Source: Macrostomum lignano
Lineage: Eukaryota
Length of the DNA: 64,000 nt
Direction: 5' to 3'
Assembly: GCA_002269645.1 (NCBI GenBank)
Contig: NIVC01000516.1
Coordinates: 186,001 to 250,000 of the forward strand
Shown piece by piece: positions 1 through 64,000 of the stretch. The notes under the pieces are model-generated. The model saw nothing but the letters and a program-made list of their open reading frames with translations, was not told the DNA's origin and did no database searches. Position 1 is the first letter of the stretch; each line of letters begins with the position of its first letter. Both the position numbers and the translations under genes were made by a program.

Positions 1-239
1 TCTTGCCTATCAACTGATGCTGGTACTGAAGTGCGGATCCAACCACAACACAGCCATTCATTTGGACTCAGATTCGGAGACTGAGACTGATGGCCGAAGA
101 AGTGAGAGTCCTCCAAGAAAAAGATATATTTTTAGTTTATCAAAAGGGATTTTGATGAAATTCAGTCTCATGAAGAGATTTTGATGAAGTTCAGTTTTAT
201 GGAGAGATTTTGATAGAGTTCATTTTTACAGAGATGATT

Positions 240-1000
240 TCAATGGATTTGGCATATTAAATGAGTCAGAGAAGAGAAAGTATAGAGAAGAGTGAACAAA
301 AAAGGAGAGATGATAGAAAAGAGAGTAGATATGAGAGAGGACAGATTAGATATGACAGATGGGAGAGAAGAGTGGAGTAAGGTAGGAATGAAGAGGGAGA
401 GAGAAGAGAAGAGGAGAGTGGAGATGAGAGGGGAGTTATGAGATAGCAAAGAGGAGACAGGAGAGATGAGAGAAGAAAGGAGGGATAAGAGCATACAGCT
501 GAAATAAAAGAGAGGAGAGAGATGAAAGATCAGAGATGATAGAGTTAAGAGAAGAAAGTAGTGAGGAGAAAGAAAGAGGGTAAAGGTAAGAGTGCAGAGA
601 GGACAGATGAAAGATGTGATGAGAAAAGATATGATTGAGAAAATAAGAGAGAGAAGAGATTAGAGAAGAAAAGAGACAAAGGGGAGAAGATAGAATCGAG
701 ATGGTAGAAAGGAAGCAAGAAAGATGGGAGATAAGAAAGAAGAGGGTATAGGAGATATGATAAACGAGAGCAGAGAGGAGAGAGAAAAGAGAAGAGAGAG
801 GGTATAGGAGAGACGATAGATAAGTGAGTAGAGATGAGATATGAGAGAGGAGAAAAGGGGAGAAATAAGAGAGAAGAGAGGAGACAGGAGAGGGTACAGA
901 CGAAATACGAGGGAGAAGAGATAAATAAAGAGGGAGAGTAATAATAGAGAGAGTAACGGCGAGAATGCAGAGAGGAGACATGAGAGTCTGAGTCTGGACA
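240..1000 (+). repeat. A/G-rich low-complexity purine tract
   Basis: Almost only A and G on the + strand. It produces the spurious L/S-rich minus-strand ORFs. Confidence 0.9.
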
Positions 1001-1097
1001 ATGGAAGTCAGTTTTTGCAAACAGGGAAAACAAAATATGGTATTTAAAAGGCTTTACAGAGGATTTTAAGACAATTTAGAATATGGGATTCAAGACT

Positions 1098-1500
1098 ACT
1101 TAGTTGCTCTCAATTGCGACTTAGTTCCTCCTGATTGCGACTTAGTTCCTCCCGATTGCGACTTAGTTCCTCTCGATTGCGACTTAGTTCCTCCTGATTG
1201 CGACTTAGTTCCTCCTGATTGTGGCTTAGTTCTTCTTGATTGCGACTTAGTTCCTCCCGATCGCGACTTAGTTCCTCTCGATTGCAACTTAGTTCCTTCC
1301 GATTGCAACTTAGTTCCTCCCAATTGCGACTTAGTTCCTCCTGATTGCAACTTAGTTCCTCCTAATTGCGACTTAGTTCCTCCTGATTGCAACTTAGTTC
1401 TTCCTGATTGCGACTTAGTTCCTCCCAATTGCGACTTAGTTCCTCTCAATTGCGACTTAGTTCCTCCCGATTGCAACTTAGTTCCTCCCAATTGCGACCT
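1098..1500. repeat. 21-bp minisatellite (TTGCGACTTAGTTCCTCCYGA)n
   Basis: Direct tandem repeats, about 19 units. The same unit recurs at ~58316-58350. Confidence 0.95.
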
Positions 1501-2592
1501 AATTTTCATTTTGTATATGACTTTTCTTGCCTTTTTCTCTTTTATTTTCTTTTTCTTTCTTTCTCCTCTTTCCCCCTTCTCTCATCTCCCTCCTTTCTTT
1601 TCCCTTTCTCTTCCTCTCCTTTCTTTCTTCTCCCAATTTTTTGGTTTTTGCGTTTTCAATTTTGCGACTTACCTTGGCCAGCGGCCATTTTACCTGTCTG
1701 GTTCGGACAGGTCGGATGGGTGTTGGGCATGTATGTTCTTCAATGTTGATTCAACAATGTTCTTAAACAACAAAAACTGCAATATTGAGGATGACATCAG
1801 GGCATATACTTTAGCAACCCTCTTGGAATCTAAGAGTCTAGGCAAGGTGCCAAGGTGCACATGTTAGCCATTATCATTTAGAGAAGCAGTCTTAGTGGGT
1901 AGAGGCAAATTAAGTGCTATTCCTTAGGATTCTTTCTCTTAAATTGCAAAGATATAAATTTTGAGTGCAAGCTTAGTAGGATTGATTTGATTTGATTGAT
2001 TGATTTGGCTCTTACCTCTCACTAAGGAGACTATAAGGCTTTGCAGTCTTGGCATGCTTAGCAAGCAAGGAGTTAAAGTTCTATTTAACCCTTTAGCATC
2101 TTTCTATCTCTTATCTTTATCTTTTTTTCTTTTCTTCCATATTCTTTCTTTTTCCTATTCTCATCTGGCCTATAGCAATGAGATCTGGATGATTTATCTG
2201 GCCCCTGGGGTAGGAAAGTTTGCCAACTCTTGGTCTAGAATGATCTTTCAGATAATAAACTAAGTTTTTTCTACATTGGGTTTTTACTTAAAATCTTGTA
2301 CTTGCTTCAAAAATCATAAACTAGTAAGTAAAGCAAGTATGTTTTGCTTTTTATTAAATCATCAAGGTTTTAGCGAAATCATCAATATACTCTAAAAGCT
2401 ATAAGTCATTGCTTAACATAATAGCCCTTGTTGATGTAAGTCTATAGGCATTTTTAAGCTACTAAGACTAATTGATAGCAGTCTACTAGCATATCTAATG
2501 TGTATACCTTTAGCTAAAATATAGTAAATATGTCAAATAATGAAATACTTTTTAATATAACTATTATAACTTCATGCTTATTGATAAAAATA

Positions 2593-4418
2593 TTCAGTTG
2601 AAGGGAAAGTTTTTGCCAATTTTAAAAACTTAAACTGTATTAAGTTTTTATAGAACTGAAGCAACTTCACAAAGTGAAGTTATTTTAAGTTGCTCATTGC
2701 CATCATATTTGATGACTTTCTGCCATCATTTGTGTAGACTCATGATGCTGTCCTTATAGAACTTAGAGCTTGTTTTGAGGCAAAGAAGTTGTCCAGCCAA
2801 AGGTTAAGTTCATGCATATCATTGAACAATTTCTTGGCCATGGTGCTAGATAGGATAGGAACAAGTAGTAATCAGATGGTGCAAGGTCCAGTTAATAAAG
2901 TAGATGAGGTAAAACCTCTTAGCCTAGATCAAGTAGCTTTTGCCAAGTAACCTTCACCATATGCGGCCACACATTGTTGTAAAAAGACAGACCAGATCAT
3001 GATTTTGGCATTTTTCTTTGATCTTTGCTGCCAAATCATCCAGTTGCTAATAGTACTTGTTAGCTATAATTGTCAGGTTTAATGGCAATAGCTCATAGTG
3101 AATGTTGCCATTGCAGTCCCACCAGATACTGAGCATCACTTTCCTGACTTTTGAGTGGTGCTTTCAGTTGGCTGTGGTTTTGGCAATTTTTTTATCTACC
3201 CACAAAGCACAGCATTTCACATTGATATATAAATACCACTTTTTGTCACTTATCATTATGGATGTTAGCCAATGGGTTGTGCAATAGTAGGATAGAAAAA
3301 AACATTGCAGCATCAGTACAATGCCAATGCTCCAACTTGGTAAGGTTGTGGGATACCTATTATGCCACCTTGTACACCTTACCTAGCTGGCGTAGATGAT
3401 CAATGATGGTCTGGTGTACCCCAAGGACATCTGCTATTTCATGCAAGGTTTGGTGGGGATTGGCTTCTATGAGCTAGTGCAGCTGCTCATCATCTACCCC
3501 CAATGGTTGACCTGATTGGGGCTGGTCTTTGAGTTTAAAGTTTCTATTGCAGAAATGAAAGAAATAGTCCTAGGCAGTTCTGTTAGACATGGTCCCCTCT
3601 CTAAATGCAGAGTTAATATGACATACCACTGCTGGACATGCGTGGTACCTGCAGTTTAGGTTTACTGGTTTTGTCTACTTTAGAACTTAGTGGATTTTTG
3701 GGGTATATTGGTAGATTTCGCTGCCACCAGGTTCCTGCTGTTCCCTAATTCTAGCTTTAAGTTAAAGAACTGAGTCAGGACACCAATTCAGATTTGGTTA
3801 ACACAAAAGTCTTAATAATAATAAACAGAAATGGTTATTTGTTTGTTGGTCTAAAGACCAACAAAAGTTGGTCTTTACATTAGTTCCTATCTTAAGTTTC
3901 CCCATTTTGTGCATTAGGCAACACTCCCAGTTAGAGGCAAGACTCCTCTTGTGCAGGCCTAAGTATTCCCCTTTATATTTTCCCTTCTTACTGATTCTTA
4001 GCTGAGTTTCTAAGACAGGTTGCCACGGGATGCTTTCCCAAGAGCCCAACTGCTCTGTAGTTCTAAAGGATCCTGAAAACTAGCGATTTACCCCTGCTCT
4101 AATTATTTCCCCAGGTTGAAACTACTGATAGTAGGCAAAAAGCATGTTCGAACCTGCAATAATTCCCATTCCTAAAATTATGCCCTACTATACTGCCAAC
4201 ATATTAAGACCAGATTTAAAAGTCATAGAGCAAACATCCACAGATATAGAGTTTTGAAATTTCCATTTTCTAGTGCTATTCTGAAGAAAATAGAAGGCAA
4301 TGACTATGAAATGATGCCCACCCATCCTGCTTTATAGCAATGGAAGGTTCTAGAACTTCAGAATTTGCCTTGTACTATATATTTTTTTAAATGGGCAAGA
4401 ACTTTCCCTTCAACCAAA
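2593..4418 (-). mobile_element. Complete but decayed mariner (DD34D) transposon, interrupted by a ~560-bp insertion
   Basis: Imperfect inverted ends TA-TTCAGTTGAAGGGAAAGTTTTTGCC (2591) and GGCAAGAACTTTCCCTTCAACCAAA-TA (4420), with TA flanks. Minus-strand translation gives MEISKLYICGCLLYDF (ATG 4266), VDDEQL..LIEANP, **VSHNL (WVPHEL), SDKKWYLYIN (GDEKW), KVMLSIWWDCNG..HYELLP, YNNVWPH (HDNARPH) and Y*LDLAPSDYYLF (YSPDLAPSDY). Length without the insert is ~1.27 kb, typical of mariner. Confidence 0.9.
3633..4190. mobile_element. Insertion in the mariner transposase, solo-LTR-like
   Basis: It splits the transposase N-terminus. Flanking direct repeat ACTGC at 3628-3632 and 4192-4196 (6 bp, C/T-ACTGC, if one transition is allowed). 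It starts TGG and ends CTA, which could be a decayed TG...CA. Confidence 0.5.
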
Positions 4419-5719
4419 TATAAGATATTTAGGTAAACTATTAGTCAAACAAGATTTAAACAGGTTAAAGTTTAGCCCTATTCATCAACCTACTGAAGAG
4501 AAAACTCAGTTATCTAGGAAACCTTTCTAGACCACTTTGCATATATATACCCTATCTTTTGTATTTCATGGTTTTTATGATTAGGGCTACTAGGTATATC
4601 TAGTCAGGTGGTATAAATTTTGGTAAGATTTTTTCAAAACAAACTGATTATTGTCTTAATTTTTTTTTAATTAGTGGTATAAGCTTGTGTAGACTGCAAA
4701 GCTGATAAAAATGGGCATTCAAAATGTGCTAGATATGAGCTTTAAAATATTTTGTCCCACCAAAGTTTTCCTACCTGGTACTATGTATAATTTGTGTAGT
4801 GTCTTGATTTTTAAAAGTTTGATAGGTCTACGTATCATTTGGAATTGCATCTTATCCTATCATAATTTCAGGTTAATTTCTATAAAAAGAGATGATACCA
4901 TTGGGTGTATATGCCGAATCTTCAAAGACACCTGGTCCTGATTAACAAATTCAACATTCTATCAGTGCTAATGTACATAGAAAAGTAAGTAAAAAATTCA
5001 TTTTTTGTCTCATTTGTCATAAAAATATTTGTTTCTGTTTTCTACTTTCTACTTTTTCTACTGACAGTAGTGTTCGTGGTCTTATTAGTAAGCCATTCGT
5101 TTCAACCATTTAAAATGTTTTTTGTATTTTCTGCTAACTAGGAAGCAGCATTTAGAATTTTATTTGAAGTGGCAAGTAATAACTTTAATGCAAGTAATAA
5201 TGTTATATTAAATTTCATTTTTGAATTGTGCAAATTCACATTGTCAATCAAACTAATTTGTGTTGTTACAAATCCTTGTGTGTGCAGACAAAAAACATTA
5301 TTTTACAAGTTTAAAAGTGCTTCTTTCAATGGGTTAGGTACACACTTTATTTGGATTCATCGACAAAAAAATTGATCTAAGTTGACAAAAATTAAGTATT
5401 TTTTGTACAAGCAACTTGTCTAAAACGGTTTGTAGAGCATGAATGAAGGTATAATTTATAGATGGAAAATTATATTTAAATAAGCAAAATTCAGGATTTC
5501 AAAATTCAATCATCTTATCTGTTCTAAACTCATTCATGCTCATTAGACATAAATTTCAGGTTATAAGGTACTCGTAACAATATAAAATATTGTCAGATTC
5601 GTTAATAATTTCCTTGATTAGCTAAGCTCATTGGTAGTTTCTCAAAAATAGCTATAGAGATAATGAAAAAGTTATAAATTACACTTGCATAGAAACCTAA
5701 TAGATTGAAATTATTTCTG

Positions 5720-8700
5720 TTAGATTGTGTAGATGTTGTGAAAGCGCACTGGCTGCTCCATGATTATAGGGAAGATGACTATTGACATTATACAGACGAG
5801 CAGCGTTATTTTTTGGTTGCTAATTGTCCTCATGGCTGAGTTAAAGTCGCACGGTATTGTAACATTGCGCAGTGCCGGGCAGTACTTCTCTGCGCCGCCG
5901 TCTGAACTCTCGTGGGCGCAGGTTCCATTAATGATGCGATAAGCGCCAGATGCAACCAGTTTTCGCATTAGTTTACAATTGAAGTCGAATGCATTTAGCT
6001 TGCGCTCACGCCAGTTCTCAATGACCAATAGAAACAGGTTTGTGTCCTTTAGCGAGGTCACGTAATAGAAGCCTTGCATGCAGGGTCCAGAGACGTTGCC
6101 AACTAGCATGCGACTTTTGCCTAGTGCTGTCTCGTTTACCTCAAACGAGATTACATCCTGGATGCAGCCATACGAATTAGAGAAACCCGGTATTGGGCCC
6201 CTGGTTTTGTATAGATCGTCGCTCTCCTCAGGTGTAGTCGGTATGCCGTTCATTGTCACCTTTGGCGCGCTGCCGGTGAAACTGCAAGTGCCCTGAAAAT
6301 CTACGGACTCGTCGCGTTGGATTAGACTCTGTCGGAATACAAGATTCATCATCACTTCGCCCTCTTTTTGGCCCAAAGTTACGCCTTTATACTTGCCTTC
6401 GTCCAGATCGGTTGCGGAGATAAAGTCCGGTGCCATTATAACGTTGACGCGATTGTCAAACAGATAGCAAAGCGTACTGCACTTGTTCTTAGTGCCGTCT
6501 GGACACGTGTATTTGGCGTTGCACGATTTAACTCCGTCCGAAGCTTGCATTAGATTATAGACTTTCCGATGGAAGTTATTGTAGTTGAGATCTAAGCTTG
6601 TAATAGCCTCGATGCGCTCTGTTGCGCACCGTTTGCCGTGTTCGATATCCCTGCTTGGTCCCTTGGCCGCGCTAATGTAGCAGTAGCCGCTAATGCACTC
6701 GATGCCTTCCTCACACGGGCAGCCCCCTGGCTTGGCCTTTGTCGTGTTTGAAACTTCACAATCGGATAGGTTTTTATTCTCCATGCCTTCAAATACGGCC
6801 TGAGAAATTGTGATAATTTTACCGCTGCCTGCCGAGTCGAAGTACGGCGTAGATATCGAAGTCTTCGTTGGCGAACTCTTTGTTCGACTGTACCAGGGCC
6901 GAGTAGTGGGATCGTACAACCTTACTGACCGATGCCGGGATACGTTCTGAACACGCCGCTGCGCATGCCGACGTAGGTCCAGATAACCTCGTCTATCCAG
7001 CTGAACTGCCTGTCGCGCCATCTCTCTTCGATTGGTTGCGTCACTAGAATATAGGCGCGCACGCCTTTCTCGTATCTGCTACCATTTTCGCAGCTATCGT
7101 CGCTCGTGTTACCCGTCATGTACTTGTGCGCCTCGAGAGTTTTACCAGCAAGATCGTCGTCGAAAAAGTATTCCAATGGTTCGCAGTAGCACTTTGGGGC
7201 TAGGAATATGCTTGAGTGTAGCTCAGTTACTCGCAGTTTCAAGTATTTCGACATGTTAAATTTGACGTTTAAATATTTGAAAACGTTTGGATAGACGCTG
7301 AGCACTTTGCTGCTATTGTATTCAATTAGCAGATTAAAGTAGCTAGTATTGCGAGGCTTTAGATATGTAAAGTCAACCTTCGGCTCGATCAATCTTCTGT
7401 ACACTTTATCGGTCCTGGATAGAACAAAGGCCACTGAGTAGTCTGTATCGTTCACTTTGCTGTAGTAGTACTCTAATGGCATTGTTTCGTACTTAACTCC
7501 GGCCCTGTGGTCGCCTTTCGGAATGCCGCGTCTACCATTCTTTATTTCAACCATACCAGTTTTTCCGCTTATCATATTGCGAAACACAGTGTTAAACTCT
7601 TTTGGTACGCCTTTTTTGCTTTGCTCCATCCTTTGAATGTGAATGAATATTGGGTCGTCCTTCAGGGTTGCACTGCCTTTCAGGAGTGGATGGTAGATAG
7701 TTTGTCCTTCTTTATCGATCAGGAAGGATGTCACTGAGCCCCATTGCTTTCTTGTAACATAAGTTTCGATCTCTTCTAGCGTGGCATCGACTCCAACCAC
7801 ACCGATGGTTTTTTGCCTGCTCCCTTCAATTTTGCTAATTACTGGTACAGCGTGTGTAACCATAGTTCCTAGGCCAAAGGCGTCAATATAAGGTGAGGTC
7901 CACAGTCCTTCCGTGTTTGGAGAAATTCGAGCTAGAAAGTCAAAATAGTTATCCATACGCGAGATTAGATTTTCGCCGTTCTCTAATTTGCGTAAACTGC
8001 CACTGTGATTGCAGGCAAGTGCACCCGGGAACATTTGACCGTCGTCCTTAATGAGGTAGCTGAATATTCTTGCTTGCGGTCTTGTATTAAGATTAGTCGA
8101 GTTGACGATAGACCAGACCCGTGTCCAATTGTACTTGCATACTGGACCGGGCACGTAGCCAGATCTTGTGTAATAGCCTGGTCCGCAACGCACTGTCTCG
8201 CCATCGGTATCTTTACCATCCGTAATAAAGATTAGAATAGATAAGCATCCAGTTCTAGCTGTAGAATTTAGAAGATCGAATGCCATTTGAAATCCGTGCT
8301 CCAATTCGCTAGTTCCGCCCGGTATGAGTCCATCAATTTTCTCCATCAGATCTTTTCTAAACTCGATTGTCGCTGGTACCATTTTGTTCACTTGACAGCT
8401 AAGCACTTCAGATTTGAAGGAGTGCCACTTGCCGACTTCGTCCCAGTGGCTCGCTCGTGCACAAACAACATTTAAATAATCCTGCTTTGTAAGTGTCTTA
8501 ATTACTGCCTTGGCAACTGATCTGGCGATGCCGAACTTTTCTCCAGCCATGCTGGCACTGCAGTCTATCACAATGACAACATCTTTTGGGCCACTTGTAG
8601 CAGCAATGTACCACGGTCTTATTCTTGGATCGTAGTCTGTGTAAAAGCCAACGAAGTTTGAACTCCATTCTCTTCCAGGAAATAGTCTAGTAACACCTGC

Positions 8701-9390
8701 GCTGGAGCCAAAGTACTGCCATCGAATGCTCGGATCTTTTTTATAATTTTCTATAAATATCTTCTCCAGCTCATGCGTCCATTCGACCGTGAATATTGTT
8801 TCGTTTAAGTCACGCGGTACATCGTCTGCTATTTTAATTGTAGAAATATTGTATGTGATATTCTGTCGGAAGAAAGCCTTCTGAGTCATGCCGACGTCTT
8901 TCAGTTTCTTTGGAATGTCTGAGTCGCGGTAGATGTCCGGGTGCAGATCCTGCAGCTTGGTCGATATTTTTCGCGTGCCGTTCTTTACCTCTTTGTAATA
9001 TCTGGCGTAAACTTCGGCTGCTTTCTTGGCAATCTTTTTAGCGTACTCTTTTTTCTTGCGAAAATATTCGCCCAATTCGCGATTGACTTCTTGAATAACT
9101 TTGCTGCCATCTTTATTCTCGAGCTTGTAAGTTGCCTGGTCAAATAGCATTTGAGTCTGGTCGCGCTGTATGCCATCTGATGCCACCTGCTGTATGTAGT
9201 TCTGAATCATGTCGGCCCAATTGTAAACATCGCCGTACATTGTGCCGTCTTCGTCTCGGCTTCTTGTATCGTCAGATCCGGTCATAGAATAAGTGGTTGC
9301 AACTTTGCTGATTGACTGACAGCAGGCATGACGAACAGACAGGTCCATGTATAGCCATATTGCAGCATAAAGTAGCAGTGATTTATTCAT
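5720..9390 (-). CDS. Voltage-gated calcium channel alpha2delta / CACHD1-family protein (VWA_N, VWA, Cache domains), intronless, with one frameshift at ~6935
   Basis: First ATG at 9390 is followed by a hydrophobic signal (MNKSLLLYAAIWL). Motifs include WQYFGSSAGVTRLFPG, YDPRIRPWYIAATSGPKDVVIVIDCSASM (MIDAS DxSxS), GGT, FITDG, WTSPYIDAFGLG, and a second Cache motif YDPTTRPWY...STPYFDSAGSGKIITIS. The C-terminus is hydrophobic (TM or GPI signal). The two track ORFs join by a -1 shift to read TYPG-HRSVRL-YDP. Confidence 0.88.
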
Positions 9391-11084
9391 TTTGACCTCA
9401 CTAGCACTGTCTCTCTTGTGGCGGCTTTGCACTCGGAGCTGAGCAATGAAAACACAGCCTCTTATAAATCAGTCATTCACCTTTGGGCCAATAGACTCAA
9501 AGCTTTCCCCCCCTAGCCATGCCTGTTCTGCAGTAGGATGAGCGGCACAAGCTCCTGGATAATTCAGTGCGTCTCCCCTGTCCCCAAGCTTGTCCCAGGT
9601 CTCCCCCTGCTCCCCCATTGCTTTTTGTGTACACAGGGACATACAAAGCGTACGCGCGTGACCCTCCTAGTTGGCACCCCCAGAACTGTACTCCATCAGC
9701 CAACAGCAGATCTGCTTGGCGGTTTTACTTCGGCTTAACCGCTGCCCTTCAACCCCTCCCCGTCTCACCGCCGCCCCACCCGCGCCGCTTTTAGTTTCCT
9801 CCGGGCCTACGCCACCTTTTCTTGTCTCTTCCCCTTGGCCCAAATTTGTCTCTCAGTCTTTCATCTCTCGCCCCCCTCTATTTCTCTCTTATCTCGACCT
9901 TCTATCTCCAACTTCCTTGCTCACACAGGCGTTGGCGGCATTCACTAGCCAAAGTTCCCATCGCTTCCCACCCTCTCCCACTTCTCTATCCCAGCCTCCC
10001 AAATTTCATTCCGATTCTACCGCCTCTCTTCTCGGGCCCTACCGCATTAGCCCTAGTTCTAACTGGTGCAGTCCGTGCCTGGTTTATTATTATTGAGTCG
10101 GCTAGCTAGACTAAATCTGCTGTTTAAGGTTTCGCTGAAATTATGGAAATATTTTGAATTAATATAATATATATTTCAATAAGCTATACTGTATTAATTC
10201 TCTTCTCCATTTATAATGCATGCTTCACTATCATTATTTAAAATTTGCCTAGAGCTTTACAAACGCGAGAAGAGTGATGGGGGGAGTACAGAAATATTGA
10301 ATGGTGGACGGATAAGGCTGTTAACGAGATGTCTCGTCTTATTTCTACATTGTTCGGGATAGGCCATGCGGTGCGCTTGCCCTGTAGAACAGCAAGAAGC
10401 AATGTGACAGGCCAGGCGGCAGTGGTGGAGAAGCATGAACTGCCCGCCCCCACTCGATTGGAAGCTCTGCTGGATGCTTCCTGCTTGCAGTTGGCGTGTG
10501 TGTTCGTCTCACGAGGATAGAGTCGGAACGAAGCTGGGAACGCACTGGGGAGCTCTCGATTGAGATGCTTATGAACTGGTCCAGTCTGAGGCTACTGCAG
10601 TTTTTTGGTCGCAGTTGTGAGGAGGAGAGAATAGGGAAGAACTTAAGAGAGAGAAAGGAACGAGGAATAGATGATGGGGGAGCTTTGCTCTAATTACTGC
10701 TGCCCTACTTGTGGTGCACTGTTTCCTAGTCGTTTCTAGCCGCCAGCCGTGCCTCCCTGCCTCTCCTTCCTCTGCTCTAGTTAATTTTGAGTTTCTCCTC
10801 CGGCCAGTCGCGGCATGTCAGTCTTGTGCCGTCCAGCCAACCTATTCAAACAGGAACGAAGCGTCCAATCTAACTTCAGTCTGTGTTTGCTTATGAGTAG
10901 GCTAATACCTGCCTACCGGTTCGGTTCCTAAATTTTGTAGTTTTTTGTAAGAAACCGCAACCATAGCGTAATTAGCGGGCTTCCGTGTACCCCTTATGTT
11001 GGTATCCGATTTCCGATTTCTATCATAGCTGCGTTGGAAGTTTCCCTGTCCTCCCAAAGATATTTTACTGCCTTTACTCTAATC

Positions 11085-11720
11085 CCTTGAGATCACCCTC
11101 TACTCGCTTGCGAATCACCCTCTACTCCCTTAAGAATCACCCTCTACTCCCTTAAGAATCACCCTCTACTCCCTTAAGAATCACCCTCTACTCCCTTGAA
11201 ATCACCGTTTACTTCCTTGAGATCACACTCTACTCGCTTGAGAACCCCCCCCCCCCCTACTTCTTTGGGAAACACCCTCTACTTTGAGAATCACCGCTAC
11301 TCGCTTGAGAAGCACCCTCTACTCGCTTGAGAAGCACCCTCTACTCGCTTGAGAATCACCCTCTACTCCCTTGAGATCACCCTCTACTCGCTTGCGAATC
11401 ACCATCTACTCCCTTAAGATCACCCTCTACTCCCTTAAGAATCACCCTCTACTCCCTTGAAATCACCGTTTACTTCCTTGAGATCACACTCTACTCGCTT
11501 GAGAACCCCCCCCCCCCTACTTCTTTGAGAAACACCCTCTACTTTGAGAATCACCGCTACTCGCTTGAAAAGCACCCTCTACTCGCTTGAGAAGCACCCT
11601 CTACTCGCTTGAGAAGCACCCTCTACTCGCTTGAGAATCACCCTCTACTCGCTTTAGAATCAGTATCTACTCATCAGAAACTCGCCCTCTGGCCTCTACT
11701 TTTCTCAATGAAGAATCCCA
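11085..11720. repeat. ~22-23-bp minisatellite (GAGAATCACCCTCTACTCGCTT-like)
   Basis: Tandem degenerate units with an internal duplicated block containing a poly-C run. Confidence 0.9.
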
Positions 11721-13770
11721 CTATATTTCCGAGAGAATGGCTCTCTACTCTACAAAAAACCCCCAACTTCTCATTCGCTATTGAAGCTCCTGCACTGTTA
11801 GATATTGAATTTAGAGTTCAACCAACCCAGCCTATGGGAGCGTGGGAGCGTGAAAAACTGTCAACTGCTGCTGCTGCTGTCGCTGCGAATCGCGCGTGTC
11901 TTTGCTTCGTTTTTTAGCCCCTGTTTTCCTCCCATCGCAGGATTTCTCCCCGGCTATAATCCTCTTCCATCCATACTGTTCCTCTTGCGCCGCTAATATC
12001 TTGTCGTCCTCGTCGTCGTATGAAATCTTTTCCCTTCCTTCCCATTCTCTCTCTCTCTCGATCGACCCGGCCCGACCCGAGTCTCTCAGAAATGACGGGC
12101 TGCGTTTAGTCGAAATTGGGTTCGAGAAAGGAGCGAGAGGGAGAGAAAGTGAAGGATAGAAGATTTCGCTCGACTACTCGCTGCATTTGCTGTTACTGAG
12201 AAAACATACTAGGCACAGGGAGTGTCAAGGATCCGCATTATTTATCCCCTACTATCCTCTCGGTTCGTTCGTGCCGCAGTGCCTAGGCTTTGGGTTTGCT
12301 TGCCGGCTTAATAAAGCTTCGAAAAGTCTCCGGGAGCAGATGAGAGGGAGAGAGAGCAAGAGAGATTTCTGCCCTGTCTTGTCGCGTCGCGTCTCTCTGT
12401 CCAAGTGTAATTATTTTGGCACGTATATCTTTGAGAGTGTGAATATAGTTGGCTAGTCTATATATATTTATCTTATAGGTTTGCATATTTATACATGTGA
12501 CACAAGTAAACGAATGAAGAATTAATAGTTGAGCTCTGGTTCATGGTGCTGTAGTGGAGTAGCAGCTTTGAGATATTCAATGATCTAATTCAAGGTCAAT
12601 TAACATGTACAAATTTTTATTTTTATTTAGCACTATTCGTTAGAGAAAAAGCCGAGAACAATTGACATTTAATGTTTTCTCCAAGGACTTCTCAAGTAAA
12701 AGGACCGGAAATTACGTTTCTTAAAGAATGTTTTTGAGGTTGGTTTTCGCCGAAAAATATACTGCGGAGATAGGAACTATTTTCATTTTTTCAGCACAAA
12801 AATTCTTATTGCATTCGATAGGAGGCAGACCCAATGTTCATCTTTTGATACGACGTGCCCTTTTTATAGCTCTATTGATATTCGTTTAGAAAAATAGGAT
12901 TCTATGTTTTTTTTCTACGTACATTTCCTTGTACCTGAAAATCAAAGAAATGCATGGCACAGCTCGAATCTTTGGTTTTATGAATCTATTTTATCATCTA
13001 TGTTACACATTGTTACACAGTCAGCTAAGAACGTTAATTAACCATTTCAATGGTTTTTAGGCACAGGACATATGTAATTGTACGTAGAATAAAAAAATCA
13101 CATATAATCCTAGCTTTTTTTAACGAAAAGCTTTATAAATCTGAAAACAGCCATCAAACTAGGGGCCAGCAATTCCCGTGATCACACTGCTTGAGGCGTA
13201 TATGGTTCGTCCCTGTGCATTAATCCAGTCACGTGACTTTGATAGCTCTCAGTTGATGTCGGTGTGAAATAGCCTTTAGTATCCAAGTATGTCACAATCA
13301 TTTTTGAGGCTTTCCTTTTAACTGGCAAATGTCTTTTTTAGGGTTTTTGTGTCATAACGTGTATCATGACGCCAAATTAATTTTGGCATACAAATTTCTG
13401 AATTTGAGCTCTGTAATTTATATTTCATTTGAAGCATCATTAATATCGTTTCAGTCTCGAGATTGAGAAGTATCGTCGCTAAATGCTGCGGACCGCAATC
13501 TAAAACGGGCTGAATCGAACTGTTTGCATTTATTTGTCTAGCTGTTTTAACAGCGACAGTCGTATCCCTGTTAATGTCATAATTTACACATAAGTGTTTT
13601 CGTGTTCAAATATACAAGTTTTTGAGTCTTGATATTGATTTTATGTTCCTTTAAGAGACTGTGTTATTTTTTTTAAACTGTTACAATTCCCAAGCTATAG
13701 ATAGCTTGTCTCGTTATTGAGTACCTTCGTATGTTAGAGTAGTTAGACTTTGGCCTAAAATAGCAAAGTA

Positions 13771-15982
13771 TAAAGTAGATCCTTTACACTGCCATGGCAG
13801 AGTAGAAAGTAGATCCTTTACACTGCAATGGCAGAGTAGAAAGTAGATCCTTTACACTGCCATGGGAGAGTAGAAAGTAGATCCTTTACACTGCCATAGG
13901 AGAGTAGAAAGTAGATCCTTTACACTGCCATGGCAGAGTAGAAAGTAGATCCTTTACACTGCCATGGCAGAGTAGAAAGTAGATCCTTTACACTGCCATG
14001 GGAGAGTAGAAAGTAGATCCTTTACACTGCCATAGGAGAGTAGAAAGTAGATCCTTTACACTGCCATAGGAGAGTAGAAAGTAGATCCTTTACACTGCCA
14101 TAGGAGAGTAGAAAGTAGATCCTTTACACTGCCATAGGAGAGTAGAAAGTAGATCCTTTACACTGCCATGGCAGAGTAGAAAGTAGATCCTTTACACTGC
14201 CATGGAGAGTAGAAAGTAGATCCTTTACACTGCCATGGAGAGTAGAAAGTAGATCCTTTACACTGCCATAGGAGAGTAGAAAGTAGATCCTTTACACTGC
14301 CATGGCAGAGTAGAAAGTAGATCCTTTACACTGCCATGGCAGAGTAGAAAGTAGATCCTTTACACTGCAATGGCAGAGTAGAAAGTAGATCCTTTACACT
14401 GCCATGGCAGAGTAGAAAGTAGATCCTTTACACTGCCATGGGAGAGTAGAAAGTAGATCCTTTACACTGCCATAGGAGAGTAGAAAGTAGATCCTTTACA
14501 CTGCCATAGGAGAGTAGAAAGTAGATCCTTTACACTGGCATGGCAGAGTAGAAAGTAGATCCTTTACACTGCCATAGGAGAGTAGAAAGTAGATCCTTTA
14601 CACTGGCATGGCAGAGTAGAAAGTAGATCCTTTACACTGGCATGGCAGAGTAGAAAGTAGATCCTTTACACTGGCATGGCAGAGTAGAAAGTAGATCCTT
14701 TACACTGGCATGGCAGAGTAGAAAGTAGATCCTTTACACTGCAATGGGAGAGTAGAAAGTAGATCCTTTACACTGCAATGGGAGAGTAGAAAGTAGATCC
14801 TTTACACTGCCATAAGAGAGTAGAAAGTAGATCCTTTACACTGCAATGGGAGAGTAGAAAGTAGATCCTTTACACTGCGATTGGAATTATGACTTCAGTC
14901 CTGGAACTTTTATGACGCACAGTGTAAGTCTTTTACACTGCCATGGCAGAGTAGAAAGTAGATCCTTTACACTGCAATGGGAGAGTAGAAAGTAGATCCT
15001 TTACACTGCCATGGCAGAGTAGAAAGTAGATACTTTACACTGCCATGGGAGAGTAGAAAGTAGATACTTTACACTGCAATGGGAGAGTAGAAAGTAGATC
15101 CTTTACACTGCCATAGGAGAGTAGAAAGTAGATCCTTTACACTGCCATAGGAGAGTAGAAAGTAGATCCTTTACACTGGCATGGCAGAGTAGAAAGTAGA
15201 TCCTTTACACTGCCATAGGAGAGTAGAAAGTAGATCCTTTACACTGGCATGGCAGAGTAGAAAGTAGATCCTTTACACTGGCATGGCAGAGTAGAAAGTA
15301 GATCCTTTACACTGCATGGCAGAGTAGAAAGTAGATCCTTTACACTGGCATGGCAGAGTAGAAAGTAGATCCTTTACACTGCAATGGGAGAGTAGAAAGT
15401 AGATCCTTTACACTGCAATGGGAGAGTAGAAAGTAGATCCTTTACACTGCCATAAGAGAGTAGAAAGTAGATCCTTTACACTGCAATGGGAGAGTAGAAA
15501 GTAGATCCTTTACACTGCGATTGGGGGTGGAATTATGACTTCAGTCCTGGAACTTTTATGACGCACAGTGTAAGTCTTTTACACTGCCATGGGAGAGTAG
15601 AAAGTAGATCCTTTACACTGCAATGGGAGAGTAGAAAGTAGATCCTTTACACTGCCATGGGAGAGTAGAAAGTAGATACTTTACACTGCCATGGGAGAGT
15701 AGAAAGTAGATACTTTACACTGCAATGGGAGAGTAGAAAGTAGATCCTTTACACTGCGATTGGGGGTGGAATTATGACTTCAGTCCTGGAACTTTTGACA
15801 CACAGTGTAAGTCTTTTACACTGCCATGGGAGAGTAGAAAGTAGATCCTTTACACTGAAATGGGAGAGTAGAAAGTAGATCCTTTACACTGAAATGGGAG
15901 AGTAGAAAGTAGATCCTTTACACTGACATGGGAGAGTAGAAAGTTCATCCTTTACACTGACATGGCAGAGTAGAAAGTAGGC
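13771..15982. repeat. 34-bp minisatellite (GATCCTTTACACTGCCATGGCAGAGTAGAAAGTA)n with three interrupting cassettes
   Basis: Period 34 (GATCC at 13778 and 13812). A non-unit cassette recurs at ~14881, ~15521 and ~15760. Confidence 0.97.
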
Positions 15983-16146
15983 CCATCGCTATAAATAAGT
16001 AGAATTGAAAGTAGAACCGTTGCTGTCAATTCTCAATGAAGTGGATCCGTCGCCTTAAAAATGAGCCGAACTCCCAATGACAGCTGAATGATTTCGCATT
16101 GCTGCTACCCGCATTCGGTTATCCGCCCATCGCGGGCTACCAGCCG

Positions 16147-19100
16147 ATGCCTGGCCGGCTCGGCCAGCAACTGCTTCATCATCAGCATCATCTTCATCAT
16201 TCCATGCTGGCTCAACAGCCTGGCGCTGTTGGAGTCCAGACGGCAGCCCAGTCGGCAATGGTTAGCGGCACAGGCGAAATCGATAAGAAAGGCGAGCCGT
16301 ACTGCAAAGCTGTGTACGCTGTTGCGGAGCGCTATTTGAAACACATGTCGCCTGAACAGCGCGAAGATATGCGCAAATTATTCAATTCGTGGAAGAATGC
16401 ACCAGATAAGCTTGACGTTAGTTTCATGTACAAATTAAGCGGTTGGCGCGCCGTCTACACATTGAATCTGTTTCGCAGTCGAATTCAGACAGTTTGGTTC
16501 TCGTTGAAACAGTTGCTATCCAGCCAGAGCGGTATTGGGCCGCAGTTGGCCGAGATTTTGAATCGCACCCAGCGTATTGTCAGCATCGGCTGCGGCCCTG
16601 GTCCTTGCATAGCCTCCATCCTTATCGCACTCCGAGACTACGTCGGATTCACCAAGTACGTTAAGCTGATTGGCATCGACCAGTTCATTGGCTGGGGCCC
16701 GTATGTCACTTCGATGAATAGCGTTGAAGAGGCCGGTGCCAGTAGTGTCGAATTCTGGCACGAACGAGTAGAAGAGGCCACTATAGATTCGCTGCCAAAT
16801 GCGGATGTGGCTATAATGTCTTACACTGACGCAGCTATTCATACGCCAAAGTTCTGGGAGACGATGCGCATGAAATTTGCTTTCATCCTGGTGCTAGACC
16901 AGCGCAAAGGCGCTCTGTCACGCGAGTTGCAGCGCCAAGGATTCGGCCACTTCGAATACGAGTTCAAGGGTAGCAAGCGAGTGTTTTATTACATTAATCC
17001 GTTTGGCGAGTTTCTTAAGCTGGCTCACGGAGCCGGTGGCGGCGGCGCCCGCGGAACATTCGATGGAGCCGGTGGCTTGCGGGCAGGCGGAGCTGACGAC
17101 GACGACGACGACAATGATTCTTCCGTGTTTGACGACGACAGCTCTCTGTCGACATCGTCGTCTTGCTCCGGCTCGTCCTATTCGTCAGATGAAGAAGAAG
17201 ATAACGCAGCTTCTGCCGCTCTAGAAGATTCTGAAACGGTTGCTCGCGAAGTTGAACAGGTTGTGACGTTCCTGCTCGACAAAACCGAGGAGTCGCTGCT
17301 GCTTGGCCGCGACGAATCGATACGTCCGCACGCCGTCACCCCGGAGGAGATCGCCCTAGCCGCGGCGGTTGTCCGCCAGGCGGAGGCGCACGATCGAACA
17401 ATTGATAAGCGGCGAGTTGTTGAAAACACCATTGACGTGTCGCTAGAACTGGAGGCCATCATCACCAAGGAGCTCGTGGCCGCTGTTGAAAGTATGAACG
17501 CGTCGGCTGCTGCCGCCGAAAACAGCAAATCGTCTTCTTCATCGACCAAGTCCAAGAAGCAGCACCGACAGTCCCGTCGAAGTCGCCAATCCAAGACAAT
17601 GTTGGCGACCACAGTGGAGTTGGACGAAGACGAGCTGTCGACGCTGAACGACGCCAACAGTTCGAGCGACGCTACCATAGTCGACAAGAAGTCCTCAACT
17701 CAACAGTCTGCGCCGACATCATCGACGCCTGGTCGGCCAGCTGCACCAGCGCCGGTGTTTGTGTCGGTGCCAATCTCGCAGATCGCCGAACTGGAACAGG
17801 TTCGCCGTATCGAACAGGAACTCGGCCTGCCGTCGGTGCCAAAACGTAAAGTTGAAAATCTCAATCTGTCGCGCAATCGGCACAGAGCCCAGCTGAATAA
17901 GACTCAGCAGGACCAGCTAGTCAAAGCGCTACTACGCGACATGGGCGAAGATCCCGACGAGGCTGCCGCCGGACAAGGCAGCGGCAGCTCTAGTAGCAGC
18001 GACGACGAAGAAGAAGAAGAGAACGAGAATGTCAACGAGCTGTGCGACGCTGATATTGAGGAGAAGTACTTTCCAAAGCTTGACAAATCGGCTGCTGGTA
18101 GCGGCGCAAAGGCCGCTTCTTCAGCAGCAGCAGCTACAATATCAACAACTACAGCAGTCTCGGTGTCGCAGCCGACCCAGTCGAAACCAACGCTGGCACC
18201 GACACCGATGAATAAAGTCGGCGTCAGCGCTGCAGCGACAGCCGGCGGCGGCAGCGAACGAGTCCTATCGGTGAAGATGCCGGAGTGGGCGCAGTCTCTC
18301 ATCCACAGCTGGTCAGGCGAGTCGTCTGGCCACATTCTCAGCGCTTCTCGCCGACCCGGCGCCGGCGGCAATAAATCTGCCTGTATTATCAACCTGACTG
18401 GCGGCCCGATGCCGCCTATTGGAGCAGTCGGTCCCAGCAGGCCGATGCAAAATCAGCAGCAGCAGCAACAGCAATGGCGCAGTCCAGCGCCTAATAATAA
18501 TCCCCAACGCCAACCGGCTCCATTGGTGCATTCGCCTGGCGGGCCGATTTCAACTGGCTATCAGCAGCGCCCAGTCATGGCCCCGCCGACTATGCCACCT
18601 CGGCCTTCGCTTGCGCAGGGCTATCAGCATCAGGGCCAAGCTGCGGAGCCGCCAAGCCAAGTCGCTGGCTATCCAGCCAAGCCCGCTGCCGCCGCCGCAG
18701 CCTCCGCGCCTTTGTCGGCAGCCGCCGCCAGACGGATGACTGAAGACGAGCGAATCCTTGAAGAGGAGACCCAGAAATTTCTCGAACGGATGGGCGTTAT
18801 TAAACCGAGCGGAGGCGGCGGCAGCAGCGGTGGCAGTCGGGAACGCGACAGGGACCGGGACCGAAATCGAGATCGGGATCCGGACTATGGGCGCGGTCGG
18901 GATAGAGATCGATTTAGTCGCCGGCGGCAACTGTCCTCGCAGCGACGCTCGCCGCCCCGATCCCCGCCTCGATCCCCGTCTCGGTCGCCGTCTGAATCAC
19001 CGAAGCAGCAAAAGCAGCAGAGGGTGCCGCGATCGCCGCCTCGATCGCCCAGGTCGCCGCCTTCGTCGCCGAAGCGACGTCGACAATCGTCGCCGCCGCC

Positions 19101-19764
19101 GCCGCCGCCGAAGTCTTCGCCACAGCGGCAGCAGCCTCTGGCAGCCGCTACGGCTGCCACGGTGTCGCCAGTGGCCAGACAGACCAGTCTGGTCTCTGTT
19201 GTCGTTGCAGCCGATGCCGGTTCTGGCGGCGGCTCCGTGTCGAATTCTTCGTCGACGTTGAAGCGATCGTCCCGACAGCGGCAAGCCAGCGCCAGCAGCG
19301 GCAGCAGTAAACGGCAGAAACTGCCGAAGCCTTCCCCCGAGAGTAGCCGAGATCAGGTCAAGGACAAACGACGGTCGGCCGAACTCAAGAAGGAACGCGA
19401 TAAAGAGAAAGAAAAAGAAAAGGAAAAAGAGAAAAAGAAGCGACACGAACAACGCCAGCTTGAGGAGAAAAAGAAGAAGAAAAAGCATCACCAGCATCAT
19501 CATCATCATCACCGCGGCAGTGCCGAGAAGGACAAGCGACAGTCCTCAAAGTCGGTTAAAACAAAGGACAAAGGCAGCGCCAACAACAGGATCGACTCGC
19601 CCGACCTGCGGGCACTCGAGGATCTGGAATTTGTTAGCGAAGATTCTGATCTTGAGCAGTTGAACTATGCTCACCAGCTGGCTGCAGAAGCGGCGGCTAA
19701 AAAGCAACAGCAGCAGGTTCTTAACGGAACCAGCGATAATAAGCGAATCAAATCAAAGCGATAA
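16147..19764 (+). CDS. Class I SAM-dependent methyltransferase-like domain fused to a long disordered acidic/Ser-Pro/RD-RS/Lys/His-rich tail; single exon
   Basis: The frame is open 16081-19764 and the first ATG is at 16147. Motif I IVSIGCGPGP (16576-16605), motif II KLIGIDQ (16663-16683), then DVAIMSY. The globular region ends near YYINP (~17000). Codon usage is GC-rich like the other genes, and AATAAA follows 45 nt after the stop. The true start is uncertain (possible acceptor CAG at 16081-16083). Confidence 0.85.
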   Translation: MPGRLGQQLLHHQHHLHHSMLAQQPGAVGVQTAAQSAMVSGTGEIDKKGEPYCKAVYAVAERYLKHMSPEQREDMRKLFNSWKNAPDKLDVSFMYKLSGWRAVYTLNLFRSRIQTVWFSLKQLLSSQSGIGPQLAEILNRTQRIVSIGCGPGPCIASILIALRDYVGFTKYVKLIGIDQFIGWGPYVTSMNSVEEAGASSVEFWHERVEEATIDSLPNADVAIMSYTDAAIHTPKFWETMRMKFAFILVLDQRKGALSRELQRQGFGHFEYEFKGSKRVFYYINPFGEFLKLAHGAGGGGARGTFDGAGGLRAGGADDDDDDNDSSVFDDDSSLSTSSSCSGSSYSSDEEEDNAASAALEDSETVAREVEQVVTFLLDKTEESLLLGRDESIRPHAVTPEEIALAAAVVRQAEAHDRTIDKRRVVENTIDVSLELEAIITKELVAAVESMNASAAAAENSKSSSSSTKSKKQHRQSRRSRQSKTMLATTVELDEDELSTLNDANSSSDATIVDKKSSTQQSAPTSSTPGRPAAPAPVFVSVPISQIAELEQVRRIEQELGLPSVPKRKVENLNLSRNRHRAQLNKTQQDQLVKALLRDMGEDPDEAAAGQGSGSSSSSDDEEEEENENVNELCDADIEEKYFPKLDKSAAGSGAKAASSAAAATISTTTAVSVSQPTQSKPTLAPTPMNKVGVSAAATAGGGSERVLSVKMPEWAQSLIHSWSGESSGHILSASRRPGAGGNKSACIINLTGGPMPPIGAVGPSRPMQNQQQQQQQWRSPAPNNNPQRQPAPLVHSPGGPISTGYQQRPVMAPPTMPPRPSLAQGYQHQGQAAEPPSQVAGYPAKPAAAAAASAPLSAAAARRMTEDERILEEETQKFLERMGVIKPSGGGGSSGGSRERDRDRDRNRDRDPDYGRGRDRDRFSRRRQLSSQRRSPPRSPPRSPSRSPSESPKQQKQQRVPRSPPRSPRSPPSSPKRRRQSSPPPPPPKSSPQRQQPLAAATAATVSPVARQTSLVSVVVAADAGSGGGSVSNSSSTLKRSSRQRQASASSGSSKRQKLPKPSPESSRDQVKDKRRSAELKKERDKEKEKEKEKEKKKRHEQRQLEEKKKKKKHHQHHHHHHRGSAEKDKRQSSKSVKTKDKGSANNRIDSPDLRALEDLEFVSEDSDLEQLNYAHQLAAEAAAKKQQQQVLNGTSDNKRIKSKR

Positions 19765-19808
19765 AATCAACATTTCAAAATGCATTGATGACAGCGACCT
19801 GGCTATTA

Positions 19809-19814
19809 AATAAA
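19809..19814 (+). promoter_or_regulatory. Polyadenylation signal of the methyltransferase gene
   Basis: AATAAA shortly after the TAA stop at 19762-19764. Confidence 0.6.
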
Positions 19815-20224
19815 AAAACACAAATGCCTACTCTTTGAAATATGCATTTACTCGCGCATTCATGCCTACCAAAAACTCTTAATAAGCGCTTTTACATGCG
19901 TCTGTGCGTATGTGTCTATCACCGGTGCTTCATTCAAGCGTCATGTAATAATTATTATTTTAACAAGGTTATTTAGGGAAAATCATATATGGTCGTATTA
20001 TATAGTTGCTGTGTATCGCAGATACCAGAATAACTACTAGATGTTGTCCCTCGCAATTAAAGCTGTCGAAAGTAGTTGCGTCTACTCTTTTTTCAGTAGT
20101 TTGTCTGCGCAGTGTCACTAAAATTTCAAGTGGCAGCTAAAATTTGCGGCCTCAAGAACATATGTGGTTAAGAACAAGCTTTTAATTCGGTGTACACAAG
20201 TAAACACAAAACGAACTAAACTCA

Positions 20225-20425
20225 GTCTGGGGGCAGGCCTAATCTGGCTCAGCCAATGGGAGAGCAGTAAGGAGAGAGGTCGAAGTCAGACACACGAAAC
20301 TCAGTCTAGGCCTAGGGGGAAGGCCCAATTTAGCTCAGCCAATGGGAGAGCAGTAAGGAGAGAGGTCGGTCGAAACTTAGCCTAGGGGGTAGGCTCAACC
20401 TTGCTCAGCCAATAGGAGAGCATTA
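20225..20425. repeat. Three imperfect ~75-bp repeats each containing GCTCAGCCAAT(G/A)GGAGAGCA (CCAAT boxes), LTR/promoter-like
   Basis: Direct repeats visible at ~20248, ~20334 and ~20403. Confidence 0.6.
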
Positions 20426-22632
20426 CTCGTAAGGAGAGAGATCAAAAGTTAGACACAATCGGGCAAGAGAGAAGCCAAGAAAGGCCTGGCTAGGGGCCGC
20501 CATCCCTTTTCTCTCTTGCTCGCTATGCATACACTGGGTTTGGATTTTTATTTCTTTCATTTCTTTGTTAAGAATTTTCGGGTCTGATGCTGGGAGTCGG
20601 TAAAACAAGATGAAGATGCTAATCTAATGGTTCCGCTTGCAGAAAGCCAGAGACAATTTAAAAAAAACTTGAAAAAAAATCTTTTATAATGTAATCATTT
20701 TTTCTCATATAGGCAAAAACGCTATTTTGCTACTGAAAACAGAGTAGATAAGCGCATTTTGCAAGTGACATCTATCAATAGTTATTCTAGTATCTGTGAT
20801 ATGTATCGAATTCTTTTGTTGCAAAAAGGTTTCTTTAAAAAGACAAAAAAATTCTATAACAGATAACCCTTTCAATTTCCCATTTTGTCTAAGTTACAAA
20901 ATCACAATATGTGTTGCTTTGTGTAGATACACAACTCCTAACTTCATTAAAACAATTTTTAGATTTCAAAATGTGTTTGTTTAAAGCTTTGATTGCCTTT
21001 CATATTGCGATAATTGATGGTATTTTTTATTATACAGTGTTCGATTCGAATATATGTTCTCTCTGTTTATATTGTGTCTCTTAAAGTCCTATTGCAGTCT
21101 GCTAGCTCTACTGAGACTGGGGTAACCCTCAGTACAAACTACAAAGGCTGTATACTTACTATGTAAGCCAGGACCCAGTTTATTTTCAGCAAAATTAATA
21201 TGCGGTTTAGTTACATTGGATGAGAACTTGTGTATAGATTACCTTGTCCTTTGGATTCACTCAGTACTAGCTTCTGCCTGTCTGTGCCTGTCTGTCTTTG
21301 AGGTCTGTCTTAGTGTCTTAGTGTCTTAGTGTCTGTCTGTCTGTCTGTCTACATGTCTGTCAGTCAGTTTTATTGTACAGACTTATCTCGCTACAAACAC
21401 ACTTTGAATCCAATGGTTGTCTCAACTTCAACTTTCAATTTATTATCCATTATTCTTAATGGAATTATTTATAAGCAAAATTAAAAAACCACAAGGACTG
21501 TTTATCACAGCCAGTCAAGTTCTAGAACCTATATCGCTGATTAAGCCAGTTTGCACACGTGGTGTCCCATTAATTTTTTTCTGTTTTAAATTATTTCTTC
21601 TAGGTATTTTTTGCTTAGAAGACCCACCCGTATGAAGAGTTTAGAATTTGTCTGTTTTATTAATTAATTCCTTTCGCACGCTACTGAAGAAATTGGAAAT
21701 TTGCAAGTAGTATATAATAGCCTCGCGCGCTGCTTGTTCTGCGTTGCCATGGGCAAATTATCATGCTGCATCATCTTATAGCCTTGGCTTTGTCTGTTTT
21801 TTTTATTACTAAATTTGCTGTTTGCGTAGTTAAGCTGCTTAAGGTAATAATAAATACAATTATTGGCTACTTGTAAGACAAGTTTTTTCCTATATTACTG
21901 AAGAACTAATGTTTTTTGTGCAATGATAATTTCATTTTTTGACCTTTAGTTGGGATCTCACACATTCACACAGACATTTTATTTTTAGTAATAGGATATA
22001 ATGCTTAAATGCGCAGGCAGTGTATTTTGGCTCGACTTGCCTGTTTATTTCTTAGTTCATCTGCACTGGTCTATTTTCTCTTCAGTCTTGTTATTTTCTT
22101 ACTTTCTCCTTCGCTGCCTTCCGATTCAAAGACATGCAATAAGCGATTGTCTATGGTTGAAACCTTTGCAGTTTTACAACTCGTACTCGGTCTAGGATAT
22201 TTTACGCACTTGAAAAACATAGATGAAGGAATATCAAATACATGCAACTCAGGCTCCCGTAATTTCCTCACTAAATCGTGGGTGAAATAATGTAAGATTA
22301 CTACTAGGCTTTCGTAGTAAGCCTAGTAAGCCTAGTAGTAGGCATATTGTCCTATGACTGAGCGTGCGTTGAAAAAATTCTTCGTCACAGCACTGTACTT
22401 TATTATCTGCACGCTTTTTGTTCCTGCAGCTAGGAGTTCCTACCATAGACATTTTCTTAGTGACCATAGACAATTTCTTGCTATTCACAAGCTTCTGATC
22501 GTGAGTTTGGCCCCATATGGATTCATTGTTTAGCAATTTGACGATCATTATTCACATTTTTAATGCAGAACAATCCATTACTACAAACAATGCATTGTCT
22601 GTAGGATCGTCAAACAGAAAAACAATGCAAAG

Positions 22633-22708
22633 AATCAGCGGTCGCAGTGCGTGACAACGGTAGGCGCAAGCCATAGACAATCGTTGTCACGCACTGCGAC
22701 CGCTGATT
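22633..22708. other. Perfect 27-bp-stem hairpin with a 22-nt loop containing CCATAGAC
   Basis: AATCAGCGGTCGCAGTGCGTGACAACG (22633-22659) is the exact reverse complement of 22682-22708. Confidence 0.95.
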
Positions 22709-22732
22709 ATTTATCCATTATTTCCTAACGGC

Positions 22733-23180
22733 ATGACGGCCGGTGAGATCTCCCACCATTTGGAGTGGGCCGACGTTGAGAAGCTTGTAGACGAGCAGTT
22801 ACGTCTCCAAGCAACTAGTGTGGACGACAACGAGGAGCTGAACCGCCTATTCGACTCCATCCCTGATTTGAACGACGACTTGGCCTCGATCGACCTTGAC
22901 GCATCAATCCGGGCGCTGGAGCAAGAGACCGATGTAAATCGTCTAAGAAGCATGAGGCTCAATACGTCGCGAAATTTCGCGATTTCTTGGTCAAGTATCC
23001 GCACCTGCGCGTCGATTTGGACACCTCGCAACCTGAGGAGCTGAGCGTTGGCCTGCGCTACTTTTACGGCACTCTTCGCAAGACTGATGGCCAGCCGGAT
23101 GCTCCTAGCAGCCTCGTGTGCATTCGCGCTGCCTTGTTCCGCTACCTGATGAAGAACCGGGGCATCAATAAACGTTGCTT
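22733..23180 (+). pseudogene. Truncated, frameshifted Crypton/DUF3504-type tyrosine recombinase N-terminal (core-binding) region
   Basis: EELSVGLRYFYGTLRKTDGQPDAPSSLVCIRAALFRYLMKNRGIN matches the pattern L..FY..VRK.DG..Y...SL..IRAA..RYL of Crypton YRs and their domesticated relatives (KCTD1, ZMYM, QRICH1). There is a frameshift near 22985 and no catalytic R-H-R-Y domain. Confidence 0.75.
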
Positions 23181-23433
23181 GCAAACTGCTGTTTTTTGTG
23201 GCGCTGTACGCTATTATCTGCACGCTTTTTCATTATCTGCACGCTTTTTTCATTATCTGCACGCTTTTTTGGCTAAGCCGCATAGGGTTGGGCCATAGAC
23301 TGTAAGATTAATGCACGCTTTTTAACAAAAAACGCACGCTCAGTCATGGGACAATTTTCTATAAGATTTATTAGATCCACAGTGATTAGATCTATAAGAT
23401 CTAAATGCAAATTTCGACAATTAAAACGGGACG

Positions 23434-23530
23434 CCATAGACATTCAAGCCAGGCCACATCACACCCTAGTCATGGACTTAAGCAGTTTAGCAAATTCTTC
23501 CCCACTTGGCTGGGCCGTGTCTGTCTATGG
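23434..23530. mobile_element. 97-bp mini-element bounded by CCATAGACA...TGTCTATGG
   Basis: Inverted terminal motifs at 23434-23441 and 23523-23530, with partial further complementarity. Confidence 0.5.
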
Positions 23531-23576
23531 TTCAATGCTTTTTTCATTTCTTTGGCCCGGTCCAAGTTTGTAAAAA

Positions 23577-23711
23577 ATAAGTTTTTTCCGTTTCTTTCTG
23601 TCTATGGCCCAAAGTCCCCGGCTAAGAGCTCGCTTCTAGGCCTCAGCCAAGAAACGAGCTCCTCAGCCGAGGAATTCGGGCCAAAGAAGGGAAGAAACGG
23701 AAAGAACTTAT
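23577..23711. repeat. Imperfect fold-back (palindromic) element
   Basis: ATAAGTTTTTTCCGTTTCT...GGCCC...CGGCT..GAGCTCG.TTCT pairs with AGAAACGAGCTC..AGCCG...GGGCC...AGAAACGGAAAGAACTTAT. Confidence 0.7.
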
Positions 23712-23733
23712 ACGTCTACTGAGGGAGGCTTGG

Positions 23734-24265
23734 CCATAGACTATAACTTTGGACATTCAATATGGGAAAAAGCCATTCAAAACGGGAATCGGACTGAGAT
23801 TTTATAGCTCTCTGTTTGCTCGTCTTTGGCCTGAAGGCGACCCCAATTCAATGGCGCCAACAATTCCTGTAGCAGATTGCCAGCGGCTGATTGATGCGAT
23901 CGAACAAGGGTCCTCCATCGCAGGAAGCTGCAAGAATCTTGCAAATCAAGAAAACAACCGCATTCCGAATCGCTGCCAACTTTCGACTCTATGGCAGAGT
24001 GCAGAATCCCTTCCTCGCGGTGGTCGGAAGGAAGGATTGTGCAAGGCCGGTCAGGAAATGAGAATTCTTGGATGAGAAACTCGATGAAAATCCTTTCCTG
24101 ACGCTCAAGGGATTCTGAGTTACTTTTGTTTTGCATCCGGTAACGGACACTTTGCTCACTTTTAAATACTCCAGTGGCCCGGAGATATAAAAATACATTA
24201 AATTGGCCGAATTCCCGTTTTGAATGACTTTTCCCCATTTAGATTGTCCATTCCACATTCTATGG
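23734..24265. mobile_element. 532-bp element with CCATAGA...TCTATGG ends and ~60-bp imperfect TIRs
   Basis: TGGACA..ATGGGAAAAAAGCCATTCAAAACGGGAATCGG near the left end pairs with CCGAATTCCCGTTTTGAATGACTTTTTCCCCAT..TGTCCA near the right end. Confidence 0.7.
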
Positions 24266-24344
24266 TTGTGTACCTCGTATTACCAAACAGCTGTCCTGTT
24301 TGATTGTCAAAAATACCATTTAGATCGTCAAAAGCGATACTACA

Positions 24345-24961
24345 AGTATTGGTTTTTGCGAGCTATCTCAGCCAAGGAGCAAGCAAACTCATCCATCCCA
24401 TAGATTTCAATACGACGAAGGAGGTGGTTTGAACCATAGACTATCACGTTTTTTCAACCAAACTCATCCAACGGGCGAGCAATCTCAGCCATAGCTTGTT
24501 TATTAAGCGAAAAATTTAATTGGTTCGTATATAAGAGACTTTATGATAGAGCAGCACATCAATCTTGCTTGATTCCTCCCTTATTCCGCCACGTTGGAGA
24601 GCAGCAATTCTTCCAGTAGCTACGTAAGTCCGGATTATATGTCTGGACGTCTTCAGCTTTATCCCGAGAATGCGTGAAGCAGTGCTCAAATTTTGTCCGT
24701 CATTCCATGCGTTGATTAGCTTCTCTCTGTCGGAGTTGGATGTTTGTCGCAACTGAGCCATCGGAGGAGGAGGAAAGAAAGAAGGGAAGAGGAAATGAAT
24801 GGGCAGACAAGCTATGGCTGAGATTGCTCGCCCGTTGGATGAGTTTGGTTGAAAAAACGTGATAGTCTATGGTTCAAACCACCTCCTTCGTCGTATTGAA
24901 ATCTATGGGATGGATGAGTTTGCTTGCTCCTTGGCTGAGATAGCTCGCAAAAACCAATACT
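24345..24961 (-). mobile_element. Non-autonomous element with perfect 155-bp inverted arms enclosing an IS630/Tc1-type N-terminal HTH fragment
   Basis: 24345-24499 is the exact reverse complement of 24807-24961. Internal ORF 24516-24761 (MAQLRQTSNSDREKLINAWNDGQNLSTASRILGIKLKTSRHIIRTYVATGRIAALQRGG) has the paired-like HTH signature of IS630/Tc1 transposase N-termini. No DDE domain. Confidence 0.8.
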
Positions 24962-26002
24962 GCTTTTTGCTTTGTTCGCGATATACATTTGCCTTCTGAG
25001 ACGAACATTTCTATACTGAAATGAACATTTAAACATCTTCCACGGAAATAATTTAGATTTCCCTACATGTACCTTACATGTAAAGGTTTTGAAAGTTACC
25101 AACTGTTAACGATAATTTGATAAGCGACACAGCTAGTTTTTTAATTCTAAAAACGCATATTGCACACATTAATGACAAATCAACTCTTTAAAATCTGTTT
25201 AAAACACCAATCTTATTAACTCGATGCTTGAAGTATCTTCTGTTAGGATTGACCAATACGAGTATATGACAATTCACCACGGCAACTGACAAGTACAGAC
25301 CAAAATTCTTGGTCAATAAACTTGTATAAAATCACATCGAACCAGCTTCAAATGATGTCTAAAAAATGACTAAATGGTGCATAAGTCGGTCGCCAATTAC
25401 CAAGATTTATATTATAGTTAAACTACTACACAAGGACGCCACACGCATGCACAGCTCCCGCCTGTGGAGCCGTGTGCACAGGCGGTTAGTTTCAACAATA
25501 TATTTGATGTCTATGGAGAACAGACAGAAAAGCACATTGTTAATGCAGATGCGCAGACAATGGCAATGCACTGTTTTTATGCGCTTAATAGCAGCCTTTG
25601 AAACAGGTTGGCGAGAAGTCTAGTTAAAAAACAATTGAGGACACAGCCCGAGCAAGAATGTAACGAATTTCATGAAGACCGACGTACAAACATGAATCGA
25701 ACTATTAAAATGGTACTAGCTACTTATAGTAGTATAGGAAATGACGGGAATGGAAAAAGAGGGGACGGCGATATCTGCCCAAAAATGGCACGGAATGTTG
25801 ATGATGATAATAAAGTAGGAATGCATGCGATCTATTACAATTAAGTAAATACAATCAATTGTTTTATTTAAGTCTCGGACGCAGGACAAAAGCCTGGTTT
25901 AATTTTTGACTACGAGCATTTCTGTGGGTGCAAAATGGACCCTAAGTAAGCGTGAGCATTAATAGCTACTAATATAATTACTGTCATTATACGCATGCTT
26001 GG

Positions 26003-26158
26003 GCGCAACCTTGGGATTCACCCGGCCGTTTCTATTGGCAACACATGCATGTAAGTCGCTATTGGCTGAGAGCAGTCACGTGACTACTGTTCTGTCCAAT
26101 AGCGACTTACATATGTGTGTTGCCAATAGAAACGGCCGGGCGAATCCCAAAGTTGCGC
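26003..26158. mobile_element. 156-bp palindromic MITE-like element
   Basis: Arms of ~63 bp (GCGCAACCTTGGGATTCACCCGGCCGTTTCTATTGGCAACAC...TAAGTCGCTATTGG) with few mismatches around a central AGTCACGTGACT palindrome. Confidence 0.8.
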
Positions 26159-26261
26159 ATGTTAAAATTTATACGGATATCAGTACTGATGTGAAGTTGC
26201 TTAAAGAAATTAATTAAGAACTATGCCTTAGGCTACCCTACATATCACCCCAAATGTACAA

Positions 26262-26428
26262 CAACCGGCTAAGTGTACACTAACCCACCCTTAGATGTAC
26301 ACTAACCTACCCCTAGATGTACACTAACCCACCCCTAGGTGTGCACTAACCCACCCTTAGATGTACACTAACCCACCCCTAGATGTACACTAACCCTTCC
26401 CCTAGATGTACACTAACCCACCCCCTAC
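26262..26428. repeat. 23-bp minisatellite (GATGTACACTAACCCACCCYTA-like)
   Basis: About 7 tandem units. Confidence 0.9.
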
Positions 26429-27218
26429 ATTAACACACGCCCAACGCTATGCCCAAACATTCTTGCGAAATTAAAAGTCAAAGTAAGCACAGAAGAATAC
26501 AAAAAAGTCTCTTCTGGACGGAGTGGAAGTTAAAAAACTGAGAGAACAGAATGGACGCAAGTCTACTAAAAGAGCATTGCAAACGAATGACAATTGAAAA
26601 TTTATATATGTGAACACAGTTCAAAAACATCAGAATGGACGGGGCCTAGGGCGACAAATGAGACGCTAAAAAATCGAACTCAAAAATCTAAATTACACAG
26701 AATCATATGCAAAAGCCAAAGAGGACGGTTCTCATGAGAAAAAAAGCAACTCAAGACGGACATAATGCGCAAAGGCATTGATACTATGGAATGTAGTTAT
26801 CTCATGGTATCACAACAATTCAAATCTGACAATGTTGGGCTTCTGTCAAACAATATACATATATGTTGCGAGAGATTTTTGTGTTTTTTCAAACTTATCA
26901 CAATATATTTCGACATGCAGAAAATATGCAAGAAAAACTACAATGAATATTATTATTTAATAGTAATTAGCTACCTAAGGAATTCCAGTTCCATTTTGTT
27001 TAACTCGACTGATACGGAAATCTTTAATTACGAGCGTAATTAAAAAATTAAAAGTGCAATGCATGGAAGAATTCGCGTACGAGTCAGGCCTTTTACTGTA
27101 TGAGAATGTGAATGTTGAAACCCATTTTTTAACAATCTATTGATAGATTTGTACTCTTAGCCCTTGGTTCGGTAAGTAGCTATCTTAAGCTGGAGTAGGA
27201 AAAAGGTACCTACCTGCA

Positions 27219-28212
27219 GGATACTCAGGGGGAGATGCTGTCTCTCAGCTAGGGGTATTCAGGGGGAGATGCTGTCTCTCAGCTGGGGTATTCAAAGGGA
27301 GATGCTGTCTCTCAGCTGGGGGTATTCAGAGGGAGATGCTGTCTCTCAGCTGGGGGTATTCAGAGGGAGATGCTGTCTCTCAGCTGGGGGTATTCAGAGG
27401 GAGATGCTGTCTCTCAGCTGGGGGTATTCAGAGGGAGATGCTGTCTCTCAGCTGGGGGTATTCAGAGGGAGATGCTGTCTCTCAGCTGGGGGTATTCAGA
27501 GGGAGATGCTGTCTCTCAGCTGGGGGTATTCAGAGGGAGATGCTGTCTCTCAGCTGGGGGTATTCAGAGGGAGATGCTGTCTCTCAGCTGGGGGTATTCA
27601 GAGGGAGATGCTGTCTCTCAGCTGGGGGTATTCAGAGGGAGATGCTGTCTCTCAGCTAGGGGTATTCAGAAAGATATGCTGTCTCTCAGCTGGGGGTATT
27701 CAGAAAGAGATGCTGTCTCTCAGCTGGGGTATTCAGGGGGAGATGCTGTCTCTCAGCTGGGTATTCAGGGGGAGATGCTGTCTCTCAGCTGGGGGTATTC
27801 AGAGGGAGATGCTGTCTCTCAGCTGGGGTATTCAGAGGGAGATGCTGTCTCTCAGCTGGGGGTATTCAGGGGAAGTTGCTGTCTCTCAGCTGGGGGTATT
27901 CAGAAAGAGATGCTGTCTCTCAGCTGGGGGTATTCAGAGGGAGATGCTGTCTCTCAGCTGGGGGTATTCAGGGGAAGTTGCTGTCTCTCAGCTGGGGGTA
28001 TTCAGAAAGAGATGCTGTCTCAGCTGGGGTATTCAGAAAGAGATGCTGTCTCAGCTGGGGTATTCAGAAAGAGATGCTGTCTCTCAGCTGGGGGTATTCA
28101 GGGGAAGTTGCTGTCTCTCAGCTGGGGGTATTCAGAAAGAGATGCTGTCTCTCAGCTGGGTATTCAGGGGGAGATGCTGTCTCTCAGCTGGGTATTCAGG
28201 GGGAATGCTGTC
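27219..28212. repeat. 34-bp minisatellite (GGGAGATGCTGTCTCTCAGCTGGGGGTATTCAGA)n
   Basis: About 29 tandem units. Source of spurious ORFs 27269-28272. Confidence 0.97.
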
Positions 28213-28304
28213 TGCTTCATGGCTACACATCCCCATAACGTAAACAAAACAGATAATAAAAAAACGATATAAAAAGTACATAAAATAAAAAGTACAGAAG
28301 TGAA

Positions 28305-31300
28305 TTACAACAATGAGGCAACTTCGCCTAACAATTGAGCAGCTGAGCTGTTATTGGCAACTGAGAGTCCAGCTGTGGCGGTAGCGCCACCACCTGCCAG
28401 ATCCAATGGCGGCAGTCTGCGGCCGCAGATGCTGTTGTCCGACAGGCGGGGATCGCGGCCGCAGACGAAGCGACGTCGAATTGAGGCGGGCGGTGGAACA
28501 GCCGTAGTAGCGGCAGCGGTCAGGCTGGGTGCGCGCGTGAAGTGTGTTGCTTAGATACTACTGTCAAACTGGCTAATAAGTAGTGCGTTCTGCGTTTTAG
28601 AAACTGAAGTGTCTCTTTTGATACAAAATCCTTCGAAGAAAAATGACCAATTGGAAATTACTGACAAGGGGATGACACTATGAGAGGGCGATGACCAATC
28701 AAAATGAAGGGGATGACCAATTAGCATGAAGGGGATGACCAATCAGCATTAAATGGATGACCAATCAGCATGAAGGGGATGACCAATCAGCATGAAGGAG
28801 ATGACCAATCAGCATGAAGGAGATGACCAATCAGCATGAAGGAGATGACCAATCAGCATGAAGGAGATGACCAATCAGCATGAAGGAGATGACCAATCAG
28901 CATGAAGGAGATGACCAATCACCATGAGAAAGCTATGACAAGCCATAACAGAAAGGAGGGAAGTTGTATGCATAAAAATGAAAAGACAATCCAGGATCCA
29001 GATTGCAGGAAAGATCTGAAAGAAGACTAGCGCTATTATTAATGAATGCTATTCTCCAAAACATAGCTGTCATATATCTCAATACGTTTTACTATTAGGG
29101 GCCCTAGCAACTGACTGTAAAACGAAGAACACAACGCAACACTATCAAAATTAGATACCCAGTTACTGAAACAGAGTCAGTGCATAAATACAGACTTTGT
29201 CTGTGAAAGGTAAAGGTAACACATAGTACAGACATTGATGCTTTGCTTCAATAAGCAAGCTTTGTCAAACTCTTCAGCTAATTAGTTATTCGTATGCAAA
29301 GTATAAACATAGGCCGGAAGTCTGGAGCGTTAATTTAATACTCGAACTAATTTAAATATGCGCTCATTTCAGATTCTTTGGTATGGCCTGTTGCTCACGA
29401 TAGCTACATCTTATTCATCTTATTTCGGGGTGTGAAGAATATTTATGAACCTCCATCTCTGTGGTAAATGAAGTTGCAAAATGTGACAGCTAAGATGTGA
29501 ATGAAGCTCCAGGTGTGAATGAAACTCAAGGGTGCAAATGAAGCTGCAGGGTGTGAATGAAGCTGCATGGTGTGAATGAAGCAATGACTATTTTGATCTA
29601 TGGAGTTTCAAGATGTGAATTAAAAGGTTCCAAGATGTGAAGATTGAAGTTCCAGTATGTGAAAGAAGCATCAAGATGTGAATGAAGAGGCTTCAAAATG
29701 TGAATGAGGAAGCTCCGAGATGTGAATGAAAAGGCCCTTAAAATGTGAATGAGGAAGCTCCGAAATGTGAATAAAAAGGCCCCAAAATGTGAATGAGGAA
29801 GCTCCGAGATTTGAATGTAAAGGCCCCAAAATGTGAATGAGGAAGCTCTAAGATGTGAATGAAAAGGCCGCAAAATGTGAATGAGGAAGCTCTAAGATGT
29901 GAATGAAGAGGCCCCAAAATGTGAATGAGGAAGCTCCGAGATGTGAATGAAAAGGCCCCAAAATGTGAATGAGGAAGCTCTAAGATGTGAATGAAGAGGC
30001 TTCAAAATGTGAATGAGGAAGCTCTAAGATGTGAATGAAAAGGCCCCAAAATGTGAATGAGGAAGCTCCGAGATGTGAATGAAAAGGCCCTAAGATGTAA
30101 ATAAAGTTCTAATATACGTGTAAACAGTTTCAGGGAGTGAACAAAATGCCAAGAGACTCGGCAAGCCGGGGCATCCCACACTCTCCAAGCCAAAAATGCT
30201 CACCAGTCGTTATGATTAAAAGCAGCTCCGAGCTGTCTCGCAGCGGCCACAGAAGATGTGGAAGACCCACCGCCGCCACCGCGCACTGGGGCAACATCGA
30301 ACAGGCGCCTGAGCGAGTCCTCCGAATCGAACGCCGAACAGACCAGCACCGTGCTGGAGCCGGCCGGGGCGGCGGTCGACGTTGGCGACTTGCAATTAGA
30401 CGAAGATTTACCGGCAGCCGCTAGCGATTTGGGCAAATGGCCTTGCGTTGGGGGTAGCGAGAATGTCGGATTTGTTAATCACTTGTCTATACGCGTGTCT
30501 TTTAGCCTTCTCAACTAGTCCATTGCTCCATCTACTTCTCATCTGTTCTTTAGTTACTTCTCACCTGTCCTTTGGCTACTTCTCACATGTTCTTTATCTA
30601 CTTCTCACCTGTTCTTTAGCTACTTCTCACATGTTCTTTAGTTATTTATCACCTGTTTTTTAGTTACTTCTCATCTGTCCTGAAGTTACTTCTCACCTTT
30701 TATTTATCTACTTCACACCTGTCCTTTAGTTAATTCTCACCTCTTATTTATCTACTTCACACCTGCCCTTTAGTTACTTCTCACCAGTCCTTTAGTTACT
30801 TTTCACCACCTGTTCTTTATCTACTTCTTACCTGTCCTCTATCTACTTCTTACGTGTCTTTTTATCTACTTCTCACCTGTCCTTTATCTACTTCTCACCT
30901 GTCCTTTATCTACTTCTCACCTGATATTTATCTACTTCTCACTTGTCCTTTATCTTTTCTTACCTGTCCTTTATCTCCTCATTTGCCCTTTATCTAACGG
31001 TACTTCTCACCTGTCCTTTGTCTTTTCTCACCCGTCTTTCTCAATCACCAGCTATCCCCCGCTACAAACACACAGAAAAAAGGAAACAATCAAGCCAAGC
31101 CTTCTCACCAGCCAAATCCAGCGGCGGCAGGGCCGGACTGTACATGGGCACATTGGGCTCTATCCAGATGGACGGCGGCAGGTGTCGACATCGCATCGGC
31201 ACGCTGGCCGCCGCCATAGCTGGCCGGGACAGTCGAGTTGCTCGAGACTGAAGCGGCTGCGGCTGCTTCTGGGGCTGCTTCTCCTGAGTCCTGTCTTCTT

Positions 31301-31574
31301 CAACGTCTGGCAGTTGTTTTCCACAACAAGCTTGAAGGATCCGACGATGACGCCGGTGCTGCTCGTCGAATTCCATTTCAAATTCGTCAATAAAATCGTC
31401 GTCTCCTCTGCCTGTTAAAATTGACGATCGAGGCGAGGGCGACGCTGTTGGCGAGTCGGCAATCAAGGAATTCGACGTTGTTGGCGTGCCGAGACCCGAA
31501 TCGGCGTCTGCCTCTGCGGACATGTTCGAATCCGCCTGGTGCTGCCGTATCATGGACCTGGTGGCGCTGTCCAT
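28305..31574 (-). CDS. Spliced gene for an uncharacterised low-complexity protein (partial model)
   Basis: Exon 31574-31109 (ATG MDSATRS...LPPLDLA, GTGAG donor, phase 1) joins in frame to exon 30441-30204 (CAAG acceptor). A probable terminal exon lies at 28549-28305 (...RRLPPLDLAGG...*). The phase between the last two exons does not match, so an exon is missing or the gene stops at 30200. Confidence 0.55.
28688..28930. repeat. 22-bp minisatellite (GATGACCAATCAGCATGAAGGA)n
   Basis: Tandem units, each with a CCAAT core. Confidence 0.92.
29490..30100. repeat. ~22-bp/44-bp dimeric minisatellite (core ATGTGAATGA)
   Basis: Alternating ...AAAGGCCCC / ...GGAAGCTC variants. Confidence 0.9.
30515..31045. 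repeat. ~22-bp degenerate minisatellite (TACTTCTCACCTGTCCTTTATC)
   Basis: Fills the intron between exons 31109 and 30441. Confidence 0.88.
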
Positions 31575-31792
31575 GAAGCAAAGTTTAGAGTACTGTATGT
31601 AAGATGTGCAGCTGCGTTGTGCACTGCTCACTCTCGTATTCTACATCTGCTTTCTACATGTTTTCATGCAAAACTATATAATGGCCATCTAACTTGGCAC
31701 GCAAGCCAACTTTACAAGTACATGATCTAATGTACATATCGATCAGTGGTACTGGTATTATAGGTCTATATGGGAATACAGACGCCATAGAA

Positions 31793-32010
31793 TCCTGACT
31801 TTGAGAATGGTACCCTGAGTCTTTTTTGCCATCCTGACTTTGATTATGGTATTCTGACTTTGATTATGGTATTCTGACTTTGATTATGGTATTCTGACTT
31901 TGATTATGGTATTCTGATTTTGATTATGGTATTCTGATTTTGATTATAGTATTCTGAATTTGATTCTGGTATACTGACTTCGATGATGGTATGCTGACTT
32001 TGATTATGGG
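31793..32010. repeat. 20-bp minisatellite (CTGACTTTGATTATGGTATT)n
   Basis: About 10 tandem units. Confidence 0.9.
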
Positions 32011-32404
32011 TAGCCATTCTTGAGCAATTTGTGTGACACCTATGTGAATGTCTATGGACCCGACAAAGGAATTAAGTATTGATGAGTTATTATTTCTTTA
32101 CAAAGTATGCCCAGACTTCAAATAGTATATTCCAACTAAGTATACTAGGGACAGCATCAAGCTGTACTGTGCTTGTTAGCATTGAAAATGTCAAATAGGA
32201 ATTTCAAATTAGCAATGTATCCAGATATAGTAAAGTGTAGATATAACTTATTGGTTCAGATTTGCATGCATGGTCTTTTCAAACACATCATGTACACATA
32301 TTTAACTTTATTCTAAGTATAACCCTAGGCAAGCTGCAAGAAGTTGGTACTGCTAGTTGTATACTAATTAGGAACCAACCAATCAGGTGCTGCCACTAGA
32401 AAAG

Positions 32405-32822
32405 CCACTTAATCAAATACCACAGCTAGTGAAACTACCTAATCAGGTGCCATTATTAGTAGAACTACCTAATCAGGTGCCATTATTAGTAGAACTACCT
32501 AATCAGGTGACATTATTAGTAGAACTACCTAATCAGGTGCCATTATTAATAGAACTACCTAATCAGGTGACATTATTAGTAGAACTACCTAATCAGGTGC
32601 CATTATTAGTAGAACTACCTAATCAGGTGCTATTATTAGTAGAACTACCTAATCAGGTGACATTATTAGTAGAACTACCTAATCAGGTGCCATTATTAGT
32701 AGAACTACCTAATCAGGTGCTATTATTAGTAGAACTACCCAATCAGGTGCCATTATTAGTTGAACTACTTAATCAAATGCCAATATTAGCACAACTACCT
32801 AATCAGGTGCCATTACTAGCAA
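32405..32822. repeat. 30-bp minisatellite (TTAGTAGAACTACCTAATCAGGTGCCATTA)n
   Basis: About 14 units. Gives the spurious VELPNQVPLL ORF. Confidence 0.95.
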
Positions 32823-32829
32823 TTCACAA

Positions 32830-33390
32830 GTGATGATATAGAAGATAGTCACTATCCTGGGTATCTCATTGGGAAGTGTCATCATAATCCTGCATAAACA
32901 ACTATACCTTAGCAAGGTGTTGTCTGCATGATAGGTCTCCCATTTTACCTAACTAAAGAACAAAAGCAGCATAGGGTGGAATGCTATCTAGGTTCAATAA
33001 TAGTAGCTCAAACTCAGTGTCTAAGGTTGTAAGTGGCAATGAGACCTGGGTATACAATTACAACCCTAAGTCCAAGCAGCAGTTGGCATAGTAGATGCCC
33101 ATTGGTGGTAGGCCAATGACAAAGCTAATGTGATCTCATAGCATTGCAAAGCAGATAGTGGTAGTTTTCATGGCCTACAGCAGCTTAGTGGCTACCTACA
33201 ATGCAACTAGTGACATAGTGCACAATGACCGCCTGCTAGTACGTGACCAATTGCTTGCCAAAAGTTCTGCAGGCAATTGGCCAGCAATGGCCAAGGACTA
33301 GACATCATGGCATGCTGTTGCACCAAGACAATGTGCCTGCATAAATGGTGCAATAGATGTAGCAGTTTTTGTAGCAACAGTGAGTGCAAC
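32830..33390 (+). mobile_element. Decayed mariner transposase fragment
   Basis: LGISLGSV..ILHKQL.LSKV.SA**VSH (RWVPH), SGNETWVYNYNPKSKQQLA** (GDETWVY.YDPE.KQQS..W) and LLHQDNVPA* (HDNAPAH). Many stop codons. Confidence 0.85.
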
Positions 33391-34316
33391 TATCTTTCTT
33401 GCTTATTTGCTATATAGATTAAGTAGAAATTATTCCTATAGTACTGTGGGGATAAGCATTGCCTTTATATTATTATAAGATAAGACAATATAAGATGATA
33501 TAAATTCTATAATCTATAGACTATAACCATAGCTACCATTTGGCAAGATCTCTATAGCCACAATCCATAACATAACCAAATTCTACTAAAAAGTGTTGCC
33601 CTAAGTTTCCCCATAAGGCCATAACCATAGCCTTAATTATGGTAGAAGACTACAAAACTATTATAGGCCTACAGTTCAGATAAATATGAGGCCTAGCAGT
33701 AGCACAATGGCTCTTGACTTTGCTTTGCTTTTAGTTTTTGGCTTTATTACCCTAGAAAATCAAGCTAATATGGCAAAAGTTAAAATTTAAAAAAGTTTCT
33801 TGGTAATAATTACTATCCAAGTTCTACTAGGCCTAATCTAGGCCTAAAGCTTAAACCAGTCAGAAAAGCCATGTTTTCTAAAACAAATATCATAACATGA
33901 AAGATCCATTTTAATGAAGCAAAACCAAACTAAGCTAGTAGGTCTAATACGTATATTTACTGGGGTCTAACCTACGCTTTTTAGTTTTGAAAAGGGCCCT
34001 GTACTGATACTGACAGTTATTATTTTAAAAACCGGCAGTCAATTATCTAGTTAAAAAAGTGCGCTTTACAAGTTAAGAATAACAACTTAAAGCAACAATA
34101 AGCTAAGTTAATCTTAAAACCATAATTTGCTGCTCTTTTTACTTAAAATTTAAACTTAGCAATCAGTTCATTCAGTGTAAGATAGACAGTAAGTTTTTCA
34201 AACAGTTTTGTAAGCAAATTCAACATGATTTAAACATTTATTTAAATCATTTAATTTTGTCGAAGCAAATATTTAAAGTCGTTACCAAATTGACTAAAAT
34301 ATCATTAGATATATCA

Positions 34317-37300
34317 ATGGAGGGTCGAGAAAGCTTTGCTAGTATTGCTTTTAATGAAGAACCACTACACACAAGATGTTGGTTACTGCCTGAAGGAAGG
34401 AAGGCAAGGTAAGAGAACTTAGATGCTAGTTATATGAGAGTACTTTTATTCTCTTGTCTTAACAATATCTAATTTGACTTAAACTTCTCATTTTAGAGCA
34501 ATTTTATTTATTGCCCATGGGTTAGGCGAGCACTCTGCTTGTTATGACAAACTTGTTGATATATTTGTATCCAAGGATATTCTTGTCTACTCCCATGATC
34601 ATTGTAAGTCTTAGCATTTGGCTTTGCTTGATTTTGCTATAAAAGTTATTTAATATATAGCTCAGAATAGTAACGTATATACTATGTAGAATAGAAGCTT
34701 TTCACTAGTCCAATATTCATTGTCTATAATTTTTCTTTTTATATGAATAGTTTATGATTCAATATATCGTATTATTTACTAAAAATCTATTATACATGAC
34801 TAGGTCAAGAGACAGTAAGACATTAGCCGTGTTACAATGCTATTACTTCATTATCTCATTATTATCTTATTCTATTAATAAATAGATTAGGAATTTTGTA
34901 GTATTACTTTAATGAGATTGTTGGAGTTCTATTCCCTCACTCTGCTCTAGTTTCTAGAGTTCTATTCCTATATTCTACTCTATAGTTTCTGAGTTCTATT
35001 CCTTCACTCTACTCTGGTTTCTAGAGTTCTATTCCCACATTCAGCTGTCAGCTCATAATTTTTATTCCACCAAAGTTCTACACCCACCCCATTGATTGCA
35101 CAGATGGGCACGGTCTGAGTCCTGGTGTGCCAGGCCTAGTCTCGAACATGCAGGACATTGTTGATCCAGTGCTAAGCCACGCCAGACAGATTCGGTCAGC
35201 CAATCCTGGCACACCAATTTTCCTCATGGGTCACTCCATGGGCGGACTGGCTGCGGTGCTGTGCGCAAAGGCTGAACCTGGTCTGTTTCGCGGCCTGTTG
35301 CTCAACGCACCAGCTCTGGGCGTTAATCCAGCATTTGCACCAGCTTGGAAGATTACCGTAGGCAGATGGTTGGCCTACCTGTGTCCACAAATGGTTATGC
35401 CGTTCTCAGAGATGAAGGTGCTGCGACTTTCTGTCTTAATTATTAACATAATCATAATCGTTATTAACATAATTAACATTATCCCCAATCGTCATGCCTT
35501 AAAAATTGTAGCTTATGTCAGTCCACTGTTTAATTCCCGAGAGGCCTACCATTTAAGTCCCTGTGAAACCGTTTAATTACCCAAGAGCCGACCGTTTAAT
35601 TCCCTGTGAAACCTTCCGTTTAATTCCCCAAGAGGCCGACCGTTTAATTCCCTGTGAAACCTCCGTTTAATTCCCCGAGAGGCCTACCGTTTAATTCCCC
35701 GAGAGGCCTACCGTTTAATTCCCCGAGAGGCCTACCGTTTAATTCCACGAGAGGCCTACCGTTTAATTCCACGAGAGGCCTACCGTTTAATTCCCCGAGA
35801 GGCCTACCGTTTAATTCCACGAGAGGCCTACCGTTTAATTCCCCGAGAGGCCTACCGTTTAATTCCACGAGAGGCCTACCGTTTAATTCCCCGAGAGGCC
35901 TACCATTTAATTCCACGAGAGGCCTACCGTTTAATTCCCCGAGAGGCCTACCGTTTAATTCCACGAGAGGCCTACCGTTTAATTCCCCGAGAGGCCTACC
36001 GTTTAATTCCACGAGAGGCCTACCGTTTAATTCCCCGAGAGGCCTACCGTTTAATTCCCGAGAGGCCTACCGTTTAATTCCACGAGAGGCCTACCGTTTA
36101 ATTCCCCGAGAGGCCTACCGTTTAATTCCACGAGAGGCCTACCGTTTAATTCCCCGAGAGGCCTACCGTTTAATTCCACGAGAGGCCTACCGTTTAATTC
36201 CCCGTGAGGCCTACCATTTAATTCCACGAGAGGCCTACCGTTTAATTCCCCGAGAGGCCTACCGTTTAATTCCACGAGAGGCCTACCGTTTAATTCCCCG
36301 AGAGGCCTACCGTTTAATTCCACGAGAGGCCTACCGTTTAATTCCCCGAGAGGCCTACCGTTTAATTCCCCGAGAGGCCTACCGTTTAATTCCACGAGAG
36401 GCCTACCGTTTAATTCCCCGTGAGGCCTATCATTTAATTCCACGAGAGGCCTACCGTTTAATTCGCCGAGAGGCCTACCGTTTAATTCCCCGAGAGGCCT
36501 ACCGTTTAATTCCCCGAGAGGCCTACCGTTTAATTCCCCGAGAGGCCTACCGTTTAATTCCACGAGAGGCCTACCGTTTAATTCCCCGAGAGGCCTACCG
36601 TTTAATTCCCCGAGAGGCCTACCGTTTAATTCCCCGAGAGGCCTACCGTTTAATTCCCCGAGAGGCCTACCGTTTAATTCCACGAGAGGCCTACCGTTTA
36701 ATTCCCCGAGAGGCCTACCGTTTAATTCCCCGAGAGGCCTACCGTTTAATTCCCGAGAGGCCTACCGTTTAATTCCCCGAGAGGCCTACCGTTTAATTCC
36801 ACGAGAGGCCTACCGTTTAATTCCCCGTGAGGCCTACCATTTAATTCCACGAGAGGCCTACCGTTTAATTCCCCGAGAGGCCTACCGTTAAATAATTCCC
36901 TGTAATACCTACCGTTTAATTCCTTGAGAGGCCTACCGTTTAATTCCCCGAGAGGCCTACCGTTAAATAATTCCCTGTAATACCTACCGTTTAATTCCCC
37001 GAGAGGCCTACCGTTAAATAATTCCCTGTAATACCTACCGTATAATTCCACGAGAGGCCTACCGCTTAATCTCCCAAAAGTTAGCACATAACGCAAATTT
37101 ATGTTGTGTTTTTTATTAATAAAAAACAGGTGGAATACCTGACCTCGGACGAGGCAATGCGGGAAGAGTTAAAAAACGACCCGCTACAGTTTAGTCGCGG
37201 AGTTCGCTGCGCCTCGGGCTTGGCTATCATTGACGCTATCGAGTCGCTGGCCGAGTACCGAGCTGACTTCCCCTTCATTGTGCTGCACGCCAGGCCCGAC

Positions 37301-38361
37301 ATGCTCACTTATTATCAGGGTAGCGAGCGATTCTTTCAACGGGCTGTCACTGAGGATAAAGAGTTTGTTAGCTTTGACAATCTGGGCCACCAGCTGCACT
37401 ATGAGGTAAGCCTAAGGCATTCGGCACACTATCGGTGTTTCATTGCGCGTGAGCTCATTGGTCCTCAATCGGTGTTTTCGTGTGTTTTTCTGCTTTCACT
37501 GACCACAATTTGTGTCTTGTATGTGTCTGGTATCATTGATCATCAGATGTGTCTCATTGATCATCAGATGTGTCTCGTTGATCCTCAGTTGTGTCACATT
37601 AATCCTCAGTTGTGTCTCATTGATCCTCAGTTGTGTGTCTCATTGATCCCTCAGTTGTGTCTCATTGATCCTCAGTTGTGTGTCTCATTGATCCCTCAGT
37701 TGTGTCTCATTGATCCTCAGTTGTGTGTCTCATTGATCCCTCAGTTGTGTCTCATTGATCCTCAGTTGTGTGTCTCATTGATCCTCAGTTGTGTGCCTCA
37801 TTGATCCTCAGATGTGTGCCTCAATGATCCTCAGTTGTGTGTCTCATTGATCCTCAGTTGTGTGCCTCATTGATCCTCAGTTGTGTGCCTCATTGATCCT
37901 CAGTTGGGTGCCTCATTGATCCTCAGTTGTGTGCCTCATTGATCCTCAGTTGTGTCTCATTGATCCTGAATTGTGTCTTATTGATCCTCAGTTGTCACTC
38001 ATTTATTGGTCCTCAGCTGTGTCTCATTGATCCTCAGTTGTCACTCATTTATTGGTCCTCAGCTGTGTCTCATTGATCCTCAGTTGTCACTCATTTATTG
38101 GTCCTCAGCTGTGTCTCATTGATCCTCAGTTGTCACTCATTTATTGGTCCTCAGCTGTGTCTCATTTATTGGTCCTCAGCTGTGTTTCATTAGTCCTCAG
38201 TTGGGTGTCATTGGTCCTGTTTATTAACAAATTTAATGCCTCCTACTTATCAAGCTAGTAATATATAGCGAAATTGATTTCCCTTTCAATTTATCCAGGT
38301 CGAGCCTTACCGGAGCCAAGTCCGAGAGGCGATGTGCAATTGGATTCTCAGCAGGTGTTAA
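34317..38361 (+). CDS. Monoglyceride lipase-like alpha/beta hydrolase, 5 exons: 34317-34408, 34497-34603, 35104-35417, 37130-37405, 38299-38361
   Basis: All junctions are GT-AG with consistent phases. Motifs: AHGLGEHS, DHYGHGLS, the nucleophile GHSMGG, acid LHARPD and histidine GHQLHYE. The exon 3 donor (GTGCTG) is weak. Confidence 0.88.
35520..37075. repeat. 24-bp minisatellite (CCGTTTAATTCCMCGAGAGGCCTA)n in lipase intron 3
   Basis: About 60 units. Gives spurious PFNSPRGL / ELNGRPLG ORFs. Confidence 0.97.
37540..38222. repeat. ~21-23-bp minisatellite (GTCTCATTGATCCTCAGTTGT) in lipase intron 4
   Basis: Tandem degenerate units. Confidence 0.93.
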
Positions 38362-39814
38362 TTATGTCTAATTAACTCCGCCAATCGATTAAAACAAATT
38401 GGTACAATTAAACTACAAAGTAAAGCTCGCGAAAACGAAGATAATTGCTGACTCTTATCAATTCATCGGGAAAACTTCTTAAGTCACTTTACATTCGCTT
38501 GCTAGCATGATTTCAGAAATGTTTGTTTTCAAAATTCTAATAGCTTCTATTCTGTCTGCTATATAGTAATTAATTGTTCTCATGGTTTTGTTTGTCACCC
38601 CTCCTTAACTGTTGTGTGCGCATTGCCTACTTCTCTATCCAGTTTAATCCCCTGTGAAACAATCAGTTAATTGAGTCACTTAATGATTAAGGGGCACTGC
38701 GGCTATTCAAGGCGACAGCCAACCAGCCATCGAGGACGCAAGCTGTCATGTCCGTCACTGACTACTAAAAGTAGAAGGATGGGAGACCTCGTTTCTTGGA
38801 AAAATTTTCATTTGCTTTACGCTAAATTCACTACTTAAAAAGTTTAGAAATATTTTATTGAAAATTATTTAATCATTTGCGAAAGAATACTTGACTTCAC
38901 AAAATCACAAAAAGTTATATTTAAAGACGATCAGTCGATCTGCATCTGGCAAAATGCATTTTTGAAAGTTTCTATGAAAATTGTCTCAGATACAATCTAC
39001 TTTCAATAAAAAACATTTTGCGTTTCTAAGAAAATTTTTGAAATTCTAAGAAACAATCATCGTTCTATCTCTGTTTTTAACAAAAAGCATTTATCGTGTC
39101 TAAGAAAATTTTCTAAGAAACGATTATTTGATAGTTTGCTCCTAGCAAAAAGCAATTTTCCTCGTTTTCAGTAAATTTCTAAGAAACGAGTAGAAATGAT
39201 AATCTGCTTCCACAAAAAAGCAACTTTTCTTTCTAAGAAAAATTTCTAAGAAATGACGCCCCCGTCCCTCTGCTGTCATTGCTGATCATTTATTTTTAGT
39301 GTCTGAAGTTTTTAGATTTTAAAAGAATATATAATTATTTTCCGCGAAATTTTGTGTTTTTCTGTCGTGTTTTACTTATTAAATTAATAATCTCTATAGT
39401 AACTGAACTGATTGCTGTTATTATCAACACAGCGCCAGTCTGCGTGCACCAACGTGTTCATTAGGTGTCTTTGTATCTCATTAAGTCAACGATTATCTGA
39501 AATTGTCATTTTTGCAAGTGCATTAAAACTATTGGCTAATTAGCTCGGTTTATTTTGTTAGGCAAATGCAGACAGGAAGGCCATAGCCAAGAGAGTTAAG
39601 GGAGGTCCGTCACTCTGCCATCTGCTTATTCACACCAAGTAAAATCAAACTCCCTTGTGCTGTAGGTCGTGTAACGGGCCTCATCGATTCTGAGAGATTG
39701 ATGGACGGAGACAGAAAATGAGAATAAAATTAGCAAACAGCGCCCCACAACAAGTTGGGGAGCCAACAAAGAATATAATAAAAAATTGAATAAACTGCAT
39801 GCAGCTTCTGATCT

Positions 39815-40175
39815 CTCAGCCTTGACATTTCGGCAATTCCCCGTCAGCCTTGACATCTCAGCAATTCCCCGTCAGCCTTGACATCTCAGCAATTCCCCGT
39901 CAGCCTTGACATCTCAGCAATCCTTCCCCTCAGCCTTGACATCTCAGCAATTCCCCGTCAGCCTTGACATCTCAGCAATTCCCCGTCAGCCTTGACATCT
40001 CAGCAATCCTTCCCCTCAGCCTTGACATCTCAGCAATTCCCCGTCAGCCTTGACATCTCAGCAATCCCCCCTCAGCCTTGACATCTCAGCAATCCCCCCT
40101 CAGCCTTGACATCTCAGCAATCCCCCCTCAGCCTTGACATCTCAGCAATCCCCCCTCAGCCTTGACATCTCAGCA
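39815..40175. repeat. ~26-29-bp minisatellite (CAGCCTTGACATCTCAGCAATTCCCCGT)
   Basis: About 13 tandem units. Confidence 0.93.
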
Positions 40176-41069
40176 AAGAAGCTACAGAACGAGTGTAGCA
40201 TGTACTGTCTGATCTCTCTCCTTCGCTCACGCCCTAGCCTTCTCCAACGTGCCCCGGCATCGCTTTTTCGCTCTTGCATTGTCACACAACAATGGCACGC
40301 TGTGCTCACTATGCACTACTAAAGAAATTTATAATATATATAAGCTCACATATACGTCCATGAAGTTATATAACAATCGAGTGACCAATGCATGCAGCAT
40401 TATTTGGTCACTCGTTATACCTGTATACATGTAGCTTCTTTGGTCACTCGATCTCCAGGCTGCTCGCTCAAAATGCTGGTAAGCTTGATCTCCATCTCCA
40501 CCCAGAAATCCAATATAAAAATCTGTGAAAAGCCAAATTTCCTGCCCTGCAATACGAGCATGGAACTTGTTGCCCTGTGAATTATCCTAATACAGTTTTT
40601 CCATACATGAATGCTAATCTTATTTCTGCCAAAACTCGAGCTGGCTCTCCATCGCGCAAGGCCTCGCCTTGGAAATCAATCGACTTTTTGCTCTACAGAG
40701 AGCATGCATTATTATTATTCGGTGACATCTGACTCGCAGAGAGAGAATTTAGATTAATACAGTGCCATATCACTTTCATCTCTCGGTCGATCGTATCAGC
40801 ATTCGGTTGGAGAGCCACTCCATCCCCCCAGTCCGAGGACCCCTTGGGATCTGCTTTCTTGCATCGATTAATTCGATTATGATGCCACGTGAATTCTATT
40901 TCAATATTCACTGAGAGACTGGGAGAGGGTTTCTCAGGCTACTCGATACAGAGACATGTGAGTACCCTTGCCATGAATTGTGTATTAGGATTGCTTTTGG
41001 AATTATATAGCTGATTATCTTTATCTGGCCTTTAAAACACTGTATGCCCATACTTTGCAGTGCAGTTCT

Positions 41070-43268
41070 AGAAATTCAGCTTCTTTGGTACCTCGTTGTG
41101 TAGCTTCTTTGGTACCTCGTTGTGTAGCTTCTTTGGTACCTCGTTGTGTAGCTTTTTTGGTCAGTTGTTATTTGGCTTCTTTGGTCACTCGTTATGTAGC
41201 TTCTATGGTCACTCGTTATGCAGCTTCTTTCGTCACTTTTTATGTAGCTTCTTTGGTCACTCGTTATGTAGCTTCTTTGGTCACTCGTTATGCGGCTTCG
41301 TTCGTCACGATCGTTATGTAGCTTCTTTCGTCACGATCGTTATGTAGCTTCTTTCGTCACGATCGTTATGTAGCTTCTTTGGTCACTCTTTGTGTAGCTT
41401 CTTTGGTCACTCTTTGTGTAGCTTCTTTGGTCACTCGTTGTGTAGCTTCTTTGGTCACTCGTTATATAGCTTCTTTGGTCACTCGTTATGTAGCTTATTT
41501 GGTCACTCGTTATGCGGCTTCTTTCGTCACGATCGTTATGTAGCTTCTTTCGTCACGATCGTTATGTAGCTTCTTTCGTCACGATCGTTATGTAGCTTCT
41601 TTGGTCACTCGTTGTGTAGCTTCTTTTGTCACTCTTTATGTTGCTTCTATGGTCACTCGTTATATAGCTTCTTTGGTCTCTTTATGTTGCTTCTATGGTC
41701 ACTCGTTATAGAGCTTCTTTGGTCTCTTTATGTTGCTTCTATGGTCACTTGTTATATAGCTTCTTTGGTCTCTTTATGTTGCTTCTATGGTCACTCGTTA
41801 TAGAGCTTCTTTGGTCTCTTTATGTTGCTTCTATGGTCACTCGTTGTGTAGCTTCTTTTGTCACTCTTTATGTTGCTTCTTTGGTCACTCGTTATGTAGC
41901 TTCTTTCGTCACTCGTTGTGTAGCTTCTTCGGTCACTCGTTGTGTAGCTTCTTTGGTCACTCGTTGTGTAGCTTCTTCGGTCACTCGTTGTGTAGCTTCT
42001 TTGGTCACTCGTTGTGTAGCTTCTTTGATCACTCGTTATGTAGCTTCTTTGGTCACTCGTTGTGTAGCTTCTTTGATCACTCGTTGTGTAGCTTCTTTCG
42101 TCACTCGTTGTGTAGCTTCTTTCGTCACTCGTTGTGTAGCTTCTTTGGTCACTCGTTGTGTAGCTTCTTTGATCACTCGTTATGTAGCTTCTTTGATCAC
42201 TCGTTGTGTAGCTTCTTTGATCACTCGTTGTGTAGCTTCTTTGGTCACTCGTTGTGTAGCTTCTTTGGTCACTCGTTGTGTAGCTTCTTTGATCACTCGT
42301 TGTATAGCTTCTTTGGTCACTCGTTGTATAGCTTCTTTTGTCACTCTTTATGTTGCTTCTATAGTCACTCGTTATATAGCTTCTTTGGTCTCTTTATGTT
42401 GCTTCTATGGTCACTCGTTATAGAGCTTCTTTGGTCTCTTTATGTTGCTTCTATGGTCACTCGTTATATAGCTTCTTTGGTCTCTTTATGTTGCTTCTAT
42501 GGTCACTCGTTATATAGCTTCTTTGGTCACTCGTTATGTAGCTTCTTTCGTCACTCGTTGTGTAGCTTCTTCGGTCACTCGTTATGTAGCTTCTTTGGTC
42601 ACTCGTTATGTAGCTTATTTGGTCACTCGTTATGTAGCTTCTTTGATCACTCGTTGTGTAGCTTCTTTGGTCACTCGTTGTGTAGCTTCTTTGGTCACTC
42701 GTTGTGTAGCTTCTTTGGTCACTCGTTGTGTAGCTTCTTTGGTCACTCGTTGTGTAGCTTCTTTGATCACTCGTTATGTAGCTTCTTTGGTCACTCGTTG
42801 TGTAGCTTCTTTGATCACTCGTTGTGTAGCTTCTTTCGTCACTCGTTGTGTAGCTTCTTTCGTCACTCGTTGTGTAGCTTCTTTGGTCACTCGTTGTGTA
42901 GCTTCTTTGATCACTCGTTATGTAGCTTCTTTGATCACTCGTTGTGTAGCTTCTTTGATCACTCGTTGTGTAGCTTCTTTGGTCACTCGTTGTGTAGCTT
43001 CTTTGGTCACTCGTTGTGTAGCTTCTTTGATCACTCGTTGTATAGCTTCTTTGGTCACTCGTTGTATAGCTTCTTTGGTCACTCGTTGTGTAGCTTCTTT
43101 GGTCACTCGTTGTGTAGCTTCTTTGGTCACTCGTTGTGTAGCTTCTTTGGTCACTCGTTATGTAGCTTCTTTGGTCACTCGTTGTGTAGCTTCTTTGGTC
43201 ACTCGTTGTGTAGCTTCTTTCGTCACTCGTTGTGTAGCTTCTTTGGTCACTCGTTATGTAGCTTCTTG
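41070..43268. repeat. 24-bp minisatellite (GTAGCTTCTTTGGTCACTCGTTRT)n
   Basis: About 90 units. Gives spurious VASLVTRC / SFFGHSLC ORFs. Confidence 0.97.
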
Positions 43269-44245
43269 GCACACATCTTGATGCATACTGTAAGACGCGA
43301 AATTCAGCTTATACGCCCCCATGCATAGGAAATATTAGCCACGCTTCTGGGTCTCACGTCGCCTTTGCAGCTCTCTGGGAAGAGATGTTTTACGGGAGAA
43401 CCCGTGCCATTGAGTGGCAGTCCTTGGGAAGAGCCTGACCCAAAGCCTGACCTCATTAATGCCTCTGAATACGCTCGCAGGATGTCTGCTTGAAAAGTCG
43501 CGGCTAAAGCAATCGCGGCAAGACCAAGCTATAAATTGGCCTCCTAGCAAAACTTCTTTTTCTATCCTCCCCCTGGCTGTGCTTAATTTCGCGCTCCGTT
43601 GAGATTTAAATCCTCACTATAGAAAATAGGCAGTACTCATACTAATATATAAGCTACTCAGCAAAAACTGGTTCCGCAGACGATTTGCATCTAATCAAAG
43701 CTCAAAAGACTCGTTTCGTTTTTTTTTGTTCTGAGATGCAGACAGTTGAAAGAAGAGAGGCACTGAATTAATTATTTAATGGCAAATATAGTATGGGCAT
43801 CGAATGGGACGGACTGACTTGTTTATAGAGACCTGAATTGAAGGCAAGCAGTTGGCGCAATGGAAGCGAGTCGTGAGCAAGCCAAGCGAAAGTTAAAGTC
43901 TCTTGTTTTCTACTTCGCTCCCTGCTCTACGATGCTGTATCACTCTGGTCCTATTGAGCAGCGCCATTAACTGGTTTATTAGTGTAGAGAGCAGTGAAGA
44001 TAACATCTCTCTCTCTCTCTGTGTTCTCATCTCTGTCTCCGACTGTCTGTCTTTCTACAGCTTGGCTTAGCTGATGCCATGGTCTCTTCTGGTTTGCTGA
44101 GCCCAGCCTTGGCCAATGGAGAGAGCGCAGCGACCCGTCAGTCAGTCTACGGCTCCTTATTCCCACTGGGGGAGCTAGCTTCAGCTAATATCTCTCTCTG
44201 TCGTCTCTACACTGGATGCCTAACCCTCGACGGTTTAGCATAGCC

Positions 44246-46836
44246 ATGACTGCTCAGCTTCTTTGTCGTCTTCATCAACTCATCTTGCTGTCCAATTTGT
44301 TGGCCTTTTCATCTCAACAACAACAGCAGCAGGCGTGGCAGCCTCCGCAGGCTGAACTGCCGTCGCCTCAATGCGTCTGCTTCGTTCGTAGACCGGACAG
44401 TGAACACCCGCCGCACCAGCAGCAGCATCCGCAGCAGCAGCTGTTCTGCCGGAACCGGCACTCTCTGCCGGGCGACCCCGCCACGACTTCAGCCGGTCAC
44501 GTTGGCGGTCGGCCAGTGGCCAAGGACTTTCTTTGCTCCCACGGCCGCCTGTTCGTCCGCAGCGCCGGCGTCACCGCTATCGAGGGCGAACTGGCGCGCA
44601 GTCTGGAAGTGGCGCCCAGACTGCAGTGGCTCGACTTGAGCGACAATCAGCTTGGCGCCCTGCAGCAGCCGCACTTCGCTTCGATGCCAAACTTGCGTCG
44701 TCTTGAGCTACAGAACAACGCCATCGCGTCTGTCGGCTTCCAGGCGTTCGATCGGCTTCGATTTCTCATCTACCTGGACCTCAGCCACAATCGACTCGAC
44801 GAGGTCACGGCGCTCACCTTCGGCACGAGGCGAGTCCGCGAGCGCCACCCGAGCGCCGGCTCGCCCTGCGGCATCCGCAGCCTCCGCTTCCTTTATTTGA
44901 ACGACAACCGCATAAGTCGCGTCGAGCCGAACAGCTTCGAATGCCTCGAAGCGCTCGAGGAGCTCCGACTGGAGCGCAACCTCATCGCTGTGCTACCGAA
45001 CTTCGCTTTCAAATGGCTGAACTCGCTCAACAGTCTGAAGCTGCATGGCAACCGGCTGGAAAGCGTGGAAGAATTCGCATTCGGCCACTGCTGCGGCCGC
45101 CTGACTCAGCTCAGCCTGGTGGACAATCAGCTTGGCTACCTGCCGGACCATCTGCTCATCGGCATGCCGAATCTCACCGGGCTCTACCTGGACCGAAACC
45201 AATTCGATCGAGTGCCCAGCGTTCGAGGACCAGCCAGACTAATGGACTTTCACCTGCAAAGAAACCACATTGTCCGAATTAGGCGCCGGCACTTCCTGGC
45301 CTGGTCAGCCGCGGCCGAGTCATTGAACATGTTCGACAACAGCCTGCGCTGGATCGAGGACGGCGCCTTCGGCGGCCTGCCGCCGGGCACGGTCAGCCTT
45401 GTGCTGCAGAAGAACGAGCTGAGCAGCTTGGGCCAGCGGACACTGGACGGCTTGACTCACCTGAGGTACCTGGTGCTGGCAGACAATCGAATTGACAGCA
45501 TCGAGGATGGCGCCTTCGGACACCTGGTCCGGCTGGAGACTCTTTCGCTGGCCGGGAACCGGCTGACCAGCCTGCGGCCGAACATGTTCGCCGGGCTAAA
45601 TCGGACATTTGCGCTGAGCTTGGGTAGCAACCAGATTTCGAGGTGTGTTTCTATTTGTGTTTTCATTCGCGAGCAACTCCTAAAATGCTCCATATCCCCT
45701 CCCTATCTTACCCTAACAGCCTCCCAACCAAAGCGTTCTCCCGCCTGCCCAGTCTGAAGTATCTCTACCTGGAGAAGAACAGCCTGGACTCTGTGCCAGC
45801 CGGCATGCTCTTGGGACTGAACCGCCTCAAGAAGCTGGACCTCAGCGACAACCGCATCTCCAGGCTGCACCCGCAGGCCCTGGCCAGCCAGACTGACCTC
45901 GCCTTCCTCGACCTCAGCGGCAACCGGCTCAGTCGGCTCTGCTCAGCTCAGCTGCTCGGACCCGCCAATCGGCTGAGCTTCCTGTCTCTGGCCAAGAACC
46001 GCCTGACCCGGCTCGACCCCGACCTGCTGTCCGGCCTCAACCGCTTGCAGGTGCTCGACCTGAGCAGCAATCGGTTGACTCGATTCGACGGCGACCAATC
46101 CGACCCGCGGCTCACTGGCGGGCCGGCCCGGCTGCGCTCGCTGGATCTGGCCGGAAATCCACGGCTGCAGCTCACCGGCTGCTCCCTGTGCGGCCTGGAG
46201 ACTCTGCGCTACATCCGTCTGCCCGGAGTCGTCAACGGCAGCGGCATCGGCGACCTGCTGCAGGACCCGTCGTCGCCGTGCTCCTCGCCCGGCCAGCGAG
46301 CCGCCTGCCAGACACTGCGGCGAGCTGAACTGGAGCAGCTGCGCACTGCGGCTTGTCGACAGCTGCCAGAAGACGCATCGATTCAAGGAGGAACCGCGCC
46401 ACCGTCCACTGCGGCAGCGGCGGCAGCAGCAGCAGCAGCTGGCGATGCCAGTCTGCATCGGGCGATGCTTCTCGTATCGCTGCCGGCTGTGAGCCTCCTG
46501 CTGCTGACGCTGCTGGCCATAGCAACCGTGTACTGCTGCTTGGCCTCGATGCGGAAGCGGCGGCGGCAGCAGCAGCGCTCAAGGCCGGTGGACGAGTCTG
46601 GGCCGGCAGCGGGTCTGTCGGCTGAGCTGACTCTGCCGGCGTCAGCGAGACATCGGCAGCTGCACGACGATTGTCAGCCCGGCGTCGGCCTGTTGGAGTT
46701 GAACATCGCGCAGCAGCGACTGTTCCAGCAGCGGCAGCAGCGGCAGCACAGAGGCTCCTGTTGCTCATCGTCTGTCGCGTCGTCCGGCTCCGAGATGCCG
46801 AAGTTTTCCAACAAAGTGTACAGCAACCTGCTGTAG
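44246..46836 (+). CDS. Extracellular leucine-rich-repeat single-pass receptor, 2 exons (44246-45642, 45720-46836)
   Basis: Signal peptide MTAQLLCRLHQLILLSNLLAFS and about 20 LxxLxLxxNxL repeats. A 77-bp GT-AG intron with a CTAAC branch point joins the two track ORFs in frame. The TM helix LLVSLPAVSLLLLTLLAIATVYCCL is followed by RKRRR and a short tail ending VYSNLL. An upstream in-frame ATG at 44216 is an alternative start. Confidence 0.9.
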
Positions 46837-47095
46837 TTGCGACTGGATGATTCCTGTCATGCATGCAGTTTTCTCCTGATTAAATTTGACATTTCTATTA
46901 ACCAATTAAACAAAAAAAAAAGTTTTCAAAATTTCTATTCTTAATTTTTCATCAAAACTATTGAAATTTGAACTTTTTCTCTAGGTTACTTTGGAATTGA
47001 GAAGTAATTGGAGATTACTTACTATAAACACTTGCAATTTAGAAGTCGCATTAGCGCTAAATTGCTATGAATCATACGGAGGTCAGGTTGAAAAT

Positions 47096-47395
47096 TAGCT
47101 CGGAGGTAAACGCGTTCGACTCTCGCACCACGACCCCTGGTTCGATTCCCTGAGCAGCCTAAGGGATTTTAGCCTAGTGGTCAGAGCGTCGGACTCGCGA
47201 CTTGAAGGTCGGGGGTTCGATTCCCGATCCCACTCGGAACAATTTGTGACTTTGAGCAAGACCAATTAACTCTGCATTGCTTCAGATGCGCCGCGCAATA
47301 GCTGCGGCTGAGCTGTCGGTTGACGGTTGCACATCTGGCCCAATTGGGGCAGGTGTAATCAATTATTATTAATTGTTGTGCACAATAAATTAACT
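47096..47395 (+). mobile_element. tRNA-derived SINE with two tandem tRNA-like heads
   Basis: Pol III A/B boxes: TAGCTCGGAGG (47096) with GGTTCGATTCC (47139), and TAGCCTAGTGG (47170) with GGTTCGATTCC (47214). The body continues ...GACTTTGAGCAAG...TTAAC... and ends in an ATT-rich tail. No intact cloverleaf with a paired acceptor stem. Confidence 0.65.
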
Positions 47396-47514
47396 GGGGT
47401 TGGGCCAACCCACAAGGCACAGAGACTGTACATGTCTGGCAATTAGAAAGTCGGGGCTGCTGTACACCCTGTGTGAGCGCGTGTTTGAATGCGTGCCTGC
47501 GTACAGTATTGGCG

Positions 47515-48194
47515 CGCTTGTGCTCTGCGTGCCGGACGACATCGAGGCTGCAATATTCTGCCGAGGCGCTGACGGGCAGGCGACCGAGCTCCCGCGATGT
47601 CAGCAGTTTGTCTACCTCGGCTGTCTGGTTCCAGACGCTCGCGAGGACCTGCGACGCCGCCGCGGGCTTGCTTGGGCTGCCTTTCGTTCTGTGAGGGCAG
47701 TCCTGCAGTCCGAGGCCCTACCGGACCGCCAGCGCTCGGCGCTGTTCCAGGCGGTAATCGAGACCGCCCTGCTCTACAACGCCGAGACCTGGACGCTGAC
47801 GGACTCACTCGAACAGCAAGTCGATGCGGCGCACGCTGGCCTGCTGCGCGCTGCCTTCAACATCGGCGTCGAGCGAGTCAACAACGCGGCACTCTATCGC
47901 CGCGCTGGCCTGCCACGTCCAAGCGATCTGCTGCGCCGTCGGCGACTCCAGCTCGCAGGCCATCTCATCCGCGCCGAGTCGTACTGCCCACAGCCGGTGC
48001 AGGAGGTGCTGCTGCTCACGCTGCAGGCACCCTTCCGGCGAGGTCAAGGGCGTTACGTCGACTGTCTGCTGGCTGACGCCGGCGCCCCAGACACTGCCGG
48101 TGGCGCGGCCTTTGTTCGCGCCCAAGCCATGAAGCGCGCCCTGTGACGCTGACTTTTGCCATCCTGACAGCGTATTTTGTTGTTGTTGTTGTTG
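47515..48194 (+). mobile_element. 5'-truncated RTE-clade non-LTR retrotransposon (end of RT and C-terminal region)
   Basis: FVYLG..., RRRRGLAWAAF, LFQAVIETALLYNAETWTLT and LRRRRLQLAGHLIR are typical RTE C-terminal motifs. Stop at 48146, then a (TTG)n tail at ~48177-48194. Confidence 0.88.
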
Positions 48195-48829
48195 ACTCTC
48201 AGGAGTCAGCGGAATGGCCAGCAGTGCCGTCAGCACTGGCTGTGGAACAATGTCGCCGAATGCTTCAGAGTGCCTCTGTCTTTAGGGCGCCAAACTAGCG
48301 CCAACGCAAGACTATTCAGTTGTTGATATTTTTTGGCTAGACCCTTTCAAGAAAGTGAAGGATTCCATGCGTGCCATTAGCTGTCAAATCTAAGGTTTCC
48401 ATGCATTTTCTGTCATGAATATTCTCGAATCTTCTTGTTTCTCTCGTGCTAATTCAGAATCATTTTTGTCAAGCCTTCCCTTTCTCTGCAATTTTTTATC
48501 ATTTCCCCGAGCTAATGGGAGATGGTTTCATTTGAATTCGAGCGGTTATTTAAGCTGCATCAAAGGAGAAATTTCCCAATAAATCAAGCATATGCCACAA
48601 CCTTTGAGAACGAAGATGAGCCCGTCAGCTGGGGATTGCAAATTGGAATTGGAATGGAATGCTATATTTTGTACTATTAAAAATTGCAATAAATTTTGTG
48701 TACTCATTCTTTTGCTTGCTGGTTGCAACTGTTGTCATCTGCTTGCACCACAGAGGTTTGATGGATAAACTGACTTTACCTCAAGCCCTGGCCTATCTGG
48801 TATCTTCATGTACACTACTCTCTCTGCAT

Positions 48830-49370
48830 CCTCCCCAGCCTCTTACTCCGCTAGCGCCATCCACTCCCTCTCTCTGTTTCATCCTCTTTTTCTCCCTCTA
48901 TCTTCCCTTCTTTTATCCCTGCTTCTCTCTTTATTGTTTTCTCCTCTCCCATCTCAGCTCTGACTTTTACTGTCTATACTTTCATCCCCTCCCCTCTCTC
49001 TCTCTCTCTATTTTCATCTCCCTACCATCCCCTCTCCCTCTACTTCCATCTCCCTTCTTCTCATCTCTGCCCCTACTTCCATCTCCCTCTCCCTTTCATC
49101 TCTCCCTCACCTCCATCTACCTCTCCCTCTCATCTCTCCCTCACCTCCATCTACCTCTCCCTCTCATCTCTCCCTCTCATCTTTCCCTCACCTCCATCTA
49201 CCTCTCCCTCTCATCTCTCCCTCACCTCCATCTACCTCTCCCTCTCATCTCTCCCTCTCATCTTTCCCTCACCTCCATCTACCTCTCCCTCTCATCTCTC
49301 CCTCACCTCCATCTACCTCTCCCTCTCATCTCTCCCTCACCTCCATCTCCCTCTCCCTCTCTTTTCTCTG
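48830..49370. repeat. C/T-rich low-complexity tract with internal duplications
   Basis: Polypyrimidine on the + strand. Confidence 0.85.
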
Positions 49371-50469
49371 TTCGCTGCATCTGCCATTATTTTGTTTTGA
49401 TAATCTCGTTTTAAACGCAATTATGTTTTGTACTTTTACTTAGATTCCTCTCGGTAAATTCCCATCTAGCTGCCTATCGAGTCTGTTAAACGTAAATAAT
49501 TGAGCACAACAAATGCACAAAACATGGATTGCTGCCTGTTAGGTGGAAGGCAGGATAATGCAAGCTAGTGAAATCCATTTATACAATTGTCATGCACTGC
49601 TACTCTCCCATCTCCTATACGGTGTACACACGTAACGCAATTATACACAAACCCTCATGGTGCGTTGTGCTTTCCCCGAAAAGCTAATTCAATTTACAAC
49701 AAAAAATGCCTACATGGAAGCAAACTTCAGATCAACTTTGCGTTGTCACCTCTTGACCTTGAAATCGGCAGGCTGTATAGTGTCTTTAGGCTCGTACACG
49801 TGATTGCTGTCACTATATCTGTATCTCTGATTTCATCCGCTCAATCAGTTTGAAAATTTTGAAAGTTTTACGCCGAAATTTTGGGATTGTTGAATTTTAG
49901 AATTTTGTGAAATTTTGGGATTGGGAAAGCGCCCCTTGGAAAGTAAGTGTATTTCGGCCATGAGAATTTCGGCCATGAGAATTTCGACTATGAGTATTTC
50001 AGCTATTATAGACAAGACGCAGTAAAGTTTATCAATTCAAATAAGATATTCATGCATCAAATAGATTTCATTAGTGCACTTGCAGGTGTTTCTAAAAATA
50101 GATGCTTTCAAGCAATGGTTAAAATGGCCGCAAGAACTCTGCTATTGCATTGTATTTGCTAGCTGGAAACAATTCTTACGTTAATAAGTATAGATTTTGA
50201 TCTTTCTCTAATTTTGTTAGCAATTTTCTGTCCGTCCAGAAATCTCACTGCGCTACTTTACTGCTCTATTTGACAGCATGCAGAAGTAAGTGCTGTTGTG
50301 ACAATGCTTTTAATTTCAGATGGAGGCGGAGGAGATGGAGAGGCCACCATTAGGGGTTGGTACACGCATTTTAGGACCTAATTTTTGTATGTAGCCTTTT
50401 TCTTCTGCCAAGCATTGACGACACTCTCTCAACCTGGAATGTGATAGCATTTTATTAGCGCACTCGCTA

Positions 50470-50777
50470 TTCGTGCTGACACATCTATTGACACTGACTC
50501 GCTGCTGACACATCTACTGACACTGACTCGATGCTGACACATCTACTGACAATGACTCGATGCTGACACATCTACTGACAATGACTCGATGCTGACACAT
50601 CTACTGACAATGACTCGATGCTGACACATCTACTGACAATGACTCGATGCTGACACATCTACTGACAATGACTCCATGCTGACACATCTACTGACCACTG
50701 ACTCGATGCTGACACATCTACTGACCAATGACTCGATGCTGACACATCTACTGACAATGACTCGATGCTGACACAAA
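50470..50777. repeat. 29-bp minisatellite (CTGACACATCTACTGACAATGACTCGATG)n
   Basis: About 10 units, period 29. Confidence 0.93.
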
Positions 50778-51239
50778 CTTCCCCCCATTGAACGTGACCA
50801 GTTTCGTAGATCCAAAACCAGCTGTTTCGAGCCAACTAAATCCTTCTTCTTGGTTCATTTTGAAAGCTCCCAGAACCGACAAAGAAAAGACAACAGAAAC
50901 ATGGGAGAGCAAGTTAAGCGGACATTCCAAAAAGTGCAGAGCGCCATTAGCGCTTCCTAAGCTTTCAACTACTTTTTGAGGCTCTCTCGTCCCTAGAAAA
51001 ACCTGTAATTAACGACAGTTGCTACCCGAAAATCGACCTGCGCCTCATCTATCTAATTCTGTTTGGCTTGCTTTGCCTGCGACTTGAACAAAAACTATGT
51101 CCGTGCTGCGGAGTGGGTGGCCCGCCATTGTCAATTGTGGCTGCAGTGTAGATTTGAAGGGAGGAATTTTCCATTACTGTCACGGCCACAGGGTCTAATT
51201 TTACATTCACTGCAGATCTAGCTTCCTTCAGGAACCCCA

Positions 51240-51360
51240 CCGGCGGTCCTTCAGGGCCCTTACCGGTCCTTCAGGGCCCTTACCGGTCCTTCAGGGCCCG
51301 TACCGGTCCTTCAGGGCCCTTACCGGTCCTTCAGGACCCTTACTGGTCCTTCAGGGCCAA
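51240..51360. repeat. 20-bp minisatellite (GGTCCTTCAGGGCCCTTACC)n
   Basis: About 6 units. Confidence 0.88.
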
Positions 51361-53324
51361 CCGATGTGTTGCTTATAGCCCCTGTAAGGCCCCGCGCAAT
51401 TCTTCATGCCCCAGTGGTCCTTTAGAGCCAATTCCGGCTTTCAGGGTAGCGTGGTCTTGCTTTGGCTCAAAGAATGTTATTTTCACGATATATTTTTACT
51501 GGGTACAAATAAAACTACATTTTTGTTGTTGTTTCTGCACGAGGGCCGCGCGCATTTCTTGAAAATCTTTTAGTTTAACACTTTTTGCAACTGTGTGCAC
51601 ATATATAGGCAACCTCGTCATCAATATTTAGAAAGTAAGCGCCTCGAATATTTAAAAGTTAGTACATGAACCAAACGAACCGAATATTTTTAACTACGCA
51701 CGAATGCAGCTCTGATAAATTAGCTCAAGCCAGCCAACGGATGATGATGAATCGACAGATTTTTGGAGATGAGATTCAGAAATTCAGAAGAAAGTAAAAG
51801 AAACGCTGATTTACCAATGAAATTATGTATACCTTAAAATTACGATAGTCATCGTTGAGACAGCCCAATTACAACATCTTTAATCTATTTAATTCTGTGA
51901 AAGTTACATATATTTCGTTAGTACTCGCTTAATTTCGTGCACATTTTTAAATAAGATTTGTCAGTAATTCGAGTTATAGCACGTGAGCACACAATTAGAC
52001 CTTGTTTGCCCATCTGTTTGGTTGAATGGTTGTTCTTAACTTCTTACTCGTGTCAACACTGTAACTCTGTAAAAGTATAAACTCATAGTAATCAAAGCAA
52101 CCCAAAGTAAAAAATTCTTTTAAAAAGTAGGCCTATTTGATTCTAAATTTCCAGGACTCCTTAAAGTTAGTCTTTTTTGAACGATGCCAATGAAAGCTAA
52201 ACCAAGAGTTCGAAGGCAGGCTGACTCTAAGCCACTTGCAGGTATGAAACAAAGTGGCTATTGCATTAATTTTATATTATTGACATTAGATTTATGTATT
52301 TAAAAAATTCACTTTCATGATAGCCATTAGGCATTAGCGGTTAGCTGTAGCATAGGTTCTTGGCCTTGGCCTAATCATATTATATTGAACTTGTTCAGAA
52401 TCAGAAGATTCAAGTTTCAAAGAGCTTTGTCTAAAAATAGAAAAAAACTAGTGATTGAGTTCCAACATAAGAGTCATTAGGCTTAATATAAAATGCAAAA
52501 CAAATAGACCTAGGCCCTAGCCTATTTGCCCTAATATAATAAACTTTTTATATATATATAACTTTGGCCAATTGGTTTTTTACTGACAGTAAAACCAATG
52601 TTAAAATGTACATAGTGGGAGTGGGCCATAGTCAGGAAGATGGTGTTTTACTCAGAAAATTCTGGCATACACAGGGAAATTTTGGGCCAATTTTGGCATA
52701 TACAGTGTATCACAGTTTAGAGAAAGTACCCCATGGCATGCAATGGCGTGCCACGACACACAATTATACGCTGCACCACCATGGGCATGGGGCCCTGCCC
52801 ACCCACAATATCCCAAATCCTGATGCATCAAATTTATTTTTTTAAAACTGTTTTTTAAAACTGAAAAGGAAAGAAAAAACATTTTTTCTGGTGCTAATTT
52901 TCTTTCGTTAAAGTCATTAAAATTTCAACACAAATGAAAACTTTGTTAAAGTTAGACTTTTACATTATTTTAAACTTCCATTATTATTTAACGGATTATT
53001 ATTGAAACTTCCATTCACATGCACTGCTACCCCTACCCCCCCCCCAGTTTGTCAGCGTACCACTGGGTTTTGATCTTGGCATACACAGCGTACCACTTAT
53101 TTTACCAACTTTTTATTCTGGCATACCTGTTTTAGCAAATTTATACTGCTAGACAAAATTATAGGATGGTTGACCAAAGGGTGAGGAGTGAATCAGTCAT
53201 TAGTCATACAAAATCATGCACAAGTCTATGTACATTTGAATATCAGTTTTTAGGCCTACTTTTAATGTTAGTAAAAACCAATCAAACAAAGCTATTTTCA
53301 TATTTTTTTTTCTTTATGGGGGTT

Positions 53325-56103
53325 CATACATGCGCAACTGCTGGCCGACCTGGCCGATCCGGCCACCGTAAATCGTGGCTGACCAGAGGTAAGTCGCAAA
53401 ATTGAGTCAACCAAAAACAGAAAAACACAAGAACCAAGAAAGGCAAGAGGAAAGCGAAAGAAAGAGCAGTTCAGGGAAAATGGTGAAGCAAAAGAAAAAC
53501 AATTCGCAAAAGAAGCAAACTAAGTTGTAAAAATAATCAGGTAAGTCGCAAAAAGGATCAGGTAAGTCGCAACAGGAATCAGGTAAGTCGCAAAAGGGTT
53601 AGGTAAGTCGCAAAAAGGATTAGGTAAGTCCAAAAAGGATTAGGTAAGTCGCAAAAAGGATCAGGTAAGTCGCAAAAGGGTTAGGTAAGTCGCAAAAAGG
53701 ATTAGGTAAGTCACAAAAAGGATTAGGTAAGTCGCAAAAAGGATTAGGTAAGTCCAAAAAGGATTAGGTAAGTCGCAAAAAGGATTAGGTAAGTCGCAAA
53801 AAGGATTAGGTAAGTCGCAAAAAGGATTAGGTAAGTCCCAAAAAGGATTAGGTAAGTCGCAAAAGGATTAGGTAAGTCGCAAAAAGGATTAAGTAAGTCG
53901 CAAAAAGGATTAGGTAAGTCGCAAAAAGGATTAGGTAAGTCGCAAAAAGGATTAGGTAAGTCACAAAGGGTTAGGTAAGTCGCAAAAGGATTAGGTAAGT
54001 CGCAAAAAGGATTAGGTAAGTCGCAAAAAGGATTAGGTAAGTCACAAAGGGTTAGGTAAGTCGCAAAGGGTTAGGTAAGTCGCAAAAAGGATTAAGTAAG
54101 TCGCAAAAAGGATTAGGTAAGTCGCAAAAGGGTTAGGTAAGTCGCAAAAGGATTAGGTAAGTCGCAAAAAGGATTAAGTAAGTCGCAAAAAGGATTAGGT
54201 AAGTCGCAAAAGGGTTAGGTAAGTCGCAAAAGGATTAGGTAAGTCGCAAAAAGGATTAGGTAAGTCACAAAGGGTTAGGTAAGTCGCAAAAGGATTAAGT
54301 AAGTCGCAAAAAGGATTAAGTAAGTCGCAAAAAGGATTAGGTAAGTCGCAAAAGGGTTAGGTAAGTCGCAAAAGGATTAGGTAAGTCGCAAAAAGGATTA
54401 GGTAAGTCGCAAAAAGGATTAGGTAAGTCACAAAGGGTTAGGTAAGTCGCAAAAGGATTAAGTAAGTCGCAAAAAGGATTAAGTAAGTCGCAAAAAGGAT
54501 TAGGTAAGTCGCAAAAGGGTTAGGTAAGTCGCAAAAGGATTAGGTAAGTCGCAAAAAGGATTAAGTAAGTCGCAAAAAGGATTAGGTAAGTCGCAAAAAG
54601 AAGCAACTAAGTCGCAATAAGAGGGAAGTAAGTCACAATCAGAGGCAATCAGGGGGTAGTAGGTGCAAGTGTGGCAGGAGAGCAAAAACAGAATAGAAGC
54701 CTTCAACCACAGGCAAGATCTTTGAAATCAGAAGCCCGCGTCAACAGTTTCCCATTGATTTCTTAAACTCTGGAGCAGGGGTTGGCAAACTCTGGCTCGC
54801 GAAGCCCCTCTATCTGGCCCTCGCTCCTCGGGTTCTTTGAAACTTCCTAACTACGAGTAGCAAGGTTGGTGTCTCTTCAACTCTCATCTCTCTCTTCTTC
54901 TCTACCTTGCCTCCCCTCTTCTCTCTCTCCCCCCTTTTCCCTCTTCTCTCTCCTCTCATTTTTACTCTCCTCTCTTCTCCCCCTTTCTCTCTACCCTTTC
55001 TCCTCAATGCCCTCTTCTCTCCTCTTATCTTCAGCAAAAATATGTGCATATTTTCTTACTTCAAAGTAGAGGGAATAGAAGATTAGAGATAAGCAAACAG
55101 AGGAGAGGCGAGCGATGCGATGGGAGAAAAGATAGAAGAGGAGAGAAAAGCTGAGGGAGGAAAAAGAGATGAGAGAGAAGAGGAGATGAGAGAAAAGAGG
55201 AAAGAAAAGATGATAGATGAGATCAGAAGAGAGGAAAGAGGAAAGAGGAGAGAGTAGATGAGAGAAGAGAGGATAAAGAGGAGATGAGAGGAGAGTGAAG
55301 AGAGGAGAGATGAGAGAGTAGAAAAGAGAGGAGAGATAATGAGAGAGTAGAGTGGAGAGAGACGAGAGGGAAGATAAGATGAGAGAGTAGAGTGGAATGG
55401 AGAGAGACGAGAGGAGAGATAAGAATGTAGAGAGGAGACAGAAGAGATAGGAGAGGAGAGGAAAGAGAGAAGGGATAAGGGATGAGAGAGAAAAGAAAAA
55501 GAGGATGAGAAGATTGAGGAATGGAGAGAATTTGCAAAGGCCTCAAATCTTAGTTTAACATGCATTACTCCCATCTTTGCCTTTTTCCTAACTGTTAACA
55601 AGTTTTTGTTTGAGCATGACTTCAAATTTAGAATCTATGCAAAAATAGTTCCGGGAATTAGAATTCAGTGGTTTAAAAATCTGTGGGTTTTCACAGCTTG
55701 TATCTCTACTGGATTTGTATTCTGCATCTGATGAGCCATCTGAATCAGGGCTCTCATCTTCCATGCCAAATCGTTCTTGAGCTATAGGTCACACTGTATT
55801 CACTTCACTTACTTCTGGACATTCATGAATCATGACTTTTGTAGTATGCTCACTACACTGTACTGACAATTTACTAATTGCTTCATGCCGCCACTAGATG
55901 ACACACTGATTAGCTGTTATAAAAACGCGGAATCTGCACGCAGCACTAATTAGCTGGCAAGGCATTTAGCTTTAAAAAAAATAGTCATAGTTACTCCTGC
56001 CGTTTACCTAAAGTTTTTGCTTGGCTCTTTCATAGGTAAGTCGCATTTTTTATCGAAAACTAAGTCGCACGGCCAGCGTAATTTCAGAAGTTGCGCATGT
56101 ATG
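53325..56103. mobile_element. Complete non-autonomous hAT-superfamily element (2779 bp)
   Basis: Perfect 15-bp TIRs CATACATGCGCAACT (53325-53339) and AGTTGCGCATGTATG (56089-56103). Identical 8-bp TSD TGGGGGTT (53317-53324 and 56104-56111). TAAGTCGC subterminal motifs at both ends. No transposase ORF. Confidence 0.92.
53519..54620. repeat. 21-22-bp minisatellite (AGGTAAGTCGCAAAAAGGATT)n inside the hAT element
   Basis: About 50 tandem units. Confidence 0.96.
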
Positions 56104-58257
56104 TGGGGGTTACAGTCATTTCAGCCTATAGTCCCAAAGATGTTCTATGTATATACAAAAATTTTTGACTGCACATAGCTTTCATAGGAAAAAGTTGTAA
56201 AATTGCAGATAGTGTCTGGCGCACTTTTGACATTTTTCAAAAGGGCCTATGTGTATCCTGCCCTTTCCTGTTGGCTGCTACTCTAGCAAATAAATATATA
56301 TAGAAAGGGACCTAATATTTCTATAGAAGGGGCCTATACACTTGTCATTTATAATGCTTGGAAATGTTCTAGAATTTTGATTTCAATTTTCCTAGAATTG
56401 GAATTTTTAGAGCCAATTTCAATTAAAAAAATTCAAAGTCAAAATTTTGCAAGTCTCTTAAAAGTGGCTAAAAAACTAATTTCTGTTATATATAGGCCTA
56501 TATGTATTTTGTTTTGCATAAGGGGTAAATCAAAAGTAAAAAAGTAAGTGTTGGTCATATTGAACTTTGTTTTTCTAAATTTTGATTTCAGAAAATTTAA
56601 ATTTTGATTTTGGAAAGTTAGCAAATTTCAATTTTGACAGAAAATGCTCTTTTGGAATATCTCTAATAATGCTAAAGTGTGTTAAAATAATTTGACTCCA
56701 TTCTAAAGTGTGCATCCATGGGTTTTCAACATTTATTCCAATAAAGCACATTGCATGCCAAGATTATTTGGAAATATTATGCGCATTGCACGCCATATGC
56801 CAAGGGCCTCATTTGCATTGTGCACCACACGTAAGGCATTGACCATTAGGGAGGGGAGTTAAAAGCAAAAATGCACTTTTATTTTAAAGAGCATTTTGCT
56901 TAAATATTTAAGAGTAGCAAAGTCTGTTTAAACAAATTAAATTCATTTCCACAGATTGGATTACTTTTTAGTCTTTTATTTTGCTGCAAAGTTACAAAAA
57001 TATATTAATATTATATTGAAATTATTTTTAAAAAAAATTTTGTAACTGAAATATAAAATAAATTAAATTGAGACATTACCAATTACAAATTTCCACAGTC
57101 CAGCCAAATCCAAATCTCTGCTTTATTTCTAAATCCATTTTGCACATGGCTATATACCATTTTTTTGCATATGCTGTTGTGCGTGAAGTCTCTTTGCATG
57201 TGGTAATGCACATGGTGCAAGGGCCAAAACCCTCATGCACACCACAAATTCATGGAGAAAACAGCATCTTTGGGATAGTAGATTTTGGTGAAAAGATACT
57301 TTGGCAAAGGACATTTTAGCAAAAGTTAAATATTAGTAGTCATTTCAGCAAAAGTGGTATACAAATGGCAATAACCTTATAAATAATTGACCAGCTGAAT
57401 CATGTTACTTAGTTTGAACTATATGTACTAATGTACCTAGTATTTTTTAAGTTAATTATATCTAACCCTTTTAAAAATTGTTTTGCATAATATATATAAT
57501 ATATAAATATAAAAAATCTGTTATATTTGTTTAAACTAATAAGTAAATATTGTTTATAATTAGTTACTAGCCATAGAGCTATGGTCATATAAATACATAG
57601 ATAAGAATAAGTCTATATTTCCTTATTTATTAATATTATTAGTTGACTAATGATTGGGATAGGGTATAGACTTTCAAATTTAAGTTTAAATCTTAAGTAC
57701 ACATTTTATGAAATTAGATTATAAAAACAAAAACATCTTTTATTATAGGTATTATCAATATTATCTATAAGGACTAAAAAGAGATTTTTAAAGTTTTAGC
57801 TTTTTTATTTTTATTGGTTAATATGTTGAAACTTAGTGACAATGTAATATAACCTATTATCTACCAAAGCGAATATTACACAATGTGAATATTTTTGTAA
57901 TATTGATATTTGGTTTTAAATATATCTTTGTTTAATGCTTTGTTTAGTTTACCCAGTTTTATATATATTTTAATGCCATCTTTTGGTGTTAAATTTTATT
58001 GCTATATCAAGATGCCCAAAAAAGAATATTAAAAATGCTATCAGATATATAAAAATAAAAAAATTATTATTTGGCAGATGCTCTTGTTTTCAATCAACAT
58101 AACTAGAATATTTAAAAAAAGACTGTTGCAATAGGCATATCCTTTGTATTTTGCTTAGCAACAAATTGAGATTACATTTTAACTAGCTGTCAAAATTAAA
58201 ATAAACTATTAATGTTTCTATATTGAGTTTTCTTTTTTATGAAATAAAAAGTCTAGT

Positions 58258-58352
58258 CATACATGCCCAACCTCAAAAGTTCACCCATCCAGTGCAACTT
58301 AGTTTTGTCCAGATTTGCGACTTAGTTCCTCCTGATTGCAACTTAGTTCCCC
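58258..58352 (+). mobile_element. Orphan terminus of the same hAT-like subfamily as the element ending at 1735
   Basis: CATACATGCCCAAC (58258) is the exact complement of the 1722-1735 end and is followed by two copies of the 21-bp unit from 1098-1500. No partner end found. Confidence 0.7.
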
Positions 58353-58938
58353 AAATGTTTTTTTTGTTTTTTAATGTTTTTATACATGTTTTATATTGTT
58401 TATTGCCAATAATATTTTAATAATCATTTTATAATAATTTTTATTATTTAAAAATTATTGTATTCATATCTATTGAATAAATGCAAAACTTGATATAGTA
58501 CCTATATTAAAGCTATACAAACAATACATTTTGTTATATGGATTTATATAGAACTATATAAGCTATAATGATTTATTGGCTTTTTCTAGATCATTATTTG
58601 TGTGATTTTTATGTATGCCTTTCAACTCGATACCATCTACTATTAATTGAAATTATTATATTTTTGTTTTTTAGTCAGGTGCTAAACCCTCTATAAATTT
58701 GTTAGTGCTTATAATTTCTATATAGACAAAACCTTTTAGGATTAGATGAAGATAAGATGGTCAAGTGCTTGTCTAAGGCAAAACTAGTGTATTTATGTTT
58801 AAGTTCTACCCTAAGCCTTCAATATTGAACTATTTAAACATACGAGTATATTAGACTATTCTAATGCCTAATTTTCTAATTATTTAACTAACGCACCTTC
58901 TTTACCTGGCAGAGGCCAATCAAACAGTTGCTGAGCCA

Positions 58939-61900
58939 ATGTGGTTCACAGAGGTCTATCTTCCCAAACTGAGGCCTGTATTCAAGGAAGCGATTGAATC
59001 GAATTCGTCTCACGATTCTAAACGGCTGAGCGCAGTGTTAATTGCAATTCAGAAAAATGTGAGTCCTTATCATCTGAATTTCATAAGCCTATAGGTGTAT
59101 GTAGACTATTTTAGCTGAGCTTCGGGACTTTAATGTACATCCTTTGTGCATTGGGGGTTGGCCCTCATGGGTGCGAATTGCACAACATCCCCTGAGCCAA
59201 CTATCGTACACACAAACCCCATGACTGATATAAGGATGTGCGGAGGGGCTGAGCGGAGGGACCCGAGGACTCGAGGGCCGGATTGAGAGGCTTCGCCGGC
59301 CGGGGTTTGCCGACATAAGCCTGCATAACTAACGTTACCATAACAAAAAAACGCTAGTCATTTTAAACAACTCACTAGTGACTCAGGAGAATCTGGGGCG
59401 ACTATGTTAATTATGAATATCGAAATGCGATTCTAATTCATTGAGTAGTAGTACGTTTTAGACGCAACTCAGTGATTCTACAGCGACTCTGGCATGTCTC
59501 AAATACGATTCTACGGCCCCAGAGTCTTAGGTGACTTTTTGCGACTTTTACCGTGACAGTGTTGATTTTAAAGTCGTTTGCGGTCACTTCTTTCCTATTT
59601 TACATTCGCATTTTTTGGTAAAAAAAGAGTAAGTCTGGCCAAGAAGCATCCCAGAGATGCTTGCGTCGCCCCAGAGTCGTTTCAAAGTCTTTGCATGTGT
59701 TACATGAAATGTGTTTGCATGTATTACATGCAAAGACTTTGAAACGACTTTGGGGCGACGTATTACATGCAAAGACTTTGAAACGACTTTGGGGCGACGC
59801 AAGCATCTCTGGGATGCTTCTTGGCCAGACTTACTCTTTTTTTAACAAAAATGCGACTTACCTATAAAAGAAAATGAGCAAAAATTAACGTAATTTTGGG
59901 TAAACGGCAGGAGTAACTATGACTAATTTATTAAGGCTAAATGCCTCGTCATCTAATTAGTACTACGTCTTTGAGTGGGCATTTTTTGCGAATTACCGCA
60001 TATGAAAAAAATCATTCCGCGCGCAGACAAATCGCGAAGATTTCTGGCAGGCGCTGGTCGAATGCGCCAACTACGGCCTGACCAGTTCGCCAAAACTGCC
60101 CGCTGGCACAGCCATCATTGATCTGTTGGCTAAGATGGCTCTGTTGCAATTAAGCGATTCTAATGAGTCTAATGCTACGGCCTCTACCGCTGCTTCTGTG
60201 GCCGCTGCCGCTTCAACCTCTGCCGCTTCAACCTCTGTCACTGTCAAGGACGAAATACTCGACGGTCCGGATCTGGACGATCCAGACTGTCTGGCTGGCC
60301 GACTGATTAGTTATTGCACCGAGCTGAGCTGCGCTGCCGATAAAGCCGTACGGATGCGCTGTGTTCAGCTTATTTATAAAGTACTCAGCGCTCTGCCAGT
60401 GAAAGTGCAAATTAGCGACGATACGTTTAAACGGATTCAGGTGTGTGGCTGACAATTTTGGATTTTTGTTTCTTTTGTCACGGTAATCTACGGTAGATAT
60501 TGTCATTAGTGCATTTAGATTGGGTCATTAGTGCATTTAGATTGGGTCATTAGTGCATTTAGATTGGGTCATTAGAGCATCTAGATATGGTCATTAGGGC
60601 ATCTAGATATGGTCATTAGGGCATCTAGATATGGCGTAATTAGGGCATCTAGATATGTCATTTGGTTTTCTAGATATGGTCATTAGCGCATCTAGATATG
60701 GTCATTAGGTCATCTAGATATGGTCATTAGCGCATCTAGATATGGTCATTAGGTCATCTAGATATGGTCATTAAGACATCTAAATATGTCCATTAGGGCA
60801 TCTAGATATGGCGTAATTAGGGCATCTAGATATGTCATTTGGTTTTCTAGATATGGCCATTAGAGAATATAGATATGGTCATTAGGTCATCTAGATATGA
60901 TTATTAGGGCATTTAGATATGGCCATTAGCGCGTCTAGATATGGCCATTAGCGCATCTAGATATGGTCATTAGGACATCTAGATATGATCATTAGCATCT
61001 AGATATAGTCATTAGTCATTAGAGCCTATGCTTATATTAAATCTCCCATAATTGGCACGCACCCATTTCGATCACGCATCCGCAGGAATGCCTACTCGAG
61101 CGCGCCTGGGACGTGTGCGGCCCAGTCAGAGCCGAGAGCCTGCGCGCCCTCAACCGGCTGCAGAATCCCTCCAGACGGGACTGCCCAGTGATCAGCCTGA
61201 TGGATCACGTGGCCAGATTCGATCCCAGCGCCGAGGTTCGGCGGACCGCTCTACAGTCGATTGCGTTCACCAACAAGTCTATTCCTACTATTGTGTCCAG
61301 GACTCGCGACATTGACGATTCGGTTCGAAAGGCCGCCTACGACAAGCTGACTGATCGGGCGAATTGCTTCAGCAGGCTGGACATTCAGTGCCGGGTTAGC
61401 CTGCTCAGCGGCGGCCTGACCGACTCAGCCCAGACTGTGGTCGCCTCTGCCAAGCGTTTAGCCAGCAAAGTGTTGCAGAATCTTAATAATAGCTTTATTG
61501 AACTGCTGCGCTTCCTGGATGTAGCTCTGTCCGGCGACCACTGCCAGCAGGTGAGTCAGGGATCGGTGGGATATAATTAATTAGGATTCGAGTAGGTTTG
61601 AGATCATTATTGAGGATTTGAGTAGAATTGACATCATTAATGAGGATTTCAGAGGGTTAGGATCATTAATGAGAATTTTAGTAGGGTTGAGATCATTAAT
61701 GAGAGTTTGAGTAGGGTTGAGATCATTAATGAGAGTTTGAGTAGGGTTGAGATCATTAATGAGAATTTGAGTAGGGTTGAGATCATTAATGAGAATTTGA
61801 GTAGGGTTGAGATCATTAATGAGAATTTGAGTAGGGTTGAGATCATTACTGAGAATTTGAGTAGGGTTGAGATCATTACTGAGAATTTGAGTAGGGTTGA

Positions 61901-64000
61901 GATCATTAATGGGTATTTGAGTAGAATTGACATCATTAATGAGGATTTCAGAGGGTTAGGATCATTAATGAGAATTTTAGTAGGGTTGAGATCATTAATG
62001 AGAGTTTGAGTAGGGTTGAGATCATTAATGAGAGTTTGAGTAGGGTTGAGATCATTAATGAGAATTTGAGTAGGGTTGAGATCATTAATGAGAATTTGAG
62101 TAGGGTTGAGATCATTAATGAGAATTTGAGTAGGGTTGAGATCATTAATGAGAGTTTGAGTAGGGTTGAGATCATTAATGAGAATTTGAGTAGGGTTGAG
62201 ATCATTAATGAGAATTTGAGTAGGGTTGAGATCATTAATGAGAATTTGAGTAGGGTTGAGATCATTAATGAGAATTTGAGTAGGGTTGAGATCATTACTG
62301 AGAATTTGAGTAGGGTTGAGATCATTACTGAGAATTTGAGTAGGGTTGAGATCATTAATGGGTATTTGAGTAGGGTTAGGCTCATTAATGAGGATTTGAG
62401 TAGGGTTGAGATCATTACTGAGAATTTGAGTAGGGTTGAGATCATTAATGAGTATTTGAGTAGGGTTAGGCTCACTAATGAGGATTTGAGTAGGGTTGAG
62501 ATCATTAATGAGAATACATTAGTGAGAAATTGAGTAGGGTTGGATCATTAATGAGGATTTGAGTAGGGTTGAGATCATTAATGGGGATCTGAGTAGGGTT
62601 GAGATCATTAATGAGGATCTGAGTAGGGTTGAGATAATTATTGAGGATCTGAGTAGCGTTGAGATCATTATTGAGGATCTGAGTAGGGTTGAGATCATTA
62701 TTGAGGATCTGAGTAGCGTTGAGATCATTATTGAGGATCTGAGTAGGGTTGAGATCATTATTGAGGATCTGAGTAGCGTTGAGATCATTATTGAGGATCT
62801 GAGTAGCGTTGAGATCATTATTGAGGATCTGAGTAGCGTTGAGATCATTAATAGGAATCTGTAATATTTTCAGAATTACGGAATAAAAAATGTCACTGAA
62901 ACAAATCCAACCACACCACGCAGATCCTGTCCGTTCTGATGCCGGACCAGCTGCCGTCCATCATTGAGGAAGTGGCCGCCTGTCTGGACGACCGTCGTCT
63001 ACTTCGGCCCGACTGTCAGACATCGGAGGCGTCGTTTCTCTGGCTGCGGCTGATCCGATTGTTAGAGGAGAGGAAAGAGATCGACGCCCTGTCTGAGCGG
63101 CTTCTGCCTGGCGGCTTGGACTTTCAGCAGATGCTGGGCGACGTGCTGAAACGTCAGGTGAGAGTCTTCGTGCTTTGTGGGGTTTATTGCTCACGAACTT
63201 AGTCTATGGATGCGAGCAGTTTACCTTCTTAGCTCTAAACACTGATCCTTCAGGAGCGGGCTCCGTGTTTACCCGCCCTCTCAGCCCCTGATCCTTCAGG
63301 AGCGGGTTCCATGTTTACCCGCCCTCTCAGCCCCTGATCCTTCAGGAGCGGGCTCCGTGTTTACCCGCCCTCTCAGCCCCTGATCCTTCAGGAGCGGGTT
63401 CCATGTTTACCCGCCCTCTCAGCCCCTGATCCTTCAGGAGCGGGCTCCGTGTTTACCCGCCCTCTCAGCCCCTGATCCTTCAGGAGCGGGTTCCATGTTT
63501 ACCCGCCCTCTCAGCCCCTGATCCTTCAGGAGCGGGCTCCGTGTTTACCCGCCCTCTCAGCCCCTGATCCTTCAGGAGCGGGCTCCGTGTTTACCCGCCC
63601 TCTCAGCCCCTGCTCCTTCAGGAGCGGGTTCCATGTTTACCCGCCCTCTCAGCCCCTGATCCTTCAGGAGCGGGTTCCATGTTTACCCGCCCTCTCAGCC
63701 CCTGATCCTTCAGGAGCGGGTTCCATGTTTACCCGCCCTCTCAGCCTCCTGATCCTTCAGGAGCGGGCTCCGTGTTTACCCGCCCTCTCAGCCTCCTGAT
63801 CCTTCAGGAGCGGGCTCCGTGTTTACGGGTCTTCTCTTCTTTAGTAAAAATATCCCATCAATACATCTGCTAGTTGTTTAACCGCATATCTATGCTTAAA
63901 ATTCGCTAATTTTCAAGGTGACAAGCGCCGATCTCGTGCACGATTGGATCTTCTTAGCCAGACAGTTGCTCCAGCTGTGCTCAAGCCTCGATTTATCCGA
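58939..64000 (+). CDS. NCAPG: Condensin I subunit CAP-G (Ycg1/NCAPG), 5' part; exons 58939-59058, 60027-60440, 61086-61550, 62924-63157, 63918->64000
   Basis: All introns are GT-AG and phase 0. The HEAT-repeat sequence matches CAP-G as I recall it: KAVRMRCVQLIYKVLSALP..VQISDDTF, ALNRLQNP...CPV, DPSAEVRRTALQSI, IVSRTRDIDDSVRKAAY, RVSLLSGGLTD and FLARQLLQLCSSLDLSD. The start ATG at 58939 is inferred; an acceptor at 58912 precedes it. Confidence 0.9.
59606..59856. mobile_element. Fold-back element with ~93-bp arms and an internal 39-bp duplication (CAP-G intron 1)
   Basis: 59606-59698 pairs with 59765-59856 (GAGTAAGTCTGGCCAAGAAGCATCCCAGAGATGCTTGCGTCGCCCC...). Confidence 0.85.
59898..59961 (+). 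rRNA. 64-bp 28S rDNA fragment (non-functional copy) spanning the R2/Pokey/I-PpoI target site
   Basis: GGGTAAACGGCAGGAGTAACTATGACT-aatttat-TAAGG-CTAAATGCCTCGTCATCTAATTAGT compared with the conserved eukaryotic 28S GGGTAAACGGCGGGAGTAACTATGACTCTCTTAAGGTAGCCAAATGCCTCGTCATCTAATTAGT. Confidence 0.9.
60500..61022. repeat. ~22-bp minisatellite (GTCATTAGGGCATCTAGATATG) in CAP-G intron 2
   Basis: Degenerate tandem units. Confidence 0.9.
61575..62862. repeat. 30-bp minisatellite (GAGTAGGGTTGAGATCATTAATGAGAATTT)n in CAP-G intron 3
   Basis: About 43 units. Gives spurious SRVEIINENL ORFs. Confidence 0.96.
63242..63826. repeat. 46-bp minisatellite (CTGATCCTTCAGGAGCGGGYTCCRTGTTTACCCGCCCTCTCAGCCC)n in CAP-G intron 4
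   Basis: About 12.5 units, period 46, two alternating variants. Confidence 0.96.

Follow-up and report, generated by a model that had tools for sequence, protein, structure and literature searches.

The locus and its gene model

The window, by which we mean the whole stretch of 64,000 nucleotides analysed from Macrostomum lignano contig NIVC01000516.1, carries on its forward strand an open reading frame (ORF) of 1205 codons plus a stop codon, which runs in a single exon from its first ATG at position 16147 to position 19764. The stop-free run is 1227 codons long, whereas the longest among 1000 shuffles reached 404, and an in-frame TTG at 16099, upstream of the first ATG, is an alternative start of the ORF. 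The GenBank coding sequence (CDS) at the same locus (P0020, annotated as 5'-partial from 16108) is a continuous 3657 nt, i.e., 1218 codons plus a stop codon, and its translation is identical to that of the window. The ORF and all the motifs that an earlier note had read from the letters of this DNA were found where that note placed them, and the continuous GenBank CDS bears out its single exon. The GenBank gene annotation of M. lignano rests on assembled RNA-seq transcripts (PMC5730564). The M. lignano gene is real and transcribed; its complete CDS (16147-19764) is supported by the identity to P0020, by the length of the ORF relative to the shuffles, and by the codon differences described below. 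Searches of expression data and the literature for Mlig009940 returned no record of expression level, tissue or localisation.

An AATAAA hexamer resembling a polyadenylation signal lies at 19809-19814, its first base 45 nt past the stop codon. Upstream, a satellite array of 65 copies of a 34-bp unit (13767-15980) ends about 170 bp before the start codon; we mention it as context only. The frame stays open as far upstream as 16081, with a CAG at 16081-16083. The possibility of a coding exon or a trans-splice acceptor ahead of the ATG was weighed and dropped: the GenBank models begin at 16105 or 16108, where there is no AG, and the N-terminus of the domain lines up with the starts of short homologues. 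For these two reasons, the start was set at the ATG at 16147. A transposon or LTR setting was also discarded, as the gene is flanked by satellites only and by no long repeats. Neither Rfam families nor tRNAs turned up when the window was scanned for them. Tandem repeats are abundant in the window and yield long spurious ORFs; inside the CDS there are only two repeats, both short (12 nt).

A duplicate of the gene, likewise accompanied by the 34-bp satellite array, lies on NIVC01000955.1. The two copies differ by 26 synonymous and 9 non-synonymous codon changes and by two indels, both in frame, and a HHQHHHHHH tract is one codon shorter at the duplicate locus. The resulting dN/dS is 0.11 overall, 0 in the methyltransferase domain (where dN = 0) and 0.17 in the tail. 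The tail is therefore coding, and the gene is selectively constrained, with a tail that evolves fast yet under purifying selection.

The methyltransferase domain

The protein begins with a His/Gln-rich low-complexity leader (aa 1-41, 16147-16269, + strand), which is not conserved in the paralogue P0002. It is followed by a helical bundle (aa 42-140, 16270-16566, + strand) that forms the N-terminal part of the methyltransferase domain, as indicated by alignments and by the AlphaFold2 helices at model positions 2-99 (pLDDT >85); the bundle carries the sequence W-R-A-V-Y-T (family consensus FRAxYT) and an invariant Tyr104. AlphaFold2 and Foldseek both place a seven-stranded Rossmann (class I) S-adenosylmethionine (SAM) methyltransferase core at aa 141-295 (16567-17031, + strand). 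The model of aa 42-298 (pLDDT 87.7, pTM 0.86) has a seven-strand alpha/beta core with strands at 102-106, 131-137, 158-164, 180-184, 205-209, 226-231 and 235-242 (model numbering), and its alternation of strands and helices is that expected for the class I superfamily, in which a seven-stranded sheet alternates with helices and includes a beta6-beta7 hairpin. The earlier note had described a compact Rossmann methyltransferase in the first ~290 aa; this stands, with the refinement that the helical bundle belongs to the domain.

The two hallmarks of class I membership, a GxGxG loop after beta-1 (SIGCGPGP, aa 146-153) and an acidic residue ending beta-2 (in IGID), are both present. Motif I, IVSIGCGPGP, begins at aa 144 (16576-16605, + strand) and contains the GxGxG SAM loop; G148, G150 and D178 are unchanged in 30 of the 30 family members aligned. 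Motif II, LIGIDQ, begins at aa 174 (16666-16683, + strand); its invariant Asp178 closes beta-2, and an invariant Trp183 follows. In class I methyltransferases the acidic residue at the end of beta-2 binds the ribose hydroxyls, and Asp178 would be the expected ligand here. The beta-4 segment ADVAIMSY (16801-16824, + strand), where motif IV usually sits, adjoining the substrate site, contains the invariant Asp220 and the near-invariant Ser225, and the beta-5 segment ILVLDQ (16885-16902, + strand) contains the invariant Asp251, a candidate substrate or catalytic residue. Because the window copy keeps all nine family-invariant residues, including GxGxG, Asp178, Trp183, Asp220, Trp237 and Asp251, it should bind SAM and be catalytically competent.

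Foldseek, one of the checks proposed in the earlier note, matched the domain model to 139 PDB chains at E<=0.001, and among the 50 listed almost all are SAM-dependent methyltransferases. The top matches have a probability of 1.0, E-values of 4e-6 to 1e-4, TM-scores of 0.32-0.53 and identities of 9-15%. RNA methyltransferases are prominent, with PH1948 giving the best E-value and METTL17 the best TMq (0.53), and METTL6, Trm5a, RlmCD and TrmR are also among those listed; many small-molecule O-methyltransferases are equally ranked, and no specific PDB fold or single family stands out among the listed matches. PH1948 (1wy7), METTL17 (8csp), DnrK (1tw2) and METTL6 (7f1e) have the seven-stranded fold, a GxGxG loop and an acidic residue following beta-2 in common with the window domain, but differ from it in sequence, with the identities and TM-scores given above and no match in PDB sequence searches.

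Relationship to described methyltransferase families

Scanned in full against Pfam at E<=1, the protein gave no methyltransferase match; in particular, no domain of MT-A70 (METTL3/14), METTL16, PRMT, DOT1, NSUN, TGS1 or DNMT was found at that threshold. The sole match at E<=1, DUF4719 (E=0.015, 15.6 bits), falls on an acidic tract and was set aside as compositional and spurious. The PDB was searched by sequence with the domain on its own, with the family consensus and with two family profiles, and the only match was a spurious one to an acyl-carrier protein. The view that the enzyme is not assignable to METTL3/14/16, PRMT, DOT1, NSUN, TGS1 or DNMT is thus upheld, and the same goes for every other Pfam family. 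UniRef names some relatives 'N2227 domain-containing' or 'FERM domain-containing', and Pfam reproduced neither name; N2227 (PF07942) gave no match for P0005, for other members or for any consensus at E<=5 to 10.

One Pfam family did recur at the level of the family. PF11312 (Methyltransf_34) is the top match of the whole-family consensus (E=5e-5, 23.1 bits), of the clade B consensus (2e-5, 24.3 bits), of the clade C consensus (6.5e-4, 19.4 bits) and of several single members (P0065, 21.1 bits), with clades as defined below. All its scores (13.7-24.3 bits) lie under the Pfam gathering score of 26 bits, and neither the window protein (E<=1) nor the clade A consensus matched it. The match is colinear and covers profile positions ~24-181 of 304 (put at about a third), running from the helices that precede motif I as far as beta-4. 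Yeast Bmt6 (YLR063W), the 25S rRNA m3U2843 N3-methyltransferase, belongs to PF11312; it is a protein of 365 aa described as fungal or 'lower eukaryote'. Like the window domain, it has a class I Rossmann fold with helices ahead of motif I; unlike the window protein, it has no long tail and is mainly cytoplasmic. We regard Methyltransf_34 as the probable nearest described family, and this sub-threshold link as a lead only.

In overall architecture, RNA-modifying methyltransferases such as Drosophila Bin3/MePCE and TGS1 also combine a catalytic domain with a long, disordered, charged, low-complexity basic Ser-rich region, and repeats of the RSP type are common to the window protein and the SR-related SRRM1/2. 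Nevertheless, none of these proteins has any sequence relationship to the window protein, in which Pfam detected no Bin3, Methyltransf_15, RRM or PWI domain.

The disordered tail

The remaining 910 aa (17032-19761, + strand) form a tail that is predicted to be mostly disordered. Of the 1164 residues in the full-length model, 677 fall below a pLDDT of 50, in agreement with the ~900-aa disordered tail of the earlier note, and the tail contains isolated helices only (~aa 356-458, 544-598, 713-723, 866-881, 1068-1118 and 1165-1193). Its composition is 14% S, 11% A, 8.5% R and 7.7% P. An acidic/Ser tract, DDDDDDND...SSDEEED (aa 317-352, 17095-17202, + strand), has a second counterpart at 17986-18030, and a poly-Q stretch occupies aa 768-776. 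The sequence PKRKV (17839-17853, + strand), picked out by eye, resembles a classical monopartite nuclear localisation signal (NLS) and may act as one; more basic clusters lie at aa 976-984, 1055-1062, 1096-1113 and 1199-1205. From aa 898 there is an alternating-charge Arg-Asp run, RERDRDRDRNRDRD...GRGRDRDR (18838-18912, + strand), followed by an RSP/SP-rich, RS-like segment, RRSPPRSPPRSPSRSPS...PRSPPRSPRSPPSSPKRRRQSSPPPPPP (aa 933-992, 18943-19122, + strand), within which one of the 12-nt tandem repeats is found (18958-18993). Further on, a Lys/Glu and poly-Lys tract (aa 1081-1113, 19387-19485, + strand), predicted to be a long charged single helix, leads into the HHQHHHHHH tract at aa 1114 (19486-19512, + strand).

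An SR protein in the strict sense carries one or two RRMs at its N-terminus and, after them, an RS domain of at least 50 aa, with more than 40% R+S and consecutive RS/SR dipeptides. The richest 50-aa stretch of the RS-like segment (aa 897-946) has 54% R+S, partly from the RD run, but only 13 of the protein's 24 RS/SR dipeptides; Pfam finds no RRM in the protein, whose repeats are of the RSP(P) type and not RS/SR runs, so that by its sequence the protein would at most be called RS-like or SR-related. In a comparison with P0002, a paralogue of 80% identity, conservation in the tail is confined to two short islands. One of these, VLSVKMPEWAQSLIHSWS (18262-18315, + strand; BLASTP E=1.3e-5, 65% identity), is the sole well-conserved stretch and is predicted to be helical (AlphaFold2 helix 672-682 in model numbering, pLDDT about 70), and the other is a C-terminal acidic motif, LEFVSEDSDLEQLNY (19624-19668, + strand; BLASTP E=0.002, 79% identity). 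The RS, RD and poly-His tracts are conserved neither in P0002 nor in P0003. Since these speckle-type tracts are not kept even in the 80%-identical P0002, they may reflect drift in the composition of a disordered region that evolves fast, perhaps without a targeting role, which weakens the earlier note's idea of an enzyme targeted to condensates.

Family and distribution

A total of 1.84 billion proteins, mostly prokaryotic or metagenomic, were scanned exhaustively with HMMER, which found 19 relatives of the domain; the named ones are all from Platyhelminthes, and none of the 19 is bacterial. A word-indexed homologue search with aa 1-318 recovered nothing, not even the gene itself, and with alignment A1 it recovered 6 proteins, the candidate list having apparently been swamped by low-complexity words; the same search with a clean clade B alignment recovered the flatworm homologues. 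The family splits into three clades. Clade A, which includes the window protein, consists of long-tailed, Macrostomum-type sequences only. Clade B is a short form found across flatworms (Schistosoma, Taenia, Fasciola, Clonorchis, Hymenolepis and monogeneans), and clade C is a short form from eukaryote-like contigs without a species name. The clade B proteins are single-domain proteins of 200-350 aa, labelled 'unnamed protein product' or 'N2227 domain-containing' in databases. They have a domain homologous to that of the window protein (phmmer E=4.5e-12; 20-27% identity) with the same invariant residues but, as in Hymenolepis diminuta VDL19351.1 and M. lignano Mlig019032, they lack the long tail; Mlig019032 is also intronless.

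The domain is a member of an uncharacterised family without a Pfam model, apparently restricted to flatworms among named sequences, and the Macrostomum-type clade has gained a long, fast-evolving, disordered C-terminal extension. This distribution accords with the lineage-specific enzyme proposed in the earlier note, the long-tailed form occurring only in Macrostomum-type sequences. The horizontal origin that the note had also suggested finds no support and was rejected, because the exhaustive scan gave no prokaryotic match; the named relatives are from flatworms, and the family has an old vertical history in flatworms. The note's reading was to fall if the domain proved orthologous to a characterised methyltransferase, lacked the fold or was not transcribed; no characterised orthologue was found, the domain has the fold, and RNA-seq transcripts underlie the GenBank model.

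In the paralogue P0002, motif I is disrupted, with RVHRL--RSGP in place of the RIVSIGCGPGP of the window protein. The only record of P0002 is a UniRef model that comes from an older assembly prone to errors, and the change could be a local assembly frameshift.

Possible functions of the tailed enzyme

We tentatively propose, at a confidence a little short of even, that the tailed enzyme is a nuclear methyltransferase acting on RNA, plausibly on a base in rRNA or in an abundant non-coding RNA. The tail would import the enzyme into the nucleus, its multivalent charge interactions would concentrate the enzyme on bodies rich in RNA or RNP (the nucleolus or speckles), and the domain would then methylate RNA there. 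The prominence of RNA methyltransferases in Foldseek, the recurrence of PF11312 and a disordered tail with NLS-like clusters argue for such a role. Against an RNA substrate are the sub-threshold scores of PF11312, its absence from clade A and the equal ranking of small-molecule O-methyltransferases; against a nuclear site are the mainly cytoplasmic Bmt6 and the lack of conservation of the RS/RD/His tracts in P0002 and P0003; and the disruption of motif I in P0002, if real, would mean that the domain can be enzymatically dispensable. A more far-reaching version is rather unlikely: a family that was born in flatworms, or diverged beyond recognition there, and that is represented in each of the major parasitic flatworm lineages, without recognisable relatives beyond flatworms and a few contigs lacking a species name, would install a lineage-specific RNA modification (e.g., on an rRNA base, like the m3U of Bmt6), and one Macrostomum paralogue would have gained a condensate-forming tail that redirects this activity to a nuclear body.

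The substrate could instead be protein. A methyltransferase acting on Lys, Arg, His or N-termini of nuclear proteins, with the tail as a scaffold that recruits substrates, would fit a class I fold that is common to many seven-beta-strand protein methyltransferases, generic Foldseek matches, and conserved tail islands that resemble protein-binding short linear motifs; nothing in the sequence speaks against a protein substrate. We nevertheless consider it unlikely, as no PRMT, Methyltransf_16, N2227 or other such Pfam domain matched at E<=1 to 10, beta-4 is followed in the sequence by neither a DxxY nor a double-E motif, and the sole recurring weak family signal is that of an rRNA methyltransferase. 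Distinctly improbable is a pseudo-enzyme or SAM-sensing scaffold, whose fold would serve for binding only and whose function would lie in the tail. The loss of motif I in P0002, together with a tail that accounts for three quarters of the protein and evolves under purifying selection, would suit it, but the window copy and its duplicate keep the nine invariant residues with dN=0 in the domain, and the change in P0002 has the possible assembly explanation given above.

Slightly more improbable still is a metabolite O- or N-methyltransferase with a tail unconnected with catalysis. Many of the top listed Foldseek matches are natural-product O-methyltransferases (DnrK, CalS11, 3mcz) or NNMT, and the N2227 label that UniRef gives to some clade B members is that of the carnosine N-methyltransferase family; these matches are generic, however, with low TM-scores (0.32-0.51), Pfam N2227 is absent even at E<=10, and a basic, RS-like tail of 910 aa with NLS-like clusters is atypical of metabolic enzymes. 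That there is no real protein at all, the ORF or its tail being a chance or repeat-derived frame or an annotation artefact, might be suspected from the repeat-rich window, the low-complexity tail and the adjoining satellite array. This explanation is effectively refuted by the length of the stop-free run relative to the shuffles, the 26:9 ratio of synonymous to non-synonymous changes with all indels in frame, the homologues of the domain across flatworms, the transcript-based gene model and the presence of merely two short repeats within the CDS.

Significance

The gene does not amount to a system of a new kind; methyltransferases commonly bear long charged tails, and the 'new system' of the earlier note was overstated for what is one single gene. 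If the domain is active, it would represent a new family, without a Pfam model or a solved structure, within the best-known methyltransferase superfamily. Because the short form is kept across flatworms and had no named relative outside them among the 1.84 billion proteins scanned, the family is a plausible candidate for a modification pathway specific to flatworms, and M. lignano, with RNAi and transgenesis, would be tractable for finding the substrate. The long-tailed copy illustrates cleanly, in a natural setting, how a disordered region was added to an enzyme and then evolved very fast under purifying selection.

Gene model and coding constraint

The open frame runs from 16099 to 19764 on the forward strand, with the first ATG at 16147 giving a protein of 1205 aa, and its 1227 stop-free codons compare with at most 404 in 1000 same-base shuffles. 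GenBank already lists the gene, Mlig009940, as coding for a hypothetical protein. This deposited protein (P0020; locus NIVC01000516.1, assembly GCA_002269645.1) has exactly the sequence translated from the window, and its CDS (1218 codons plus stop, 3657 nt) is colinear with the open frame, so that the gene is a single exon, as the earlier note had proposed. Both this gene and a second member of the family in Macrostomum lignano (L006, from what we call clade B below) are intronless; the species average is about five introns per gene. An AATAAA hexamer begins 45 nt past the stop codon. The M. lignano annotation was derived from transcripts assembled from RNA-seq with the genome as guide, novel ones being kept at an RPKM of at least 0.5 (PMC5730564), and the existence of the model is therefore indirect evidence that the gene is transcribed.

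The entire locus is present a second time in the assembly: L005, on contig NIVC01000955.1, matches window positions 15846-21956 with 98.9% identity across 6.1 kb. This fits the large and recent duplications that have been reported from the DV1 line (PMC5730564). The two coding sequences differ by 26 synonymous and nine non-synonymous codons and by two single-codon in-frame indels. By the NG86 method, the comparison with L005 gives a dN/dS of 0.11 for the whole CDS (dN 0.0033, dS 0.030), 0 for the domain (dN 0, dS 0.044), and 0.17 for the tail (dN 0.0044, dS 0.026). The low-complexity tail is thus translated and under constraint, and, in contrast to several other long ORFs of the window that are mere satellites, it is no repeat-derived accident.

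The predicted methyltransferase domain

Searching Pfam with the window protein at E<=1 yielded no methyltransferase match, and PDB sequence searches with the domain likewise yielded no match. An AlphaFold2 model of aa 42-298 (ATG numbering), with an 18-sequence family alignment as input, was predicted with a pLDDT of 87.7 and a pTM of 0.86; it has helices at model residues 2-99 and then an alternation of helices with seven beta-strands, which closes with a beta6-beta7 hairpin. Foldseek retrieved 139 PDB chains at E<=0.001 for this model, and among the 50 listed nearly all are SAM-dependent methyltransferases, all of them distant (best E 3.8e-6, PH1948; best TM-score 0.53, METTL17; identity 9-15%). 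Nine residues are invariant in a 30-member alignment (Tyr104, Gly148, Gly150, Asp178, Trp183, Asp220, Trp237, Asp251, and Phe266), and the window protein keeps all nine. Gly148 and Gly150 make up its motif I loop, and Asp178 stands at the end of beta-2, where class I methyltransferases carry an acidic residue that binds the SAM ribose.

These results bear out much of the earlier note, which had described an orphan Rossmann-type SAM methyltransferase with a speckle-type disordered tail. The seven-stranded model, the Foldseek matches, and the invariant residues agree with the proposed fold, and the empty Pfam and PDB sequence searches agree that the domain fits none of the familiar methyltransferase families. 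Every sequence element quoted there was found in its place in the window protein, which is encoded on the + strand: IVSIGCGPGP at aa 144, LIGIDQ at aa 174, two acidic/Ser tracts and a poly-Q/Pro region in the tail, the RD run at aa 898, RSP/SP repeats at aa 933-992, a KE/K tract at aa 1081-1113, and HHQHHHHHH at aa 1114.

Distribution of the family

A HMMER scan of 1.84 billion representative proteins with residues 42-313 returned 19 matches to the window domain, the top one being PAA74335.1 (from Macrostomum lignano, a free-living flatworm) at 100% identity, with P0020 in the same cluster. No bacterial or archaeal protein was found at E<=0.001 in this exhaustive scan, leaving the horizontal origin that had been suggested for the domain unsupported.

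The relatives of the domain group into three clades, and the long tail is restricted to the first. Clade A comprises the window protein, its duplicate, the M. lignano paralogue P0002 (UniRef A0A1I8IXL6; 1094 aa, domain 80% identical to that of the window protein), and P0003/P0021 from run DRR639838 (49% identical, at least 592 aa). In the P0003 locus (L002, 398-420), an intron acceptor, tttgatttgcag/AG, lies within the helical bundle of the domain. P0002 reads RVHRL--RSGP where the window protein has RIVSIGCGPGP at aa 141-153, which destroys motif I; P0002 may be a genuine pseudo-enzyme, or the change may come from a local frameshift in the older assembly.

Clade B consists of single-domain proteins of 200-350 aa, with no precomputed Pfam domain and no functional name. 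The clade was found in Schistosoma, Trichobilharzia, Heterobilharzia, Clonorchis, Paragonimus, Fasciola, Fasciolopsis, Echinostoma, Taenia, Hymenolepis, Rodentolepis, Mesocestoides, and Spirometra; it is also present in the monogeneans Cichlidogyrus and Protopolystoma, and M. lignano has its own copies. This short form (P0049-P0066) is kept in every major parasitic flatworm group, at about 60% identity to the clade consensus. Clade C proteins (240-310 aa) were found on contigs only, some of which look eukaryotic because they span 0.26-1.2 Mb with few gene calls and carry a reverse-transcriptase fragment.

Similarity to the Bmt6 family

The repeated best Pfam match, for single members as well as consensus sequences, was PF11312 (Methyltransf_34, formerly DUF3115), the family of yeast Bmt6, the 25S rRNA m3U2843 methyltransferase (PMC5307852, PMC3950682). 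The match is colinear from the helices ahead of motif I through beta-4. All family scores fall below the curated cut-off of 26 bits, namely those of the whole-family consensus (E 5e-5, 23.1 bits), the clade B consensus (E 2.1e-5, 24.3 bits), the clade C consensus (E 6.5e-4, 19.4 bits), and the single member P0065 (E 2e-4, 21.1 bits), and the consensus of clade A, the window's own clade, gave no match to PF11312. Because of this, we take the similarity as a lead and do not assign the family to PF11312. Some clade B proteins bear the label "N2227" in UniRef, which was not reproducible with Pfam.

The predicted disordered tail

In the full-length AlphaFold2 model, pLDDT is below 50 in 677 of 1164 residues, all in the tail or at the C-terminal edge of the domain. 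The tail shows isolated helices (aa ~356-458, 544-598, 713-723, 866-881, 1068-1118, and 1165-1193) and no second globular domain in this model. Its composition is 14% S, 11% A, 8.5% R, and 7.7% P, with R and S reaching 54% in the richest window, and it holds NLS-like basic clusters (PKRKV at aa 565, KRRRQ, and KKKKKK).

Against P0002, conservation in the tail is confined to two islands, ERVLSVKMPEWAQSLIHSWS (E=1.3e-5) and EFVSEDSDLEQLNY (E=0.002), and against P0003 it is nowhere significant. P0002 lacks the RD run, the RSP repeats, and the poly-His tract and has other low-complexity tracts instead. The tail thus keeps its overall character (charged, Ser-rich, with a basic C-terminal half) but not the particular tracts of "speckle-type", and this makes the earlier proposal of condensate targeting weaker without refuting it. 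In general, partitioning into nuclear speckles or the nucleolus is favoured by tracts that are RS-like, of alternating charge, or poly-His.

Surroundings of the gene

A 34-bp satellite with the consensus AGTAGAAAGTAGATCCTTTACACTGCCATGGGAG forms an array of 65 copies (13767-15980; 89% matches). The array stops about 170 bp 5' of the methyltransferase start codon, filling the would-be promoter-proximal region, and it also lies ahead of the duplicate gene in L005. On the other side of the gene, about 500 bp downstream, a ~54-nt unit in three direct copies (20229-20438) carries CAGCCAATGGGAGAG, a CCAAT-box-like core. Farther along, a 182-nt inverted repeat (24318-24499 and 24807-24988; 93% complementary, arms 307 nt apart) looks like a foldback or MITE-like element.

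Two adjoining long ORFs at 5720-9432 (-) carry VWA_N, VWA, and Cache/dCache domains, the architecture of the alpha2-delta subunit of voltage-gated calcium channels, and are therefore probably exons of one gene. The GC-rich (59%) ORF pair at 44216-46836 (+) encodes a protein whose many leucine-rich repeats (LRR_8, E=5e-63) are accompanied by a hydrophobic segment near the C-terminus and a cytoplasmic tail of basic character; it is thus a transmembrane LRR receptor-like gene. The ORF at 37106-37804 (+), which corresponds to Hydrolase_4 over the C-terminal half of that domain (serine aminopeptidase S33/monoglyceride-lipase-like, E=2e-13) and then runs into repeat, probably represents a single exon of a gene for an alpha/beta-hydrolase. 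The translation of an ORF at 47400-48146 (+), with ...LLYNAETWTLT..., resembles the C-terminal region of reverse transcriptases from non-LTR retrotransposons. Tandem-repeat arrays with units of 22 bp and longer occupy 11049-11691, 26247-26422, 27269-28272, 35654-36772, and 41695-43328; ORFs within them, in two or three frames and up to 513 codons long, were rejected as satellites, and their Pfam matches, such as those to SelB_WHD3, Cornifin, and ANTAR, as false.

Possible function and significance

Our preferred reading, held with somewhat less than even confidence, is a nuclear RNA methyltransferase. It draws on the Bmt6 signal, which is weak but recurs, on how prominently RNA methyltransferases figure in the structural matches, and on the tail, which is RS-like and basic and has NLS-like clusters. 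The tail would then bring the enzyme into the nucleus and tie it to RNA-rich bodies through multivalent contacts, and the domain would act by methylating some abundant RNA. That the substrate is instead a protein seems unlikely to us. We consider a non-catalytic scaffold improbable; the disrupted motif I of P0002 speaks for it, but that disruption may be an assembly artefact. Methylation of a small molecule is about as improbable, and an artefactual ORF is effectively refuted. The fold is the one most often met among methyltransferases, and long charged tails on enzymes are well known. The novelty lies in recognising a methyltransferase family that is restricted to flatworms and has neither a Pfam model nor a structure, and in one clade of which a tail is fused to the domain.
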